The notes under the pieces: generated by a model
The model's database searches: none
The model's input: the letters and a program-made list of their open reading frames with translations, nothing else
Told to the model about the DNA's origin: nothing
Program-made: the position numbers and the translations under genes
Source of the DNA: an uncultured Desulfobacteraceae bacterium
GTDB lineage: Bacteria; Desulfobacterota; DSM-4660; Desulfatiglandales; HGW-15
DNA length: 64,000 bases
Direction of reading: 5' to 3'
Assembly (NCBI GenBank): GCA_964520425.1
Contig: CAZFMX010000005.1
Location: 1,416 to 65,415 of the forward strand
Part shown: positions 1 to 64,000 of the stretch, one piece after another
How positions within the stretch are numbered: position 1 is the stretch's first letter
Layout of the letters: each line of letters begins with the position of its first letter

Positions 1-768
1 TCCAGCACCTCTCAGCAAAGGAATGGAAATGGATGCATCCCCGGTAATACCGAATGAAGAGGTTTCCCCTTGAGTGAGGAGTTTGACAAAATCGACCGCC
101 AGGCCCGTGGTGAGTTTGACCCCGTTATAAAGGGCTTTGCTCAGACTTAATGAACCGTTGTTTTCAAGTCCCTCGACCGCTTCCTCTCCCGACTTGTCAG
201 CAGAATATTGACTCTGGACATCTCCGCCCCAAATAAAGCCGAAATCATTGGCCTTAAGATCCAGGTCCAGGGCTTTTCTAAAAAGGTTTTCCTTCCTCGT
301 CTGGTAATCCTGACTATTCTGAGCGGCTACCTGAAGCGCCTGAATCAGAGAGAGTTGAAAGGGCTTGCCCGACTCCACGGATACAACCATCTCAGAAGAA
401 GCCTCGAACTTGGGATAATCCTTCTCAGGCCAATGGGGAATGGGCTTCAGTTCGTCGCTTCCCAAAGAGGCCTCTCCGTAGTGTGGAAGCTTCTGCTCAA
501 TTAATAGGCGGCGACGGAGGATGTCGCTGGGACGCTCGATGCTAAAGTCTCCCTTTTCTCCGAACAATTCTTCCTGTTTCTTCTCAATGATGGTCTCCGC
601 CACCCTGTCCGCCGCCATACGGTATCCTGACGTGGTTTTGCACCCCGCCAGGGCGAAGAGAGTAAATAAGATCCCTAAAACCATGAGTCGGGAACAGAAA
701 TATCGACTCACACCATATTGTCTGAAGAAAACAGACGTGCAGTAAAGCACTTCGCGAATCACTTCCAT
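1..768 (-). CDS. TolC-family outer-membrane efflux protein, N-terminal 256 codons (gene runs off the left edge)
   Basis: Absent from the ORF track because there is no stop in the window. Manual minus-strand translation from ATG 768 gives MEVIREVL...MVLGILFTLFALAGCKTTSG (lipobox LAGC), then ...FQLSLIQALQVAAQNSQDYQTRKENLFRKALDLDL, which resembles the first TolC/OEP repeat. The frame stays open to base 1. Alternative start ATG 684. Confidence 0.6.
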   Translation of the reverse strand, partial: MEVIREVLYCTSVFFRQYGVSRYFCSRLMVLGILFTLFALAGCKTTSGYRMAADRVAETIIEKKQEELFGEKGDFSIERPSDILRRRLLIEQKLPHYGEASLGSDELKPIPHWPEKDYPKFEASSEMVVSVESGKPFQLSLIQALQVAAQNSQDYQTRKENLFRKALDLDLKANDFGFIWGGDVQSQYSADKSGEEAVEGLENNGSLSLSKALYNGVKLTTGLAVDFVKLLTQGETSSFGITGDASISIPLLRGAG

Positions 769-1174
769 GCAGTCTCTCCAAGTAAGCTCCTTGCCCAAAT
801 TATCGGCCGTCTCCGAATATATTGAGCAAGGGATATGCCAAGCCAATCTGAAAATGAGTATCTACCTCAATTCACAGCATAATTTCAGGAATCCGAGACA
901 AATTGGATATTTTTTTTGGTGGCACAATCCATAAGAATGGATACCAAATATCCAGCCCACGAGAATGCCTGCATACAATGTATCCAGAACCTGCTCCCAG
1001 TCTTAGTTTATCCGCAAAAAAGGGATACAAGTCACTCAATCCTTTAAAGATAACCATTAGTTGGTGGCTCCTTCAAGGTTTCGTATGCAAGACCGGACTG
1101 CTTCGTGCGATGGGGACAATGGTTTGTCTGAGGAGAAATGGAGGTTGAGAGCTTAGACAGACTAATCCAGTAGG

Positions 1175-1720
1175 TCAATCCTTCCTGCCGATATCAAAGG
1201 CTTTCCCCGCAAATTCACCAATACTGTAGTACTTTGGGGGTTTTAAACCAAAGATGATGGGACCAATCTTTTCCATGTCCGGATCGCCTTCTCCACTGAG
1301 GACATCTTCTTCAATCTTGACATCCAGAATCTCACCTATAAATTGAGTATGCAATCCGATCTCATAATGGTGGATCACCTTGCATTCCAAAACCATGGGG
1401 AACTCTGCCACATAAGGTGCATCAACCTTCTCGGATGCCACGGGGGTCAATCCTGTTTTCTTGAATTTGTCCACGTCTCGGCCGGATACCATACCGAAAT
1501 AGTCGGCTTCCAGAACCTGTTTGTCGTTTGGAACGTTCAGTGTATAGGCATTTCTTTCCATGATATTGCCGTAGGTATACGTGGCCTTTCGAAGGGAAAT
1601 CGTCACACAAGGCGGTTCGGAACAACATATTCCTCCCCAGGCGATGGTCATCACATTGGGCCTTCCTCCTTTATCATATGAACCCACGCACCAGACCGGC
1701 GTAGGGACAATGAATGTCAC
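1175..1720 (-). CDS. flavin reductase-like (FMN-binding split-barrel) protein
   Basis: 181 aa. NVMTIAWGG...[14 protein letters not shown]...[10 protein letters not shown] is typical of the flavin reductase/flavoredoxin family. Confidence 0.8.
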
Positions 1721-2066
1721 AGCGCCAAATGATTTCTTTATTTTTTTAACCTCCTCATCACATAGAAACGCTAAGTGATTTTATTCTCTAACCCGGTAGA
1801 CGGTCACGTCCCTCAACAGGTCAGATGAGACAACGATCAGCCAAATCGATTGGGCAGCCAGGTCTTAGGTTACGGAGCTATGTGGCGTAAAGACAAAAGT
1901 ACCTTCTCTATTCACTTTCTCGCGGTTGTAGTCGTGAAAGAATGAGAAAAAATGCCACATTGAAGTCATTTCTTCTCTAGAAGTGGTCCAATATGGCATC
2001 GCCGAGAAAAAGTTTTATGCAGCGTTCTTTTAATAAAAAAAGCTATGTGTAGGAATTTGGATCGCC

Positions 2067-2606
2067 CTATTCCAAGAGTTCCACATTCCAATAGAGATAA
2101 TCCCGCCAATCCTGTGGTATTTCCCTAAAACCTATAGTAATCCTGACGGCCGGAATCCAGGTAGGACGTTTCGGCTTACGGATAAGCTGCATAGAGGCTT
2201 CGGAGGGGATACGCCCTCCCTTCTTTCGGTTACAGTCGATGCAGCATGTTACAATGTTCTCCCATTCTGTAGCTCCGCCACGAGACTTGGGCATAATATG
2301 GTCATAGGTAAGTTCTTCCGTGGGACGTTGATTTCCGCAATATTGACACCTATAGCGGTCTCTTGCATAGATGTTCTGCCTTGAGAATTTGACAGGTGTC
2401 TTGGGTCTTTTGACCATCTTGAGTAGTCGGACTACAGAAGGCAACTTGAGGGTAAAACTCACAGAGTGTATTTCACGGCTATACTCCTCGATCACCTCTA
2501 CCTTTCCGAGACAAAGCAGAGTAATCGCCTTCTTCCAGTTGATGATCTTCAATGGCTCGTAAGTAATGTTTAGAAGGAGTACGTGTTCCATAATGCTAGA
2601 GCTCAA
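2067..2606 (-). CDS. HNH endonuclease
   Basis: CQYCG...LTYDHIMPKSRGG...WENIVTCCIDCNRKK is a canonical HNH/zinc-finger core. Confidence 0.85.
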   Translation of the reverse strand: MSSSIMEHVLLLNITYEPLKIINWKKAITLLCLGKVEVIEEYSREIHSVSFTLKLPSVVRLLKMVKRPKTPVKFSRQNIYARDRYRCQYCGNQRPTEELTYDHIMPKSRGGATEWENIVTCCIDCNRKKGGRIPSEASMQLIRKPKRPTWIPAVRITIGFREIPQDWRDYLYWNVELLE

Positions 2607-2962
2607 ACAAAGGGCGTTTAAGGGAAAACAACCACACGAAACTGATTTAGGTAACTTGATTTAATCTAAAATTGGAAATAACACAAGCAAAAAACGAGGG
2701 GCCATAAGGGCAGGAGTTCTGAGTCAACCACCTTCGGCTGAAGCCGAAGGCTTGAGGGTCCAAGGAGTCAAGGAGCCAAGGGGCCAAGTGAAAAAACGAT
2801 TATGCCTTCCCTTGAATCCTGACTGTTGAAATAAAATCGAACTGAAGTCTTCGCCTAAAAGCGAAGGATTTTCTCCCATTCCCAGAATGGGACATTAAAG
2901 GGATCAAAGGTTTGTATTAAGATGATTTCGCAGGTTCATTGCACTCGGAGGGGTTTTGGCGG

Positions 2963-4570
2963 TTATCGAGCTCTGCGTCCGGTCCCCTCTGTGCTCATCT
3001 GTTGGGCCATCTTTTTCTGCATGGAAGCTGCTTTTCGCATCGGTCCGAGGTTCTCTTCAATCTCTCTTTTTATCTCCGAGTCATCGATCAAAGCCAAGGC
3101 CTTTTCCATTTGAAAGACTGCATTGATAAAATCTCTCTTGTCCTTGTAATAGAGCCCCAGATAGTAATGAGATCTACCCGGATTTCCATGCTTGTAGTAG
3201 GATTCGCCCAAAGAATAGAGGGTCTTCGTATAATAGGATTCCTTTTGGGGCATCATTTCAATGCCCATAGAATCAGGCCCTTCTTCATCAGGGCTCCGTC
3301 TTTTGGGCGGATTCTTTTTGTCAGGACCTTCTCCGTCAGGCGGTCCTTCCTTGCCAGGTGATGCCCTTCTTTCGTTCTTGGATAATATGGAGTGTCTCTT
3401 GATAATCTCTTCAAAGGTCTTTTCCGCATCTTCCAGTCTTCCGGATTTAAGCTGTGCAAGCCCAAAATAGTATTGCCCCTCAAGACTATACGGTCCTACT
3501 TTGAGTCCTGGCTCTAAGACCGCGAGGGCCTCTTTGTACTGACCATTGAGACAATAGACTCGACCCAGATCCTTCTGAATGGAAGGGTTGGAGGTATTTT
3601 GTGTCCAAGCCTTTTCTATAAAGCGGACTGCCTCTTCACTATGTCCCGTCCTTGCCAGAACAAGGCCGTATCCGAAAAGGGCTTTCGGGTCTTCAGGATC
3701 TTTTCTGAGGGCCTTCTCGAAATGTCCCAGAGCAAAATTCGGGTCTCCGTAGAGGGCGATAAACCGCGCTTGAACAGAATCAAAATCAATATTCCATGCT
3801 TCAGGCTCGGCGGCATTTACGTTTGGGTGGGCATCGAGCCAGGCACTGATAAACGCCACACGGTCCCTTGTGGGCGGATGCGTATAGAGATATGCAGGAA
3901 TCGTCGTTCCACGCCAGTCCATGTTCAGCATCCTCTTTAAGCTCTCCAGCATACACTCCGGCTTATAACCGCATCTGGAAAGATGTTCCAGGGCCACCCG
4001 ATCCGCTTGCTCCTCGAATTCTCTGCTATAGACGAGTGAGGTTGACTCAAGTGTGGCCATTGTTCCAGCCATGACAGCAGTTCCTGCATCTTCTGCCCCC
4101 GTCATCCCAAGGAGTATCGACGCGGCAAGTCCCGCAATGGACATGAATTTCATCTTACTTGATCGCTCAATTTGCGCGGAGATGTGACGGCACGACACAT
4201 GGGCAATTTCATGAGCCAATATCCCGGCAAGCTCTTCTTCAGACTCTATTTGCTCGATAAGACCGCTATGAATGAAGATGAACCCACTGGGTGATGCAAA
4301 GGCATTAAAACTGTCGTCTTGAATCACGTAGAAATGGTAATTAAAGAGCTTTTCCGGAAGACTGTTGGCAATTCGGTTCCCCACGGCGTTGACCAGATTG
4401 ACGATTTCCGGGTCTTCGATAAAAGTGTAGTGGGCTTTGACCTGCCTCATAAATTCCTTGGCCAGGTCATCTTCTTGGGCGGGTGTTATGGCATAGGCAG
4501 GCGTCAAGAATAGAACACAAGTCAGAATGAAAAACGTCCACAGGACTCTTTTTTTTGTGAGCAACCTCAT
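2963..4570 (-). CDS. M48-family zinc metallopeptidase with C-terminal TPR repeats (BepA-like)
   Basis: Signal peptide, HEIAHVSCRH (HExxH), then TPR-like repeats (YGLVLARTGHSEEAVRFIEKA...). Carries a Pro/Gly/charged low-complexity insert. Confidence 0.85.
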   Translation of the reverse strand: MRLLTKKRVLWTFFILTCVLFLTPAYAITPAQEDDLAKEFMRQVKAHYTFIEDPEIVNLVNAVGNRIANSLPEKLFNYHFYVIQDDSFNAFASPSGFIFIHSGLIEQIESEEELAGILAHEIAHVSCRHISAQIERSSKMKFMSIAGLAASILLGMTGAEDAGTAVMAGTMATLESTSLVYSREFEEQADRVALEHLSRCGYKPECMLESLKRMLNMDWRGTTIPAYLYTHPPTRDRVAFISAWLDAHPNVNAAEPEAWNIDFDSVQARFIALYGDPNFALGHFEKALRKDPEDPKALFGYGLVLARTGHSEEAVRFIEKAWTQNTSNPSIQKDLGRVYCLNGQYKEALAVLEPGLKVGPYSLEGQYYFGLAQLKSGRLEDAEKTFEEIIKRHSILSKNERRASPGKEGPPDGEGPDKKNPPKRRSPDEEGPDSMGIEMMPQKESYYTKTLYSLGESYYKHGNPGRSHYYLGLYYKDKRDFINAVFQMEKALALIDDSEIKREIEENLGPMRKAASMQKKMAQQMSTEGTGRRAR

Positions 4571-5111
4571 GGGAAATCCTCTTTTTCCCCTTCACTAAAC
4601 CGTTAAGTCCCTATGCTCGGCCGTCAGAGACAACTAGAACGCTGAGACTAAGCGGCTAATCATGTCATTCTAAAAGGGGTGATTGATCAATCTCTCAAAG
4701 ATCCGGTCGGGTCGCGATACCCTCTAACAATCGTCCATATCATACATGATAATCAAGAAATTATCACATACCAGATATGAGTGCAAATTTGACTTTCTAA
4801 TCTTCTATAATGATGTTAATTTAACCCATTTATATCTAAAATCACTTAATATGCCATGGAATACTCTAGTTTTTTTCGGCAGAAGTAAAGAAAACGCTTG
4901 AATTGGATTGATCCTGGCTAAGAGGACACGGTTTTTCGTCCGATTCATGTCTTCATCACCGCGATTTTTTTCATACTTTCCAGGCAGAGCCATCGGCTCT
5001 GCCTGGAAAGACATCAATATCTAAGATCATCATTCTCATTCCTCATCCAGTGCTGCCAAAATCCGCTATCAAATTCCTGTTTAATTATAATATAGTGGAC
5101 TTTGAGGAAGA

Positions 5112-5238
5112 CCTGGGCACCAGCAGGGTGTTAGATGTAAGGTGCCGAGGAGTGCCGACTGAGGCGTATAAATAATACGCCGCAAGGAGAAGCGACCGAA
5201 GGTAACGCAGCAGATGACGCCATGATGGTGGCTCAGGG
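5112..5238 (+). repeat. family-C structured intergenic repeat, copy 1
   Basis: About 127 nt, near-identical in layout to 8648-8775: CCTGGxCACCAG...GGYGCCGAGGAGYGCCGACTGAGGYGTAT..ATACRCCGCAAGGAGAAGCGACCGAAGG...CTGGTGG.TCAGGG. Confidence 0.7.
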
Positions 5239-5332
5239 TGCTGTGCTTGTCATTGACATATCAGTATAAACACCCTAGACTTCTTTAGGAAAATTAATGT
5301 GACTTTTCAGGTGGATAACTGAATTCTCTATT

Positions 5333-7540
5333 TTGGATCTTCATCCCAACCAAGCCTCCTCATTCCCCTTTAAGCGCGCGAAAGGTCGATTGGATCGGCG
5401 AGGAAGTAGGTTTCAACAATTACCCAAGTTTCATCATGTTGGAAAATCTGTGAGACGCAAACTCATCTCAAAAAATGGAGAAAAGGCCGTAAGAACGATC
5501 TGTGGATTCTGCCACACTAATTGCGGTTTGATCACCTATGTAAAGGACGGAGTGATCACTCGAATAAAAGGAGATCCGGATCATCCCGTCAATGGCGGGG
5601 CGGACTGTCGAAAAGGCCGAGCAGGAAAAGAGATTGTCTACTCTTCTGATCGCCTTCAATATCCTTTACGTAGGGTCAAAAGCGGGTTCAAGCGTATTTC
5701 CTGGGACGAGGCACTTGATACCATCTCCGACAAGCTTATAAGGATAAGGGATCAATACGGCGGGAAGACCATCATACGGGGTGTGGGCGCACCGATCACA
5801 GAAGAAAACCGGGATGGATTTGGCCAGATTGTGGCCATGTTAGGCTCTAATGACTATATCGGTGCCGGCCATATTTGCCACCAACCGCGTTCTATTGGAT
5901 TTCGAACGGTCTTTGGTCAAATGCCTCAGCCGGATTATGAGAATACAAAGCTCATCCTTATCTGGGGCTCAAATCCACTTGCCTCCAACAGATATGGAGA
6001 GGTCGGTATTGGATTTGCGTGCGCCTACGGCGGTCTTTCCAGCATATTTTCGTCGGCCAGGAAACGGGGTGTCAAGGTGGTTGTTATTGACCCTTGGCGC
6101 AATCATATGGTTCGTCTTGCGGATAAGTGGCTGCAGTTGGAGCCGGGTAGGGATGACGCCCTGGCCCTGGCCATGCTGAATGTCATCATCAATGATAAAC
6201 TCTACGAAAGGGCATTTGTAGAAGATTGGACCATCGGTTTTGATGAGTTGGCCACTCATGTTAAACCATTCACACCCACGTGGGCCGAAGGTGTGACCCG
6301 GCTGCAAGCCTCTGATATCAAGGAAGTCGCCAGGCTATACGCAACCACCAAGCCCGCGCTGATCCGAGAAGGCAACGCCCTGGATCAGTATCCCAATGCG
6401 GTCCAGACAACGCGGGCCATAGCTATGATCGAGGCCATCACCGGTAATCTGGATAGGAAAGGGGGAAATGTCTTTTTCCCATTCCCAAGGCTGACCCCTT
6501 TAAAATCCGCACCCGATGCCCAACGTCTGAGCGTTGATACCTATCCAATGTATCCCAGCGTGCCTTTCCCCGCCTTTGCCGATGCTGTCTTGACAGGAAA
6601 GCCCTATAGTCCACGGGCGTTGCTCATCAATCATTCCAACACTCTGTTGATACAGGCCAACACTAATAAAACCCGGCAAGTCCTGGATAGACTGGAGTTT
6701 CTTGTGGTCTGCGATATCTTTAGGACGGCGACAACAGAACTCGCGGATATTGTCCTTCCCGAAGCATCCCCCTTTGAGCGTTATGGATATAGGGGGTATG
6801 CCAGCCCTACGTGTGGTTTTGTGGCACTCAGGCGAAAAGCCATAGACCCTGTGGGTGAGTCCCGCACCGTGTTTGAAATTGAATATGATTTAGCGGAAAG
6901 AATGGGACTGGCCTCTGGTTTTCCTTTTAGAAACAATGAGGAATGGATTGACTATAGATTGGCAGCAAGTCATATCACCTTTCATGATTTAGAAGAGAAA
7001 CATCTCATCCATGCTACGGCCCCAATGAAGTACGAGAAGTATCTCGAAAACGGATTCAAAACTCCTTCAGGAAAGGTGGAACTCTATTCTCAGGGATTGA
7101 AAGACTTGGGCTATGCGCCTTTGCCTGATTACGAGGAACTTGACAGAAGGATCATAGAGCGACCTTCTCTCAGACAGGAATATCCTTTGATCGGCACTAC
7201 GCGTAGGTCAGGCAGCTATACCCATACGCAATTCCGAAACATTCCCATTCTCCGCAAACTGGACAAAGACTGCCTTTTGAGGATAAATCCTGAAGATGCG
7301 ATGATACGTACCATTTTTGATGGAGATATGGTACGGGTGGAATCGCCTGATGGGAAGATTGAAGTCAAAGCCACGCTAGCGGATGAAGTGGCTCCGGGGA
7401 TCGTCCTGATAGATTTTGGTTGGGGAAACCCTGGAGATGGTGGGCAGAATGTCAATTTGTTGACCAGCGATGAAGATCGTGATCCTATTTCTTGCTCCAC
7501 ATCCAATCATCGCTTCCGGTGCCAGGTAACCAAACCCTAA
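5333..7540 (+). CDS. molybdopterin (bis-MGD) oxidoreductase, DMSO-reductase/formate-dehydrogenase superfamily
   Basis: N-terminal 4Fe-4S motif CGFCHTNCGLITYV...DCRKG, followed by molybdopterin-binding and C-terminal beta-barrel regions. The true start is uncertain, with in-frame TTG 5390 or GTG 5450 plausible. No convincing Tat signal. Confidence 0.85.
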   Translation: MDLHPNQASSFPFKRAKGRLDRRGSRFQQLPKFHHVGKSVRRKLISKNGEKAVRTICGFCHTNCGLITYVKDGVITRIKGDPDHPVNGGADCRKGRAGKEIVYSSDRLQYPLRRVKSGFKRISWDEALDTISDKLIRIRDQYGGKTIIRGVGAPITEENRDGFGQIVAMLGSNDYIGAGHICHQPRSIGFRTVFGQMPQPDYENTKLILIWGSNPLASNRYGEVGIGFACAYGGLSSIFSSARKRGVKVVVIDPWRNHMVRLADKWLQLEPGRDDALALAMLNVIINDKLYERAFVEDWTIGFDELATHVKPFTPTWAEGVTRLQASDIKEVARLYATTKPALIREGNALDQYPNAVQTTRAIAMIEAITGNLDRKGGNVFFPFPRLTPLKSAPDAQRLSVDTYPMYPSVPFPAFADAVLTGKPYSPRALLINHSNTLLIQANTNKTRQVLDRLEFLVVCDIFRTATTELADIVLPEASPFERYGYRGYASPTCGFVALRRKAIDPVGESRTVFEIEYDLAERMGLASGFPFRNNEEWIDYRLAASHITFHDLEEKHLIHATAPMKYEKYLENGFKTPSGKVELYSQGLKDLGYAPLPDYEELDRRIIERPSLRQEYPLIGTTRRSGSYTHTQFRNIPILRKLDKDCLLRINPEDAMIRTIFDGDMVRVESPDGKIEVKATLADEVAPGIVLIDFGWGNPGDGGQNVNLLTSDEDRDPISCSTSNHRFRCQVTKP

Positions 7541-7632
7541 CGTTGCATAGAAAACATGACAGGGGATTCTAGAAAGCAATAATAACAAGGATCTCGGCGT
7601 AATTCGAGATTATTTCTGGGACACGATACTTG

Positions 7633-8385
7633 TTACAACTCCTCTAAGAGTACAAACAGATCTTGCCATGTGGAAATCCTGGGGATATGGGCGAGATTCT
7701 CCTTAGGAGCGGCGACAGAGACGTTGAGAGAAAAAGGTAATTCTTTGTTCTCTACGAAGGTCGCCCAGACAGGTCGGAGCTCTGCCCCTTGGGCACCGGT
7801 GAGATCCGGTTCAGGATCATCTCCCACATAGATTGTCTGATCTGGTTCAACACCCAAACCCTCAATAAGTCGATGAAAAACCAAAGGGTGGGGTTTGCGA
7901 AAGCCCTCTTCACCAGAAATAATGATAACATCAAAAAACGGGTTCAGGCCGACATGCTCGATGATTTTCCTTGCTGCAGGTCCGTGTGTGAAATTGGAGA
8001 GCAACCCAAGATAATAGGTCTCCTTTAGGGTTTGGAGCATCTCTTTGGTCTCCGGGATCAGGTGACAGTGCTCCGGAAAGGCCGAAAAATAAGCCTCTAC
8101 GGACTCGTTGATTGGGAGATCGTATGGCTGAATAGAGTAACCCAAGGTTTCAAGAGCGGCACAAATCCAAAAGCGATTGTGTGTCTCTCTGCCGTCTTGT
8201 CGGGCAGCCTCAATGAACCTTTGGGCGGATTCGCGATACACCTCTTCAAAGGTCTCTTGATCCAGAAAAAGTCCACTTTTTCGCAGGCTTTCGATCAGTC
8301 TGCGCATGGCCTCAGGAAGGGCCTGCGAATCAGGGACGATTAGGGTATTAAAAAGATCGAAACCTATGGCTTCTATTTGTGACAT
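7633..8385 (-). CDS. HAD-superfamily hydrolase
   Basis: IGFDLFNTLI (motif I variant) and YVGDDPEPDLTGA (motif IV). Start moved to ATG 8385 because the longer ORF would run into repeat B1. Confidence 0.75.
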   Translation of the reverse strand: MSQIEAIGFDLFNTLIVPDSQALPEAMRRLIESLRKSGLFLDQETFEEVYRESAQRFIEAARQDGRETHNRFWICAALETLGYSIQPYDLPINESVEAYFSAFPEHCHLIPETKEMLQTLKETYYLGLLSNFTHGPAARKIIEHVGLNPFFDVIIISGEEGFRKPHPLVFHRLIEGLGVEPDQTIYVGDDPEPDLTGAQGAELRPVWATFVENKELPFSLNVSVAAPKENLAHIPRISTWQDLFVLLEEL

Positions 8386-8419
8386 GGGGTTCTTTCTACC
8401 TAGTGCCCATCCATAAACG

Positions 8420-8530
8420 GCCCTTTTGGCCAATCTCTGCGTTACGCTTCAGAATGTAATCCTCGAAATACTTTCATGTATTCCTGTGGTTACAATCTTC
8501 GCGTTCCTTGACCTTTACCAAAAATTCTCG
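8420..8530 (-). repeat. family-B MITE-like repeat, partial copy (reverse orientation)
   Basis: Aligns with 45726-45867: ...TTTTGSCCAATCTCTGCGT...ATCCTCGAAATACT...GTATTCCTG.GGTTA.AAT.TTCGC.TTCCTTGACCTT. Confidence 0.6.
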
Positions 8531-8647
8531 TTTCTGGATGGACGCTACCTAAACAATGAATGAAAAGCAAGCTGCGAGCGTTTCAGATCAACAAATTTCA
8601 CCATCAAATTTGTTGATTGGCAATGATAATTCAGGATTTTGGGGAAT

Positions 8648-8775
8648 CCCTGGACACCAGGAAAGTGTTAGCTACAAGGCGCCGAGGAGCGCCGACTGAG
8701 GTGTATATACAATACACCGCAAGGAGAAGCGACCGAAGGCAACACAGCAGATGACAGCTTCCTGGTGGATCAGGG
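8648..8775 (+). repeat. family-C structured intergenic repeat, copy 2
   Basis: See 5112-5238. Same orientation, with compensatory differences in two hairpins. Confidence 0.7.
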
Positions 8776-8962
8776 ATCAATAAAGGACTTGACCTTCTTA
8801 CACATGCGGGGTAACAATAGCGCTGCCGTATTGTCTAATAGAGGTAAAAACCGTAGATATTGAGCGGCTATCGTGGCTAGTTCTTTTCTACATAAGTGAC
8901 CGGTTATCCTTCATCAATATGGGGATTATGGGCTAGGGCTCTCGGGTTTTATCTCAAAAAGA

Positions 8963-9334
8963 ATGGAAAAGAAAAAATTCACTGAGCGAAGAAAGCTTAA
9001 GAGATTTCAAGTCCAAGACGGAGCATTTGCCGTAGTCAGACCTGAATTCACCAGATTAGGGCAGATCATAAATATCAGCTACGAGGGGCTCGCCTTTCAG
9101 TACGCCGCGACCGCCAATCAGGAAAACGGAGCATCTGAACTCGATATCTTCCTGACGGGCGATGCTTTCTATTTGGAAAATATGTCCTTTGAGACGGTTT
9201 GTGATCGTAGGGCGACAAAAAAATCTTCTAAGGGTTTCTTACCCTTGAGACGCTGTAGTGTCCATTTCAAGGATCTCACGGGCACTCAAATAGCCCAATT
9301 GGAATATTTCATTCAGAACCACACCATAAATTGA
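8963..9334 (+). CDS. PilZ-domain protein
   Basis: RRKLKRF (RxxxR) followed by INISYEGLAF (D/NxSxxG). Confidence 0.75.
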   Translation: MEKKKFTERRKLKRFQVQDGAFAVVRPEFTRLGQIINISYEGLAFQYAATANQENGASELDIFLTGDAFYLENMSFETVCDRRATKKSSKGFLPLRRCSVHFKDLTGTQIAQLEYFIQNHTIN

Positions 9335-9564
9335 AGCTTGGAGTTCCGAAAGCCTCACCCTCTCGCCTTTTTATTCCTTAAAAACTGGGGAGTCTTGCTG
9401 GTACGGCTAGCGAAATTCGCTGATTTCACTAAAAACTCGCTCGTAATCCTGTGAAATCCGGTCTAGCCAGTGCGAAGATCGACTCTCAGTCTCTAGGGTG
9501 AGGATATTTGGTGTTTTTTTGAATGGGACATACAAAATGTAGTCTGATATGATGAGCTAGATCA

Positions 9565-9652
9565 TATGAAAAAGCTACCTCCTTCTTTTATTCCATATTT
9601 TCCCTTAGACCCTATTATACTACAGGGTACTATAGGAGGTAGCTTTTTCATA
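9565..9652. promoter_or_regulatory. 18-bp perfect inverted repeat upstream of the acyl-CoA dehydrogenase gene
   Basis: TATGAAAAAGCTACCTCC (9565-9582) and GGAGGTAGCTTTTTCATA (9635-9652) are separated by 52 nt. The spacer holds a smaller hairpin, ACCCT..AGGGT. Confidence 0.35.
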
Positions 9653-9685
9653 GGTGTCAGAATAAGACGAAAGGGAGGCTGAAGA

Positions 9686-11302
9686 ATGACACAACAAGTG
9701 AAGATGGCCCCGGAAGATCTCAATATGATCCTCGAAACCATATCCAAACTGGAAAGGGATCGGCTCTCATTGGAGACCAAGCTAGAGATGGATAAGGCCG
9801 GGGATTTCCCCATAGAACTCATTCGTTTCATGTTAGGCCCCGAGATGGCCCTTCATCTGGTCTTTGTTCCCGAGGAGTATGGAGGCCTCGGCGCCGGGGC
9901 GACTGAAATCGCCATTGTATCGGAGAGAATGGCTAGGATGGATTTGGCCATCGCCACATCTTTTCTGGCAATCTGCCTGGGTATGGACCCTATAAGGGTA
10001 GGAGCTACTGAAGAACAGAAAAAGAAGTATATAGGTAGGATCGCCGAGGAAGGTCTCATCGTTGCCTACGGTGTGACCGAACCCGATGCAGGATCAAATG
10101 TCCAAGCCCTCAAAACTAGGGCTGAACGGGTACTGGACGAGGAAGGGAACATCAAAGGTTACAAGATCAACGGCCAGAAACAATTCATCAGCAATGGCGG
10201 CGTGGCAGACATCTATACGATCCTTGCCGATACACCCGAGGGTCCTTCCTTTTTTGCTGTAGAGGGGGGAACTAAAGGCTTGGTCCCCGGAAAGCATGAA
10301 GACAAACATGGCATTAGGGCCTCTGACACATGTCCTTTGGTCTTGGAAGACCTCTACGTGCCGGCTGAGAACTTGATTGGGGGCGTAGAAGGACAGGGTT
10401 TAAAACAGGCAAACGAAGTATTCGGCTACACAAGACTCATGGTGGCCGCATTTGGTCTGGGAGGCGGTATGGTTTCCCTGGAAAGGGCCATCAAATACTC
10501 CAAAGAAAGGTTTCAGTTCGGGACGCCGCTTTCCGAGAAGCAAGGATATACCCACAAACTCTTGGTTCCGCATGCCGTCCAATTGGAGGCCGCACGGGCC
10601 TTTATCGAAGAAACCGCCAGAAGACTCGATACGGTTGAGGATGATCTACAGGTGGAAGGGTCTATCGCCAAATATTTTGCCACAGAGGCGGGGGATGCTA
10701 TGGCCAATGATGGCATTCAGGCCTTTGGCGGATACGGTTACACGCGGGAATACGAAGTGGAGAAGATCAAACGTGACGTCAAGGTGCTTACTATCTATGA
10801 AGGTACTAGCGAGATCCAGAAGAATATCATCTCTGTGTTTCGCCTTAGGGAGACGGTTCGGTCAAAGGGTCGGTACTATCTGGATATAGCCGACGCACTG
10901 GAAAAACTCCCGGAGGACTGCGGAGCAAGGGCTCTGTCCATAGCGTTGAGAATTCTCAACCAGGTGGTTTTGAGCGTTAGAGCAGCCAAATTAACCAAAT
11001 CCCAGCATGTCATGTTTCTGTTGGCCGACATGATGGTCTGGTGTGAGGTAGGGAAAGCCCTTTGCGAGAAAGCCGTCGATCATGACGGAACGGGAAAAAC
11101 ACTGGAATATATGAAGGCAGCTGCCCGGCTTTTTGCAAGAGATGTGTCGGAAAAGGTCTATGTCAACGGGCTCAAGATCGCGTGTGGGTGCGACAAAGAT
11201 ATGTCCTACGTCCTGGAGAGCCTCAACGCTATGAATCTTGGCGAAGTCATGAGGGCCTGTCTCAGTGATATGGATTTGATCGCCGAGGAGTTGGTCAAAT
11301 GA
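9686..11302 (+). CDS. acyl-CoA dehydrogenase (long form with C-terminal extension)
   Basis: YGVTEPDAGSNV, QKQFISNGG and YEGTSEIQ motifs. RBS AAGGGAGG lies upstream of the ATG. Confidence 0.9.
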   Translation: MTQQVKMAPEDLNMILETISKLERDRLSLETKLEMDKAGDFPIELIRFMLGPEMALHLVFVPEEYGGLGAGATEIAIVSERMARMDLAIATSFLAICLGMDPIRVGATEEQKKKYIGRIAEEGLIVAYGVTEPDAGSNVQALKTRAERVLDEEGNIKGYKINGQKQFISNGGVADIYTILADTPEGPSFFAVEGGTKGLVPGKHEDKHGIRASDTCPLVLEDLYVPAENLIGGVEGQGLKQANEVFGYTRLMVAAFGLGGGMVSLERAIKYSKERFQFGTPLSEKQGYTHKLLVPHAVQLEAARAFIEETARRLDTVEDDLQVEGSIAKYFATEAGDAMANDGIQAFGGYGYTREYEVEKIKRDVKVLTIYEGTSEIQKNIISVFRLRETVRSKGRYYLDIADALEKLPEDCGARALSIALRILNQVVLSVRAAKLTKSQHVMFLLADMMVWCEVGKALCEKAVDHDGTGKTLEYMKAAARLFARDVSEKVYVNGLKIACGCDKDMSYVLESLNAMNLGEVMRACLSDMDLIAEELVK

Positions 11303-11377
11303 TACCCGTAAGGTTTCTCCCTTAGAGAGGAAGATCTCAGGAAGTTCCCTCCAAAAGGGGCATTAAGAGAAGAAAGA

Positions 11378-11571
11378 GGGACCTTTGAAAAATATTCAAT
11401 TCTGTTCAAGGTCAAGGAAGGCGAGAATTCTAACCCTCCCGATTTTCATCGGGACAGCCAGGAATACCTGTAGTATTTCGCGAATTAGAATTTGAGTCTG
11501 ACACCGCTTGTCCCGCCATAGCCTTTGGCGACGGCGGAAGATTGGGCAAAAGGGGTGTTTTTCAAAGGTCT
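11378..11571 (+). repeat. family-B MITE-like repeat (longest copy)
   Basis: Termini GGGACCTTTGAAAAAT ... GTTTTTCAAAGGTCTC. Core ...TTCAAGGTCAAGGAAGGCGA.AAT.CTAACCCTCCCGATTTTCATCGGGACAGCCAGGAATACC. Confidence 0.75.
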
Positions 11572-11694
11572 CAAAGACTCAATGGCTGAAAGTCTCCGCA
11601 TGTTCACGATTAGTACCTGCATGCATCGGCAATCGAGAAAAGCTGCAGTGCTGGGAGGTTTTGGACGGTCAATCATGTATGAGCTTTCGAGGTC

Positions 11695-14400
11695 ATGGTA
11701 AATCAGGGGAAGTACCAGCGGCGATCAGGAAAAGCATGGTCTAGGCGCGGACCTGGCCACACACTGGAAGAACCTTACATATCCCCAAGAGCAGACCCCC
11801 ATCTCAAGCCTCTCTTTAAAAAGATCGGTGTTCCAAAACCCACCCCCTTTGAACCAGATCCTTTTCAAGTGGAAGCCCTTGAACAGATTAAGACCTCTGA
11901 TGTCCTGGTCAGCGCACCTACGGGCTCCGGGAAGACATGGATTGCCTCTCAGGCCATCGGACAATATCTCTCCAAAGGATTGAGAGCCTGGTATGCCTCA
12001 CCGCTCAAGGCCCTGTCCAATTCCATCTATCAGGAATTGAGCAGGGAATTTGGGTCCGAGTCATGTGGAATCCTGACAGGGGATCGAAAAGAAAATGCCA
12101 GCGCGCCGATCATCGTAGGAACCACGGAAATTTTACGTAACCAGCTCTATGATGCGATGCAGACGGGGAAAACCATCCGGTCCGACCTGGTGATATTGGA
12201 TGAGGCGCACTATCTCAGTGATCCGGATCGAGGAGTGGTCTGGGAAGAGGTGCTCATCTATCTGCCCCCCCGAGTAAGGCTCTTGCTTCTCTCGGCGACC
12301 GTATCTAATGCCGAAGAGATCTCAGCATGGCTGGAGGAGAATCGCAGAACCCAGACCCGAATTGTGTGCTCTGACGATCGGCCTGTGCCATTGGAAATGC
12401 TTTTCCTTTTCCCGGATGGATTCATCTCTCCCCTTGGCGGGAAAAGAGGACTTGCCCCCAGGGTCAAAAAGTATATCTCCTCCCGAGAAGGAAAGAGAAG
12501 AGGATTAAAAAAAATCCAATTTGGGGAGATCATCCACTGTCTGAGGGCATTTGATCTCCTTCCGGCCATCTTCTTTCTCAAATCAAGAAAAGATTGCAAT
12601 CATGCCCTCTTGACCTGTCCATCCGTGGAAAGACCTTCTGAACTCAGAGAGCGGGCTGAACGGGAAGTCAAGGAGTTTATGCAGGAGTACCCTCACCTGA
12701 AGGGACATCCTCAACTCAGTCGGTTATCGGACGCCGCAGTGGGCTCCCATCATGCGGGCCAGCTTCCCTACTGGAAGATGCTCATTGAGAGGATGATGAA
12801 TAAAGGGTATTTGGAAGTCATCTTCTCCACATCCACGGTGGCGGCGGGCGTGAATTTTCCTGCAAGGACCGTGGTTTTAGTCCAGAGTGACCGTTATGAC
12901 GGGCATGAATTCACCAACCTCACGGCAACAGACCTTCACCAGATGGTCGGTCGAGCCGGACGAAGGGGAAAGGACAACATCGGATTTGCCCTCATCGTGC
13001 CCGGTCTTCACCAGGACCCTGAGCTAATATATGAACTAAGGGACTCTCCTCCAGAGCCTCTTATGAGTCAGATCCACATCAATTTCTCCATGACCCTGAA
13101 CCTGCTCCTTTCGCATACACCCATGGAGGTGAAGGATCTGCTGGACCATTCATTTGCCGCGTTCCAAGAAAAAAAGGCAGGTTCCCCAGTGCAGAGGCAA
13201 TGGGAGGAGATGCTTAGGGTTTTAAACAAAGCACTCCCTCAAGGTCTGTGCGATACGGGTGATCCCTACGAGATTCTGGAGAACATCGATAAAAGACTGG
13301 AGACAAATAGAGAAAAGAAGGTGATGAAAAGAGAGATACGGAATGAAAGGCGATTGAGAACATACACCCCGTTCCTGCGACCCGGGCGATTGTTTCTTCA
13401 TAAGAATAAAGGGATCTATGTCATCTTTCATACCTACAAGGATGAAGGAAGACTGATCTGTGCGGCTCACAATATTCACGAGACCGTTCGAGCCAGGAAA
13501 CGCAAAATCCGGTTGAGAAAAGTCCCTTTCGATAAGATCCGAGCCCTCTACGATTATCGGGTCGATTTGCCGGAGGGCTATTCTTTAGAGAGATTGCAGA
13601 CACTTTTCGATGCCATCAGCAGGGATGACCTGGAGTTGTTGCGTGTCGATTCCTCCGAAGAAGCAGTCGGAGAAGGAGATCTGGATCTCATCCAGAAAAG
13701 ACTGAGTGAACTCCCATGTGAGACATGTGAACACCTCAATGAGTGCCACACGGCAAAGAACAAGAAACTGAAACGGATCTTAAAAGAATTTCGGTCACTT
13801 GCCTATAAGATGGGGGGGGACAAAGGCGGGTTGTGGGCCAGCTTCAAAAGACACCTCAGATTTCTCAAAGAGATGGGTTTTGTGGATGAAACGGATCAAT
13901 TGACGCCTGACGGAGACTGGGCATCTAAATTGAGACTGGACCAGCCCCTTCTTATTGCCGAGGCCATCAGAAGAAAGGCTCTGAGCGGCATTTCTCCTGA
14001 GGTCATGGCAGGGTGCATGGCGCCTTTTGTCTGGGATCGGGTCCAGGAAGTGGAGCTTCTGACCCAAAGTCCCATGGACCTGAAGAATTGCGAAGATGCC
14101 TTTAGCAACGTGATCGAATCGATCCAAGAGATCAGAACGCTGAAAGCAAAGCGGGGATTTGAAAACCCTCCGATCCTCTTTTGGCCCGCGGCAGCCCTGT
14201 TTTTATGGGCCAAAGGAGTGCCGTGGGAAAGGCTTTTATCCTATATTCCTGTAGACGAAGGGGATATGGCCTCTCTGATTCTAAGGACGGCAGACCACTT
14301 GCGGCAGGCGACAAACCTAAAGAAATCCCACCCCGAACTCGTCTCAGTAGCCCACACGGCCATAGAGCATATCCTGCGTGAACCTGTCCTTATCTCCTAG
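11695..14400 (+). CDS. Ski2-like superfamily-2 DEAD/DEAH-box helicase
   Basis: SAPTGSGKT (Walker A), LDEAHY (motif II), SAT, HHAGQLP, and a long C-terminal domain. Confidence 0.85.
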   Translation: MVNQGKYQRRSGKAWSRRGPGHTLEEPYISPRADPHLKPLFKKIGVPKPTPFEPDPFQVEALEQIKTSDVLVSAPTGSGKTWIASQAIGQYLSKGLRAWYASPLKALSNSIYQELSREFGSESCGILTGDRKENASAPIIVGTTEILRNQLYDAMQTGKTIRSDLVILDEAHYLSDPDRGVVWEEVLIYLPPRVRLLLLSATVSNAEEISAWLEENRRTQTRIVCSDDRPVPLEMLFLFPDGFISPLGGKRGLAPRVKKYISSREGKRRGLKKIQFGEIIHCLRAFDLLPAIFFLKSRKDCNHALLTCPSVERPSELRERAEREVKEFMQEYPHLKGHPQLSRLSDAAVGSHHAGQLPYWKMLIERMMNKGYLEVIFSTSTVAAGVNFPARTVVLVQSDRYDGHEFTNLTATDLHQMVGRAGRRGKDNIGFALIVPGLHQDPELIYELRDSPPEPLMSQIHINFSMTLNLLLSHTPMEVKDLLDHSFAAFQEKKAGSPVQRQWEEMLRVLNKALPQGLCDTGDPYEILENIDKRLETNREKKVMKREIRNERRLRTYTPFLRPGRLFLHKNKGIYVIFHTYKDEGRLICAAHNIHETVRARKRKIRLRKVPFDKIRALYDYRVDLPEGYSLERLQTLFDAISRDDLELLRVDSSEEAVGEGDLDLIQKRLSELPCETCEHLNECHTAKNKKLKRILKEFRSLAYKMGGDKGGLWASFKRHLRFLKEMGFVDETDQLTPDGDWASKLRLDQPLLIAEAIRRKALSGISPEVMAGCMAPFVWDRVQEVELLTQSPMDLKNCEDAFSNVIESIQEIRTLKAKRGFENPPILFWPAAALFLWAKGVPWERLLSYIPVDEGDMASLILRTADHLRQATNLKKSHPELVSVAHTAIEHILREPVLIS

Positions 14401-14506
14401 TGTCGTGTCCCAAAAGAAACTTACATAAAAGAGTGCCTGAAAACAGATCCATAAAGATGTCACAGAATATGTTCATGATAATGTAAGTGATTTCTGGGAC
14501 ACGACA
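14397..14506. repeat. family-A MITE-like repeat, minimal form
   Basis: CTAG+TGTCGTGTCCCAAAAGAAACTTACAT ... ATGTAAGTGATTTCTGGGACACGACA. Fills the gap between two convergent genes. Its CTAG provides the helicase stop codon. Confidence 0.8.
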
Positions 14507-14583
14507 TGAGTCCCTCGTTTCGGAAATTCTGCAGCCAGTTGAAGTCAAGAGTATTAATCAGGGTCTTATATTCAGCTTCATTT

Positions 14584-16599
14584 TTACCTTTTCCTATTTC
14601 CAGTAGCATCCGGCTGGACGCGATCTATAATGGTTATGGGTTCAGCAGGAATCTCGTCACAGCCACCTTTACCATTCTGCTCTATATAATGATGATGTAC
14701 AAGCATGGTTGAAAGGATGGCTGTTATGCGCATATTGTCAGTGTTACTCATCTTGAGTCCTTTTACCTTTCGGCATTTGGATACAAGTCCTGAGGCCTGT
14801 TTGGGTAAAAAGATGTTCGCTTTCTTCAATTTGGCTTCACTTGTTAGATCATCCACCCAGTCTATACTATTTCCATGAAAAAAGCTTGCCGCATCCGGTG
14901 CCCTGTAAGGCTTTTTGGGACGATTTAATATGGGATCAGGGATGATATCCTTAAAGGCGATTTTTAAAAGATGCTTTTCATCAAGGCCGAGAAGTTTATG
15001 TCTTGGAGGAAGCTGGTTGGCAAAGTCAACGAGTTCACAGTCAAGAAAGGGGAATCGACCTTCCACTGAATTGGCCATCAACATCCTGTCCCCCTGAGCC
15101 GAGAGAATGTATCCTGATAGCAATGAGATCATCTCCAGCCACTGGGCTCTGCATAAAGGATCCCACATTTCATGAGCATCCGGCATTAGGGATATTATGT
15201 CCTTTTCCACGTTCTTCTTTTCTATTTCCGCGTGTAGATCCGGATTGAGCATGAGTTTGATTGATGATGTCGTATCCCATCGTGGGCGGTGTGAAAGCGC
15301 TGGGTCCGCAGGATTAAGACTTTTCCCGAAAAAGGCCCGGGCAAATGCCGGGGCCTTGCCAGGAGATCGAGCCATCCATGGGTAAAGCCGTAATATGATA
15401 TTTGCCCTTTTTGCAGACTGGAGATTTCTGGCAAGGAATAGACGAACCCTGGCCTCGCGGAAAATATCGTATCCTGCGAGCACTTCATCCGCTCCTTCTC
15501 CTGTGACCACAACCTTGTATCCAGATTCACGCACGAGCTTTGAAAGAAGGAACAATGGGGCCGGTGCTGTTCGCAGGATCGGACGTTCCGTATGCCATAT
15601 CACATGGGGAAATACTTCTCCGATATCTTCCTGTGAGATACGGACATCCCTGTGTTCAGCGCCAAGCCTGTTAACCATCTCCCTTTGATAATTCCCTTCA
15701 TCAAATTCAGGATCAGCGAAACGTATGGAAAAGGTTCTTAGAGGAGCTTGGGTGTATTTCGCGACAATGGAAGATGTGATTGATGAATCAATCCCGCCGG
15801 ACAGATAGGCCCCAACAGGTACATCGCTTCTCGTGAAACGCAACTGGGAGGCTTGTATTAAATACTTCCCTAGACGGTCAGCATTCTCCTGCTCATTCAA
15901 TCCTTCTGCATCATTCGACAAGGGAAAGCGAATGGACCAATAGGGCTCAGACCTTAAGCTTCCATTGGTCAGTATCGCAAAGTGACCAGGCTTCAGTTCC
16001 TCTATGCATTTAAAGGCTGTTCTCGGGGCTATGGGACTCCAGAAAGTAAAGATCTCTGAGAGACCCGCGGGATCAAACTCCCGTTTGACGTCTCTGCAGG
16101 CAAATAGAGATTTGACCTCTGAGGCGAACAGGAGTTTATTTTCACATTGCGTATAGTAGAGGGGCCGAATTCCGAGACGGTCACGGGAGAGGATTACGCT
16201 GTTTCTTGCTTTGTCCCATAGGGCAATCGCCCATTGGCCGTTAAATCGCTCAAAACATGAAGTCCCCCATTCTTCATAGGCATGTACGATGACCTCAGTA
16301 TCACTTTTTGTCTTGAATTGATGTCCCAACCCATGCAATTCTGTAGCGAGTTCAAGATAGTTGAATATCTCACCATTAAAAGTAATCCAGATGGTTTCAT
16401 CTTCATTAGACAAAGGCTGGGCACCAGTCTCAAGGTCTATTATGGCAAGACGCGTGTGTCCCAGCGCGACCTGAGGATCACGATAATAACCGCTGGAGTC
16501 AGGCCCGCGGTGTTTAAGTCTTCCCATCATTCGAATAAGGAGGTCCGAATCAGGTGGAGGACTGTCGCCGATATTGACTATTCCACAGATTCCACACAT
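14584..16599 (-). CDS. asnB: asparagine synthase (glutamine-hydrolysing) family amidotransferase, long (671 aa) form
   Basis: Starts MCGICGI (Ntn Cys2). SGGIDSS PP-loop. Confidence 0.9.
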   Translation of the reverse strand: MCGICGIVNIGDSPPPDSDLLIRMMGRLKHRGPDSSGYYRDPQVALGHTRLAIIDLETGAQPLSNEDETIWITFNGEIFNYLELATELHGLGHQFKTKSDTEVIVHAYEEWGTSCFERFNGQWAIALWDKARNSVILSRDRLGIRPLYYTQCENKLLFASEVKSLFACRDVKREFDPAGLSEIFTFWSPIAPRTAFKCIEELKPGHFAILTNGSLRSEPYWSIRFPLSNDAEGLNEQENADRLGKYLIQASQLRFTRSDVPVGAYLSGGIDSSITSSIVAKYTQAPLRTFSIRFADPEFDEGNYQREMVNRLGAEHRDVRISQEDIGEVFPHVIWHTERPILRTAPAPLFLLSKLVRESGYKVVVTGEGADEVLAGYDIFREARVRLFLARNLQSAKRANIILRLYPWMARSPGKAPAFARAFFGKSLNPADPALSHRPRWDTTSSIKLMLNPDLHAEIEKKNVEKDIISLMPDAHEMWDPLCRAQWLEMISLLSGYILSAQGDRMLMANSVEGRFPFLDCELVDFANQLPPRHKLLGLDEKHLLKIAFKDIIPDPILNRPKKPYRAPDAASFFHGNSIDWVDDLTSEAKLKKANIFLPKQASGLVSKCRKVKGLKMSNTDNMRITAILSTMLVHHHYIEQNGKGGCDEIPAEPITIIDRVQPDATGNRKR

Positions 16600-16601
16600 A
16601 C

Positions 16602-16856
16602 TTACTCCATGTTCAACTTTTTGAGCACGAACTTTTCAGTCTTCTCGTGTGTTCCAAGGTTATACTCAGAGATCTCTTCATCTGTCAGGACAAATCCAAA
16701 GATCTCTTCAACAAAAAGGGCTACCTCCAAAAGCGCTGCTTCGTCTTTTCCCGCGTCTTTTCTTATTCCGGCAAACTCTTTGATAATTCTTTTTACTTCA
16801 TGTGCATTCATTATGTTATCTTTGCTTCTCTCCTCTGAGGTATATTCTTGGGACAC
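16602..16856 (-). CDS. small ACP-fold-like protein lacking the conserved Ser
   Basis: 84 aa. ...GKDEAALLEVALFVEEIFGFVLTDEEI resembles carrier-protein helices II-III, but DEA replaces DS(L/M). The stop lies 2 nt before the asnB start. Confidence 0.4.
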   Translation of the reverse strand: MSQEYTSEERSKDNIMNAHEVKRIIKEFAGIRKDAGKDEAALLEVALFVEEIFGFVLTDEEISEYNLGTHEKTEKFVLKKLNME

Positions 16857-17097
16857 AATTCGGTGACTTTTTGGAATGAAAGTCTACGACAGTGTATTAG
16901 TTTTCGATTACAGGTGTCAATCCCAAGGTTTCAGATGTCAAGGATTTACAGATCTTGGTCCCCGAATAATCCCCCGCTAGGAATTCATTTGAAATCCTCT
17001 TTGATCTTTTTCTAAGTCTCATCAATATAAATGAAATCATGAATTCTGGTTCGCAAGAAAAAACGCATGACTGTTCCATCGCGCCATGTACAAATGT

Positions 17098-17127
17098 TTG
17101 AGGAAAATTCAATATTAGTGTTATAAT
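17098..17127 (+). promoter_or_regulatory. candidate sigma70-type promoter for the sugar dehydrogenase gene
   Basis: TTGAGG (17098-17103), 18-nt spacer, TATAAT (17122-17127). RBS AAAGGAGA lies before ATG 17153. Confidence 0.45.
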
Positions 17128-17152
17128 GGAATGCATTTGAAAGGAGAATCAT

Positions 17153-18787
17153 ATGGAATATTCAATCAGTCCCGCAGGCGAAAAGTTCAAACTACCGGAT
17201 GATGAAGAATACAGGAAAGAGATCCTCAAACTAGAAAAACTTGTCGAGGAGCAGAGGAAGGCCGGTAAAGAGATCGTTGTTGTGATGGGTCTAGGATTCG
17301 TCGGTGCGGTAATGGCTGGCGTTGTGGCAGATTCGGTGGATAAGTCCACCGGGAAACCTGGAAAATATGTTATCGGCATGCAGCGTCCCAGTAATCGCAG
17401 TTACTGGAAGATCCCTCTGTTTAACCGCGGGATTTCTCCTGTAAAAGCAGAAGACCCTGAGGTCGCTCCTATGATCGAGCGCTGTGTGAAAGAGAAAAAG
17501 AGTATGAGTGCTACTTTTACCTATGATGCTCTTAAACTGGCCGATGTATTGGTCGTGGATGTCCAATGCGATTTTCTTAAACAGGATTTGGGAAACCTTA
17601 GGACAGGTCATGCTGAAATCAGCGCATTGGAAGATAGTTTCAAGATAATCGGAGAGAAGATCGATCCCAAGTGCCTGGTTTTGATTGAAACGACTGTCCC
17701 ACCAGGTACGACTGAATACATAGCCTACCCCCATATCAAAAAGGCATTTCAAAAGAGGGGTATCAAAGAAGAACCGTTACTCGCGCATAGCTATGAAAGA
17801 GTAATGCCGGGTAAAGAGTATGTCAGATCGGTTCGAGACTTCTGGCGTGTCTGTAGTGGTATTAATGATGAGAGCAGGAAAAGGGTAACCAAGTTCCTTT
17901 CAGAAGTCTTAAACGTGGAGGAATATCCTCTTACGGTCCTCGACAAACCGGTTGAAAGCGAGACATGTAAGATTGTCGAAAACAGCTACCGGGCCACAAT
18001 CCTTGCCTTCTTACATGAGTGGAGTCTATTTGCTGAAACCAACGGTGTAGACCTCCTCAAGGTCATTCAGGCCATCAAGGTTAGGCCCACACATGACAAT
18101 ATTATCTTTCCCGGTCCGGGCATAGGTGGATACTGCCTGCCAAAGGACGGCGGACTAGGACTCTGGGCTTATAAACACCTGATGGGCTTTGAGAATGATA
18201 TCTTCAAGATAACTCCAGAGGCTATCAATATCAATGATACACGGGGTCTTCATGTAGCGCAACTTATTAGAGATGCTCTCAGGAATATGGGGCAGATGGT
18301 CGCTGCATCCCAGATCACAATACTTGGAGTCTCGTACCGTGAAGATGTTGGTGATACCCGTTACAGCGGCTCGGAAGTCATTATTCGTAAGCTGACCGAG
18401 ATGGGTGCTGAAGTAAAGGCCCACGATCCCTATGTAGAGCACTGGTGGGAGCTTGAAAGCCAGGAGACTTACCCTGCAATAGGAACCAGTTGGTCACGCT
18501 TTTTTCGTAATCAGGGGCATTTGAGCGAGTTCAAGATGTCAAAAGACCTGAAGGAGGCATTAGAGGGTTGCGATGCCGTTGTCATGGCAGTGCGACATGC
18601 ACCATACTTGGATCTGGACCCTAATGAAGTCGTAAAAATGGCGGGAGGTCCCATAGCCATCGTCGACTGTTTTGGAATTCTCGATGATGCCAAAATCGAG
18701 AGGTATTTCGAGCTGGGGTGCGAAGTCAAAGGCCTAGGTCGTGGGCACATCAATAGGATTAAGGGAAAAGTGAGGGAGAGGAGATAG
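17153..18787 (+). CDS. nucleotide-sugar dehydrogenase (UDP-glucose/GDP-mannose dehydrogenase family) with N-terminal extension
   Basis: VVVMGLGFVGAVMA (Rossmann fold), GGYCLPKD catalytic motif, C-terminal UDP-binding domain. Confidence 0.85.
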   Translation: MEYSISPAGEKFKLPDDEEYRKEILKLEKLVEEQRKAGKEIVVVMGLGFVGAVMAGVVADSVDKSTGKPGKYVIGMQRPSNRSYWKIPLFNRGISPVKAEDPEVAPMIERCVKEKKSMSATFTYDALKLADVLVVDVQCDFLKQDLGNLRTGHAEISALEDSFKIIGEKIDPKCLVLIETTVPPGTTEYIAYPHIKKAFQKRGIKEEPLLAHSYERVMPGKEYVRSVRDFWRVCSGINDESRKRVTKFLSEVLNVEEYPLTVLDKPVESETCKIVENSYRATILAFLHEWSLFAETNGVDLLKVIQAIKVRPTHDNIIFPGPGIGGYCLPKDGGLGLWAYKHLMGFENDIFKITPEAININDTRGLHVAQLIRDALRNMGQMVAASQITILGVSYREDVGDTRYSGSEVIIRKLTEMGAEVKAHDPYVEHWWELESQETYPAIGTSWSRFFRNQGHLSEFKMSKDLKEALEGCDAVVMAVRHAPYLDLDPNEVVKMAGGPIAIVDCFGILDDAKIERYFELGCEVKGLGRGHINRIKGKVRERR

Positions 18788-18850
18788 GAAGTGAGTGGAC
18801 TCTATCCGGATTTTGATGTCGTTAGGTCCATGGATGGTTCTCCCAGCTAT

Positions 18851-19525
18851 TCACAGCTCATTGAACAAGAATCTCGGAAGCCAGAGAAAAATTTTATAGA
18901 AGAAATCAACCGGCCCTAAAACAAGATTGGACAATCCTCCTGATACGAGGAGGACGATCAGGATGATCATTCCGTAACGTTCAAGCCGAAGGTAGAGATT
19001 ATAGTATTTTGTCGGAAGGAATCTCATAACGACTTTGCTGCCGTCCAAAGGAGGGATAGGGATGAGATTCAGAAAAGCAAGAAACAAGTTCAGGTAGATA
19101 ACCGCTTTAGCCAGTTCAGAAAGAAGAACATAGACAACTACAAGGGATGAGGGCACAAACTTATTCACTAGGACCACAACAAATGAGAAAATAAGGGCGA
19201 GGGTGAGATTCGACCCGGGGCCTGCCAACGCGACCCACATGGTTCCCTTTCTTATGTCAATATGTTGGTGAAAATTGTGAGGATTAAAAGGGACAGGCTT
19301 AGCCCAACCAAAAACAGGTTTTCTGAGAAAAAGCATCACAAGCGGCAAAATGACTGTCCCCATTATATCGATGTGGGGAATGGGGTTAAGAGTGAGTCTT
19401 CCCATGTCCTTGGCTGTAGTGTCCCCGAGCCTGTAAGCCATCCATCCGTGTGCTACTTCATGAAGGACGATTGAAAAGACAATGGGCACCACCCAGATGA
19501 TTCTCAATATGAGATCATTATTCAT
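18851..19525 (-). CDS. site-2 protease (M50-like) family membrane metalloprotease
   Basis: HEVAHGWMAYRLGD, multiple TM helices, ...NLIPIPPLDGS. Start placed at ATG 19525 (GGAAGGAG upstream). Confidence 0.8.
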   Translation of the reverse strand: MNNDLILRIIWVVPIVFSIVLHEVAHGWMAYRLGDTTAKDMGRLTLNPIPHIDIMGTVILPLVMLFLRKPVFGWAKPVPFNPHNFHQHIDIRKGTMWVALAGPGSNLTLALIFSFVVVLVNKFVPSSLVVVYVLLSELAKAVIYLNLFLAFLNLIPIPPLDGSKVVMRFLPTKYYNLYLRLERYGMIILIVLLVSGGLSNLVLGPVDFFYKIFLWLPRFLFNEL

Positions 19526-19845
19526 TCCTGTCTGTTCTCCTTCCTGGATTACAAGACGTAAGCTCCGGTACTGCATCTTCAATGGGCTGATCGATCGGCA
19601 TTACGGAAATAGACACCGTATACTCATTTCCTGATTGATAATTCGGAGGACTTTTGTATAGTAGCAAAAGAGCCTTTTTTTCACAAGTAACTGTGGGTTG
19701 TCCCGTCTTTAGATTTCGGAAATTTATGAACTTCACCCTTACACCTATAACTGATTGGACCGATCTAGATTATATGAAACGGGCTGCTCCAGGGTGTGAT
19801 ACAACACACCCTAAAGAAAGAAACTCATTTAAGGAGGAGCAGCCC

Positions 19846-20943
19846 ATGAAAAAGATAGTCTATGTTGGAATCGATTACCATCAAAATACTCTTACAATTG
19901 CAGTATGTGCGGAAAACAATGAGAAGATTCACGAGACCGTTCGCATGCGGAATGAGGACAAGATTATTAGAAAGTATATGAAGAAGCTGTCAGCCCAATT
20001 TAGGATAAAGGCCTGCTATGAAGCCTCTTCAAGCGGATATTACTTTCAAAGAAAGATGAAATCCTGGGGCTACGACTGCGAGGTCATTGCCCCTTCCTCA
20101 CTTCCTAAAAAGCGCGGAGATCGTCGTAAGAATGACTTTCGGGATGCCCGGGATCTGGCCCAAAATTATGCTAACGGAACCCTGAGCATTGTTCATCTGC
20201 CCACCGAAGAGGAGGAATCGGTCAGAAACCTCATTCGTTGCCGATCAGCGTTCAAAGAGGCTGAGAAAAGAGCGAAGCAACAGATCAATTCCTTGTTGCT
20301 TTCTCAGGGTCTTCGTTGGTCCCTTAGCAAATGGACGTTTCAACATCGCAAGTGGCTTTGGGAGTTGAAGATGCCCAATGAATATCTCCAGATTGTCCTT
20401 GATGAGCATTTGGCTCATTTGGATTATATCCAAAGCCGCATAAAATCTTTTGACCAGCAGATTGAGCAGATTGCCAAGTCTGATCTCTATGAACCAGCAG
20501 TAAAAAAGCTGCGGGCCCTCAAAGGTATTGGTACCCTATCGGCCATGTTGTTGATTACGGAAATCACCGATTTTCGTCGGTTTCCGAACCCTGGAGCATT
20601 GATGGCCTTCTTGGGATTACTTCCATCGGAACACTCTTCTGGAGATAAACAAAGAGGGGGCCCCATTACCAAAACTGGCAACCCTCGCTGTCGGAGTCTG
20701 CTGATAGAATGCGTACAACATTATGTAAAGAAGCCCCAAATCAGTTATGTGATGAAGGCCGATCTTTCGCAAGTGGATCCTCACAGTGCAGCTATCGCTG
20801 TTAAGTGTTTAAAACGCTTACATAAACGCTATTGGGCCTTGACCATGAAAGGAAAGATCAGACCCGTCGCCCTAACCGCCATTGCCAGAGAGTTGGTAGG
20901 CTTTATTTGGGCCATGATGCAACCTCAAGCCGTTAACGTATAG
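19846..20943 (+). CDS. IS110-family transposase/recombinase
   Basis: Starts MKKIVYVGIDYH (RBS AAGGAGGAG at 19831). C-terminal LKGIGTLSAMLLITEITDFRRF...LPSEHSSGDK...ITKTGNPRCR. The ORF-track start at 19654 is an unsupported N-terminal extension. Confidence 0.9.
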   Translation: MKKIVYVGIDYHQNTLTIAVCAENNEKIHETVRMRNEDKIIRKYMKKLSAQFRIKACYEASSSGYYFQRKMKSWGYDCEVIAPSSLPKKRGDRRKNDFRDARDLAQNYANGTLSIVHLPTEEEESVRNLIRCRSAFKEAEKRAKQQINSLLLSQGLRWSLSKWTFQHRKWLWELKMPNEYLQIVLDEHLAHLDYIQSRIKSFDQQIEQIAKSDLYEPAVKKLRALKGIGTLSAMLLITEITDFRRFPNPGALMAFLGLLPSEHSSGDKQRGGPITKTGNPRCRSLLIECVQHYVKKPQISYVMKADLSQVDPHSAAIAVKCLKRLHKRYWALTMKGKIRPVALTAIARELVGFIWAMMQPQAVNV

Positions 20944-21269
20944 AGGCCTGTGATTTTCGATCAAAAGAATTTTGATCAAAAAGCACAGGAAGAAAATCTA
21001 ACACCTCAAAACTATTAAACAAAGGAGTTCGTGGGGCACGTCAGGAGATACTCGACGACACTATGTGAAAGGGGTTCCTTGCCCCTTACTCACGATCGCT
21101 AGAATGAGAGGACTCCGGACGAATGATGAATAATCATGGTAACCAACCCACGTATAGCAGTTTGATTCACCGTCGAAGAAGCCCCACCTCCTTTTCTTAA
21201 TACGAAAAAGTCAATTATGGCCTAACAAAATAATCATTTTATTGTTGACAAAAGCCCGTTTCATAGCAG
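20944..21269 (+). ncRNA. candidate bridge-RNA region in the 3' non-coding arm of the IS
   Basis: 326 nt, hairpin-rich (long hairpin at 20947-20989). ACGACACTA (21055-21063) is the reverse complement of the reconstructed empty site TAGTGTCGT. No covariance-model test was possible. Confidence 0.35.
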
Positions 21270-21588
21270 TGTCGTGTCTCAGAATTAACTTGAATAATAA
21301 GTACCTGCTGCACAAACTCAAAGGGGACATGGGGGCCTCTTTTCAGTTCCACCACCATCTATCCAGAGGTCGTGGAACGGCACCATAATTTTGCATATTA
21401 TGAAGCAGCCCCACGAACAATGTACCCACAGCGACGGGCATCCCTTGTGCCTGTCCACCGAACGTTGTCCTCTTTGGGGGCGGTTAGGGGCTCAGGCGTC
21501 TTTTGGGTGTTGGAACTGAAAAGAGACCCCCATGTCCCCTTTGAATCTGTGCAGCAGGATTTATAAATTCTGAGACACGACACTAAAA
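21270..21588. repeat. family-A repeat with a ~318-bp palindromic core, interrupted at its left terminus by the IS
   Basis: TGTCGTGTCTCAGAATTAACTTGAATAATAAGTACCTGCTGCACAAACTCAAAGGGGACATGGGGGCCTCTTTTCAGTTCC ... GGAACTGAAAAGAGACCCCCATGTCCCCTTTGAATCTGTGCAGCAGGATTTATAAATTCTGAGACACGACA+CTAA. Confidence 0.8.
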
Positions 21589-21602
21589 GGGAGGTGGATT
21601 GA

Positions 21603-22457
21603 ATGGACGTAAGAAGATCTGATTTTGCGGGGAGTTGGTATCCCGGGAATGAGTCGGACTGCAAGAGGGAAATCGAGGCATTCGTGGAGCACCCTATCCC
21701 CTGTCCGAATGCAGAAAAAGGAGGGATAGGAGGTATTGTCCCCCATGCCGGATGGTACTTTTCAGGAAAAATCGCCTGTAATGTGATTCAGTGCCTCAAG
21801 AACGATAGCACGCCTGATACCATTGTCATTTTTGGAAGACACCTTCATCCAGGCAGCAAGAACTACATCATGCGTGAAGGCTTATGGGCAACACCCCTTG
21901 GGGACCTGGAGATTGATGATGAGTTGGCTGATAGCTTGATCTCAGAATTCCCGTTTGTCGTGGAGACCCCTTCCTATTACGAACAAGACAACACTGTTGA
22001 AGTGCAATTGCCCTTCATCAAATACTTTTTCCCAAACACAAAAATACTGCCCGTCGGCACGCCTCCTGCACTCCCTTCCCTCAAGATTGGCAGGAGAGTA
22101 GCCGAGATTTCGCAGAGTATGGGCCGAAAGATCTTGATTTTAGGATCCACCGATCTGACCCACTATGGATACAATTACGGGCACACTCCCAAAGGCGTAG
22201 GCCGGGAAGCCGTTGACTGGGTCAAGAACGAGAACGACAAACGTGTCGTGGATCTCATGATGGCAATGGACGCTGAAGGGATTGTAGAGGAGTCATTAAA
22301 GAATCATAATGCATGCTGCTCAGGAGCCGTGGCTGCGGCCATTTCCGCCGCCAAAAGCCTGGGCGCCCAAGAGGGAAAGAAGCTGATCTATTCGACGAGC
22401 TATGACATCAGACCCGATGATAGCTTTGTTGGATACGTGGGGATTCTGTTTTTCTAA
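21603..22457 (+). CDS. amrB: AmmeMemoRadiSam system protein B (MEMO1-like)
   Basis: MDVRRSDFAGSWYPGNESDCKREI...VPHAGWYFSG... is characteristic of the family. No A or radical-SAM partner is adjacent. Confidence 0.85.
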   Translation: MDVRRSDFAGSWYPGNESDCKREIEAFVEHPIPCPNAEKGGIGGIVPHAGWYFSGKIACNVIQCLKNDSTPDTIVIFGRHLHPGSKNYIMREGLWATPLGDLEIDDELADSLISEFPFVVETPSYYEQDNTVEVQLPFIKYFFPNTKILPVGTPPALPSLKIGRRVAEISQSMGRKILILGSTDLTHYGYNYGHTPKGVGREAVDWVKNENDKRVVDLMMAMDAEGIVEESLKNHNACCSGAVAAAISAAKSLGAQEGKKLIYSTSYDIRPDDSFVGYVGILFF

Positions 22458-22597
22458 TAAAGTCATTTGGTTCGTCCGGTTAATGAGTACACAATAATTT
22501 GAGGTTTCGTATCAGTTGAACAGCGAAAGAATGGTGATGAAATCTTTTCTTCGATTCTGAGTCCACGGCCAGAGGTGGTGGGCCCAATTCACAACTA

Positions 22598-22763
22598 GAG
22601 ACCTTTGAAAAATGCTCAAATTTGTTCAAGGTCAAGGAAGGCGAAAATCCTAACCCTCCCGATTTTCATCGGGACAGCCAGGAATACCTTAAAAGTATTT
22701 CGAGGATTAGAATTTGAGCCTGACGCCGAAATTGGGCAAAAGGGGGCGTTTTTCAAAGGTCTC
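22598..22763 (+). repeat. family-B MITE with 5-bp target-site duplication
   Basis: AACTA|GAGACCTTTGAAAAATG ... CGTTTTTCAAAGGTCTC|AACTA. Abuts the stop codon of the AOR gene. Confidence 0.85.
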
Positions 22764-22765
22764 AA

Positions 22766-24637
22766 CTAAGTCAGTTGATCTGCCACATATTCAATACCAA
22801 GTTCGACAAGCTTTTCTCTGCTTGGAGCACCTGTCGCCACGTCCCAGCCCCTTGCAGCATAGTACTCATCTAACATCAAGTCGAGTTCATCCCTACTAAT
22901 GTAATGCCCTTTAGAGGCCCCACCTTTAAGTGGTTCCGTTAATATTCTCTCCGGCAATGTGTCGTCGGCACGGGTGAAGCCTTCCCGCACGTTGAACGCG
23001 TGCGCGAGATTATTGATACGCTCGCCGACCACCAGAATATCATCCGGGGTGAAGGTAAGACCGGTAACCGCCTCCAACAAAGACGCCGTGTTCTGGGCTG
23101 CAATCCCGACAACAGCCATGTCGAAAAGAAAGGCGCACATACCAGGAGCGTCGGTGGTGGCCGTACGCATATCCTGGTTCCACTTGGTCAATTTGCCTTT
23201 CCCTTCAGCCGCAAACCGGTCCACTTCATGGGGGACCGGAATGCCGAAGATTTCCTGAAAGGCATAGCCCCGGCAATGGTCCGCTCCGGTATACGACGTG
23301 GCATAGTTGAGACCATGGGCCTTGGCCCCCCGCACATCATAGGCGGGAAGCTCCAGTCCTTTGACATGCATGGCGTATTTTTCAGAACCTTTGCCGATCT
23401 TCTCCGCCGCGGCTTTGGTCCCGTCGGCAAGCAACCCCCCGATCCCCTGGCGATAGGCCATCTGTTTCAGAATACGGATCATCGCCTCATCGTTGCCGAA
23501 ATTGAGTTCTATGCCACCCGTATCTTCCTTGGTCAGGATACCCTTCTCATAAAGCTCCATGGCAAATGCGATGGATACACCGGAAGAAATGGTGTCCAAT
23601 CCCAGTTCATCAGCCAGACGATCCGCGGCAATCACCGCATCTATATTGTCAACCCCTGTGACACCGCCATATGAATACATCGTCTCAAACTCGGGCCCTT
23701 CAGTGAGTATCCCTTCATAAACCCCTGTCTTGGCCAGCTTCAACTGGCTGCATCCTACCGGGCATCCATAACAGGGCTTTGATCCCACATTTCGGGTCAT
23801 CTGTACCTCGACACCCAACGTTTCCGCCGCGTTATATTCCCCCGTTGTCGTGTAATTCCGGGTAGGAAAGATTCCGATGCCGCTGGTAGCATCCACCACC
23901 ATCGGGGTTCCTGTGTTTGAAAAAACAGGGTAGAGAACCTCGCTTTCCTTCATGGCTTCAGTGAACACCTTCCTGGCGGCCTTGAGCTTCTCCTTGTCTG
24001 CCACAGCGACTTTTTCTGTTCCCCGAATGGCAATCGCCTTAAGATTCTTGGAACCCATCACCGCACCCAGGCCCTTACGACCCACCGCCCTCCATTCGTT
24101 GATGATGGAAGCAATCTTTATCTGATTTTCTCCGGCCGGACCGATGCAGGCCACTCTGACGTTCTGATCATGGAGATCGTTCTTGATGATCTGCTGGGTG
24201 TCCGTAGTCTTCATCCCCCACAACTTCTTTGCGCTCCGAAACTTGACATCCCCGTCCTTGATCGAGACATAGACCGGTTCTTCAGATTTCCCCTCTATGA
24301 TCATGGCGTCATACCCCGCCCATTTGAGTTCAACGGGGAAATGACCTCCTGACAACGCCATGCCCACTGCTCCTGTCAGGGGAGATCTGCTGGTCACCGA
24401 CATCCGGCTGGTGCAGGGGACGTTGGTCCCCGAAAGAGGTCCGGAGGCGAAAATCAGTTTGTTGTCAGGCCCCAGAGGATCTGTACCGGCTTTTACCTCA
24501 TCAAATAGGAGTTTTATTCCGAATCCAGTGCCTCCTATGAAATCTGTTGCCATCTGTTCAGGCGTTTCCTCGACCTTTGCGGTTTGATTCTCCAGATTAA
24601 TCCGCAGAATTTTTCCCGTATATCCTCCTTGATACAT
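22766..24637 (-). CDS. aor: aldehyde:ferredoxin oxidoreductase (tungstopterin AOR family)
   Basis: MYQGGYTGKILRINL...FIGGTGFG..., 623 aa, with AOR N-terminal and catalytic domains. Confidence 0.9.
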   Translation of the reverse strand: MYQGGYTGKILRINLENQTAKVEETPEQMATDFIGGTGFGIKLLFDEVKAGTDPLGPDNKLIFASGPLSGTNVPCTSRMSVTSRSPLTGAVGMALSGGHFPVELKWAGYDAMIIEGKSEEPVYVSIKDGDVKFRSAKKLWGMKTTDTQQIIKNDLHDQNVRVACIGPAGENQIKIASIINEWRAVGRKGLGAVMGSKNLKAIAIRGTEKVAVADKEKLKAARKVFTEAMKESEVLYPVFSNTGTPMVVDATSGIGIFPTRNYTTTGEYNAAETLGVEVQMTRNVGSKPCYGCPVGCSQLKLAKTGVYEGILTEGPEFETMYSYGGVTGVDNIDAVIAADRLADELGLDTISSGVSIAFAMELYEKGILTKEDTGGIELNFGNDEAMIRILKQMAYRQGIGGLLADGTKAAAEKIGKGSEKYAMHVKGLELPAYDVRGAKAHGLNYATSYTGADHCRGYAFQEIFGIPVPHEVDRFAAEGKGKLTKWNQDMRTATTDAPGMCAFLFDMAVVGIAAQNTASLLEAVTGLTFTPDDILVVGERINNLAHAFNVREGFTRADDTLPERILTEPLKGGASKGHYISRDELDLMLDEYYAARGWDVATGAPSREKLVELGIEYVADQLT

Positions 24638-24841
24638 GGCATCCCTCCATCTTTGGTGTGACTTGATTGCAGAGCAAGTCTCAATCTAAGGTTATTTGGT
24701 GTTTCATCCCAGCATAACTCTCATTAATCTGGGTAAATCCTATGATACGTGGCGTGGGGCATGGGGGTTTCTTTTCAGTTCCGTTACCCAAAAGACACGA
24801 GCGGTTTCCGCCGACGCCGGGAAACCTCAAAGTGCAATGAT

Positions 24842-25606
24842 CTAATGCATTGACAAGCCACCGTCATGGACAATGAGTTGTCCGGATATGTAGTCACTCA
24901 TGTTACTGGCCAGGAATACGGCCGTTCCCACAAGGTCTTCCGGAACAGCTGCCCTCTTTATGCATCTCTGCTCAAGTTGAAGCTCTTCAAGTAGCGGGAT
25001 GGGAACCGCCTTGTTGCGGTCGAATCTATCGCCACCTTCCGAATGGGTGAAACCAGGTGCAATGGAATTGACGTTGATTTTGTGATCCCCCAACTCTCTT
25101 GCCATGGCACGGGTAAAGGCCATGATCGCTCCTTTGGAGGCCACATAATGGGGCGCGAATGGAACACCCTCCATAATGGAAGCCGAGGAGATGTTGATGA
25201 TCTTGCCGCCCTTCTTCTTCATGTAGGGAAAGACAGACTTGCAGCAGTGAAAGGCACCCTTGACATTAACAGCCATCAATCGATCCCACTCTTCATCACT
25301 CACATCGGTAAAAGGCTTCATCACTATATCACCGAATATCGCGGCGTTGTTCACAAGGATATCGATGGTCCCGAACCGGGCAACAGCTGCCTTGGCCAGG
25401 GAATCACACTCTTCCTGCTTGGTCACGTCCGTTTTCACGAATATGGCCTCACTGCCCGCCTTTTCCACGTCCGCCACGGCCCGTTTTTCATCCAAAATAT
25501 CGGCAATGACCAATTTTGCCCCCTCCTGTGCAAAGCCGACGGCCAATGCCGCGCCGATCCCTTGGGCCGCGCCCGTAATAATGGCCACTTTTTCTTCCAG
25601 TTTCAC
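24842..25606 (-). CDS. short-chain dehydrogenase/reductase (FabG-like)
   Basis: TGAAQGIGAA, NNAA and YVASKGA motifs. Confidence 0.9.
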   Translation of the reverse strand: MKLEEKVAIITGAAQGIGAALAVGFAQEGAKLVIADILDEKRAVADVEKAGSEAIFVKTDVTKQEECDSLAKAAVARFGTIDILVNNAAIFGDIVMKPFTDVSDEEWDRLMAVNVKGAFHCCKSVFPYMKKKGGKIINISSASIMEGVPFAPHYVASKGAIMAFTRAMARELGDHKINVNSIAPGFTHSEGGDRFDRNKAVPIPLLEELQLEQRCIKRAAVPEDLVGTAVFLASNMSDYISGQLIVHDGGLSMH

Positions 25607-25736
25607 ATTTAACCTCCTCCCCGTTAATCTTTTTTGTATTCTCCTTCAATTCGACCCAGGCCAGCTCCCTTCTCGTCTGACCACACTTTATTTCCCATAG
25701 GATTTTATCGCCTCGTCTCAGCGTTGCCGCGAATAG

Positions 25737-26078
25737 CTAGTGCTCTGTATCGTATATTCACGGATCAAGTAAAAGATGAGGCATGGGCTGTTCCCTCAAG
25801 ACGATATCTCAAAAAGAAATTCCACTGAACCCTGCAGTGATTTGAGCTTTGAGGGGGAATGCCCCAGGGTGCGCCCCGGGGGGTACCCCCCAGAACCCGC
25901 GGCAGAATGTATGGCTCGCTTGGAAGAATCATCCTCTCAAACCCTCAAAGTTCAGATCACCACCACGGGTCCCTATAGATATCGTCTTGAGGGAATAGTC
26001 CTTGCCGAATTACACATTCAAACAATCGAGTGGTCCATCAAAAACCCTGAATATAAGTCTCAGGAATCATGATGCTAG
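25737..26078 (+). repeat. composite repeat: degenerate family-A termini (CTAG...CTAG) carrying D core copy 1 (25780-26006)
   Basis: The D core is a ~225-nt rod: GGCATGGGCTGTTCCCTCAAGACGATATCTC ... GATATCGTCTTGAGGGAATAGTCCTTGCC with an inner 19-bp stem. Confidence 0.75.
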
Positions 26079-26114
26079 GCACTAGTGACATTGAACGAAT
26101 AATCTGAAACCGAT

Positions 26115-26405
26115 TCATCCTCCACCCACAGGAGGAAGGATTAGGATTTCGTCACCTTCTTGGAGCGCTGTCTCCATCTTTTTTTCAAGGAATGCGATAT
26201 CACGGCCGTTCACCATCAGGCGAATATAGGGAAAAAGACTGTTCTCCGAGTCAAATAGCTCGGAAGCTAAAGGCTTGCCATAGGTCTCAACCATAGTCAT
26301 GATCACGTCCTTAACTGTGCTTCCGTCATTCACGGTGAGATCGATGTCTCCTCGCCCGAGGATCTTTTTCAAGTTTAGGATTGTGTGGACTTTTACTTGG
26401 ATCAA
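26115..26405 (-). CDS. MoaD/ThiS-family ubiquitin-like sulfur-carrier protein
   Basis: 96 aa ending ...ILILPPVGGG. Confidence 0.75.
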   Translation of the reverse strand: MIQVKVHTILNLKKILGRGDIDLTVNDGSTVKDVIMTMVETYGKPLASELFDSENSLFPYIRLMVNGRDIAFLEKKMETALQEGDEILILPPVGGG

Positions 26406-26629
26406 TCTTCAACCTCGCAAGAGTCCCTCATATAAGGATGTTCTGCTTAAGAACGGGTACGATTTCAGAGGACAACCCGTTAACCCAAGAAGATAAGAGT
26501 GATTATTAGTTTAGTAGGAGCAGAATCTTGCATGTAGCCATTTCGAGAGTCTCGACTATATAAAAATCCTTCTCGGGTGTCAAAAGGAAAGGCGTATGAG
26601 AAAAGTGACCGCAAGGAGAGACTTTACAA

Positions 26630-27250
26630 CTAATCCTTTGGGGAAACCAAGAGTCTTTGACCTGGTTGAATATCACCGATTTCATCTGGAGATATATCGT
26701 TGAGACGACACAGTTCATCCACTGATAAACCGTATGTTTTGGCAATCCTGTAGAGTGTCTCACCAGGCTTTACTTCGTGATAGCGCTCATTGTCTTGTAT
26801 CAGCCGCTTAGGCTGAACCGAACCCGAACCTCTCACACCCCCAGCAGCTGAACTCACCTGGTTTTCCAGTTGATTGACCTGTAGGGAAAGTTCATTCAGC
26901 CGTTGTGTAAGGAAAACCTGAGGTTCCTGTCCCTTGGTCACAGATGCCTGAAGTTCAGGGATCTCCTTTTCAAGGTGACTCAGCCTCCCCTCCAGCATAT
27001 TGATCTTCAGCTTCAGGGTATTCAGCTCTACGTTTGTGCTCTTTTTATCGGAGTTGACCCATGCCACAATAAGAATAACAGCCAGTATGAAAACCCCGGC
27101 ACTTGCGACAATGGTTGGCAGATGTAAAGATCTGCTACCATTTCGGCCCCTTCGGGATTCCAAGCCCTCATCTGACTCTGAAACTTCCAGCATATCTTCG
27201 GTTAGTTCCAAAGAAATCTGACCAGATTCCTTGGCTGAATTTTGGTTCAT
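26630..27250 (-). CDS. LysM-domain membrane-anchored protein with coiled coil
   Basis: One TM helix, a heptad-rich region, and C-terminal YHEVKPGETLYRIAKTYGLSVDELCRLN (LysM). Start at ATG 27250 (AAGGAG upstream). Confidence 0.8.
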   Translation of the reverse strand: MNQNSAKESGQISLELTEDMLEVSESDEGLESRRGRNGSRSLHLPTIVASAGVFILAVILIVAWVNSDKKSTNVELNTLKLKINMLEGRLSHLEKEIPELQASVTKGQEPQVFLTQRLNELSLQVNQLENQVSSAAGGVRGSGSVQPKRLIQDNERYHEVKPGETLYRIAKTYGLSVDELCRLNDISPDEIGDIQPGQRLLVSPKD

Positions 27251-27364
27251 TAGCTGCTCCTTTCCATGAACGGAATAATCCGGGGTGGCCTTACACCGGC
27301 TCGACACGGCTCCTCACTTTGCGAAAAAATGGGTCGCCCAATTCCTTAACACCCCACAGCCTTT

Positions 27365-27763
27365 TCAGGTGTCCTCTGGCGGTTTGGCGCGCCTCAGACT
27401 CCTGTAGTACTTCGCTATGACATTGATGTACTCGCTCGTCAGTTTCAAAAACTCGATCCCTACACCCCTTCCCGTAATTCGCTTGACCCGACCTTTTACT
27501 AACATGGCCTCATCCTCTGTAGGAAACTTCAATACGATGTCAACTTCATCATCAGGTTTGAATTGAGAAGAAGTGTCCGTATAAATGAAGGCCCCAGTTA
27601 CACTAAGGTCCGTAATCTCGTTTTCTCCTGAGGAGCCCCATACTTCTACCTCCAAGCGAGAGGGCGCTCTCGGTGCATCCCTTCGTTCGTCTTCTTTTGT
27701 CATGGCATATATCTTTCCCTCTTGATACGGAAAACCGACACCCTCAAACCTTTTCCATGTCAA
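27365..27763 (-). CDS. PilZ-domain protein
   Basis: RRDAPR ... ITDLSVTGAFI. Start ambiguous (27763 or 27703). Confidence 0.7.
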   Translation of the reverse strand: MTWKRFEGVGFPYQEGKIYAMTKEDERRDAPRAPSRLEVEVWGSSGENEITDLSVTGAFIYTDTSSQFKPDDEVDIVLKFPTEDEAMLVKGRVKRITGRGVGIEFLKLTSEYINVIAKYYRSLRRAKPPEDT

Positions 27764-28131
27764 AGCATCTTATAAACCTGCTTCTTCTACTATTTAACAC
27801 GCCCTTCACCCGTTTCAGCGAGACGACGAAGCCGGGTTAGGAGATTCATCATCTTGATCTTAAAAGCTTAAGGATTGTATTAAATAGGCACCGCTCTGTC
27901 AATTCTTTTACCCTTTATATAAAGTATGAATGGATTCAAACTTTATGACCTTACTACCCTTGATACCTTTTGAAGATCTCTGCAGTCCATCCTGTGCATC
28001 TGAGTAGGAATTGGAGTTCAGAAAATTCCTTGTTATGAAGGGTCAAGAGAGATAGGAGCGGAAGGATCAAAGGGATGACCAGGACGCTTCATAAAGCCCT
28101 AAGTCAAGAACGAGGTATGGAATTGGAATAC

Positions 28132-29904
28132 TCATTCCTCCCTAAATCCCCAGAACGGGTATTCCAAAATGTAATCGGCAACTCTCCCCGGGCTGTTTTC
28201 CCGGCTCGCCACTAGCCACAGGACACTTCTCTTCTCTTCCGAAGAGATTGGAGCCAAAGGATCCCAGTGAGGTGCAAGGATCATGGCATTGTCCGCACTG
28301 TATTCAATGTCCCCTGACTCTTTGAAGGAGCCCAGACTCGGTGTCTCACTATAACTCCCCCCTTCGCTCCGAGACAGCTCGGAAATTACAAGAAAGGAGA
28401 CATTGTGTTCATCCCTGATGGCCTCCATGTGACGAAGCCATTCATCGATGCCGGCCCTGCGCTCCGAAAGGTTCTTAAAGGGGAGCTTATGGAGACTGTC
28501 CACTACGACAAGCGTATGATCTTTGTGGGTTTCATTCTGCAGAAATTCGATCTGCCTCCTCATGATATCCGGGCCAAGCTTTCTGTCTGTCACCACTCGA
28601 AAATAAGGGAGCATATCTTTGAGTTCTCGGTACGCAGCATCCAGTTTCTCTGCCGACTCCCCTTTCAGATCTATCTGCCTGATCTCTTTCTCAGAAAGCT
28701 TACTCAAACGGCATAGAGTTCTTGTATAGATTTTCTGGCGACCATTCTCGAAATCATAATAAATAACAGGTATCTTCCGTCTGGCCATCTCTGTAGAGAC
28801 TTGGATAAAAAAACAGGATTTCCCCGCCTTGGGCTGTCCACCCATGATGTTAATACCGCGAAGGCCACTGAGAGCTTCATCCATCTTAATGAATCCACAG
28901 CTCAATCCAAGAAGGGCCTTCCCCTTTTCACGCTCGATTGAATCTGTAAACCGATGATGTTCCTTCTCAGGGGAGGAGAACGGGGAAAAGGCCTTTGAGG
29001 TCCTTAACATGGAAATCACGGTGGACCTGAGTCCTTCTCCCTTGTCTCTTGCCAAGTCACAGAGGGTGTAGCCTCGATTTAGCTGTGACGGCCATTTCAG
29101 AATTCTGGACTTAAAGCCCAATCTGGTGGCCAAAGATCGCGCAGCAAGCTGGGCCTCCGGAGTATGAGTCACTACAAGAAGGACATGCATGACAAAAGCC
29201 AGCCTCTCCTGGCTGACAAACTCCAGGTCAGCCACTGATGGGAGACAAATGCCAGGAAAACCCAACTCCTTTAGGGTTAGAAGATGATTCTCTCCATCAG
29301 CGATAAAGAGGGCTCCGTCTTCGCATCGTTCAATCTCTTGCACATTGAATATTCGAAACTCTCCTGAAAAAAACGTCTCATCTCCGTGCCAGAAACTATC
29401 CTCCTCCCTCTCAGGTAAGACGCATCGCGCGGCATAGCAGTTCCCATCATCTAATACATAAGGATACACCAGATACCGACCGTTGTACCCTATCTTCATT
29501 TCATCAACCGTGGCCTTTGATATGCCAAATGCCTTGAAACGGGCATATTCAGTCTCACTCATAAGAGATCTAAACTTTCTGATTTCTTGATTTAGATTCT
29601 TGGTTGGGAGGATAGTCTGCTGTACATAAGGCTCTCGATCTGGATCGTATCCTGGAACAAGCTGGGGTGCTATTCCCATCATCCTGGCAAAATAAGGAGC
29701 GAACCCTCCCTGTATGCATCTGTTCAGGCATCGAAAATAGCCCATGAAGAGACTACTCGGGTCGAGATAGGCGACCATTGTCCCAGGGGCTTTTATTGCA
29801 TCAATCGAGCAAAATGGGCATGGAGCTTTGAGCAGATTGCCCTCGATCTTTGCTCCGGGAAGGTGGTTCAGATAGAAAGACTTTATCTCCTCAGCACGAT
29901 CCAT
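28132..29904 (-). CDS. zinc-finger / Toprim-like / DnaB-like (RecA-fold) fusion protein (primase-helicase-like)
   Basis: N-terminus CPFCS...FRCLNRC. Middle LFIADGENHLLTLKELGF (Toprim-like Glu). C-terminus GFIKMDEALSGLRGINIMGGQPKAGKS (Walker A), LVVVDSLHKL (Walker B), ISELSRSEG, SGDIEYSADNAMIL (DnaB C-terminal domain motifs). Confidence 0.7.
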   Translation of the reverse strand: MDRAEEIKSFYLNHLPGAKIEGNLLKAPCPFCSIDAIKAPGTMVAYLDPSSLFMGYFRCLNRCIQGGFAPYFARMMGIAPQLVPGYDPDREPYVQQTILPTKNLNQEIRKFRSLMSETEYARFKAFGISKATVDEMKIGYNGRYLVYPYVLDDGNCYAARCVLPEREEDSFWHGDETFFSGEFRIFNVQEIERCEDGALFIADGENHLLTLKELGFPGICLPSVADLEFVSQERLAFVMHVLLVVTHTPEAQLAARSLATRLGFKSRILKWPSQLNRGYTLCDLARDKGEGLRSTVISMLRTSKAFSPFSSPEKEHHRFTDSIEREKGKALLGLSCGFIKMDEALSGLRGINIMGGQPKAGKSCFFIQVSTEMARRKIPVIYYDFENGRQKIYTRTLCRLSKLSEKEIRQIDLKGESAEKLDAAYRELKDMLPYFRVVTDRKLGPDIMRRQIEFLQNETHKDHTLVVVDSLHKLPFKNLSERRAGIDEWLRHMEAIRDEHNVSFLVISELSRSEGGSYSETPSLGSFKESGDIEYSADNAMILAPHWDPLAPISSEEKRSVLWLVASRENSPGRVADYILEYPFWGFREE

Positions 29905-29929
29905 GTGTAGATCACTCCTTTACCATCAT

Positions 29930-30017
29930 GTCGCAAAAGCCGAGGATATCGTTACAGGGCCCGCTCATCGGGGGGATCCCCGGCGTCAAGGGTGGGCTGC
30001 GACTCAGCTCAGCCGAA
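29930..30017 (-). promoter_or_regulatory. conserved leader/upstream motif E, copy 1
   Basis: Minus strand TTCGGCTGAGCTGAGTCGCAGCCCACCCTTGACGCC...CCCGATGAGCGGGC...TCCTCGGCTTTTGCGAC lies 26-113 nt upstream of ATG 29904. Homologous to 35393-35480. Confidence 0.5.
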
Positions 30018-30165
30018 ATGAAACCTCGGTAACCTGCTGCAAACCCTGAATCACACTGTACTCTCGGTCTATTTTAACATACGTCTTGAAATTAAACAAA
30101 GTCCCTCAGCAGTTCTACCCGATCACCCAGCAAGCTGACAACCATAGGCATTGGAAAAACCTGGG

Positions 30166-30194
30166 AATATCGAATTGTCATTTTATTCGATATT
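30166..30194. promoter_or_regulatory. 10-bp inverted repeat (candidate operator) upstream of nifS
   Basis: AATATCGAAT-N9-ATTCGATATT overlaps TTGTCA...TATAAG promoter-like hexamers, ~85-110 nt upstream of ATG 30277. Confidence 0.35.
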
Positions 30195-30276
30195 GTATAA
30201 GATCTCACAGCTTCATATGAAAAGCCGGTACAGTTCTCCATGATCCGGACTGTTGAACTGTTAAGGGAGAAGACCT

Positions 30277-31431
30277 ATGAACCAAGAACCAGATCACTTT
30301 ATCTATCTGGATCACAATGCCACCACACCCATAGCTCCAGAGGCAGTTGAGGCCATGATACCTATTCTGGAAAACGAATTCGGTAATCCTTCCAGTCCCT
30401 ATACTCTGGGAACAAGGGCAAGGGAAAGGCTTGAGAAATCTCGGAACCAGATAGCCCGGCTTCTGGGCTGTGCAGACCATGAGGTGATATTCACGTCAGG
30501 AGGAACAGAGTCCAATAATGCAGTCCTCAAGGGAATCATCGACTTAAGACGCCCTAAAGATTTTCATTTGATCACCTCCGCCATAGAGCATCCCGCCATT
30601 CTGAACCCTGCCCTATTTCTGGAGGAACTGGGTGTTCAGGTCACAGTCCTTTCGGTGGACCGATTTGGCCGTGTAAACCCGGATGACGTTCTCCAGGCTA
30701 TCAGGTCTAATACGTGCTTAATATCCGTCATGTTGGCCAATAATGAAACCGGGACCTTGCAGCCTGTTCAGGAAATCTCCCAAATAGCGAAAGAACATGG
30801 CATTCCCTTTCACACGGATGCAGCCCAAGCGGTGGGCAAAATCCATGTGAATGTCCATGAACTGGGGGTGAATTTTTTGAGTGTCGCGGGACATAAACTC
30901 TACGGACCTAAAGGCATAGGTGCCCTATTCATCAGGGAGGGGGGAAGCGACTTGTGCCCCTTGATCCATGGTGCAGGGCAGGAAATGGGAAGGAGGCCGG
31001 GCACAGAAAATGTCGTGCTCTCCGTAGGCCTGGGCGTGGCCTGTGAGTTGGCAAGAGAACGGCTTAACGAAGAAATGGAGCGAATGAGAGACTTGAGAGG
31101 CCAATTGGAGAAACGGCTATTTGGTAAGATAGATGGTCTTGTTCTAAATGGGCATCCCACCGAAAGGCTCCCAAACACACTCAACGTTTCCATTCCGGGT
31201 ATTGATGGAAAAAAGATCCTTGATGGATTGCCAATCGTTATGGCATCCACTGGGGCTGCATGCCATGATCGGTCTGTTGCCCTTTCCCACGTGCTATCTG
31301 CTATGGGCGTAGCACCTGAGGTGGGGATGGGAACCCTTCGACTGACCGTCGGGAGGAGCAATACCCATGAACAGATTGAAGAGACAGCCGATTTGATCAT
31401 CAACCGCGTCAAAGAATTGAAGAATAGCTAG
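30277..31431 (+). CDS. nifS: cysteine desulfurase (NifS/IscS class V aminotransferase)
   Basis: LDHNATTP, SVAGHKLYGPKGIGAL (PLP Lys) and ASTGAACH (active-site Cys). Confidence 0.9.
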   Translation: MNQEPDHFIYLDHNATTPIAPEAVEAMIPILENEFGNPSSPYTLGTRARERLEKSRNQIARLLGCADHEVIFTSGGTESNNAVLKGIIDLRRPKDFHLITSAIEHPAILNPALFLEELGVQVTVLSVDRFGRVNPDDVLQAIRSNTCLISVMLANNETGTLQPVQEISQIAKEHGIPFHTDAAQAVGKIHVNVHELGVNFLSVAGHKLYGPKGIGALFIREGGSDLCPLIHGAGQEMGRRPGTENVVLSVGLGVACELARERLNEEMERMRDLRGQLEKRLFGKIDGLVLNGHPTERLPNTLNVSIPGIDGKKILDGLPIVMASTGAACHDRSVALSHVLSAMGVAPEVGMGTLRLTVGRSNTHEQIEETADLIINRVKELKNS

Positions 31432-32022
31432 CGTCGTATCCCAGAAGTAACTTAAATCAAAAAGTGGCTCCTCAGGAGAATCCCTGGGTTCATACGTAAA
31501 GGAGAAGAATGGAAAAAGTTGAAAATCCAAGGATTTTCGCAGTCATGTTTGCCCCTAGTGTTCGTGTTCACGATCGAGAGTAGATATTAGGGTAAAGTGG
31601 CGAAATCTTTTCATCGATTCCAAAGTTCCCGGCCTAGTCACTCCGAAAAGATCCCGCCACATCTCTTCAGTTGAATACGAATTTCCCTTACTACACCCAT
31701 AGATTCTCATAAGGAGCCCAATAAGTGCCTGTTTTAGATTCAAATGGGGTATGGTCTGTTCCCTTAAGACGATATCTCACAAAAAATTCCACTGAATCCC
31801 CTGTGATCTGCCCTTTGAGGGAGTATGCCCCGGGATTCTCCCCGTGGGGTACGCCTATGGACTTTCCGCAGAATGGTTAATTCGCTTGAAAAAACAGCCC
31901 CTTAAACCCTCAAAGGGCAGATCACCACCGCTGGACGCTATAGATATCGTCTTAAGGGAATAGATCATGCCCCAACGGATCAATTTAGTTTGTGAATATA
32001 TGAATATTTGATACGACACTAG
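31428..32022 (+). repeat. composite repeat: family-A termini (CTAG...CTAG) carrying D core copy 2 (31748-31972)
   Basis: CTAG+CGTCGTATCCCAGAAGTAACTTA ... ATATTTGATACGACA+CTAG. The left CTAG supplies the nifS stop codon. Confidence 0.75.
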
Positions 32023-32062
32023 GAGAATGGTGTTGAGGTCCTTTCGATGTGGCTAAAAATTC

Positions 32063-33358
32063 TCACCCCGACTTCTTCTTTCGATCGGCCATCCTCTTTC
32101 TGATCTCCTTCTCAAACCCTCTATCTGTTGGTCGGTAAAAGGTTTGAGTCTTCATTTGCTCCGGCAGATATTCCTGTTCCACCCATCCACCCGGATAGCT
32201 ATGTGGATAGAGGTATGTTCGACCATACCCCAACCTCTTCATCAGCCTGGTAGGGGCGTTTCTGATGTGAAGGGGAACTCCTAAGGGCCCTGAGAGCTCG
32301 ATCTCCTTTTTCACGGCCTTTTCGGCCAAATAAAGGGCATTACTCTTAGGAGCGGATGCAAGATAGATCGCGGCCTCGGCCAGGGCTAGTTCGGCCTCAG
32401 GAGGACCCACCTTTTCCCAGGCCTCAAAGGCGGCGAGGGCGACTCGAAGGGCGTTGGGATCGGCCAGACCCACATCTTCGGAGGCAAAACGAATCATCCT
32501 TCTCCCGATAAAGAGGGGATCCTCCCCTGCCACAAGCATTCTATAGAGCCAGTAGACAGATGCCTGCTCGTCCCCCCCGCGCATACTCTTGTGAAGTGCA
32601 GAGATCAGGTTGTAGTGCTCTTCCCCATCTTTATCATAGGGAAGGGCCTTCTTGTTGAGAGCCTTTTCTATGCTGCCTAAATCCAGTCTGTTCTCTCCGG
32701 CCCCATCTACTAGGAGATAATGGACAGCTGCTTCCAGATTATTAAGGGCCACTCGCGCATCTCCCGACGACAGATCAATAATATGATCTAAGGCCTCCGA
32801 CGAGACCTTCACTTTCAAGTTTCCCAGCCCATTCTTTTCATCTTGAATCGCACGATGTAGAATGGTTTTAAGGTCTTCCCTCTCTAATGGATGAAGGATC
32901 ATGACTCTAGCCCTGGAGAGCAAAGGGGGTATGATTTCAAAAGAGGGATTCTGCGTGGTGGCACCTATCAGAATGATGAGCCCACTTTCTACATGGGGCA
33001 AAAAGGCATCCTGGCGAGCCTTATTGAAACGGTGAATCTCATCCACAAACAGGATAGTTGGGGTTCCATAGACCTGGCGGGTCTCCTTTGCCGTTTCTAT
33101 AACCTGCCGGAGTTCCTTGACCCCGGAGGTCACGGCAGAAAAGGCATGAAATGGATTCTGTGAATAATCTGAAATGAGTTTGGCCAGTGTGGTCTTGCCG
33201 CAGCCAGGGGGTCCCCAAAAGATAACAGAAAAGACATGACCTGACTCCAGTGCTCTTCTCAGAGCGGACCGGGGGTTAAGCAGATGATCTTGTCCCACCA
33301 GGTCCTCGATTTTCTTGGGCCTCATCCTGTCGGCAAGAGGTGCTTTAGTGGAATCCAT
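32063..33358 (-). CDS. rarA: replication-associated recombination protein A (AAA+ ATPase)
   Basis: [22 protein letters not shown], and the MgsA C-terminal domain. Confidence 0.9.
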
Positions 33359-33372
33359 TTCTTTGCTCGAAA

Positions 33373-33700
33373 CTAGAACGAGTGTCTTGTATCAAGTATT
33401 CATAACCCAAATACCAAATGCGGCATGGCCTATTCCCGAAAGGTAATATCTCGGAAAAAATTCCATTGAACTTCCTATGATCCACCCTTTGAGGGTTTAC
33501 GCTTATTGACTTATGGCAAAATGGTTAGTTCGCTTGAGAGAAAAGGGCCCTCAAACCCTCAAAGGGCAGATCACCGCCACTGAATCTTAGAGATATCGTC
33601 TTGAGGGAATAGGCCATGCCGCATTTCATATCAAACCGATCGAGAATTCCATAAAAAAGCTATAAGTATGAGTCTCAGAGACTATGTTACGAGATACTAC
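33373..33700 (+). repeat. composite repeat: decayed family-A-like flanks carrying D core copy 3 (33416-33626)
   Basis: AAATGCGGCATGGCCTATTCCC ... GGGAATAGGCCATGCCGCATTT. The right flank aligns with the right flank of copy 1. Outer boundaries are approximate. Confidence 0.6.
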
Positions 33701-33748
33701 GGTGTCTAAAGTCAATGTCTCTAGTTCTTCTCCCAATAAATCAACCGA

Positions 33749-35344
33749 TCAACGAGGTCCAAGATGCTCATTCAAAACAGCTTCGATATCACTCAACACC
33801 CTGTTCATATCCAGAGGTTTTGTGACGATCAGTTCGAACCCTGATCTCTCCTCAGGCTTGGGGGGCTCTTCAGCCATTCGGTCGGTGATGAGTGCCATAG
33901 GTTTATCTCCATTCATTTTCCTTATCTTCTGGATTACAGCATCTCTCTTCATCTCCACAATGTCCGAGCCTACAAGAATCAGATCAAATTTCTTCTTCTT
34001 TAGTAGATACAGCCCTTCCCGGACGCTGTCAGCTACCACAACCCTGTATCCTTTACTTAAGAATACCTCTAACAAGATTCTATTCAGAATCTCCTCAGAC
34101 TCAATAATAAGAATGCGGGCATGTTTTACTCTTCTTTTAGAAATCCGACTCTTTGATGCCTGATCTACCCTAGCAGTAGGAAATCTGACGGCAAATGTAG
34201 TCCCCAGACCTTTTTCCGATGTGAACTCCATTTCTCCTCTATGCCTTTCGACGATCGTATAGGATAGACTGAGCCCCAAACCAAGCCTATCTTTCCCTTT
34301 GGTAGTAAAAAAAGGATCCAATACCCTATCTTTGATGGTTTCGGAAATCCCGATCCCGCTATCCTGGACATAGATATGGCCATACCCGGCATTCTCTTCT
34401 ATCGTGACATAGAGATCTCCTCCCCGGGGCATTGCCTCCACGGCGTTGAGGATTAAACAGGCTATGAGATCCTGAATTTCACCTGAATCTCCTTGAACCG
34501 GAGGGACAGACCTAAGATAAGTCTTAAAACGGATTTCTTGTTTATGTGCCTCGATAAACTCCTTTATTGCCGGATTAACAACCGATACGGCTGACTTGAC
34601 AGCCTTCCTCAAATCAACAAGGTCATCACGCGAAGGGTTATCCTTTGGCACTGAAAGACCCCTCAATTTACCTATGGTATGCAGCGTCTCTTTTGACACA
34701 GATTCTATATGTTCCAGTGTTCTTGTCAGGGCTGCCGGTTCAGAGTTCACCATTCCCTTGATTTGTTGAATATCTCTACTCACAACCAGAGCATCTTGAC
34801 CCAGCTTTTTGGTTATTCCCAAAACCATGGTCATAAGGGCTTCCCTTTTTTTGGACTCAATCTGTTCTCTTTCCTCTCTTTTTCTCTTTTCAAGCAAGGT
34901 CAGGTTTGTAACAAAGGCTCTTCGTCCATTATGTCTGATCTTTCTAACCCTTGCCTCAAAACACCTCCTTTCACCGACCTTTGTGAGCAGATCCAATTCG
35001 TATTGCGACGGAACCTTCTTTCCTGAAAGCCGTTTATCGTGCAGATCTCTCACCTTCTTCTTCAAATCCGGGGGGACGAAATCCAGTAGTCTATGACCCA
35101 CAACCTCCTCCGAGGGATAAGCCAAGTCCTCAAGGAACTCTCTGTTGGCAGCAACAATTCTCCCTTCTTGCTCGAGAAGGATTCCAGCGGGAAGAGAATC
35201 AAACAACCTGTCTCTACCTCTCAACTCATTCTGGAGATCATTATTCTCTCTCTTTAAGGAAATTAGTTTTTCCTTAAGCGCCTGATTCTCCGTTTTGAGT
35301 TTCTCAAACCTCTCTCGCCAGTAATTGTTCCGCGCCTTCTGCAT
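33749..35344 (-). CDS. PAS / HATPase_c / receiver hybrid sensor kinase-like protein
   Basis: Coiled-coil N-terminus, PAS region, DSGIGISETIKDRVLDPFFTTKGKDRLGLGLS (G1/G2 boxes), C-terminal receiver-like domain. Start placed at ATG 35344 (GGAGAGGGGAG upstream). Alternative start 35377. Confidence 0.8.
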   Translation of the reverse strand: MQKARNNYWRERFEKLKTENQALKEKLISLKRENNDLQNELRGRDRLFDSLPAGILLEQEGRIVAANREFLEDLAYPSEEVVGHRLLDFVPPDLKKKVRDLHDKRLSGKKVPSQYELDLLTKVGERRCFEARVRKIRHNGRRAFVTNLTLLEKRKREEREQIESKKREALMTMVLGITKKLGQDALVVSRDIQQIKGMVNSEPAALTRTLEHIESVSKETLHTIGKLRGLSVPKDNPSRDDLVDLRKAVKSAVSVVNPAIKEFIEAHKQEIRFKTYLRSVPPVQGDSGEIQDLIACLILNAVEAMPRGGDLYVTIEENAGYGHIYVQDSGIGISETIKDRVLDPFFTTKGKDRLGLGLSLSYTIVERHRGEMEFTSEKGLGTTFAVRFPTARVDQASKSRISKRRVKHARILIIESEEILNRILLEVFLSKGYRVVVADSVREGLYLLKKKKFDLILVGSDIVEMKRDAVIQKIRKMNGDKPMALITDRMAEEPPKPEERSGFELIVTKPLDMNRVLSDIEAVLNEHLGPR

Positions 35345-35392
35345 AAAAACTCCCCTCTCCTGTCCTTTCCTGATCATAGATAAGACCTTAAC

Positions 35393-35480
35393 GTTGCAAA
35401 AGTTGAGGAAGCCGCTCGCAGATCCCCCTATCGGGAAGATTCAAGGCATCGAGGGTGGGCTACGACTGAGCTCAGCCGAA
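35393..35480 (-). promoter_or_regulatory. conserved leader/upstream motif E, copy 2
   Basis: Minus strand TTCGGCTGAGCTCAGTCGTAGCCCACCCTCGATGCC...CCCGATAGGGGGATCTGCGAGCGGC.TCCTCAACTTTTGCAAC lies upstream of the hybrid kinase gene. Confidence 0.5.
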
Positions 35481-35956
35481 GTCAGCTGTAGTCACATACC
35501 GCGAATCCTCGATAACGAAGGAGATGCGGTATCCTAAACTTTCCCGACCTGCCTTGCCGAAGCTTCAGCGAAGGCTGGAAGGGTAAAAAAAACATGACAT
35601 GTTTACCAGATTTGTGCAATTCACCTTTTTTTATCCTCTGAGCCGCCTATTAGTCTTCGAAGAATTACGGTCATTATCTCTGCAAACAAGGCCTTGTCAT
35701 GTTTTTTATGCAACTTAGGGAGAGACTTTGATGAGATTATTGGACTCATCCTTTCTTTACAAGAATATTCCAAAATGAGCTTGATGCCCATAGCTATATG
35801 CCGTATCATACCCCCGACATTAAAGACAACCTGCCCACATCCGTTGGCCTTTGTCAATAGGGTCCTATTTTTTTTGGCTCTTCTGATTAAGGATTTGTGG
35901 TATGAAACTGATGAAATATGACAACGAAAATGACTTGACAAACCTGTCGGGCGCAA

Positions 35957-38900
35957 GTGGTTTTAGAGACGGAGATCGGAGTTAACGTGACTGACGATTC
36001 ATCTTTTGTTCAACTGCACGTGCATACAGAATACAGCCTGTTAGACGGTGCAATTAGGATCAGACAACTACTGGAAAAGGCCAAGAGTTTTGGGATGGAA
36101 GCCGTAGCTATTACCGATCATGGGAATATGTTCGGTTCAGTGCAGCTCTTTGATCAGGCCTCAAAGGTTGGGATTCAACCTATTTTGGGCTGCGAGGTCT
36201 ATGTCGCTCCAGGTCATCGCAAGGACCGAGCCCCGTCGACGGATGGCGGCCCCAATGCTCATCACCTTGTCCTTTTGGTGATGAACCAACTGGGATACAA
36301 AAATCTAAGCCGACTCGTAACCCTGGGTCATTTGGAGGGATTTTACTACCATCCCCGGATCGATAAAGAGCTTTTGAAAGAGTACAATGGAGGCCTGATC
36401 GCCCTGTCTGCCTGCCTTAAAGGGATCGTCCCCTACCTCATTAACTCCGGTCGCATCGAAGAGGCCAAGCAAGAAGCCATGGAGTTGGCTTCCATCTTTG
36501 ACAACAACCGCTTCTACCTCGAAGTTCAGGCCAACACCATGCCTGAACAGACCAGAGTGAATAGGGTTCTACAGGAATTCTCCCGTGAACTCTCCATCCC
36601 TCCGGTAGCCACAAACGATTGTCACTACCTCAACAGAGAGGATTCAGAGGCCCATGACGTTCTCCTCTGTATTCAAACAGGCAAAATGGTGGATGACCCT
36701 AATCGTATGAGGTTTTCCACCAACGAACTATTCTTCAAATCCCGGGAAGAGATGGTCAATTCCCTCGGTGCAGGGGACTACAGCGAAGCCCTTGGCAACA
36801 CCATAGACATTGTTCGTCGCTGCGAATACATGATGGAATTCGGCCAATACAAGTACCCGGTATTCACTGCCTCCAAGGAAAAAAGCCTTGATGATATGCT
36901 TTCGGAAGAGGCCCGAAAGGGTCTCAAAGAACGACTCGCCCAGTTGGAAGTGGAAGAAGGAGCTGGTCTTTCACTGGAATTGCGGAAGGAATATGAGGAA
37001 AGACTCGCCTTTGAGCTGAGTGTCATTACAGATATGGGGTTTTCAGGCTACTTTCTGATCGTGGCGGACTTCATTGATTACGCTCAGCGCTCGAATATTC
37101 CCGTGGGTCCGGGGCGAGGATCAGCGGCCGGCTCCTTGGTGGCCTATGCTCTCCGAATCACCAATATCGATCCGATCAAATATGGACTCCTCTTCGAAAG
37201 GTTCCTCAATCCAGGGCGTATCAGCATGCCTGACATTGATATTGATTTCTGTATCAACGGCAGAGATGACGTCATCAAATATGTCACCGAAAAATACGGC
37301 AGAGAGAACGTGGGCCAAATCATCACCTTCGGCACTATGAAGGCAAAGGCCGCCATAAGAGATGTTGGACGCACCCTGGGGATCCCTTACGCCGAGGTGG
37401 ACAAGATTGCCAAACTCGTCCCCGAAGGGCCAAAAGTAAGCCTGGAAAAGGCTATTGAGGAAGAGCCCGCTCTAAAGAAGATTGAAAAGGGCCAGGAAAA
37501 TGAAAGAAAACTCATAAAGATCTCCCGATCCCTTGAAGGTCTCTCAAGGCACGCCTCCACACATGCTTCCGGCGTGGTGATTTCAGATAAACCCCTTGTG
37601 GAATATCTACCCCTTTTTAAGGGGACAAACGACGAGGTCATGACCCAATATACCATGTCTCAAATCGAGCAATTGGGTCTGATCAAATTCGATTTTCTGG
37701 GTTTAAAGACCCTGACGGTCATAAGGCAGGCATTGAACCTAATTCAGGTCTCTTCTGGCCGGCACATCGATATCGACAAAATACCCCTGGACGATGATGC
37801 CACATATCGCCTCTGCCAGGAAGGAAAGACCACCGGTGTCTTCCAATTGGAAAGCTCAGGAATGAAGGAACTCCTCAGAAGACTGAAACCGGGGGTCTTT
37901 GAGGATTTAATAGCCCTGGTGGCCTTATATAGACCCGGACCCCTGGGAAGCAATATGGTAGATGACTTCATACAGGGTAAACATGGCTTCACCAAAATCA
38001 AGTATTCGTTCCCGGAACTTGAGCCGATCCTGAAAGAGACCTACGGTGTGATCCTCTACCAAGAACAGGTGATGAAGATAGCCCAAGTCCTGGCCAGCTA
38101 TTCCCTGGCCGAAGCCGATGAGCTGAGAAAGGCCATTGGCAAAAAGAAACTAAGTGTGATGGCTGATCATAAGGCCCGTTTTTTGGAAGGCGCCGTTCAG
38201 AAAGGGCTGGATCGGACAAAGGCCGAGCGAATTTTCGATCTCATAGAAAAATTCGGGGGTTATGGTTTCAATAAATCCCATTCTGTGGCCTATGCCATGA
38301 TTGCCTACCAAACCGCCTACCTCAAGGCCCACTTTCCCGTCCAGTTCATGGCTGCTCTCTTGACCCAGGATATGGGGAATCAAGACAAAACTATAAAAAA
38401 CATTGCGGAATGCCGTGACATGGGCATTGAGATCTTACCTCCGGATCTTAATGAGAGCCAGGCGGATTTTACCGTTAAAGAAGGAGCCATCCGATTCGGG
38501 CTGGCCGCGGTAAAGAACGTAGGGTTGAAGGCTGTTGAGTCCATCATCGAAGAGCGATCACTGAATGGGACGTTTGCGGATCTGCTGGACTTTTGTCAGA
38601 GAGTGGACGGATCAAAAGTCAATCGTAGAGTACTCGAAGGCCTCATCCAATGCGGGGCCTTTGATTTTACCGGCATTCATAGGGCCAGACTCTATGGAGC
38701 CCTTGATGAGGTGATTAGATTTTGTGGAGCCTTTCAGGATCCGAACCAATTGAATATGTTCGCGTCACTCAATGGAAATACAGGGGATCGCGGCCTTCTT
38801 GTGCTTCCGGAAATAGAGGAGTGGGATGAAAAGGAAAAACTGAAAAAGGAAAAGGAAGCATTGGGATTCTACATCACCGGGCATCCCCTGGAACGATTTG

Positions 38901-39472
38901 CGACAGAGGTAAAAGAATATGCTACCTGTACCATTGAGGAGTTTACGAATGTGAGAGATAAGTCTGAGGTGAAAGTCGCCGGTGTCATAGAGAATCTCAA
39001 GATCAAAAGGACCAAACGAGGGGATAAGATGGCCATTTTGATCCTTGAAGATTCCACGGGTTCCACGGAAGTTGTTGTATTTCCAAACACATTTGAGAGT
39101 TTTGTGCATCTTCTTAAGGGTGATGAGCCTTTACTAGTCACGGGAAGTGCTGAGGTGGAGGGTGGCTCTGCCAAAATAATCGCCCAGGAAATCGAGGCCA
39201 TGGAAACAGTGCGTCAGAGGGCGGTGAAGGCAATTGAGCTTCACCTTCGTACACAGAACATGTCAAAAACTTTGCTAGAGAATATTCGGGATGTCTTGTT
39301 CAGATATCCGGGTGAATGCACAGTATTATTCAGGGTTGACACGGGGGAAGAGAAGGAGTTTGTCATCCAGGCGCACAAGCACTATAGGATCTCGCCCTGT
39401 GATGAAGTCAGAAGAGAAATTGAGGCCCTCACAAGCGAAAAAGTCATTTGCAGATATGGAAGGAAGAATTGA
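35957..39472 (+). CDS. dnaE: DNA polymerase III alpha subunit
   Basis: FVQLHVHTEYSLLDG (PHP domain), 1171 aa, pol III alpha core and OB fold. The start may be GTG 35987. Confidence 0.95.
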   Translation: MVLETEIGVNVTDDSSFVQLHVHTEYSLLDGAIRIRQLLEKAKSFGMEAVAITDHGNMFGSVQLFDQASKVGIQPILGCEVYVAPGHRKDRAPSTDGGPNAHHLVLLVMNQLGYKNLSRLVTLGHLEGFYYHPRIDKELLKEYNGGLIALSACLKGIVPYLINSGRIEEAKQEAMELASIFDNNRFYLEVQANTMPEQTRVNRVLQEFSRELSIPPVATNDCHYLNREDSEAHDVLLCIQTGKMVDDPNRMRFSTNELFFKSREEMVNSLGAGDYSEALGNTIDIVRRCEYMMEFGQYKYPVFTASKEKSLDDMLSEEARKGLKERLAQLEVEEGAGLSLELRKEYEERLAFELSVITDMGFSGYFLIVADFIDYAQRSNIPVGPGRGSAAGSLVAYALRITNIDPIKYGLLFERFLNPGRISMPDIDIDFCINGRDDVIKYVTEKYGRENVGQIITFGTMKAKAAIRDVGRTLGIPYAEVDKIAKLVPEGPKVSLEKAIEEEPALKKIEKGQENERKLIKISRSLEGLSRHASTHASGVVISDKPLVEYLPLFKGTNDEVMTQYTMSQIEQLGLIKFDFLGLKTLTVIRQALNLIQVSSGRHIDIDKIPLDDDATYRLCQEGKTTGVFQLESSGMKELLRRLKPGVFEDLIALVALYRPGPLGSNMVDDFIQGKHGFTKIKYSFPELEPILKETYGVILYQEQVMKIAQVLASYSLAEADELRKAIGKKKLSVMADHKARFLEGAVQKGLDRTKAERIFDLIEKFGGYGFNKSHSVAYAMIAYQTAYLKAHFPVQFMAALLTQDMGNQDKTIKNIAECRDMGIEILPPDLNESQADFTVKEGAIRFGLAAVKNVGLKAVESIIEERSLNGTFADLLDFCQRVDGSKVNRRVLEGLIQCGAFDFTGIHRARLYGALDEVIRFCGAFQDPNQLNMFASLNGNTGDRGLLVLPEIEEWDEKEKLKKEKEALGFYITGHPLERFATEVKEYATCTIEEFTNVRDKSEVKVAGVIENLKIKRTKRGDKMAILILEDSTGSTEVVVFPNTFESFVHLLKGDEPLLVTGSAEVEGGSAKIIAQEIEAMETVRQRAVKAIELHLRTQNMSKTLLENIRDVLFRYPGECTVLFRVDTGEEKEFVIQAHKHYRISPCDEVRREIEALTSEKVICRYGRKN

Positions 39473-39485
39473 TTGAAACACCTAA

Positions 39486-40112
39486 TCATTTCGGGGTAAT
39501 CGCATCAGGTGGATAGACGTATTTGGGATCTATCCGGTAGGTCCAGGGAAGCCCCCACCACTGCCACCCGTCATGACGGCGGTGTTCGAAGCCGTAAACC
39601 TTATTCCTGTTTGCGAGCTGGCGGTAGAAATTATGCTGATTCTTATCCTCGAATGAAGGAAACAATGCTCCTTCAAACCCATCCTTCACATCAAAGACAT
39701 TTTTAAAACCCGCCTCCACTAGAGCCTTGGCCGCAAGACGGCTTCTTGTCCCGTCCCTTCCCATGATAAGGAGGTTATCTGTCTTCTTAAATGCCTTTTC
39801 TATTTCCTCCACAAAGGACTCATTTACAGGTCCCAGTTGATAGATTAGGGCATCATCCTCTTTCACTAGACCGGTGCTAAAGAACATATAAGGAAAGAGA
39901 TAGGCATCAAAGGGATGCCCCACAAACTGATATTCTGCTCTGGTTCTCACATCGATTAAGTAGGTATCAGGAACCGTATTGAGCATGTCGTAGGCTTCAA
40001 TACTCAGTATCCTCTTTCCCTCCTGAGCATAGCCATGCCCAGAAACCACCGTCAGCATGACACACACCAAGCATATAATCACGAAAAAATAAATAACGCT
40101 TTCTTTTCGCAT
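39486..40112 (-). CDS. rhodanese-domain protein (exported)
   Basis: Signal peptide MRKESVIYFFVIICLVCVMLTVVSGHGYAQ. YLIDVRTRAEYQFVGHP. Confidence 0.75.
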   Translation of the reverse strand: MRKESVIYFFVIICLVCVMLTVVSGHGYAQEGKRILSIEAYDMLNTVPDTYLIDVRTRAEYQFVGHPFDAYLFPYMFFSTGLVKEDDALIYQLGPVNESFVEEIEKAFKKTDNLLIMGRDGTRSRLAAKALVEAGFKNVFDVKDGFEGALFPSFEDKNQHNFYRQLANRNKVYGFEHRRHDGWQWWGLPWTYRIDPKYVYPPDAITPK

Positions 40113-41064
40113 AAGACACACCCCCACCGTGAAAGACATCTGATTGACAAAGAGTGATGCCCAATCCCTTCAATTGACCCTTGGAATGCTGAAGACGGCT
40201 CTCGTTGAAAAGCCGAAGCAAGCACCAAGTAATTGACCTAAAGGGACTAAAGTCTCGCTCCCCATGTGGCTTTTAACAGGCCCATGTTACTATAACATGA
40301 CGCGTAAAGGATCGATCGGCCTGAAAATCACGTTGATCTGCAATGGTAATTATCCAAGATGGATCGATTTGTCAATGGAAATAGTCACTCTCTATGTCAC
40401 CGTATTGACAGGGAAAAACAAAGGGAAAGCCCTATGTCCCCGCGGGATTTCATGTCCCATCCAAGCTGTTATCGCAAAACCATTCTCTGTATGGGCCGAT
40501 TCGGTATTCCGGATTCTGTTTTCTAGTCTCATGGCTCAGAATGAAATCGAGCAACGAAGTATCTAGCGCAAAATAGAAGCGCCCAAAGCCCTGTCCCCAC
40601 TGGACGGGACCACAGGGAGCTTCAATTCTGGTATCGGCACACTCTATTCTGCGTGATTAATCCTTTACAACGTTCTTTTGTATACCATAAAATACTTTCT
40701 CATCGAGGACCTATCCTAAGGGTTTTCAAAGTCAAAAATCAGGGTTTTCCCGATTGTCTTTCTATCAGGGGCTGTATTATTATTGGATACGCATTTATGT
40801 CTGGACATATGAGACGTGTCAGAAGGTGCTTCTTTCAGCCCGATCCGAAAGCAAATTGACGCTCTCGCAAAGTACTCATCAGCTAACCCACCCTCTGTAT
40901 TTCCACTGAAGCAGGTGAAGGGTGGACCAATCGGGAGAAGGGCCTCTTTTATTTGTGTTGTGAGGGACTTATTCCTGTGACCGCAAGATATTTGGCTATG
41001 TCTTCTCCTGTAACCAAAGAAGCGGAGCTGTGTCTTCACTTTCACGGAATACTATCCTCACCCT

Positions 41065-41098
41065 GAGACTCTTGAAAAATGCCCTTTTACAAAGTCTC
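41065..41098. repeat. collapsed family-B termini (34-bp palindrome)
   Basis: GAGACTCTTGAAAAATGCCCTTTTACAAAGTCTC: the two B-type ends with no core between them. Confidence 0.5.
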
Positions 41099-41353
41099 AA
41101 TTACCCATTAACCACAACCCGAGGTATCCATTGACCAATAAGGTAAAACCCCACGTCACCGGCGTAATCCTGATCCCATTCATCTCTCTTTCATGGTTTT
41201 TCTTGCCCACTGTATGTGGGAGGGCAAAGCGCTCCTATCGTATCTAAAGAAGCCTTCTTAGTCCTTCAATCCTATTGCGCTTTGATCCCTTTTGACCCTA
41301 TAATCCCTAAATCCTGTACACTTTCGCTATAAAAGTTCACAAGAGGTAAGGCC

Positions 41354-42346
41354 ATGACTCATACCCCGAAGAAATTTGCCCTCATCGGAGCAGCCGGGTT
41401 TGTGGCACCACGCCACATGAAAGCGATTGCAGACACTGGAAACCAGCTCGTGGCAGCTCTGGATCCCCACGACGCCGTAGGCATCATAGATAGTTTTTTC
41501 CCGAAAGCCGCCTTCTTCACCGAATTTGAGCGCTTTGACCGGCATCTTGAAAAATTACGACGGAAGGGACAGGGGATCGATTTTGTCAGCATCTGCTCCC
41601 CCAACTACCTCCATGACGCCCACATCCGCTTCGCTCTCAGAATCAAGGCCGATGCCATTTGCGAGAAACCTTTGGTGTTGAATCCATGGAATGTGGATGC
41701 ACTCGCTGAAATTGAAAAGGAATCCGAATTCAGGGTTTGGAATGTCCTACAGTTACGTCTCCATCCCAATATTCTAGCTCTCAAAGAGAGGGTCTCCTCT
41801 GAACTGACTGATGAACCTGACCATATTTATGATATCGATTTAACCTATCTCACCTCGCGAGGGAGATGGTACTTTGTCAGTTGGAAAGGATCCTCGGAAA
41901 AATCCGGGAGTATCGCCACGAATATAGGGATACATTTCTTCGATATGCTTATCTGGATCTTTGGGCCTGTCCAACAAAATAGAATCCACATCCACCAACA
42001 AGATGTCGCCGCCGGTCTTCTCTTTCTGGAACACGCCAAGGTGCGCTGGTTTCTGAGTGTCAACGAGGCCTATCTGCCAAACGAAGCCCTGCAGAATGGA
42101 CTTCGCACCTATCGCTCAATTACGGTTGACGGGCAGGAACTCGAATTTTCCGGGGGCTTTGCTGACCTGCATACGCAGAGTTACCAGGAAATTCTTGAAG
42201 GACGCGGATTTGGACTTAAAGAAGCTATTCACAGCATTCAGACCGTTTACCATATTCGCACAAATCCTGCGCAGGGACTATCCGAGGAGAGCCACCCATT
42301 CTGTTGTAACGTCAAAAATGAAAGGAGGCGATTTCCACGTGAATGA
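41354..42346 (+). CDS. wbpB: UDP-N-acetyl-2-amino-2-deoxy-glucuronate dehydrogenase-like oxidoreductase (WbpB/WlbA type, Gfo/Idh/MocA)
   Basis: KKFALIGAAGFVAPRHMKAIADTGNQLVAALD...SICSPNYLHDAHI...DLTYLTSRGRWY...NIGIHFFDML...RSITVDGQELEFS. Confidence 0.85.
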   Translation: MTHTPKKFALIGAAGFVAPRHMKAIADTGNQLVAALDPHDAVGIIDSFFPKAAFFTEFERFDRHLEKLRRKGQGIDFVSICSPNYLHDAHIRFALRIKADAICEKPLVLNPWNVDALAEIEKESEFRVWNVLQLRLHPNILALKERVSSELTDEPDHIYDIDLTYLTSRGRWYFVSWKGSSEKSGSIATNIGIHFFDMLIWIFGPVQQNRIHIHQQDVAAGLLFLEHAKVRWFLSVNEAYLPNEALQNGLRTYRSITVDGQELEFSGGFADLHTQSYQEILEGRGFGLKEAIHSIQTVYHIRTNPAQGLSEESHPFCCNVKNERRRFPRE

Positions 42347-42905
42347 TTTTTTCATCCATGAGACATCTTTCATTGATGACAATTGCGAGATTGGAGAGGG
42401 CACAAAGATTTGGCACTTCTCCCACGTTCTTCCCTGTTCAAAGATTGGCGCAGGATGTAATATCGGGCAAAATGTGGTCATCGGCCCGGACGTTTCCATC
42501 GGGACAAACTGCAAGATCCAGAACAACGTCTCCGTTTATAAGGGAGTGACACTGGAGGACGGTGTTTTTTGTGGTCCGTCAATGGTCTTCACTAATGTCT
42601 ACAACCCTCGGGCTGGAATCCGAAAGATGGATCTGGCAAGACCCACACTGGTGAAAGAGGGGGCCACTCTGGGCGCCAACTCGACAATCATATGTGGGGT
42701 CACTATAGGCAGGTATGCCTTTATCGGTGCGGGCGCCCTAGTCCATAGAGATGTCTCTGACTATGCCCTCGTTGTAGGAAATCCTGCCAAAAAGATCGGT
42801 TATGTCTGCCAATGTGGGGAACGCCTGCTCCATGATTTCAAATGTCCTGAATGTGGAAAAACCTATATCAAAACCCAAGAAGGCCTCAAACCAAGTCAAG
42901 ATTAA
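42339..42905 (+). CDS. wbpD: hexapeptide-repeat N-acetyltransferase (WbpD/WlbB type)
   Basis: KIWHFSHV...IGQNVVIGP...KIQNNVSVYKGVTLEDGVFCGPSMVFTNVYNPRA...GATLGANSTIICGVTIGRYAFIGAGALV. Start at GTG 42339 (AAAGGAGG upstream, GTGAATGA overlap with the wbpB stop). The 42057 ORF start is an artefact. Confidence 0.85.
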   Translation: MNDFFIHETSFIDDNCEIGEGTKIWHFSHVLPCSKIGAGCNIGQNVVIGPDVSIGTNCKIQNNVSVYKGVTLEDGVFCGPSMVFTNVYNPRAGIRKMDLARPTLVKEGATLGANSTIICGVTIGRYAFIGAGALVHRDVSDYALVVGNPAKKIGYVCQCGERLLHDFKCPECGKTYIKTQEGLKPSQD

Positions 42906-43159
42906 GCATTATTTCTAATCCCTTTATCCTTTGATCCTCCTAATCCTTTGTCGCAGAGAGAAAAAACAGATTTTTTACATAACGCTTTTCCCAATATCTT
43001 GTGTCCAATGAGTCTAGAACACTAAATATAGGCATATAGGGTTTTTCCTTATCCATAAAACAGGAATTTCGCCGTGATAAATGAGGGTTTCCCCGATTGA
43101 GTCTCTCCAATGGAAAAAGGTATGAGCAGGATGGGGGGCTTAATGAAAGGAGACGTAAT

Positions 43160-43456
43160 ATGAAAAGCCCAAAAAAACTTCTGGTTCTTTCCTTGGTTGT
43201 AGCCGTAATTGCCGCTTTCACTCCAGCCCTTTGGTCCCAGCAGGCCCAAGAGGAGGGAACAGAGAAGATCAATATTAACACGGCAACCGCGGAAGAAATC
43301 GCTCAACTCAAAAACATCGGCTCAGCCTATGCCATGCGCATTGTTGAGTACCGGCAGGAGAACGGCCCTTTTGAGAAGCCTGAGGACATATTAAAAGTAA
43401 AGGGCATTGGAGAAAAAACCTACGAGCTGAACAAAGACAAAATCACTGTAGAATAA
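43160..43456 (+). CDS. comEA: ComEA-family helix-hairpin-helix DNA-binding protein
   Basis: Signal peptide, then ININTATAEEIAQLKNIGSAYAMRIVEYRQENGPFEKPEDILKVKGIG. Confidence 0.8.
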   Translation: MKSPKKLLVLSLVVAVIAAFTPALWSQQAQEEGTEKININTATAEEIAQLKNIGSAYAMRIVEYRQENGPFEKPEDILKVKGIGEKTYELNKDKITVE

Positions 43457-43600
43457 TCTTTTTCCGAGCCCCCCTTTTTTTTAAGATACGGTACTTCAAT
43501 ACAATTGCCCAGAAAGCAAGGCCCTTTCGGTCTTCAGGCCTAAACCCTGTAACTTCCTTTGGCCTATGTTGGCCAATCCCATGAAAGGCATCCTCCTACT

Positions 43601-44485
43601 ATGAAAAGAAGACCTCAAAGAAAAGATGCGCATTCCAACATAGGCAGCCTATATCGTGAAAAGACCGGATCAAAGGCCTCAGAATTCGGTGAGAAAGAGG
43701 ACCCCAATAAGTCTTCTAGTGAGGAACGGATTGTAGAACTCCTGGAAGAGAACAAGGTGCTGCAAGAGGAAAAAGCCCAGTGTCCTATGGCGGAAGATGC
43801 CCTTCTAATGGCCATCGAGGAAAAAGAAAGGCAAATTCGGTCTATGGCCTTCCATCATACGGTTTCAGAAGAACGATTACGGCGAAAGCTCTCCTCGTAT
43901 CTCCATAGCAACATCTGTCAGTCCTTGGGAATTGTCAAGATGAAGCTGAACAGCCTTATTAAATCCATCTCTCCCTCGAATTCTAGGTCCTCTTTGGAGG
44001 AAGTGACACAACTCGTCCAATCAACGATTGCGGACGTTCGATCAGTAATTGCAGATCTCAGCCCGGCGGTGCTCCATGAACTCGGGTTGGAGGCAGGCCT
44101 TGAATGGCTGTCCGGGCAATTCCATGAGCAAAACGACATTCCATGTACCTTTGAGAATGATCATTTTTCAAAACCCATGAAGGAAGAGACAGGTGTTTTA
44201 CTCTTCTACTCGATCCGTGATTTACTCATGAATGTAGCCAACCACGCGCGAGCTTGCAGCGCCAATATACGCGTCTCACGAAAGAAGGACAAGCTGCACA
44301 TTGTTGTAGAAGATGACGGGGTGGGGTTCATACCTTCAGACAATGGCCTGCCGTACTGGGAAGAAGGCAAGTTCGGATTGTTCGGCATTCAAGAGCGAAT
44401 GAGTTCCATAGGAGGATCAATGGAAATCGTTTCAGCGAAAGGCAAGGGAACCCGTGTCACCCTTGTAGCACCACTTCAAAGATGA
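43601..44485 (+). CDS. cytoplasmic sensor histidine kinase (HisKA_3/NarL-partner type)
   Basis: LSSYLHSNICQSLG (H box), then N/G boxes ...MNVANHA...VEDDGVGF...GLFGIQERM. Start uncertain (43559 TTG or 43601 ATG). Confidence 0.8.
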   Translation: MKRRPQRKDAHSNIGSLYREKTGSKASEFGEKEDPNKSSSEERIVELLEENKVLQEEKAQCPMAEDALLMAIEEKERQIRSMAFHHTVSEERLRRKLSSYLHSNICQSLGIVKMKLNSLIKSISPSNSRSSLEEVTQLVQSTIADVRSVIADLSPAVLHELGLEAGLEWLSGQFHEQNDIPCTFENDHFSKPMKEETGVLLFYSIRDLLMNVANHARACSANIRVSRKKDKLHIVVEDDGVGFIPSDNGLPYWEEGKFGLFGIQERMSSIGGSMEIVSAKGKGTRVTLVAPLQR

Positions 44486-44504
44486 AGAAAAAAGGAGAAA
44501 ATCT

Positions 44505-45161
44505 ATGAGCATTCGAATCATCCTGGCAGAAGACCACAAAATCACACGTGAAGGACTCGTTAATATGATAAAAGATCAGCCGGGTATGGAAGTCGTGGGT
44601 GAAGCCGGAAATGGGAGAGAGGCGATCCAGTTAGCCCGGGAGCTTGCCCCGGATCTGGTGATTATGGATGTCACGATGCCCGGTTTAAATGGGATAGACG
44701 CGACAAGCATAATCACTTCAAGCGTCAAGAATATCAGGGTGATTGCTCTCTCCATGTATTCAGATAAGCAATTCGTGCAAGGGATGATGCAGGCGGGGGC
44801 TTCAGGGTATTTGCTTAAAGACTGCGCCTTTGACGAATTGGTCCAAGCCGTTCGAGCCGTATTTAAAGGCGACACCTACCTCAGTCCTGGAATAGCAGGT
44901 ATTGTGGTCGAGGACTATGTCAGCAGACTGTTAAAATCCGCTTCTTCCGCCTCCAGTATCTTGACTAAAAGAGAACGGGAGGTCCTTCAGTTGATCTCAG
45001 AGGGCGAGAGCACGAAACACATTGCCATCAAGTTGGCCATCAGTGTCAAGACCGTGGAAACTCATCGGCGACAGATGATGGGAAAGATTGGGATTCGTAC
45101 GGTCGCCGGTCTCACAAAATATGCCATTCGGGAAGGGCTGACCTCCCCGCACCTTTATTAG
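44505..45161 (+). CDS. NarL/LuxR-family response regulator
   Basis: IRIILAEDH...DLVIMDVTMPGLNG. C-terminal LTKREREVLQLISEGESTKHIAIKLAISVKTVETHR. Confidence 0.9.
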   Translation: MSIRIILAEDHKITREGLVNMIKDQPGMEVVGEAGNGREAIQLARELAPDLVIMDVTMPGLNGIDATSIITSSVKNIRVIALSMYSDKQFVQGMMQAGASGYLLKDCAFDELVQAVRAVFKGDTYLSPGIAGIVVEDYVSRLLKSASSASSILTKREREVLQLISEGESTKHIAIKLAISVKTVETHRRQMMGKIGIRTVAGLTKYAIREGLTSPHLY

Positions 45162-45186
45162 TCCTTTCAGAGTCTTTCCTTCTTCC

Positions 45187-45642
45187 TCACCCTTCGCTTG
45201 AGTTGTCGGCATCCTTCTTCAGCTTTCGAATCACGATCTTCTGCACCTTCTCCCTCAACATACTGTAGTACCTATCCTTTTCATTCCATATGATAGCGCT
45301 TGTACTCCCTCCGTCAGCCTCTTCCAGCATCATACTCCCCTGTTGATCGGTCTTATAGTCTTCACAGATAAACAGATTTGTTCCCTCGATGTCATCTAAC
45401 AGGAGCGTGAACAAAGCCGCATAACTGGGACGGGTATGATCGGCAAAACTCACCAATATATCCTTTTTCTTACTCAGGACCACAAGCGCGTAGTCTGTTC
45501 TCAAGTAAAATTCATTGTTATAGAACTGGCCTTTTGAATAGGCCTTTTTCCCTTTATAGAACCTCTCGAAAACCGCCTCAATGTCCTTCATAATCCTTTT
45601 CTCTTCTTCACTCGCCTCCACTGTCTCGACATCCTCTCCCAT
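45187..45642 (-). CDS. hypothetical protein
   Basis: 151-aa ORF with no overlapping alternative. No motif recognised. Confidence 0.45.
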   Translation of the reverse strand: MGEDVETVEASEEEKRIMKDIEAVFERFYKGKKAYSKGQFYNNEFYLRTDYALVVLSKKKDILVSFADHTRPSYAALFTLLLDDIEGTNLFICEDYKTDQQGSMMLEEADGGSTSAIIWNEKDRYYSMLREKVQKIVIRKLKKDADNSSEG

Positions 45643-45725
45643 CGGTTTATTCCCTCTTTCATAAGTATCGACCTGCTTTTTTCAGAACTCTGATGTTATG
45701 CAGTCCATCAACGATCAGACATCCC

Positions 45726-45867
45726 GAGACCTTTGAAAAACACATTCTTTTGCCCAATCTCTGCGTCAGACTCCATTTTTGATCCTCGAAATACTAAAGG
45801 TATTCCTGCGGTTAAAATTCTCGTCTTTCTTGACCTTGAATAAAATAGAGCATTTTTCAAAGGCCTC
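45726..45867 (-). repeat. family-B MITE with 5-bp target-site duplication (reverse orientation)
   Basis: ATCCC|GAGACCTTTGAAAAACAC ... GCATTTTTCAAAGGCCTC|ATCCC. Confidence 0.85.
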
Positions 45868-46103
45868 ATCCCTTCAACGACATCTACTTCAACAATAATT
45901 TCATGTTGTGATCAAAACATCAAACCTTTTTTCCTTTACGCAGATCTTCTTACATCAGTGTCCTGGATCAAGCAAAACACGTCCAAATCATCGAGAATTC
46001 TGTCAAAAACCGTGACTATTAGTCTCAGAAAATAGAACATGAGGCACTAGTTATTGACATCACCTTTCCCAATTGCTACTAAACCCTCGAGGTTTTCATA
46101 GGA

Positions 46104-48083
46104 ATGAATCAAGGGAAAATCATAGAATTTATTGATCAAGGCAGATTTATCTGCACCCTATGCCTACAGGACAAAGGAAGCAAGCTCCACCTGTTGACCC
46201 CACTTAACCGTGAGGTCAATATCTCCCCCAAAAGGGCTCTTCTATTCTCAAAGGCGTCCCTAGACATCGGTATGCCCAGGGAAGAACTCTTAAATAGATT
46301 AAAAGAGATCGAAGCACGGAGAAAAAAGTTACAGGAAGACGTGCATGTCAAGGAACTTTGGGAGTTAGTGCGGGATGGGCAGGAGCATTTTGATTACATG
46401 GATCTTGGCCAACTCTGCTTTGGAGAAGAGATCACAGACGATCATATCTCTGCGCTGGTCAGGACCCTATTTGACGACAGACTCTATTTCAAGTTGAAGG
46501 ATGGTCGTTTTCTCCCCCATTCTGAAGAAATGGTGAATCAAATCATCAAACAGAGGGAGGAGGAGGCTCGAAGAGAAACAAGACTGAAAGAGGGAGGTGC
46601 TTGGCTGAGGAATCACGTACAGAATAAACCGGTCCAACCCCCTTCTTGTAAGGATGAGATTATCGACCTCCTTATCGAATTGGCCCTTTACGGAAAAGGG
46701 GCTTCAGACTTCAGGCATGGAAAGGATCTGCTCCTCAGGGCGGGAATAACAGACATTCAAAGGGTCAGGAGTCTCCTTGTTGGCCTTGGCGTCTGGGGGG
46801 AGGATGAAAACCTCGACCTTCATCGTCTAGATATCAGCACTTCCTTTAGTGAAGACCTACTGAAGGAGTCGGAACAACTCATCGAAGTCGGCATCGAAGA
46901 GGCTGGGCGTGAGGACCTTCGAGATCTGAGCACGTTCACCGTTGACGGCCCTGACACCAAAGACTTTGATGACGCTCTGAGCATCGAAATTTCATCTGAT
47001 TCTGTTCTCCTTGGTATTCATATAGCCGATGTCGCGGGAGTCGTTCCTCCTGACAGTCTCCTCGACAAGGAGGCCTCACAACGGGGATCTTCTCTTTATC
47101 TTCCTCGTAACAGCTTTCCCATGATCCCGCCGAACCTGTCCCAGGACACCTTGAGCCTGAAGAAGGGCTGTGATCGCCCCGCCATATCTCTCATGTGCCG
47201 CTTTAATAAAGGCGGCGAGCTTGTAGACTACAGATTTGTATTGAGCGTGTTGAGGGTCAGACGTCAACTCACCTATGACGAAGTGAACGACATTTACAAA
47301 GAAGAGGCTTTGTTGAAGCAGGCCTATGAATTGAGTCAAGAGTTGAGGAAGAAACGAATCAACCAAGGAGCCCTTATCCTTTCCCTTCCCGATGTCTGGT
47401 TCACCATCCATCCCGATTCATCTATCTCTTTAGAAATGTCGGAACAGGAAACTCCCTCTCGAATGATGGTGGCCGAATTCATGATCCTCTACAATTGGCT
47501 GGCAGCCAAGTTTTGCCAGGAGTATGACATTCCGGTTCTCTATAGAAGCCAGGAAAAACCCAGTGAAGAGCTATCCATTGGCGATGAAGGTTACTACTAT
47601 TATGTCTTCAAACAGCGCCGTAAGCTCAGTCCTCTCATGATCGATACGGACGCCCGCCCTCACGCTGGGCTTGGTCTGGATATGTATACCAATGTTACCT
47701 CTCCCATTAGGAGATACTTGGACCTAGTGGTTCAACGGCAGATGAGGCGTTATCTGTCGGGGGAATCTTCCATGTACAACAAAGAACAACTGCAAGAGAT
47801 AAGGATGTCGGTTCAACCCTTATTGCGGACTCTTGACACCATGAAACGAGACCGTATTCGTTACTGGACGCAAAAGTATCTCCTTTCTCATCTAGGAGAG
47901 AGGTTTCCCGCCATGGTCCTTGATATACTGAGGAACAGGTATCGAATCCTTTTGACGGACTTTCTGCTTGTGACGGAAGTAAAGAAAGAAAACAGCCAGG
48001 AATTTCATCAGGGTCAGCAGATTATGGTAAAAATAAAAAAGAGCGATCCCTGGAATGACCTGTTGAGTTTGGAGTGTAAATAA
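46104..48083 (+). CDS. RNB-domain exoribonuclease (RNase II/R family)
   Basis: DFDDALSIE, LYLPR...PMIP and TSPIRRYLDLVVQRQ motifs. Confidence 0.85.
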   Translation: MNQGKIIEFIDQGRFICTLCLQDKGSKLHLLTPLNREVNISPKRALLFSKASLDIGMPREELLNRLKEIEARRKKLQEDVHVKELWELVRDGQEHFDYMDLGQLCFGEEITDDHISALVRTLFDDRLYFKLKDGRFLPHSEEMVNQIIKQREEEARRETRLKEGGAWLRNHVQNKPVQPPSCKDEIIDLLIELALYGKGASDFRHGKDLLLRAGITDIQRVRSLLVGLGVWGEDENLDLHRLDISTSFSEDLLKESEQLIEVGIEEAGREDLRDLSTFTVDGPDTKDFDDALSIEISSDSVLLGIHIADVAGVVPPDSLLDKEASQRGSSLYLPRNSFPMIPPNLSQDTLSLKKGCDRPAISLMCRFNKGGELVDYRFVLSVLRVRRQLTYDEVNDIYKEEALLKQAYELSQELRKKRINQGALILSLPDVWFTIHPDSSISLEMSEQETPSRMMVAEFMILYNWLAAKFCQEYDIPVLYRSQEKPSEELSIGDEGYYYYVFKQRRKLSPLMIDTDARPHAGLGLDMYTNVTSPIRRYLDLVVQRQMRRYLSGESSMYNKEQLQEIRMSVQPLLRTLDTMKRDRIRYWTQKYLLSHLGERFPAMVLDILRNRYRILLTDFLLVTEVKKENSQEFHQGQQIMVKIKKSDPWNDLLSLECK

Positions 48084-48089
48084 AAGAAT

Positions 48090-48194
48090 GGTATAGGTCT
48101 AGGGTGTACGGTCTAAGGCCTACAGTAGTCCAGGGGCTGTTATTCCTAAACCCTATACCTTAGACCTTATACCTTGTGCCCTATGTCGTGCGCC
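48090..48194. repeat. inverted pair of heptamer micro-repeat arrays between convergent genes
   Basis: GGTATAG GTCTAGG GTGTACG GTCTAAG GCCTACA ... TACCTTA GACCTTA TACCTTG TGCCCTA TGTCGTG. Can fold as a long imperfect hairpin. Confidence 0.6.
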
Positions 48195-48207
48195 TTGAGC
48201 CTTTCTT

Positions 48208-49968
48208 TTATTCCATCCGGAAATACACCTGGCCTAAAACCAATGTCCCCTTCTTTACCTGGACGGGATGATGGCTATCCCCTTCCAAGGCACACAATGC
48301 CCTGAGTTCCTTCACTTCACCAGGCTTTAGAAGATGCTCATTGATTTTCAGGCGGATGTCGGTCTCACTATATAAATTCGTCTCTATTGCTTCCAGGCAT
48401 ATCCGACTATCCATGGATAGGGACACCATATCCTCCGACCTCAGGTAAACGTGACGGTGATCGTCTATCTTAAGAACCATATAATCCATTTTGGGAGGGA
48501 CAAGCCTGACGACCATCCGGCCCAAAACACGATCGTTCTCTGAAGCGATGATTTCGTAGAGTTCCCCCTTATTGTCCAAAGAGTATCTCGTGAGGAGACC
48601 TGCCTCCGTGTGAATGAGATAACCCCGGTCTTCGCCTGTGTTGTTCTTGAGATTGCCGACAAATCCCTTGAAATTGATCGTGACCCCTGATGAGTCCGTC
48701 GGAGAGGGAAGAATATCCACAATCTTAAGAGCATCTCCCCTGACCAGATCAAGGGTCTCTCCATCAGCCACGAGAACGCGATACCCCTTTATTTCAATCA
48801 CAAAAAACTCCACCCTTCTGGTCCGGGTTGGTTGTCTGTCTTGCCCCAGCCTGCTCTCAGATATTCTAACCGGGATTTCGGCAAAGACATCATTGTCCTT
48901 TCTCACAAGGATACTTGTATCTTCCAAAATGACAAACTCTCGGCGATAATCGTTCAGATCGCCGTGTCCAAGGATATCGAGGCTTAGTCCCCTTTCGTAA
49001 TTCGATTCGATATGGGAGATCTGAATGGCGTCACCAGCCTTCACTCGCAGGGTTTGATTTTGCTTGACCACGATGGGGATTTGCCCGTTGAGGGAAACCA
49101 CCAGGTAGTTCAGGACGGGGGGCTCCAGTTCGAGCCCTGGGGATTCAGGGATAATTCCGAAGATCTCCTTGAATGCATTGATAATGAGGTTATGATATCG
49201 CACCTTGAGATCAATGGAGGGAAGGAACTTTGATGTTTCAACCCCAAAGGCGGGGATATAGTGGTTAGTGAGGGCGTAATATGTGGCCGAATTCCGCTGT
49301 TCACGGTGTAGGCTGTCTTCGTCCTCTGTTCTTGTATTCATGAAATGGAATTTGTGAAGATCGTTTTGAATATGGGGATTGACCTGACTGATGACCTTTT
49401 TGGCCATCTCCTCCAGCTTGATGACGGTGTCAGTCCCCGGAATCTTGTATTCCGCACAATCGGCGATGACGGACTGGCCAAAGCGGGTTGGATTTCGCCA
49501 TTTGTCAATGTATTCGGGGTAATAATACCCTGATCCGTCATGGAGGTTCAGAAGATAATCACTTTCATTGATCAGCTCTTTCAGCTTGGTCACAATCTTG
49601 TCTTCCATGCTGCTGGACGTATCCTCAGGGCTGAATTTTCTGTTCATATCGCCGTTAGGGCCCCTTTGATTGAGGATAATTGAGTAGAAATTGGCCCTCG
49701 GAACCACAATGAGATTTCCTTTTTGAAGGCTCATGTCGGCATAGAGGTCGGCGGAGAGGAATCCTCCCGGCTCATTCCCCTGTATCCCTCCTATGAGCAT
49801 CAAGGTCTTTCCAGGTTCTTTTCCATAAATCCTGTATATGTTCAGCTCATAGGCCGTGTTGGGGAAATAGATAAGGTGCTCTCTCTTGGAGAAGGCCTGA
49901 GAGGGAAAAACGCATTGGAATAACAGGATCATCCAGAGGCAAAGAAGAGAGACTCTTCTACCAGGCAT
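48208..49968 (-). CDS. M14-like peptidoglycan carboxypeptidase (Csd4/Pgp1-like), exported
   Basis: Signal peptide MPGRRVSLLCLWMILLFQ. GGIQGNEPGG has Gln where M14 enzymes usually have His. NLHDG. Long C-terminal beta-rich region. Start moved to ATG 49968. Confidence 0.55.
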   Translation of the reverse strand: MPGRRVSLLCLWMILLFQCVFPSQAFSKREHLIYFPNTAYELNIYRIYGKEPGKTLMLIGGIQGNEPGGFLSADLYADMSLQKGNLIVVPRANFYSIILNQRGPNGDMNRKFSPEDTSSSMEDKIVTKLKELINESDYLLNLHDGSGYYYPEYIDKWRNPTRFGQSVIADCAEYKIPGTDTVIKLEEMAKKVISQVNPHIQNDLHKFHFMNTRTEDEDSLHREQRNSATYYALTNHYIPAFGVETSKFLPSIDLKVRYHNLIINAFKEIFGIIPESPGLELEPPVLNYLVVSLNGQIPIVVKQNQTLRVKAGDAIQISHIESNYERGLSLDILGHGDLNDYRREFVILEDTSILVRKDNDVFAEIPVRISESRLGQDRQPTRTRRVEFFVIEIKGYRVLVADGETLDLVRGDALKIVDILPSPTDSSGVTINFKGFVGNLKNNTGEDRGYLIHTEAGLLTRYSLDNKGELYEIIASENDRVLGRMVVRLVPPKMDYMVLKIDDHRHVYLRSEDMVSLSMDSRICLEAIETNLYSETDIRLKINEHLLKPGEVKELRALCALEGDSHHPVQVKKGTLVLGQVYFRME

Positions 49969-49994
49969 GGAACCTAGCCCCTTCAAGCCCGGCA

Positions 49995-51329
49995 CTAATC
50001 CGTTTGTATCGGCTGCCATTCCTCTTCCTTGATCCTCCAATCCTGCCCTTTCTTGACAACAACCAAATTCTTAATACCGTAGTCCTGATACGCATCGGCC
50101 TCATATATCTGTTTAAACCTAACCTTTGCCTCTCGAGTAGAGGCAGGCAAGATTTCCAGGTCCGTGATCACTATGTTTATAGAACGATATTTTCGGTTCA
50201 GTTTTTCTCTGTGCATCCTCCACGTACGCAGGTCCATTCCGCGGGAGGTAAATCCCGTGTCGTAGCACAGGATATATCCCTCGAGATCTTTTTCTTCCCA
50301 GGCAACTTGCCAAGCCAAAATGAATCTTCTAATTTCTTCCTGGGTGGAGAAGTATGAGTCCTTGGGTGGTCCCCACCTGAGCGCCTTCTTTTCGAAAAAC
50401 TCCCCTACGATTTTCCACTCCTTACTGTTCTGTTGGAGATAAAGGCGTTTTTCACCTTCGCTCTGAAGCCTCTCGGTCTGATAGCGTTGGTCAAACTTGG
50501 CCAGAATGGTGTTTCCATCCTTAAGCAGCCAAAGATTCTCAATGTCCACCATAATCTGCTTATAACTTCTGGCAAGCCGAGCCTTGTATTCTTTGTACTG
50601 GTTCCAGTCTCTTCCTCCCAAGATAAAGCGTGGATTGTAAAACGACATGTATTGGTCGACCATCTTACCTTGCCAGGCCCTTCGCCAGGTCTCGATGATC
50701 TCCAATAACTCTCCTTTTTCCTTTTCCTGTTGGCTCCGTTCCACCATCTCGATCCGGGAGCATATAACGGCAGGCGTATCATGCAATGTGACGAAAGAAG
50801 CAAGGTCCTCGATATTGTGGTTCTCCAGGACGATACACCCATTTGAATCATTGGGTTTTAGAGGTTTGTCCGTTCCATGAAACCAGATCCCGTACCCCCC
50901 GTTTCCCTTTTTCTCGTCCATGGGATTGGGGTAATCGATGGGGAAGGCCCTGACTCCGTATATGGGAGAAAGATCCTTCTCGAGATATGAATGAATGAAA
51001 AAATAGATGCCTTCAGGCGTTTTCTTGTCGTTTTGTCTCACCTTTGGGCCGTCATTCTCCCCTGTGGAACACTTGTAGGTCCTGATGGGTCTTGAGAGAT
51101 CCTTCCATTGATACACAAAGGTCTTCTGGATGGATTTATCCACAAGGACCACATACTCAGAGCCTTTCGCCGGTCGATACAATAGTGGCGATGGAATCAG
51201 CTCCGCCTCGAATGCCGATTGCCTTGAGGAATCAGCCCCACAGGGGTAGGTCCGCAACAGGAAAATAGAGAGGATTAGAGTGAACAGCGGTGGCCCTAGT
51301 TTGGATGAGGTTATGAAACGTATTTTCAT
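49995..51329 (-). CDS. L,D-transpeptidase (YkuD) with two C-terminal SnoaL/NTF2-like repeats
   Basis: GYGIWFHGTDKPLKPNDSNGCIVLEN (H...SxGC), then two repeats of ...W..AWQ.K....Y...Y. Start ATG 51329 (signal peptide MKIRFITSSKLGPPLF...). Confidence 0.8.
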   Translation of the reverse strand: MKIRFITSSKLGPPLFTLILSIFLLRTYPCGADSSRQSAFEAELIPSPLLYRPAKGSEYVVLVDKSIQKTFVYQWKDLSRPIRTYKCSTGENDGPKVRQNDKKTPEGIYFFIHSYLEKDLSPIYGVRAFPIDYPNPMDEKKGNGGYGIWFHGTDKPLKPNDSNGCIVLENHNIEDLASFVTLHDTPAVICSRIEMVERSQQEKEKGELLEIIETWRRAWQGKMVDQYMSFYNPRFILGGRDWNQYKEYKARLARSYKQIMVDIENLWLLKDGNTILAKFDQRYQTERLQSEGEKRLYLQQNSKEWKIVGEFFEKKALRWGPPKDSYFSTQEEIRRFILAWQVAWEEKDLEGYILCYDTGFTSRGMDLRTWRMHREKLNRKYRSINIVITDLEILPASTREAKVRFKQIYEADAYQDYGIKNLVVVKKGQDWRIKEEEWQPIQTD

Positions 51330-51360
51330 TACTTGTCGCACCCTTGCTTCTCTCTTCTTT

Positions 51361-51417
51361 CTTAATCTTTACACCTTACATCCTATTCTTTACACCGTAC
51401 ACCGTATACCTTGTACA
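51361..51417. repeat. heptamer micro-repeat array upstream of the L,D-transpeptidase gene
   Basis: Minus strand TGTACAA GGTATAC GGTGTAC GGTGTAA AGAATAG GATGTAA GGTGTAA. Confidence 0.6.
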
Positions 51418-51423
51418 TTTCCT

Positions 51424-52716
51424 TTACCCAAACACCCTCTTGAAAATATCATCCACGTGTTTGAGATGGTAATCCAAGTCAAAGACATCTTCCACCTCTT
51501 GCGCGGACACATGTTCCATGAGTTCTTTATCTTCCAGGAGAAGGGTCTTGAAATCTTTTCCCATATCCCAAACCTTTAAGGCATTCCGTTGAACCATCTC
51601 ATAGGCCGTATCCCGTTTCAGCCCTAGATCGGTCAACCGAATGAGGACTCTCTGAGAAAAGATCAGCCCCTTGAGTTTGTTCAGATTCTCAAGCATCCTT
51701 TTGGGATGAATCCCAAGATTTTCGATGATCCCAGTGAGGCGCCGCAGCATGTAATCTGCGAGGATGGTACTGTCAGGTCCAATGACCCTCTCCACTGAGG
51801 AATGGCTGATATCCCTTTCATGCCAGAGTGCCATATTTTCCATGGCAGCCAGGGAATTGGTTCTAACCAGACGGGCAAGACCTGAAATGTTTTCCGACCC
51901 AATGGGATTCTTCTTGTGGGGCATGGCCGAAGAACCCTTCTGTCCTTTTGCAAAGGATTCCTCCGCTTCAAGAACCTCTGTCCTCTGCAGATGGCGAATC
52001 TCAACCGCAATCTTCTCCATGGTCCCTGCCAGGATGGCCAGAGCAGAGAAATACTCAGCGTGGCGATCGCGTTGTGTAATTTGAGTGGATACTTCTGCGG
52101 GCTTCAGACCCAGTTTCTCACAAACATAGGCTTCAATCTTCGGAGAGATATTGGCAAAAGTCCCCACAGCCCCGGAAAGCTTTCCGTAACTGATCACCTC
52201 AAGGGCATTTTCCAGCCTCTTGAGATTGCGTTTCATCTCCATATACCAGACGGCCAGCTTGAGTCCGAATGTAATGGGCTCAGCGTGAATGCCATGGGAT
52301 CGCCCAATCATGACAGTATATTTGTGCTCATGGGCCCTCTCTTTGATGACTTCCATAAACGTCTTTACATCATCAATGATGACGGTCATGGCCTCCTTAA
52401 GCAAGAGAGCAAAACTGGTGTCCAGGATGTCCGAAGAGGTCAATCCCTGGTGGATAAACCGCGAATCCGGTCCCACGTATTCCGCCACATTGTTGAGAAA
52501 GGCGATCACGTCATGCTTTGTCTCTTCCTCGATTTCCAGGATTCGCTCTACGGAGAAATTCGCCTTCTCCTTGATGTTGGCGAGCGCTTCCTTGGGGATT
52601 TGGCCCTCCTCGGACATGGCCTCGCAGGCCATGACCTCCACTTGAAGCCACTTGGCAAATCGATTCTCGTCTTCCCAAATTCGTCCCATCTCGGGGCGGG
52701 TGTATCGGCTAATCAT
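51424..52716 (-). CDS. purB: adenylosuccinate lyase
   Basis: MISRYTRPEMGRIWEDENRF...SSAMPHKKNP signature. Confidence 0.95.
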   Translation of the reverse strand: MISRYTRPEMGRIWEDENRFAKWLQVEVMACEAMSEEGQIPKEALANIKEKANFSVERILEIEEETKHDVIAFLNNVAEYVGPDSRFIHQGLTSSDILDTSFALLLKEAMTVIIDDVKTFMEVIKERAHEHKYTVMIGRSHGIHAEPITFGLKLAVWYMEMKRNLKRLENALEVISYGKLSGAVGTFANISPKIEAYVCEKLGLKPAEVSTQITQRDRHAEYFSALAILAGTMEKIAVEIRHLQRTEVLEAEESFAKGQKGSSAMPHKKNPIGSENISGLARLVRTNSLAAMENMALWHERDISHSSVERVIGPDSTILADYMLRRLTGIIENLGIHPKRMLENLNKLKGLIFSQRVLIRLTDLGLKRDTAYEMVQRNALKVWDMGKDFKTLLLEDKELMEHVSAQEVEDVFDLDYHLKHVDDIFKRVFG

Positions 52717-53011
52717 AATAAATCCCTCTTTTTCTGTAATTTGTTATGTTCCTTCATAATGAAAGGGCTTTTTAGTATAAAACGATATAAAATTATATAT
52801 AATTGACAACAAATTATGCACATAAACAAGCCCTTTATCAAGAAAAATGAGCCTTGTTTCGGTTTTTCACCCCCTTGACAGAAGCGAGATCATAACGGGT
52901 TCTAATCTTTAAAACCTCATTCAAGTCACGAAAAGGATATACAGACTAGCCGTGGTAATGTAAATAAGGTTCTTCTCCCACATAGTAAGTCTCTGGGAAG
53001 ATGCGCCATAA

Positions 53012-53246
53012 CTAATGTCGTGTCTCAGAATTATCTTGAATATTGAGTACCCACTGCACAGATTCAAAGGGGACATGGAACTGGTTAAAATGATGGAAAA
53101 TATTTCTGGGACACGACGCTAGGAGAATGGTGATGAGGTCTTTTCATCACCATTCCCTCGATGTGAAACTGAAAAGAGATCCCCATGTCCCCAACGTGTC
53201 ATAGAACCAGCTAAAATGATGAAAGCTATTTCTGAGACATGACACG
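53012..53246. repeat. family-A repeat cluster (one left end, two right ends, plus hairpin module)
   Basis: CTAA+TGTCGTGTCTCAGAATTATCTTGAATATTGAGTACC ... ATATTTCTGGGACACGACG+CTAG (53122). Then GAATGGTGATGA..TCATCACCATTC hairpin. Then ...CTATTTCTGAGACATGACAC (53246). Confidence 0.75.
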
Positions 53247-53279
53247 AGTTACTCGCATTCGAAAAAGGGGATATATCTG

Positions 53280-53942
53280 ATGCCGGAGACAGCTGAAGTG
53301 AAGGCGATACTGCTTGATTTTGGGGGCGTTGTGGCTGAAGAAGGATTCAAAGAGGGTCTTCGTACCATCGCCCTAGACCATGGGCTGGATCCCGACACCG
53401 TCATATCTACTGCTTTCGAAATCACCTACGACATCGGGTTCGTCCTGGGTAAAGTAAGGGAAGACGCGTTCTGGAGGGCGATGAGAAATCGTTTTCCTTT
53501 CAGGGAAAGAGATCCAGATTTAACCGAACAGATCCTTTCACGGTTTACCCTTCGCCCCTGGATACTCGATATGGTCTCCGACCTGAAGGCTCTCGGTGTG
53601 GTGGTGGGGATCTTGAGTGATCAATGCCACTGGTTGGACGAACTGGACCAAAGACACGGCTTCTTCAAACGCTTTGACTACATATTCAACTCCTATCATC
53701 TGCACATTTCAAAAAAGGACCCTGAGATTTTCGACATGGTTTCTCAAAGGCTTCACATCGATCCCGCGAACATCCTGTTTGTTGACGATCATGAAGCCCA
53801 TATTGCCAGGGCAAGACAAAAAGGCCTTCAGGCCATCCTCTATGAAGACAAGGCTTCGTTTATTCAACAATTGGCTGGAATCGTTTGCGGCATCCTGGAA
53901 ATCAAGACCTGCCTGCCATCTCTGGCAGGTGGTGGATCGTGA
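53280..53942 (+). CDS. HAD-superfamily hydrolase
   Basis: AILLDFGGVV (motif I) and FVDDHEAHIARARQKG (motif IV). Confidence 0.75.
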   Translation: MPETAEVKAILLDFGGVVAEEGFKEGLRTIALDHGLDPDTVISTAFEITYDIGFVLGKVREDAFWRAMRNRFPFRERDPDLTEQILSRFTLRPWILDMVSDLKALGVVVGILSDQCHWLDELDQRHGFFKRFDYIFNSYHLHISKKDPEIFDMVSQRLHIDPANILFVDDHEAHIARARQKGLQAILYEDKASFIQQLAGIVCGILEIKTCLPSLAGGGS

Positions 53943-54014
53943 AGGTCACGATTTATTTTGGTCTTGTTGAGTATAGTGTTGGGCACTAAGGGAAAAGAAA
54001 GGAGATATAAAAGA

Positions 54015-54587
54015 TCATTTTTCTAGACAAACAATCCGAAGCAACCGCTTCATTATAGCACCGATTTTGGTATCCATCTTATGGATGAATTCCTTGTCGG
54101 TGCATCGGATAAGCTTAGGTCTTAGATATAAAATAAGCCTCGCGGCCATTTCTGCCGCACCTGCCGTCAAATGGGTACACTGTTGGAAGTGGGCTTGTCG
54201 ATCATGGCGGAAACTTCGAGAGAGTGCTCTACAGCAAGTCGCGCCATAAGTGGCTTTAAACGCATCGTGTAGTTGCCTGGCACTTTTACGCATGCGTTGT
54301 CGGTTATGGTAGGGTTGATCGTCTCCTATAAATAGACCGCACGCCAAAACGGCGCCGCTCAAAGCGCCGCATATACAACCGCTCTCTCCCAGCGCCATGC
54401 TGAACGGTGCTGCAACAGCAACGGCCTGAGCGTCACTCAGGCTGCCGTTAAAAGCCTTGTTTAAGGTTACTACAACCGCTTCAGTGCATAGCAACTGGCC
54501 GGTTTGAAATAGATTTCCTGCGCGGTTTTTAATCTGCGCGATTATCATCTCCGTCTGAGGATTATGATTGTTCCACCACTTTGACAT
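54015..54587 (-). CDS. C_GCAxxG_C_C family protein
   Basis: LLCTEAVV...GESGCICGALSGAVLACG...CCRAL...C signature cysteines. Confidence 0.8.
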   Translation of the reverse strand: MSKWWNNHNPQTEMIIAQIKNRAGNLFQTGQLLCTEAVVVTLNKAFNGSLSDAQAVAVAAPFSMALGESGCICGALSGAVLACGLFIGDDQPYHNRQRMRKSARQLHDAFKATYGATCCRALSRSFRHDRQAHFQQCTHLTAGAAEMAARLILYLRPKLIRCTDKEFIHKMDTKIGAIMKRLLRIVCLEK

Positions 54588-54688
54588 AGGTATAACCAGA
54601 CTAATTTCAGGCGTTCCTCGAGCCGTTCAACAACGGGGGCTGCATGTGACCGATGGTTCAGGTCCGAAAACGGCTGTCTTTATCCATT

Positions 54689-55711
54689 TTAGTAAATATA
54701 CATATTACTGATCCTCTTGACCGAGCGGCCGCCGGTATTGTCTTCGGGGACCACCATCATGGCAAAGGCCTCCTCAGGCCCCAGATTCTGCTCTTCCTTC
54801 TTAAATGCGACAATAATATTATTTTCTAACCGTGAATTGAAAAGCTCTCCTATAGAAAATGTGGCGCAGAATCCGTTTTTGCTGGAAACAGCGATATATC
54901 TGTCATACTGGTGGGGGAACTCGATAACCTGTAGTTTTTCCAGCAAAGCGGGAAAAGAAACTCCCTCATAGGAATAAACTCCGTGAAAGCCTTCGCAATC
55001 ACCCACCTGTACCTTGCTCCGGATCTTTATTAACGGAAGGTCGATAAGATTTTCCATTGTGACGCTACGGGTTTGTCCTATGCGTTTATCCATAATTTCA
55101 AAGGAGGAAGTCGGTGGCTGAATGATGTTTTTCTTCCTTTCTTCATATACTTTCATTTCAATATCAGCCCTCTCCACAATTATTTCGCTTACCGAATGAA
55201 TCTGCCGCCCGTTCCGGAGGTCAGTGGAGACGATCAATTCGAGACGATTCTCCTGTGGACCGAATATTTTTCCGTTTTTACGATATGCCAACAACGTACT
55301 TCTGCCGATACTTGAGTAGAAAATTTCGCCGAAGGAAAAAGCCACTTCTTCATGTTCAGTACCGAGTACCCTGATGTAAACGGCGGGCTCGAATTTTCTT
55401 TTGTACTTCATACCAGCTTTTTCGAGTATGTCACGCAGCAGGACACCCGCATAATCGGCCACTTCAATCAGCTCTTCATCTTCCGATGGATTCTGTTTTT
55501 CCTTCAAGACAGGAACCGCGTTGATATGGAATTCAGGGAATGACTGTATGTCATTAATGCTGAGATTGAGAGTCTTTTTCACGGCGCCTTGAACAGAAAT
55601 CGTTTTCTGAAACGCATTATTTTTCATGTTGCATTTTGCCAGAAAGAATAACAGAACAAAGGTGAGTAAAATAAAAAGTAGTCGATTATTTCGTATAAAA
55701 AAAAGATGCAT
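54689..55711 (-). CDS. exported protein with two YedY/sulfite-oxidase-like (molybdopterin-oxidoreductase-fold-like) repeats; function unknown
   Basis: Signal peptide. Two repeats resemble Oxidored_molyb layout (V.G.VKKTLNLSINDIQSFP...GVLLRDILEKAG...LLAYRKNG...LELIVS). By-eye similarity only. Confidence 0.45.
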   Translation of the reverse strand: MHLFFIRNNRLLFILLTFVLLFFLAKCNMKNNAFQKTISVQGAVKKTLNLSINDIQSFPEFHINAVPVLKEKQNPSEDEELIEVADYAGVLLRDILEKAGMKYKRKFEPAVYIRVLGTEHEEVAFSFGEIFYSSIGRSTLLAYRKNGKIFGPQENRLELIVSTDLRNGRQIHSVSEIIVERADIEMKVYEERKKNIIQPPTSSFEIMDKRIGQTRSVTMENLIDLPLIKIRSKVQVGDCEGFHGVYSYEGVSFPALLEKLQVIEFPHQYDRYIAVSSKNGFCATFSIGELFNSRLENNIIVAFKKEEQNLGPEEAFAMMVVPEDNTGGRSVKRISNMYIY

Positions 55712-55795
55712 GGTCGTATTTCCTCCCTCTAAAGGATTGTGTTTTTTCCGTTAAAAGGTTATTGTCCTCTAATAAGCAAAAGGGATTTTTCATGA

Positions 55796-57943
55796 TTAAA
55801 GGGTCAATTTGATTCCGAACCAGGCCCTGATGCCCGGTGCGGGAAATAAATAAAGCTCCTGATAATCTTCATTGAAAATATTTTCGACAGCACCGAATAT
55901 CTGGTAATGGTCTTTGAAATTGTAGGTGATTTTAGTATTCAGCAAAAAAAAGTCGTCAAGGCTTTTCTTTACTGCAACAAAATGGGTATTATCTGCCGGA
56001 TCCGCATGGTCGTAGTAGACCTGATCCGATACCAGACTTCCGTTCAGGCTGATTTTCAATCCGCAATCGAAGGATTGCGTCAAATCAAAATTGAATTTGT
56101 GTCTGGGACGGTAAGGAATCTCATCCGGTTTATAGATCAGATCGTCGGCAAGATATTCCGATTCAACCATGACCGTCGAACCATCATTTTCCGCCGTCAA
56201 GTAAGTGTAGCTGATCCCGGCGGTCAGGTTTGCCGTAAGTTGTGCCGACAAATTTAACTCCATGCCGTTAAGATTGGCATCCGCATATTGTTCGAAGCGT
56301 CCGATCTCGTTGTCAAAAAAAATCAAATCTTCCACATCGTTATAAAACAATGAGCCTTCAAATTTTAACTTTTCGTTGATCCACCATTGGCTGCCTAGTT
56401 CATAGCTGATGGTTTTTTCTTCCTTCATATCAGGATCTCCCTTCGGGCCGATCACCCCATCGGCGTAAAGATTCCGCATGGTGGGGAATCGGATTTTCCT
56501 GCCAACGGAGGCATAGAAGTTAAGGGCATCCGAGTAGTCATAATTGATTCCTGCTTGGGGATTAAAGGAATGGATATCATCTCCTTTTTCCGTACCGGAG
56601 GCCTGATCACGGTCAATTTGCGCAAAAGTATCATAGCTCGCCCCTACAGTCAGTGAGAGGCTGTCGGTGATATCGACAACATCCTCCAGTGCCGCCGAGT
56701 AGGTATGGGAAATGAGTTTTTCATATTCCGGAGCGGAAGAAGCAAATGCATACTCGGATTTGTGTACATCCTTTTTAAAACTGTATCCCAGACGGACATG
56801 ATGGTTCTGAACCCGATCCCAGAAGACGTATAAATTGCCGCCGATATTGTAGTCGTCATATTCCGAATCAAATGAAGGCGCACCGGCAGTGCGAAGCTGG
56901 CTGCTGTAAGTATCGTCATCATAGGCATTAAGGGCGCTCTTATAGTCATCGTAAAAGATTCTTCCTTTGAACCTGAGTTTATCGGTCAATTCATATTCAT
57001 CGGTGATATTGACCGTATAACGCTTCCAGTCGTCAAACCGCCAGTAGCGGGGGTACCAGTAGGCGGTTCCGCCTGCTCTTCTCGTCTCGCGATATATGGC
57101 ACCCGGGGCAATGCCATATTCATTTGTATAGTATTCCATTGAAATTCCCAGGGCATTTTTACCGGTGACGTCCCAATTCGCGGTGAAAGTGATCGCATCA
57201 CGAGAATAATCGGTGTTTTCCCGAAGCCCTGAATCCGTTTTCAAAGGTGTATGGGGTATCGGACTCGGCGCAACGGCCATGGAAGCAAGAATCTCCGGCG
57301 CAAGGGTGAAATCCTTGGCAAGCCTGAATCCGTCGGATTCTTTGTGGCTGACTCCAAAAAAATAGCTCAGGTTACCGACCTTTTGCCCATGGGTAATCGC
57401 GATATGGTGGGTGTTGTAGTCACTTATTTCATAAGATAATGCAGCCTCCGGTCTATCTCCGCCTTTCCGAGTGATGATGTTAATCACCCCGCCCATGGAA
57501 TTGGGCCCGTACAAACTCGAAGACAGCCCCTTTATGACTTTGATTTTGGCAATATTCTGAACCGGTATATCAGTCAAATTCACCAACCCTTCATAGGGCT
57601 GATAAATAGGCATGCCGTCGAGGAGAATGAGTACCTTGTCCTGCTCAAAACCGCGGACACTGGCATAGGATTCCTGCTTGGCCCGACCCTGTCGGAAGTA
57701 TATTCCGGGCAGCAGTTTCAAGGCATCCCCCAGGTTCGAAGCATTATACTTTTCAATATCTGCAGCGGTGACTTCCGAAATCGTTGTGGGGCTTTCCTTG
57801 ACGATCTGATCAGCGGTAATGATTACCTCTCCCAATGTATATTCATAATCGTTTTCCCCATTATCTTTTGCCTGAACGGCCGTCGTGAGAATCAGGCATA
57901 AACCAAAAAAAACAATAAACGCTGCAACGATACAAAAATGCAT
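55796..57943 (-). CDS. TonB-dependent outer-membrane receptor
   Basis: Signal peptide MHFCIVAAFIVFFGLCLILTTAVQA, plug (LGEVIITAD...NIAKIKVIKG), beta-barrel. Longer ORF-track start 58102 is unlikely. Confidence 0.85.
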   Translation of the reverse strand: MHFCIVAAFIVFFGLCLILTTAVQAKDNGENDYEYTLGEVIITADQIVKESPTTISEVTAADIEKYNASNLGDALKLLPGIYFRQGRAKQESYASVRGFEQDKVLILLDGMPIYQPYEGLVNLTDIPVQNIAKIKVIKGLSSSLYGPNSMGGVINIITRKGGDRPEAALSYEISDYNTHHIAITHGQKVGNLSYFFGVSHKESDGFRLAKDFTLAPEILASMAVAPSPIPHTPLKTDSGLRENTDYSRDAITFTANWDVTGKNALGISMEYYTNEYGIAPGAIYRETRRAGGTAYWYPRYWRFDDWKRYTVNITDEYELTDKLRFKGRIFYDDYKSALNAYDDDTYSSQLRTAGAPSFDSEYDDYNIGGNLYVFWDRVQNHHVRLGYSFKKDVHKSEYAFASSAPEYEKLISHTYSAALEDVVDITDSLSLTVGASYDTFAQIDRDQASGTEKGDDIHSFNPQAGINYDYSDALNFYASVGRKIRFPTMRNLYADGVIGPKGDPDMKEEKTISYELGSQWWINEKLKFEGSLFYNDVEDLIFFDNEIGRFEQYADANLNGMELNLSAQLTANLTAGISYTYLTAENDGSTVMVESEYLADDLIYKPDEIPYRPRHKFNFDLTQSFDCGLKISLNGSLVSDQVYYDHADPADNTHFVAVKKSLDDFFLLNTKITYNFKDHYQIFGAVENIFNEDYQELYLFPAPGIRAWFGIKLTL

Positions 57944-58923
57944 GATGCAGCGCAGCTTCACGAGGGGGGTATTGGGCACATCATTATTTAAGTTGAAATG
58001 AAAACGGCGCCTCCAATACAGTAGCAAATTACGATAAAGCAAACAGATCATTTCATTCACCTCCATGATTATGCAACCAGAATTGGTTTCTAACAATACC
58101 ATTGACCAAATCCTAAAAACAGATCACTCTTCTAAACTTGCTGGAATTAAAAATCTTTGTTGCATTTTATTTCTCCATTAAACTGATCGTGGTCAGGTTG
58201 TTTAAAATTTCTCTTTTCCATCGAATATTTTGTGCCTTTCTAGGTAGAGATTATTCCCGGATAGCGTTAGACTTATATCGCTAAGTATTACACAGTCCAG
58301 GTAGCGCCATTGTGGCTGCAAATGCACTTAATGAAAAAGTCATAGTCCACTTTCCAAATGGATTTATGTCCGGGAGTGTTTGGACGGCTATCACGGATGC
58401 AAAGGAAACGGACCGCCTAGGTTCGATTAGGTGATGTCAGGTTGGATATGATTTTGGTACATGGTTTTGTCTAACAAACCCGGTTAGGTAAGGATAAGAT
58501 CCCTCAAGTAAAGCCAAAATCATGAATCATGGAAGACCCCTTAGCTACGAAAATAGAGACTTGCCTCAGTACCATAGGAAAAATCGATCTGTCAAACTGG
58601 AAAATATGATATTAAAAGCCGTTATTGTCGGAAATTCCGATAGATTTGAAAATTTACAATTGGACAGGATGTACAGGTAGGTAGTAGCAGTAGTATAACC
58701 GCTATTGAAGAATCTTGCCAATAGTCCTCGGACAGATCTATCCTAATCGATTCCGACTATTTCCAGGTAAAATCTTCAGTCGGTTCCTCAAGGAATTCAG
58801 AAAAGAATCTTTTAAATAGGTGTGGTGTAAATAAAAAATCAGCAAGTTATAGAAATCCATACTTGCTGAAATAACTATTTTTTGTGGCATCCCGCCTGAC
58901 TAGGCGGGATGCCCTGGACTATC

Positions 58924-58956
58924 GAAAAAAGGCCATCTGAATCATCAGATGGCCTT
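58924..58956 (-). terminator. Rho-independent terminator on the minus strand with no annotated gene upstream
   Basis: Minus strand AAGGCCATCTGA-TGAT-TCAGATGGCCTT followed by TTTTCG. 12-bp stem. Confidence 0.5.
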
Positions 58957-59372
58957 CCAGGAATCAAATATAAAATGGCGTCCCCAAAGGAACTCCTCAT
59001 TTACCCGTATTGCTCCATTCGTATCATAAGACACAGTAATTACTGCGAATTTTACCCATCAAAGCGGCATAAAAAACCAGTTATTGTCTCATTCCGCCGC
59101 GTATCTCATCGCAACAGCAAATAATCTGAAGACATGACAGTGTGTGTCTAAAATCCATCTGGGAGGGGGAAGGAGGAAAGGGTGTGTAATTAGGATCTCC
59201 AGAAACGTCCAGGCATCAATGACAAAACGTCAAGAAGTGTTCTTTATCCCTATTTACAACATGTTAGCAGAATCACCTATTAGTGCTATTACCCTGATCG
59301 TTAGACATAATACATAGTAAAGTAGTAAAAACTAGCCTTAAATACCCCAAAAGCCATCAATAACACAAATCA

Positions 59373-59402
59373 TTGACAAGGATAGATGGTTAGACATATA
59401 AT
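59373..59402 (+). promoter_or_regulatory. near-consensus sigma70-type promoter
   Basis: TTGACA (59373-59378), 18-nt spacer, TATAAT (59397-59402). Confidence 0.55.
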
Positions 59403-59603
59403 ATAGTAAGTTTATATGTAGTTTTAGTGAATCACAACCAGAGGAAGTCGATCTAATCAGAGAAACAATTGATAGTGCTACGCAGGTATCACCCTGAGTC
59501 CATTATTGACTCACCCCATTGTGGGAAGAAGTAGCATGTATTTACTCCCACTGATTAGCCTAAGTCTGCAGAGGCAGCTAATCATAGCTGGGGAGGCAAT
59601 GGA

Positions 59604-59657
59604 AAAAGTCTTCGGAGGACACTATTGCTGTGTCCCTTTGGAGGCTTTTTGTTTTTT
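59604..59657 (+). terminator. strong intrinsic terminator/attenuator within the leader of the 59709 gene
   Basis: AAAAGTCTTCGGAGGACAC-TATTGCT-GTGTCCCTTTGGAGGCTTTT, a ~19-bp stem with G-U pairs and one bulge, followed by TGTTTTTT. Lies 52 nt before ATG 59709. Confidence 0.6.
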
Positions 59658-59708
59658 CCGATTAGATAGATTTGGCGCCTTTCCTTACGTTGTTGGCTGG
59701 AGGCTTCT

Positions 59709-60689
59709 ATGAAAACATGTCCTTTCTGCCTGGAGAAAATTCAGAACGAAGCAATCAAATGCAAACACTGTGGAGAGTTTTTCGAGCAAAAGCCTGTTTT
59801 TGAAAAAAACTCTGTCAGCTATTCACCGAAAGTTGAACCAATCCAATCTGAGGATATTGAATTTATAGATTCTGAAAATGAACTAGAGAACAAAAGACTG
59901 CGACATGGCGCAAGAACAGAAGAACAAGACACAGTTGAATGTAATAAGTGCGGAGAATATTTTGATGACAATGTACAGTTCTGCCCGAATTGTGGTGCTT
60001 ACGTCAGTAAAAAAAGAAAAAAGAAGTTCTTGTTCGTCATTAATAGCATTTCGTTTTTGATACTTTTCTTAGTGTTAGCAATTTCTAAATATGCTGGAGA
60101 GCTGACCAGAGAAAAACTCGTTCCATCCATTGATTCTGAAAAAGTCGTAGTAGACAAGGATCAGAACAGAAAAGGCCCCATTGCCATTGACCCTGATAGT
60201 ATCGTTCTAATTGAGGATCATAATGAAAAAAGTCCAGTTGTCATTGACCCTGATAAAAGTGTCTCCCAGTGGAGTTATGACTCTAGAAAGTCAAAGGATC
60301 AACTTGGAAGCACCGTCTATGATACTGTAATTACATGGGACGAGCACGAGAATGGGTGTGAATGGCGTTGTAAGAACTTTGGAGGAGCAGATACGGAATT
60401 CAATTATGATGCGTTCAATGATTGGTTAGAATGCTGGCTAAGAACTGTACCCGACGCCCATGAGTGGGACTTCGATAGGGTCTTTGGATGGCAACATGAA
60501 GTTATGCTTCTCTATAATTACAAGCTAAATGGAGTAAGTAAATACAACAACTTAGAACACGCATCACCTAGTTGGATGTATGCCCATACCTATTTAAGTT
60601 ATCTGATGGAGACAGGTTGGAAAAGCGTTTCACTAAGTGAAATACCAGTATGTATCCGTGATTATGTAAAGAGAGAACGTGGCTATTAA
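59709..60689 (+). CDS. double zinc-ribbon, single-pass membrane protein of unknown function
   Basis: CPFCLEKIQNEAIKCKHCG and CNKCGEYFDDNVQFCPNCG, then KKRKKK + TM helix FLFVINSISFLILFLVLAI, then a Trp/Cys-rich C-terminal domain. RBS GGAGG. Confidence 0.6.
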   Translation: MKTCPFCLEKIQNEAIKCKHCGEFFEQKPVFEKNSVSYSPKVEPIQSEDIEFIDSENELENKRLRHGARTEEQDTVECNKCGEYFDDNVQFCPNCGAYVSKKRKKKFLFVINSISFLILFLVLAISKYAGELTREKLVPSIDSEKVVVDKDQNRKGPIAIDPDSIVLIEDHNEKSPVVIDPDKSVSQWSYDSRKSKDQLGSTVYDTVITWDEHENGCEWRCKNFGGADTEFNYDAFNDWLECWLRTVPDAHEWDFDRVFGWQHEVMLLYNYKLNGVSKYNNLEHASPSWMYAHTYLSYLMETGWKSVSLSEIPVCIRDYVKRERGY

Positions 60690-60800
60690 TGAGCAAACTA
60701 GAGAGGGATACAAGAAACTGCCAGGCTATGAGCATAATTCAAATATGAGCGGTAGCACATATGAAGAATCAGATGAATAAGTGTAAAGGAGAAAATATAC

Positions 60801-61313
60801 TTGGGTGTGCTGAAAATAGATCTTAGTTCTAGTCAAAGAATGCGATGGCCTAATAAGTGTCCATACTGTGGGGAAAAAGCTGATACGGAAGCAAGAACAA
60901 GTCTCACAGTCTTTGCAGGAGAACTTAGATATTTTGTCGTAGCTTTTGGATGGACAGAGCGTAAATACACGATTTCGTATCCAGTCTGCCGGAAACACAA
61001 TAAATTTGTCTATACTCGCATGCCTTCATGGGGATTTTGGGGAAATCTCTTTGTTTTCCTAATGATCACTCTCGCCTTACCTGCTCTCGTAGTAGCTTTG
61101 CAGTATATCACGAGTGATGTATTGAAGTATCTTGCAGCAGCGCTAGCAGTTGCGATTTATGTCTTTTCATTTTTTTGCTTGTTTATCTCTCCGTTCATAT
61201 TAAAGCCTGTCAGAATCTCTCCTAGTGGAAAAGGATCAGCTAAGCTGTATATCCGTAATGAAGGCTGCTTTCGTGAATACCGAATTCTAAACCAAAACAT
61301 CCTTCTCCCGTAA
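60801..61313 (+). CDS. zinc-finger-like N-terminus plus 2-TM membrane protein, unknown function
   Basis: TTG start with AAAGGAG 8 nt upstream. CPYCG...CRKH. Two hydrophobic helices. Confidence 0.5.
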   Translation: MGVLKIDLSSSQRMRWPNKCPYCGEKADTEARTSLTVFAGELRYFVVAFGWTERKYTISYPVCRKHNKFVYTRMPSWGFWGNLFVFLMITLALPALVVALQYITSDVLKYLAAALAVAIYVFSFFCLFISPFILKPVRISPSGKGSAKLYIRNEGCFREYRILNQNILLP

Positions 61314-61381
61314 TATTTGAAAAAGACAGATACACCATAGCGACTGCAAAGAGAGAGCGGCTCAACCATTCAAGGTTTTAT

Positions 61382-62140
61382 ATGGCAATAATAAGAATCA
61401 AAAACATGGCAAATATTGATGTTGGAGATGAGAATGAATACGAGAATAAACTTGCCTCACATTGTCAGCTTGGCAACGGCTTCGTTTGGTTGGTTTTCTA
61501 TGATGATTCTTTACCTCCTAATCTGCAGGGCAGATGTGTTCCGAAGGATCTGTTATATCTTTGCCCGGAGCCATATAACAGCAGTATAATTAATAGTAAT
61601 GATTGGCAGGAGCATCGGAAATGGGATTGCTACATTGCTATTTCCGAAGAATGGTGCGAGAAGAAAGACAAATACCCAGCCTACTTTACATACTTAATTG
61701 GTCATGAACTAGGTCATGCAAAAATCTGGCTATCTGATTCAGGTTTGTTTGAATTCTGTTGGCTAATACACTTATATCTTGTGGAGAGAAGCAAACAGGG
61801 AGAAAGAATCCTGCTGCATGAGTTTCCGGAGGAGTCTCATTGTGATCACTTTGGGGTCTATTTGTGTGAGAAACTAAGTCTTCGGTCTCAACTGAATAGA
61901 GAAATCATAGAGATGATTTCGGAGGACTCCTGTAAAGATCGTGAGAGGCTTCAGTGGCTACTCACCATAAGTGGATCTGATGATTTAGATAAATTGAGGG
62001 CGGATTTAGTAAATTCTTTTCGACCTCAAAGGCCGGATCTGATTGATTATTGGGAGAAGAGAAAACAAAACAATAGAATTACATGCCTTACTCAAAAATA
62101 TGAGCGTGCTCATTTCGAAGCACTGTTTGATTTCAGATGA
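61382..62140 (+). CDS. putative zinc metallopeptidase-like protein (HExxH)
   Basis: YLIGHELGHAKIW with a downstream acidic/His cluster (HEFPEESHCDH). Family not recognised. Confidence 0.5.
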   Translation: MAIIRIKNMANIDVGDENEYENKLASHCQLGNGFVWLVFYDDSLPPNLQGRCVPKDLLYLCPEPYNSSIINSNDWQEHRKWDCYIAISEEWCEKKDKYPAYFTYLIGHELGHAKIWLSDSGLFEFCWLIHLYLVERSKQGERILLHEFPEESHCDHFGVYLCEKLSLRSQLNREIIEMISEDSCKDRERLQWLLTISGSDDLDKLRADLVNSFRPQRPDLIDYWEKRKQNNRITCLTQKYERAHFEALFDFR

Positions 62141-62225
62141 ATCATACTCACATAATCACTTCCAATTACCCATCGTGGTCAATCCCTCTCCTTATCCCTA
62201 TATTTTTAATCAGGCCCCTATAGTT

Positions 62226-62277
62226 AAGTGAAGATAAAGTAGTCAAGTGAAGATAAAATAACCTTACAGAAGGTTAT
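62226..62277 (+). repeat. two 13-bp direct repeats (19-bp period) followed by an 8-bp-stem hairpin
   Basis: AAGTGAAGATAAA (62226-62238) and AAGTGAAGATAAA (62245-62257), then ATAACCTT-ACAG-AAGGTTAT (62258-62277). Confidence 0.6.
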
Positions 62278-62460
62278 AGCCCCCTTTCCTTCCATTCAAA
62301 CAACACCTACAAATCAATACCGAACTTCGCCTGTTCGACCCTGGGGACATGCTGCGGCCATCTTACAGCTAATCTGTGTTGCGAAGCTCATCATTTTCAT
62401 TGTCGATCGTTCTTGCTGATTGAGGCATAAAAAATTCCGATCAGAAAGGAGGTGAAAAAC

Positions 62461-62643
62461 ATGTCTAATTTCTTTGATGATGACTGCGATTTTGGATGGC
62501 AAGAAATGGGGATGCTTGGCGCTCTCGCAGAAGAGATGTCTGAAGAAGAAAAAGAGCGTCTGAGGCTAGAACAAGAGATAGAGAAAGAAATGGATAGATC
62601 CTGCTGTAATGAAGACTTTTCAGAAGAAGATTTTCGTCCATAA
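62461..62643 (+). CDS. small highly acidic protein
   Basis: 60 aa from ATG 62461 (AAAGGAGGTG upstream). 21 of 60 residues are D/E by my count. Confidence 0.5.
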   Translation: MSNFFDDDCDFGWQEMGMLGALAEEMSEEEKERLRLEQEIEKEMDRSCCNEDFSEEDFRP

Positions 62644-62726
62644 CTAAATTTCAAGAGTAGAGACAGAGGCAGCCGTATGGTCTTTATGATCATGCGGCTT
62701 TTCTTGTTTCTGAAAGGAGTAGAACG

Positions 62727-63065
62727 ATGTGGAATGAGCCATCAACAGAAAGACTGGCAGAAATACCGAGGCTCTACGAGACAGAGCACATAGCTCTGGA
62801 GCTGAAAATGATCCATCTACATTTCTTCATAGGCGGCTGTGATTGGTATATTGCAGAGTTTGACGGAGAGGACATCTTCTTTGGCTTTGTGATCCTAAAT
62901 TCTGATTACCAAAATTCTGAATGGGGATACATCAGTTTCCGTGAATTGAAGTCCATTAAGATACATGGCTGCTTAGAAGTAGATACCGAAAGCATTTGGC
63001 AGGTCTGTGAGGCACAGAAGATAGAGAAGATAAGAATTGCACATGGATGGTCTTGGGATTTCTAA
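62727..63065 (+). CDS. DUF2958-family protein
   Basis: ...IPRLYETEH...MIHLHFFIGGCDWYIAEFDGEDIFFGFVILNSDYQNSEWGYISFRELKSI matches the DUF2958 pattern as I remember it. RBS AAAGGAG. Confidence 0.7.
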   Translation: MWNEPSTERLAEIPRLYETEHIALELKMIHLHFFIGGCDWYIAEFDGEDIFFGFVILNSDYQNSEWGYISFRELKSIKIHGCLEVDTESIWQVCEAQKIEKIRIAHGWSWDF

Positions 63066-63241
63066 CGAAAGAGCTCAGAAGTAGATCAGTTGAGATCCAT
63101 GACCTATGTACTTAAAACAAAGTGATAGCAGTCTTGTTGAGTTTTTCTCCATTTTCTTGTAGTATAAGAAAATAGCTGTCGGTCTGTTTGGACTACACCC
63201 CTAATAAATATGTTCGATTTCTGAGTGAAGGAATATAGTTC

Positions 63242-64000
63242 ATGATAAGTCGCAAAAGTGCCATGGCAATTGCCAATGCATATACTAGCAAATTCACATA
63301 CTCAAAAAGATCGGGTTATGGCGAAAAGGATAAAGTATATCATAATGGCCTTTACGACTACCTTTATGAACACGAATATCAAGCTTGGTTTTGCAACGCC
63401 AGTAAGAAGCCATATACCATAAGAGGACTTAAAGAATGGTTTCTAAGAATTCATACCGGTGAAACTCTTTACGATGCTACCCAAAGTTGGCCTTGGGATA
63501 AAAGAAAAGCACTTGGACAAGAATATTTAAAGAATTTGGCTCGTGATATTTTGAATTTTTACGCACCAAATCTTGAAGATCGTTGGTCTGGAGAAAAGTA
63601 CAAGAAGCATTATGATGAGATAACAAGACGCCTGGAAATCGATGGATACATTTTCAAAGATGGTCAAGTTTATCGAACAGAACCAGATGTTTTAGATGTT
63701 GAAGAGGAGTTAAGTCTTTTGGAGACTCTTCATAGGTCTTTAGGGCTTTCGGATCGTGAAGAGACTTTTCAATTTTTCAAGCTTTGTGAAGACCATTTTA
63801 TTGCAGGAAAGTGGTCAGACAGCATTGCCAACTCAAGAAAATTCTTGGAGGCTATTCTTCAGCAAGTCGCTTCACGATTTTCGTCTGCCAAGGGGTTAGT
63901 CTTAAATAATGGAGCATTGGATCGTCCTGTTGAGATACGAACATTCCTTGAAAGGGAAGGCTTGTTAGAGAGAAGAGAAAGAGAAGCTGTTGATAAAATC
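63242..64000 (+). CDS. hypothetical protein, N-terminal 253 codons (gene runs off the right edge)
   Basis: Absent from the ORF track. Manual translation: MISRKSAMAIANAYTSKFTYSKRSGYGEKDKVYHNGLYDYLYEHEYQAWF...FIAGKWSDSIANSRKFLEAILQQVASRF..., open to base 64000. Confidence 0.55.
   Translation, partial: MISRKSAMAIANAYTSKFTYSKRSGYGEKDKVYHNGLYDYLYEHEYQAWFCNASKKPYTIRGLKEWFLRIHTGETLYDATQSWPWDKRKALGQEYLKNLARDILNFYAPNLEDRWSGEKYKKHYDEITRRLEIDGYIFKDGQVYRTEPDVLDVEEELSLLETLHRSLGLSDREETFQFFKLCEDHFIAGKWSDSIANSRKFLEAILQQVASRFSSAKGLVLNNGALDRPVEIRTFLEREGLLERREREAVDKI

What the first reader, a model, noticed from the sequence alone, without database searches (positions are those of the whole stretch)
19765..21290. 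IS1111-type IS110 element at a MITE terminus, with a target-complementary 9-mer in its long 3' arm (candidate bridge RNA)
**Seen in the sequence**
- The recombinase CDS (19846-20943) is flanked by a 77-bp 5' arm and a 326-bp hairpin-rich 3' arm.
- The 13-bp inverted repeats TATGAAACGGGCT and AGCCCGTTTCATA lie 4 nt inside the inferred ends, so they are subterminal.
- Deleting 19769-21269 joins ...GATCTAG to TGTCGTGTCTCAGAATT. This recreates the terminus CTAG+TGTCGTGTCYCAGAA that is intact at 14397, 31428 and 53012. The IS therefore sits exactly between the flank and the first base of a family-A repeat.
- Inside the 3' arm, ACGACACTA (21055-21063) is a perfect reverse complement of the reconstructed empty site TAGTGTCGT, which spans the insertion point.
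- CGATCGCTAGAAT (21093-21105) loosely resembles the left flank CGATCTAGAT. This match is weaker.

**Established knowledge**
- IS110-family recombinases use an element-encoded bridge RNA with target and donor guide loops.
- IS1111-subgroup members carry their long non-coding arm 3' of the gene.
- They often insert at fixed positions in repeats, for example REP sequences or the IRs of Tn21-type transposons.

**Inference**
This arm encodes a bridge RNA programmed for family-A termini.
Basis: partly seen in the sequence, partly recalled or inferred. Interest (0 to 1): 0.75.

Follow-up and report, generated by a model that had tools for sequence, protein, structure and literature searches.

The report
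IS1111-type insertion sequence with bridge RNA
This is an intact jumping gene of the known IS110/IS1111 kind that carries its own guide RNA, and that RNA is programmed to insert the element exactly at the end of a small repeat (MITE); it is a well-supported new example of a mechanism described in 2024, not a new mechanism.

Summary

**The element.** Window 19769-21269 is an intact 1,501-bp IS1111-type member of the IS110 family. It has a DEDD/Transposase_20 recombinase, 13-bp subterminal inverted repeats, a 77-bp 5' arm and a 326-bp 3' arm. It sits precisely at CTAG|TGTCGTG, the flank plus first base of a 313-bp MITE.

**The RNA.** The 3' arm encodes a structured RNA of about 165 nt (21024-21195).
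- A covariance model built from 38 other loci, without the window, hits it uniquely (147.8 bits, E 4e-33).
- The "weaker" match (21095-21104) is the 3' strand of the same loop. It copies the left flank plus core.
- A third segment (21154-21160, ATAGCAG) copies the IS right end.

**Covariation.** All three segments covary with the flanks or the end across about 40 relatives (z = 13 and 7.7 against shuffled pairings).
- A 93%-identical IS elsewhere sits at the same CTAG|TGTCGTGTCTCAGAAT.
- A sister copy with guide ACGATACTA sits at CTAG|TATCGTG.

**Not shown.** Expression of the RNA was not tested, and no guide for the left end was found.

**Verdict.** New member of a known kind; modest interest.

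The parts
19769..21269 (+). Complete IS1111-type IS110-family insertion sequence, 1,501 bp. It can equally be drawn as 19767-21267, because the core AG is present at both junctions.
   Evidence: Relatives have the same end structure.
19767..19768 (+). Core dinucleotide AG, left copy. The right copy is at 21268-21269. It is shared by target and donor, so there is no target-site duplication.
   Evidence: Every listed left flank (39 distinct guide/flank pairs) ends in AG and every listed right end ends in AG.
19773..19785 (+). Left subterminal inverted repeat, TATGAAACGGGCT.
19781..19845 (+). Structured 5' UTR. A 10-bp stem pairs GGGCTGCTCC (19781-19790) with GGAGCAGCCC (19836-19845). The 3' strand of this stem overlaps the Shine-Dalgarno AAGGAGGAG (19831-19839) and abuts the ATG. 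An inner hairpin lies at 19791-19812.
   Evidence: RNAalifold on 22 relatives predicts 10 pairs, 3 of them with compensatory changes. The function, blocking translation, is inferred.
19846..20943 (+). Recombinase gene (365 aa). It has an N-terminal DEDD/RuvC-like domain and a C-terminal Transposase_20 domain. The GL-P----SG motif is at residues 257-266.
   Evidence: Pfam PF01548 and PF02371. NCBIfam NF033542, 'IS110 family RNA-guided transposase', 231 bits against a cut-off of 140. Motif. Similarity to the IS621 C-terminal domain, E 1e-6.
20946..20990 (+). Long hairpin immediately after the stop codon. Role unknown (processing or attenuation?).
   Evidence: It is kept in L162 but is not evident in more distant relatives.
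21024..21195 (+). Bridge RNA / seekRNA gene. It is closed by a long stem P1 (21024-27/21188-91 and 21032-37/21181-86), followed by a U tract (21192-95). Inner helices: P2 21044-47/21113-16, P3 21051-55/21104-08, P4 21065-74/21082-93, P5 21118-21/21171-74, P6 21127-31/21165-69, P7 21137-39/21143-45.
   Evidence: Covariance-model hit at 21030-21188. Pair counts. G-U pairs, for example 18 of 40 sequences at the base of P3, support the + strand.
21055..21063 (+). Top-strand target guide (T guide), ACGACACTA. ACGACA pairs with the right flank TGTCGT, CT pairs with the core AG, and A pairs with the T before the core.
   Evidence: Across 37 distinct pairs, 4.73 of 6 positions match, against 2.21 when pairings are shuffled (z 13).
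21095..21104 (+). Bottom-strand target guide (B guide), ATCGCTAGAA. It has the same sequence as the left flank plus core (plus the first IS base). In this copy only CTAGA (21099-21103) matches ungapped.
   Evidence: Across 39 pairs, 3.77 of 7 positions match, against 2.49 shuffled (z 7.7).
21154..21160 (+). Donor guide ATAGCAG. It has the same sequence as the last 7 nt of the IS right end (ATAGC plus core AG).
   Evidence: Guide equals end in 40 of 42 elements, including the covarying ATAACAG (7 elements) and ATAAGAG (1 element). L162 has ATAACAG in both guide and end.
21245..21250 (+). Outward-facing -35 box TTGACA. After circularisation it lies 18 nt from GATTAT (G 21269 plus ATTAT 19769-19773), forming a junction promoter.
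   Evidence: TTGAC(A)-17/18-GAT[AT]AT is present in 30 of 32 distinct elements. Pjunc is described for ISEc11 and others (PMC12288879).
21253..21265 (+). Right subterminal inverted repeat, AGCCCGTTTCATA.
21270..21582 (.). The target: a 313-bp MITE-like family-A repeat with 15-bp terminal inverted repeats, flanked by CTAG (reconstructed) and CTAA.

Best explanation
An intact IS1111-type IS110-family insertion sequence whose long 3' arm encodes a bridge RNA (seekRNA).

**Target loop.** One internal loop of the RNA reads the target on both strands. Its 5' strand (21055-21063) pairs with the top strand of T+AG+TGTCGT. Its 3' strand (21095-21104) pairs with the bottom strand of the left flank ...CTAG. 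The two reads overlap at the core AG.

**Donor loop.** A second loop carries ATAGCAG (21154-21160), which pairs with the bottom strand of the IS right end plus core in the circular donor.

**Inferred cycle.**
1. The element excises as a circle, joining right end to left end through AG.
2. This junction creates a promoter (TTGACA-18-GATTAT) that transcribes the recombinase gene and the RNA together.
3. The RNA is closed and probably ended by stem P1 and a U tract.
4. The recombinase-RNA complex then recombines the circle into CTAG|TGTCGT. That site is the 4-bp flank plus the first bases of the terminal inverted repeat of a MITE family.

**Shown here:** element anatomy, the RNA fold with covariation, guide-flank and guide-end covariation, and independent insertions at the same site.

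**Inferred from the published family mechanism:** RNA expression, binding to the recombinase, the circle intermediate and the strand-exchange chemistry.
For: - **Protein.** Pfam PF01548+PF02371. NCBIfam NF033542, 231 bits. GLLPSEHSSG motif.
- **Anatomy.**
- **Model.** A covariance model built without the window hits 21030-21188 only (147.8 bits, E 4e-33).
- **Structure.** 87.4% of cells paired against 28-46% in slid controls. 16 pairs have compensatory changes. 0 of 500 shuffles reach the observed values.
- **Guides.** T guide against right flank, z 13. B guide against left flank, z 7.7. Donor guide equals the right end in 40 of 42 elements, with covarying variants.
- **Independent copies.** L162 (93% aa) sits at CTAG|TGTCGTGTCTCAGAAT beside another family-A MITE with a different left flank, and has ATAACAG in both donor guide and right end. 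L065 has guide ACGATACTA and flank TATCGTG. The 86%-identical group L166-L171 has 5 different left flanks among 6 full-flank contigs (L166 and L167 share one), each contig at T[TC]AG|TGTCCATCC.
- **Junction promoter.** Conserved in 30 of 32 elements.
- **Match to published architecture.** The order (top-strand match 5' of bottom-strand match) and the overlap in the target match the published IS1111 seekRNA description (PMC11187229). 93% of IS1111 elements are predicted to carry a bridge RNA in the right end (PMC11208160).
Against: - There are no expression or binding data.
- No + strand promoter was found in front of the RNA in the integrated copy.
- In this copy the B guide matches only 4-5 nt of the actual left flank ungapped.
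- No guide for the left end (right donor half) could be identified, by eye or by mutual information.
- The related loci were collected with a 20-base motif taken from the 3' part of this RNA. Conservation of that motif itself is therefore circular. The guides, the flanks and the rest of the fold were not selected on.
- The recombinase is 365 aa, slightly outside the 330-350 aa quoted for IS1111 transposases.
Confidence: 0.9

Rival explanations
1. The conserved 3' arm acts as DNA rather than as a transcribed guide RNA, for example as recombinase-binding sites or single-stranded DNA hairpins. The complementarity to the target would then serve DNA-DNA recognition.
For: No expression data exist. 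No promoter was found upstream of the RNA in the integrated copy. The inverted repeats and the donor-like segment show the arm has similarity to the DNA ends.
Against: Many helices contain G-U pairs, which would be A-C mismatches on the other strand. For example, there are 18 of 40 at the base of P3 and 24 of 40 in P4. This fits one transcribed strand. The architecture equals that of RNAs shown to co-purify with IS1111 transposases and to be essential (PMC11187229). NCBIfam places the protein in the RNA-guided family.
Confidence: 0.04
2. The element is a correct IS1111-type IS with a bridge RNA but is no longer mobile. The guide-target match would then record a past insertion only.
For: The window holds only one copy, yet three unoccupied sites match the T guide perfectly (14398, 21577-21585 minus strand, 32013-21 minus strand). 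The exact protein is not on record elsewhere.
Against: The reading frame is full length and the same size as its relatives (365 aa). The inverted repeats are perfect. All RNA helices, both guides, the donor guide and the junction promoter are intact. Unoccupied targets are normal for tightly regulated IS elements.
Confidence: 0.15
3. The 9-mer complementarity is a chance match and target choice is made by the protein alone.
For: A junction-spanning 9-mer in a 326-nt arm is expected by chance about 1% of the time.
Against: The same RNA position tracks the right flank in 37 distinct guide/flank pairs (z 13). The second loop strand tracks the left flank (z 7.7). Sister copies show paired guide-and-target changes.
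Confidence: 0.01

Closest known systems
IS1111-family elements with seekRNA: ISEc11, ISKpn4, ISPst6, ISPa11 (Siddiquee et al. 2024, PMC11187229)
   Same: DEDD transposase, subterminal inverted repeats and a long non-coding region downstream of the gene. The RNA has a top-strand match 5' of a bottom-strand match, and the two overlap in the target. Relatives are naturally re-targeted by changes in the loop. A junction promoter forms on circularisation.
   Different: No close sequence relationship could be shown: the only named IS1111-family element recovered, IS5075, is 24% identical at the protein level, and ISEc11 itself was not compared. The target is different (MITE end). The protein is 365 aa rather than about 340. 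The RNA here is closed by a long stem and a U tract. None of it has been tested experimentally.
IS621 bridge RNA system (Durrant et al. 2024, PMC11208160; structures 8WT6-9)
   Same: An RNA with a target-binding internal loop and a donor-binding loop. Each DNA partner is read around a shared core dinucleotide. The recombinase has RuvC-like and Tnp domains.
   Different: In IS621 the RNA lies in the left end, upstream of the gene, and the strand order of the guides is reversed. Similarity to the IS621 protein is detectable only in the C-terminal domain (E 1e-6). Here only one donor guide (right end plus core) was found.
[quoted passage not shown]
   Same: An IS1111-type element that inserts at a fixed position and orientation in the terminal inverted repeat of another mobile element.
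   Different: The target here is a MITE terminus together with its 4-bp CTAG flank. IS5075 is 24% identical over 92% of the protein.
ISEc45-like element on an E. coli plasmid (NZ_CP024262.1)
   Same: It is the closest IS with a specific name that was recovered (38% aa). The model built here gives a weak full-length hit directly downstream of its gene on the same strand (15.8 bits, E 0.03).
   Different: The hit is weak, that copy is frameshifted, and its target is unknown.

Membership tests
IS110 family (DEDD recombinase IS) | Recombinase with an N-terminal DEDD/RuvC-like domain (PF01548) and a C-terminal Transposase_20 domain (PF02371). | tested here: met
   (E 9e-11 and 9e-20). NCBIfam NF033542 scores 231 bits against a cut-off of 140.
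IS110 family (DEDD recombinase IS) | No target-site duplication. A short core is shared by the target and the joined ends. | tested here: met
   AG is present at both junctions and once in the reconstructed empty site. It is AG in all relatives.
IS1111 subgroup | Subterminal inverted repeats of 7-17 bp, a few bases inside the ends. | tested here: met
   13-bp perfect repeats, 4 nt from each end.
IS1111 subgroup | The longer non-coding region lies downstream of the recombinase gene. | tested here: met
   326 bp at the 3' side against 77 bp at the 5' side. Criterion.
IS1111 subgroup | C-terminal GL-P----S(T)G motif. | tested here: met
   GLLPSEHSSG at residues 257-266. Criterion.
IS1111 subgroup | Transposase length of about 330-350 aa and full-length relatedness to the IS1111 transposase. 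| tested here: inconclusive
   The protein is 365 aa. It aligns over 92% of its length with IS5075 at 24% identity. No ISfinder set or phylogeny was available.
IS1111-type seekRNA / bridge RNA | A structured RNA in the right-end non-coding region, on the same strand as the gene. | tested here: met
   Covariance-model hit and covariation. Strand supported by G-U pairs.
IS1111-type seekRNA / bridge RNA | [quoted passage not shown] | tested here: met
   Criterion.
IS1111-type seekRNA / bridge RNA | A donor-binding loop that reads both halves of the joined IS ends. | tested here: inconclusive
   A guide for the right end plus core was found and covaries. No guide for the left end was found.
IS1111-type seekRNA / bridge RNA | The RNA is expressed, binds the recombinase and is required for transposition. 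| not testable with these tools
   Needs RNA-seq, pull-down and transposition assays.
Rfam RNA families | A match to a curated covariance model. | tested here: not met
   Only sub-threshold miRNA-like hits on the post-stop hairpin. No Rfam family hit the guide RNA.

The most novel reading that the evidence does not exclude
Every copy carries a perfect half-target for itself. This sits in the DNA that encodes its top-strand guide, on the opposite strand: window 21055-21063 on the minus strand reads TAGTGTCGT.

In one related contig (L125) a sibling IS sits in inverse orientation exactly at that position inside another copy's bridge-RNA gene, which destroys the gene.

If this is systematic, these elements would limit their own copy number by inserting into, and inactivating, each other's guide RNA genes.

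A second open reading is that donor recognition is asymmetric. Only the right end plus core would be read by RNA, and the left end would be read through the subterminal repeat or by the protein.
Probability: 0.12. Interest if true: 0.55.

Novelty: new member of a known kind. Interest (0 to 1): 0.33.

Why it matters
The finding adds a well-documented natural example of RNA-guided recombination from uncultivated sediment bacteria. Contig titles name Desulfobacteraceae and Deltaproteobacteria MAGs, among others.

- The clade is large: more than 100 metagenomic loci in two subfamilies.
- Natural re-targeting can be read directly from paired guide and flank changes.
- Such sets are useful for learning the pairing rules of IS1111-type bridge RNAs, for which no solved structure turned up in the PDB sequence search (only IS621 and ISCro4 matched), and for mining compact programmable recombinases.

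Biologically, it shows one mobile element using the ends of another (a MITE plus its CTAG flank) as a safe landing site. This echoes IS4321/IS5075 on Tn21 ends. It does not change what is known about the mechanism.

Tried and rejected
- **Rfam.** A scan of 19500-21600 at E up to 10 gave no bridge-RNA family, only miRNA-like hits on the hairpin at 20946-20990.
- **Viral contigs.** A 15-base motif scan gave 32 hits. None showed the conserved RNA context on inspection, so they look like chance or coding matches. L010-L041 were discarded.
- **RNAalifold alone.** It recovered only 20 pairs and missed P2, P4 and P6. I therefore proposed the structure by hand and tested it with pair counts.
- **Single-sequence fold.** Folding the whole arm (z -3.1) was not relied on.
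- **Guide for the left end.** I tried by-eye registers against both strands of AG+ATTATATG. Mutual information between left-end positions and all RNA columns gave no convincing partner. The left end varies too little.
- **'Handshake' bases after the core.** In the B guide this is AT, nearly invariant, as is the left end. In the donor guide it is mostly T. Neither could be tested for covariation.
- **Internal promoter for the RNA.** None was found on the + strand.
- **Empty-site orthologue.** The exact recombinase and the upstream neighbour are not on record. The downstream Memo gene is on a 1.3-kb contig whose 202 bp upstream of the gene would still lie inside the MITE. No orthologous empty site was obtained.
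- **IS and MITE as one composite unit.** Rejected. The MITE occurs alone in the window, and relatives of the IS abut unrelated repeats.
Full report
**1. The observation**

The sequence is as described.
- An ORF of 365 aa (19846-20943) is flanked by 77 bp and 326 bp.
- The 13-bp repeats TATGAAACGGGCT (19773-19785) and AGCCCGTTTCATA (21253-21265) lie 4 nt inside the inferred ends.
- Deleting 19769-21269 restores ...GATCTAG|TGTCGTGTCTCAGAATT.
- The terminus TGTCGTGTCYCAGAA occurs 10 times in the window at up to 2 mismatches, against 0.25 expected.

The repeat downstream of the IS (21270-21582) is a complete 313-bp MITE-like unit. It has 15-bp terminal inverted repeats and long internal palindromes. 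Other copies measure 103-106 bp and about 590 bp. These units are flanked by CTAG or CTAA on both sides: 21270-21582 by CTAG..CTAA, 31432-32017 by CTAG..CTAG, and 53016-53118 by CTAA..CTAG. The CTAG to the left of the IS is therefore the MITE's own 4-bp flank.

AG occurs at both IS junctions, so the ends are ambiguous by two bases.

**2. The protein**

- Pfam finds DEDD_Tnp_IS110 and Transposase_20.
- NCBIfam places it in NF033542, 'IS110 family RNA-guided transposase', at 231 bits against a cut-off of 140.
- The motif GLLPSEHSSG (residues 257-266) fits the GL-P----S(T)G signature quoted for IS1111 transposases.
- Only the C-terminal domain is detectably similar to the solved IS621 and ISCro4 proteins (E about 1e-6).
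- Close relatives (up to 93% identity) are all from metagenomes and mostly on 1-3 kb contigs, as expected for a repeated element.
- Among annotated plasmids the best matches are 41% identical (Sinorhizobium). An ISEc45-like E. coli element is 38% identical. IS5075, an IS1111-family member, is 24% identical over 92% of the length.

**3. Relatives of the 3' arm**

Nine loci from genome bins showed a strongly conserved block of about 150 nt downstream of the gene. They come from Desulfobacteraceae, Deltaproteobacteria and other MAGs.

I scanned the metagenome collection with a motif from the 3' part of that block, CCACG-N10-TGATTCANCGTCGAAG. They fall into two subfamilies:
- one like the window, with repeat TATGAAACGGGC;
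- one with repeat ATATGGAACGACC.

The motif itself was selected for. The rest of the RNA, the guides and the flanks were not.

**4. The fold**

I aligned 40 distinct window-type RNAs and proposed seven helices.
- P1 is a long closing stem followed by a U tract.
- P2-P3-P4 enclose an internal loop.
- P5-P6-P7 enclose a second, asymmetric loop.

Counting pairs on that alignment gives 87.4% of cells paired, against 28-46% when the 3' partners are slid by 1-3 columns. 16 pairs show changes on both sides, and 0 of 500 shuffles reach the observed values.

P1, P3 and the P4 hairpin carry the compensatory changes. P2, P5 and P6 are nearly invariant in sequence and so say nothing either way. Frequent G-U pairs fit folding of the + strand.

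A covariance model built from 38 of these RNAs, leaving out the window and its sister L065, finds exactly one hit in the 64-kb window: 21030-21188 on the + strand, 147.8 bits, E 4e-33. The same model also hits the second subfamily (47-68 bits) and a divergent element, L135 (78 bits). It gives a weak hit just downstream of the ISEc45-like gene (15.8 bits, E 0.03).

**5. The guides**

Its first base sits at the position that closes P3 in most relatives; in the window that position is an A-A mismatch.

Reverse-complementing this strand in every locus gives xAG followed by the first 4-7 bases of that locus's right flank. Over 37 distinct guide/flank pairs, 4.73 of the first 6 flank bases match, against 2.21 when loci are re-paired at random (z 13). 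Matching falls from 95% at flank position 1 to 41% at position 6 and to background at position 7.

*Bottom-strand guide.* The 3' strand of the same loop has the same sequence as the left flank ending in the core AG, followed by AT (the first two bases of the IS). Over 39 pairs, 3.77 of 7 positions match, against 2.49 (z 7.7), with signal to position -7. Clear cases are L009 GAAGCTAG, L043 TAATTAG and L070 ACTTTAG.

In the window this strand is one base longer than usual. Ungapped, it matches only CTAG plus the first IS base. Both the window and L162 have CGATC just upstream in the flank, which would pair if one or two RNA bases bulge out. I leave this open.

*Agreement with published work.* The order (top-strand match 5' of bottom-strand match) and the overlap at the core are what Siddiquee et al. 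describe for IS1111 seekRNAs.

**6. The donor side**

In the second loop, ATAGCAG (21154-21160) equals the last seven bases of the IS.
- Guide and end are identical in 40 of 42 elements.
- This includes seven with ATAACAG in both and one with ATAAGAG in both.
- L162 is 97% identical to the window RNA yet has ATAACAG in both places.

I found no counterpart for the left end. The left end hardly varies, and no RNA column tracks the variation that exists.

**7. Independent insertions**

- **L162** (93% aa) lies at CTAG|TGTCGTGTCTCAGAAT, beside a diverged family-A MITE, with an unrelated left flank.
- **L065** lies at CTAG|TATCGTGTCC. Its guide reads ACGATACTA, a paired change.
- **L158** and **L051** sit at TGTAGTGTCTCAGA and TGTCGACCCTCAGA. 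L158's guide matches its flank over TAG plus 5 bases, and L051's over TAG plus 4.
- **L166-L171**, an 86%-identical group, has five different left flanks among six full-flank contigs (L166 and L167 share one). Each contig is at T[TC]AG|TGTCCATCC.
- Other lineages recur at other repeated right flanks: TGCCTGAACG, TTTCCATCC, CTCTTTGAA, CTTGCTGCGGGG.

The clade therefore lands at the ends of repeated sequences that follow (T)AG. The window still holds unoccupied sites that match the T guide perfectly, at 14398, at 21577-21585 on the minus strand (the other end of the same MITE) and at 32013-32021 on the minus strand.

**8. Expression signals (inferred)**

- TTGACA (21245-21250) faces outwards. 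After end-joining it lies 18 nt from GATTAT, formed by the last G of the IS plus ATTAT of the left end. TTGAC(A)-17/18-GAT[AT]AT is present in 30 of 32 distinct elements. Junction promoters of this kind are described for ISEc11 and other family members.
- No + strand promoter precedes the RNA in the integrated copy. This fits co-transcription with the gene from the junction promoter.
- The 5' UTR forms a conserved 10-bp stem (19781-19790 with 19836-19845). Its 3' strand overlaps the Shine-Dalgarno sequence, and the stem shows compensatory changes. It probably blocks translation of read-through transcripts. A structured, inhibitory 5' UTR is reported for ISPpu9.

**9. Comparison and verdict**

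The element meets every sequence-level criterion of the IS1111 subgroup that I could test, apart from a slightly longer protein. Its RNA has the published IS1111 seekRNA / bridge RNA layout.

It is a new member of a known kind. Since Durrant et al. predict a right-end bridge RNA in 93% of IS1111 elements, a specialist would expect this result. The value lies in the clean natural covariation set and in the MITE-end target.

**10. Seen in passing**

In L125 a sibling IS lies in inverse orientation inside another copy's RNA gene, exactly at the junction of the top-strand guide and P4. That is where the opposite strand reads TAG plus the guide's own target. I found one such case among about 130 loci.

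Noticed in passing
L125 (minus-strand orientation), about 330 nt upstream of the RNA 3' motif; compare window 21055-21063 minus strand: A sibling IS is inserted in inverse orientation inside another copy's bridge-RNA gene, exactly at the top-strand-guide/P4 boundary (GGCCTCTCATTAT-AG|ATTATATGAAACGGG). The DNA encoding the guide is itself a half-target on the opposite strand. Only one case was seen among about 130 loci.
   Followed up: partly
window 19781-19845: A conserved 10-bp stem pairs the inner part of the left inverted repeat with the sequence from the Shine-Dalgarno to the start codon. It shows compensatory changes in relatives and probably acts as a translation block.
   Followed up: partly
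window 21245-21250 with 21269 + 19769-19773: A junction promoter, TTGACA-18-GATTAT, forms only when the ends are joined. It is conserved in 30 of 32 related elements.
   Followed up: yes
window 20946-20990: A strong 45-nt hairpin lies immediately after the recombinase stop codon. It is kept in L162 but is not evident in distant relatives. Its role is unknown.
   Followed up: no
window 19760-19768 and L162 left flank: Both occupied family-A sites have CGATC just upstream of (C)TAG. This would match CGATC in the bottom-strand guide if 1-2 RNA bases bulge out. It could be chance or a bulged pairing.
   Followed up: partly
window 14401-14506, 21270-21582, 31432-32017, 53016-53118 (and 53016-53244): Family-A MITE-like repeats of very different lengths share 15-bp terminal inverted repeats and CTAG/CTAA flanks. 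This suggests mobilisation by a transposase that duplicates CTAR. No such transposase was looked for.
   Followed up: partly
window 25776-26044, 31744-31971, 33418-33658; 11377-11574 and 22597-22765; 5097-5238 and 8634-8775: Further dispersed repeat families unrelated to family A.
   Followed up: no
L174 1439-1593 (E. coli plasmid NZ_CP024262.1, ISEc45-like element): The RNA model gives a weak full-length hit directly downstream of a 38%-identical, frameshifted recombinase gene (15.8 bits, E 0.03). This suggests the same RNA class in a named enterobacterial IS.
   Followed up: partly
L165 1-1200: One copy of an 86%-identical IS has lost its left end to an upstream DDE_Tnp_1 transposase gene, giving a nested or truncated mobile-element arrangement.
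   Followed up: no

Follow-up and report, generated by a model that had tools for sequence, protein, structure and literature searches.

A hairpin-forming repeat, here called the D core, occurs three times in the window (the whole stretch of 64,000 nucleotides that was analysed). It makes up the middle, fold-back part of a non-coding, non-autonomous transposon (MITE) of ~300-350 bp that has spread through genomes of uncultured sulfate reducers, and the pairing in its two stems has long been preserved, changes on one arm being matched by changes on the other. To judge from the mismatch spectrum, the constraint appears to act on the plus strand when single-stranded, and the element is a member of a new MITE family with a maintained hairpin that is probably selected on a single strand. 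The preferred reading, to which a probability of roughly one half was assigned, is that of an IS630-type MITE whose hairpin is maintained under plus-strand constraint and whose folded molecule would most likely be a plus-strand transcript. No literature on a D-core MITE family was found.

Three plus-strand D cores were located in the window with nhmmer, at 25776-26010, 31744-31975, and 33418-33624. A preliminary description, made from the sequence alone, had placed three cores of the same orientation at 25780-26006, 31748-31972, and 33416-33626, and had given all of them a ~30-bp closing stem and a 19-bp inner stem; both stems were recovered in all three copies, and sequence homology among the copies reached past the earlier limits by ~40 nt upstream and ~95 nt downstream. 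A 22-nt arm motif occurred 5 times in the window, with 0.00 occurrences expected from shuffled sequence. All three copies folded into a long rod on both strands (shuffle z-scores of -7.6 to -11.3), composed of a closing stem of ~34 bp and an inner stem of 19-24 bp.

The first MITE copy is a complete element of 349 bp (25737..26085, plus strand) with CTAG at both junctions, its boundaries being set by an alignment of the flanks of 47 copies. Its ends are CTAGTGCTCTGTATCG on the left and GATGCTAGGCACTAG on the right, and the terminal inverted repeats, CTAG included, occupy 25737..25754 and 26068..26085. The core of this copy (25776..26010, 235 nt; fold -110.9 kcal/mol, z -7.6) is of the long form, with a 24-nt GC-rich apical insert; the arms of the closing stem lie at 25780..25809 and 25977..26006, and those of the inner stem at 25837..25855 (GTGATTTGAGCTTTGAGGG) and 25942..25960 (CCCTCAAAGTTCAGATCAC). 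The second copy, also on the plus strand, extends over 31722..32022 with an uncertain left end, where the arm is shortened or disrupted, and with the right end TTTGATACGACACTAG at 32007-32022; in its orthologue at L018, in a sister lineage, the left arm is intact and begins at a CTAG matching window position 31429. Its long-form core (31744..31975, 231 nt; fold -116.1 kcal/mol, z -11.3) has closing-stem arms at 31745..31777 and 31942..31974 and inner-stem arms at 31803..31821 and 31907..31925. The third copy (33379..33700, plus strand, 322 bp) has mutated junctions, CGAG and CTAC, and a core of the commonest short form (33418..33624, 207 nt; fold -93.9 kcal/mol, z -9.0). Its closing stem is extended (33411..33452 and 33590..33631), and its inner stem pairs 33477..33495 (ATGATCCACCCTTTGAGGG) with 33556..33574, the 5' arm showing three mismatches that are of the A-C type on the plus strand.

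The third copy had been described as apparently decaying on account of its mismatches and an apical deletion. It is indeed the most damaged copy in the window: of the 18 A-C mismatches found across 39 loci, 4 are its own. Its short apex, however, is no deletion peculiar to it, since 34 of the 47 distinct copies have a core of 207-209 nt, the commonest length class, and the CCCGAAAG arm variant of this copy is common to 15 of the 47. The wider copy set, gathered with one 18-mer in one genome scan and one metagenome scan, comes from two Desulfobacteraceae-type MAGs and from sediment metagenomes, and numbers 47 distinct cores at no fewer than 39 insertion sites. Its sources include the Zodletone spring MAG JAFGFY01 and the sediment metagenomes with contigs Ga0315553, Ga0307419, and Ga0209536. 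Core length ranged from 207 to 256 nt across the family, and the apical repeat gained or lost 24-nt steps at orthologous sites. The polarity of the core relative to the outer arms was constant in 46 of 47 copies, the remaining one having its core inverted between the arms. The insertion sites, at least 39 of them independent, were all intergenic and beside ordinary chromosomal genes; 31 of 39 loci fell within one clade (jackknife over clades). Presence varied among relatives: at L028 the PilZ-domain and DnaB-like genes have a copy between them that the window lacks, and at L055 the site of the third copy is occupied by a different MITE. Viral contigs and PLSDB plasmids gave zero matches to the element, and a phage or plasmid origin was rejected on that ground.

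The elements are bounded by terminal inverted repeats of 15-18 bp (CTAGTGCCTYGTATCATA ... TATGATACGAGGCACTAG) at intergenic CTAG sites. CTAG was the dominant junction, found at 17 left and 19 right ends, with the remainder one mutation off. The core is MITE cargo and never occurred without the outer arms except through truncation, which goes against the suggestion that it may not be just a passive cargo. An origin of the core as a MITE nested within another was rejected, there being no TA or CTAG beside the closing stem. A candidate parent was identified at L079, where positions 285-1465 form a complete insertion sequence with ends CTAGTGTCTCGTAAC and a transposase of 368 aa that matches NCBIfam NF033545 (IS630 family; 260 bits, cut-off 100) and Pfam DDE_3. 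The MITE ends (CTAGTGCCTCGTATCATA) are identical to those of this insertion sequence (CTAGTGTCTCGTAACATT / CTAGTGTCTCGTAACTTAAG) at ~15 of 18 positions. The insertion sequence sits beside one MITE copy and belongs to the same population. The two share only their first ~16-18 nt, and the inside of the MITE is not a reduced version of the parent sequence; the same genome has further MITE families in which ends of this kind flank different cargo.

IS630/Tc1-mariner elements insert at TA, which is duplicated (PMC2170065). One D-MITE splits a copy of a diverged sister family, D', exactly at CTAG, and the uninterrupted D' copy has a single CTAG; this pair fits TA duplication, and a 4-bp CTAG duplication (IS5-like) looks identical in sequence. 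A clean orthologous empty site was not found, the three candidate loci holding other sequence or another MITE. A transposase of the L079 type would presumably move the MITE in trans, by cut-and-paste at TA, and the MITE would in this way have reached dozens of sites among uncultured Desulfobacteraceae-like bacteria of one lineage. The D element resembles the IS630/Tc1-mariner-derived bacterial MITEs in its short terminal repeats matching a co-resident IS630-family insertion sequence, its TA-containing (CTAG) junctions, its non-coding nature, and its dozens of intergenic copies whose presence varies between related genomes. It differs from them in carrying an internally palindromic cargo of 207-256 nt with its own covariation.

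Rfam, which the preliminary description had named as a check, gave nothing for the whole window at gathering score, and two chance-level matches for the first copy at E<=10. The rod has a large asymmetric internal loop (27 and 16 nt) and some constant loop motifs, and an ORF spans the 3' half in a few copies, as might be expected of a stand-alone structured ncRNA gene family (e.g. a 6S-like rod) or of a small protein gene repeated by chance. Such an origin is largely refuted and was considered highly improbable: no Rfam family was matched even at E<=10, and all copies are embedded in the same terminal-repeat element. The plus-strand ORF running from the conserved ATGGCAGAATG through the near-invariant 3' arm was rejected as coding because in 36 of 47 copies a stop interrupts the frame at codon 14 at the latest, and the element contains no conserved ORF. 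Integron attC sites and retrons were considered and dropped on the basis of length, the multi-copy terminal-repeat context, the housekeeping neighbours, and the lack of a reverse transcriptase nearby.

Conservation of the fold was assessed on the alignment of the 47 distinct cores. The RNAalifold consensus contained 48-58 pairs. Changes on both sides of a pair were found within the family at 10 pairs (47 cells), a count reached by none of 500 shuffles, which served as the null, and pairing was present in 95.8% of cells for the real structure vs 33-45% for slid controls. Between the first two window copies, the closing-stem change from CTCAAGACG/CGTCTTGAG to CTTAAGACG/CGTCTTAAG is compensated, as had been claimed. 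The inner-stem change also reads as described, CC/GG in the second copy vs AG/TT (and T for C) in the first giving one C-G to A-T double change and two pairs that are G-U on the plus strand. The earlier listing of the inner-stem change runs from the second copy to the first, opposite to that of the closing stem.

Comparison of D with D' added ~11 further compensated pairs, 6 in the closing stem and ~5 in the inner stem, the latter together with a 1-bp deletion on both arms (read by eye). About 30% of stem positions differ between the two families with compensation and some loop motifs are constant, a combination that is the signature of a functional fold. Two unpaired motifs, CTCAAAAAGAAATTCCAC and GGGTTTACGCC..GAAC, stayed unchanged. 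Palindromic DNA can also co-evolve through mutational mechanisms, a caveat on covariation. Two orthologous comparisons illustrate such changes: between L015 and L051, three changes in 8 nt of the 5' arm produced an exact complement of the 3' arm, and between L057 and L093 a T-A pair was swapped in situ to C-G while just 2 non-stem differences accumulated. These clustered restoring changes look like palindrome-templated correction, which is a mutational route to 'compensation'.

Corrections of this kind would be at home in a passive palindrome, a selfish MITE filling with no single-strand function whose stems look conserved through young kinship and mutational homogenisation (intramolecular template switching or gene conversion between copies). 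Such an account was judged possible, though on the unlikely side. The single inverted core is what recombination between inverted repeats predicts, but it does not account for some loop motifs being the same in D and D' when ~30% of the stem positions differ through compensated changes, and template switching should erase every mismatch type equally.

Read on the plus strand, the pair cells comprised 2201 Watson-Crick, 183 G-U, 24 A-C, and 81 other combinations, so that 95.8% were canonical, vs 89.4% if read on the minus strand. By parsimony, 66 changes led from Watson-Crick to G-U and 21 to A-C, whereas the corresponding transitions in unpaired columns numbered 137 and 121 (Fisher p=0.0002). 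Transitions in unpaired columns were near-symmetric (C>T 70 vs G>A 69; A>G 67 vs T>C 52), and a mutational strand bias was rejected as the source of the G-U excess on that basis; a transcription or replication bias was likewise rejected, since the known biases would oppose the excess in the given orientation. Among G-U variants 7 were singletons and 19 shared, vs 11 and 5 among A-C variants (p=0.011), and G-U variants were spread over more copies than A-C variants (Mann-Whitney p=0.001, 39 independent loci). Mismatches of other kinds were mostly confined to single copies, which speaks for purifying selection that acts on pairing of the plus strand and against a gain from minus-strand disruption. 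A constraint on the plus strand is thus suggested by the mismatch spectrum, in which G·U and tandem G·A, benign on the plus strand, have spread and A·C and the others are private to single copies. The same bias recurs independently in D', with 7 G-U and 0 A-C, and the D' plus strand is ~10-15 kcal/mol more stable.

Other measures of strandedness were less decisive. The numbers of variant types, 26 G-U vs 16 A-C, did not differ from the unpaired control; the strand signal comes from how many copies share a variant, and the bias could therefore be inflated where variants are linked within a few subfamilies that have spread well. The mean difference in folding energy between strands was 1.8 kcal/mol with RNA parameters (27 vs 15 copies, p=0.055), and zero with DNA energy parameters. 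If the palindrome were passive, the plus-strand G-U excess would reflect a few old transitions that were carried along as their subfamilies spread, and both the symmetric variant-type counts and the marginal energy asymmetry agree with this; so do the protein-binding, double-stranded outer terminal repeats, which show G-T 37 vs A-C 10, albeit from too few events to be informative. Passive homogenisation does not, on the other hand, predict high-copy G-U and tandem G-A variants alongside singleton A-C and other mismatches, nor the independent bias of D'.

The fate of single copies at orthologous loci also agrees with a passive palindrome. In L018, the orthologue of the first window copy ends after ~70 nt of the core, and that of the second carries an internal deletion by which the inner stem is gone; the divergence of the two copies from their L018 orthologues (87-94%) proceeded at about the same rate as that of the flanks (88-92%). 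Conservation at orthologous loci in this sister lineage was thus not found for the first and second copies, and individual copies may, at a guess, decay after insertion. The earlier proposal that the structure is selected on one strand was consequently upheld in part: covariation and wobble bias favour it, and the energy asymmetry of the whole structure and conservation of orthologues do not.

A plus-strand constraint could also act on DNA, through a single-stranded hairpin or cruciform at the replication fork or in repair that affects excision, insertion, or stability. DNA hairpins, too, tolerate G·T better than any other mismatch, no conserved sigma-70-like promoter was found within the element, the strong orientation bias could mirror a fixed direction of the fork or of transcription, and apical steps of 24 nt are typical of slippage in structured DNA. 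Such a role was nevertheless considered unlikely. The two strands are equal with DNA energy parameters, and IS630-type transposition proceeds on double-stranded DNA by double-strand cuts, with no internal hairpin or single-strand intermediates (PMC2170065). Moreover, with genes oriented along the direction of the fork, the plus strand would serve as template for the leading strand and be the less exposed of the two, and a modest gene-strand bias could not yield 12:0.

Genomic orientation raises the opposite possibility, namely that the minus version is co-transcribed and kept as a cis-acting RNA, either a terminator or a 3'-end stabiliser. At 16 of 17 loci between co-directional genes the plus strand is antisense, so read-through transcripts would carry the minus version, and the minus strand is the mRNA sense in 26 of 39 elements downstream of a gene. 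Hairpins followed by T-runs occur on that strand (e.g. CACTGCGGGATTCAGTGG+AATTTCTTTTT and GCCCTTTGAGGGTTTAAGGGGC+TGTTTTTTCA), and CATTTCTTACTT follows the closing stem. No plus-strand intrinsic terminator (GC-rich hairpin then U-run) was found in the elements, and terminator-like sites occurred on the minus strand alone, where they were weak (5-6 bp) and inconsistent among copies. Read on the minus strand, the common variants become A·C and tandem C·U, which disrupt pairing, and orthologous copies vanish without replacement; a cis-acting minus-strand RNA was accordingly thought quite improbable.

In the preferred reading, the folded molecule would most likely be a plus-strand transcript forming a long imperfect RNA rod, a guess in which the rod would matter for the persistence or spread of the element; an essential host RNA is less likely. 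A bolder and doubtful version would make the rod a functional mobile non-coding RNA module, with conserved loop motifs and covarying stems, transcribed from the plus strand and riding on IS630-type MITEs. Ends of this one kind enclose different conserved cargo modules in the genome, and under that version the action might be in trans or as an antisense or decoy, e.g. against the transposase, RNase III, or neighbouring genes. If true, it would explain a fold kept on the strand that is antisense to host genes.

Mobile hairpins with co-evolving arms are also found in REPINs (REP doublets moved by RAYT), in which selection presumably acts on a single-stranded fold. REPINs differ from the D element in their length of ~100 nt, in lacking DDE-type terminal inverted repeats and CTAG junctions, and in their Y1/HUH enzyme, whereas the enzyme associated with the D element is a DDE IS630 transposase, which acts on double-stranded DNA. 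The bcr1 element of the Bacillus cereus group (Okstad 2004, Klevan 2007) is likewise mobile and MITE-like, and compensatory changes preserve its predicted RNA fold (PMC3184786). As in the D element, its copies repeatedly lose stability and its distribution is not conserved between close strains; unlike the D element, it is ~155 bp long, forms a cruciform-like stem-loop pair, has 5-bp direct repeats, and is transcribed (PMC3184786), whereas the D element, known from sequence, is a single rod of 207-256 nt inside a CTAG-targeting element. Correia/NEMIS of Neisseria and ERIC/IRU of enterobacteria are reported to affect neighbouring mRNAs via RNase III or RNase E (PMC2229807). They too are intergenic terminal-repeat elements that form long hairpins if transcribed and for which orientation matters, but they act in the co-transcribed sense, whereas the better-paired strand of the D element is antisense to neighbouring genes; the sequences are not similar, and size and two-stem architecture differ.

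The element is not an essential host gene, and its kind is not new, since bacterial MITEs with compensated hairpins are known (bcr1, Correia, ERIC). What is new is an undescribed family in uncultured Desulfobacteraceae-like sediment bacteria together with a candidate parent transposase, and its modular organisation of same ends and different cargo. The combination of a one-strand fold with a near-absolute antisense orientation between co-directional genes is unexplained by current models. If no plus-strand transcript exists, the family would serve as a warning that covariation, and wobble bias as well, can arise in palindromic DNA that has no RNA function; if one does exist, it would offer a tractable example of a structured RNA spreading by DNA transposition.

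The D core, a rod-like repeat with a closing stem and an inner stem, is the interior of a non-autonomous IS630-type MITE, referred to here as D-MITE. Copies were collected by scanning species-representative genomes and metagenome contigs, once each, with the 18-mer GATATCGTCTTRAGGGAA, which gave matches in many sediment-type metagenome contigs and in two MAGs with D cores, 'Deltaproteobacteria bacterium Zod_Metabat.1351' (JAFGFY01) and 'uncultured Desulfobacteraceae bacterium' (CAZCCX01). Together the two scans provided 58 cores of full length, representing 47 distinct sequences and at least 39 independent insertion sites. When the copies were aligned with their flanks, homology began approximately 40 nt upstream of the core and stopped approximately 95 nt downstream. 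The limits of the element are the inverted repeats CTAGTGCCTYGTATCATA ... TATGATACGAGGCACTAG, at which similarity to the surroundings ends exactly, and the commonest junction at the left and right ends alike is CTAG. Among the collected copies, truncated ones excepted, no core was found without its outer arms, and no phage or plasmid relatives were found. D-MITEs span 25737-26085 (copy 1), approximately 31722-32022 (copy 2), and 33379-33700 (copy 3) of the window.

At L079, a fetched locus, a D element is split by a complete 1.18-kb insertion sequence (285-1465) at a TTAG/CTAG site in the D-MITE right arm. Its terminal repeats of approximately 20 bp (CTAGTGTCTCGTAAC...) are identical to those of the MITE at about 15 of 18 positions. 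It encodes an IS630-family transposase of 368 aa, which matches NCBIfam NF033545 with 260 bits (cut-off 100) and has Pfam DDE_3 and helix-turn-helix domains; the insertion sequence is likely the autonomous partner of D-MITE. IS630/Tc1-mariner elements are moved by cut-and-paste of double-stranded DNA into TA, which is duplicated (PMC2170065). The word 'cargo' in the preliminary description fits the fact that other MITE families in the window (14397-14507, 21267-21584, 53012-53123, and 53124-53246) have similar ends, CTAG plus TGTCGTGTC..., and different interiors. The family at 21267-21584 (318 bp) is rod-like, with a minimum free energy of -169 kcal/mol on one strand and -178 kcal/mol on the other, and has seven full copies in the fetched loci, the central 200 nt or so being more conserved than the arms. 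A further repeat family (11377-11574, 22597-22765, 45726-45867 on the minus strand, and 8488-8547) has terminal inverted repeats AGAGACCTTTGAAAAA ... TTTTTCAAAGGTCTC beside CTAG-like sites. The GC content of 60001-64000 is 0.40, compared with approximately 0.47 elsewhere, and its GC skew is positive.

The three copies described from the sequence were recovered on the plus strand at 25776-26010, 31744-31975, and 33418-33624 using a profile built from them, and the window contains five occurrences of a 22-nt arm motif (0.00 expected from shuffles). The arms of the closing stem and of the 19-bp inner stem lie where they had been placed; the change from CTCAAGACG/CGTCTTGAG to CTTAAGACG/CGTCTTAAG in the closing stem is compensated, and the inner stem carries one C-G/A-T double change and two pairs that are G·U on the plus strand only. 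Of the three window copies, copy 3, which had been described as apparently decaying, is damaged most, with four A·C mismatches. Its short apex, however, is the prevailing form in the family, the core measuring 207-209 nt in 34 of the 47 distinct copies, and its CCCGAAAG arm marks a subfamily (15/47 copies). A long rod was predicted for all three copies, with shuffle z-scores of -7.6 to -11.3 on both strands; such scores arise on either strand because any inverted repeat must give them.

Within the D family, 95.8% of the cells of a 53-pair structure (34 + 19) are canonical, and 10 pairs (47 cells) are changed on both sides, a value reached in none of 500 shuffles; with slid partners, pairing falls to 33-45%. 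Covariation is concentrated at columns 4/280 (A-U 34, G-C 5, C-G 5) and 70-71/222-223, and the family alignment gave no supported structure for the apical 55 nt or so. A diverged sister family, D', was found at two loci, L028/L055 (L028 1854-2044, minus strand, equivalent to L055 4285-4475) and L063/L091 (L063 400-548 and 860-908); one copy is divided by a D-MITE at its internal CTAG. D' has the architecture of D, with six compensated pairs in the closing stem, and the inner stems differ by about five further compensated pairs and a 1-bp deletion in each arm (read by eye), while the unpaired motifs CTCAAAAAGAAATTCCAC and GGGTTTACGCC..GAAC are kept in both families. Given the compensated changes within D and between D and D', stem pairing is retained over a long time. 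The 3' closing arm TATAGATATCGTCTTGAGGGAATAG (25972-25998, 31937-31963, and 33586-33612) is near-invariant in the 47 copies and the 5' arm varies (columns 245-270 of the core alignment A2); coding was tested as the cause and excluded.

Individual copies nevertheless decay. In a sister lineage, locus L018 is approximately 90% identical to window 25575-33372, but its copy 1 orthologue ends after about 70 nt of core, its copy 2 orthologue has lost the inner stem, and the retained core parts diverge about as much as the flanks. Short derivatives without the inner stem also occur at L106 and L076, and at L094 (3965-4172) a single copy has its core inverted between the outer arms, an arrangement that recombination between the arms of the closing stem would be expected to produce. 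The L018 orthologue of copy 2 lacks a segment of about 290 nt (window 31429-31721, starting CTAGCGTCGTATCCCAGAAGTAAC) that lies at or within the left arm in the window; this is probably a further member of the superfamily that was inserted or fused there. L028/L055 carries D' at the copy 2 site and a different MITE at the copy 3 site. Sister lineages can have different MITE families at one intergenic CTAG site, as in L055 6200-6530 compared with window 33379-33700 and L054 2280-2840 compared with window 22571-22765, which could reflect independent hot-spot insertion or interior exchange between same-ended elements. None of the candidate loci examined offered a clean orthologous empty site. Apical length shifts in 24-nt steps between orthologous loci, and cores fall into classes of approximately 208, 232, and 256 nt (A2 columns 86-126 and 177-200), through repetition at the apex of a GC-rich unit of about 12 nt (CCCGGGGTACGC) or an unrelated 24-nt insert (CGGCCTGTCCTGAGCTTGTCGAAG); examples are window 25856-25893, L093, L113, L065, L112, and L079. 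Comparison of L015 with L051 shows clustered changes that bring back complementarity, and a T-A pair is swapped in situ for C-G between L057 and L093, a pattern that suggests palindrome-templated correction. That the core is a passive palindrome kept by such correction is a possible but rather unlikely explanation.

Selection on the plus-strand fold, the reading preferred here, draws on the mismatches. On the plus strand, non-Watson-Crick cells comprise 183 G·U, 24 A·C, and 81 others, the first two being exchanged in the minus reading. Parsimony on a neighbour-joining tree gave 66 changes from Watson-Crick to G·U and 21 to A·C, whereas the same transition classes were balanced in unpaired columns (137 vs 121; Fisher p=0.0002). 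Distinct variant types (26 G·U, 16 A·C) match the unpaired control, so both kinds of change originate at similar rates. G·U variants are shared more often (19 shared, 7 singletons) than A·C variants (5 and 11; p=0.011) and by more copies (Mann-Whitney p=0.001, 39 independent loci), although variants may have hitch-hiked within subfamilies. Most of the remaining mismatches are likewise singletons; the exception is tandem G·A/A·G, benign in the plus reading and a tandem C·U in the minus one. The same bias is present in D' (7 G·U, 0 A·C). The pattern fits purifying selection on plus-strand pairing, not gain from minus-strand disruption. As caveats, a comparable excess occurs in the outer terminal repeats, there from very few events, and a jackknife over clades gave no information, since most loci belong to a single clade.

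The strand-specific selection proposed earlier is partly supported: this wobble and G·A tolerance favours it, but it is not backed by folding energies, which differ by a mean of only 1.8 kcal/mol (plus more stable in 27 copies, minus in 15; p=0.055), nor by the fate of single copies. Selection would act on the fold of the single-stranded plus strand, and mainly on lineages still spreading or persisting, less on each inserted copy. DNA energy parameters gave no strand difference, and a plus-strand DNA fold is improbable; our guess is that the folded molecule is a plus-strand transcript.

D-MITEs lie beside ordinary chromosomal genes (aldehyde:ferredoxin oxidoreductase, short-chain dehydrogenase, ThiS-like, LysM-domain and PilZ-domain proteins, DnaB-like helicase, class-V aminotransferase, MgsA/RarA, sensor kinase, and DnaE). 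Between co-directional genes, the core plus strand is antisense to both at 16 of 17 loci by crude ORF calls, and at 12 of 12 where each neighbour has Pfam support or a length of at least 200 aa; seven placements are between convergent and six between divergent genes. This orientation suggests a cis-acting RNA on the minus strand (a terminator or stabiliser, for example), but the mismatch spectrum contradicts this and we consider it very improbable; terminator-like motifs in the element are weak and confined to that strand. A stand-alone RNA or protein gene is scarcely credible: the element has no conserved ORF, and the Rfam check proposed in the preliminary description gave no match. No promoter is conserved in the element.

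The closest known systems are IS630-derived MITEs and MITE-like repeats with RNA folds held by compensatory changes, of which bcr1 is the main example (PMC3184786); Correia and ERIC elements are also close (PMC2229807). The D-MITE family is new and its kind is already known. What is notable is the organisation of the same ends around different cargo, and that the preserved strand conflicts with the orientation of the element.
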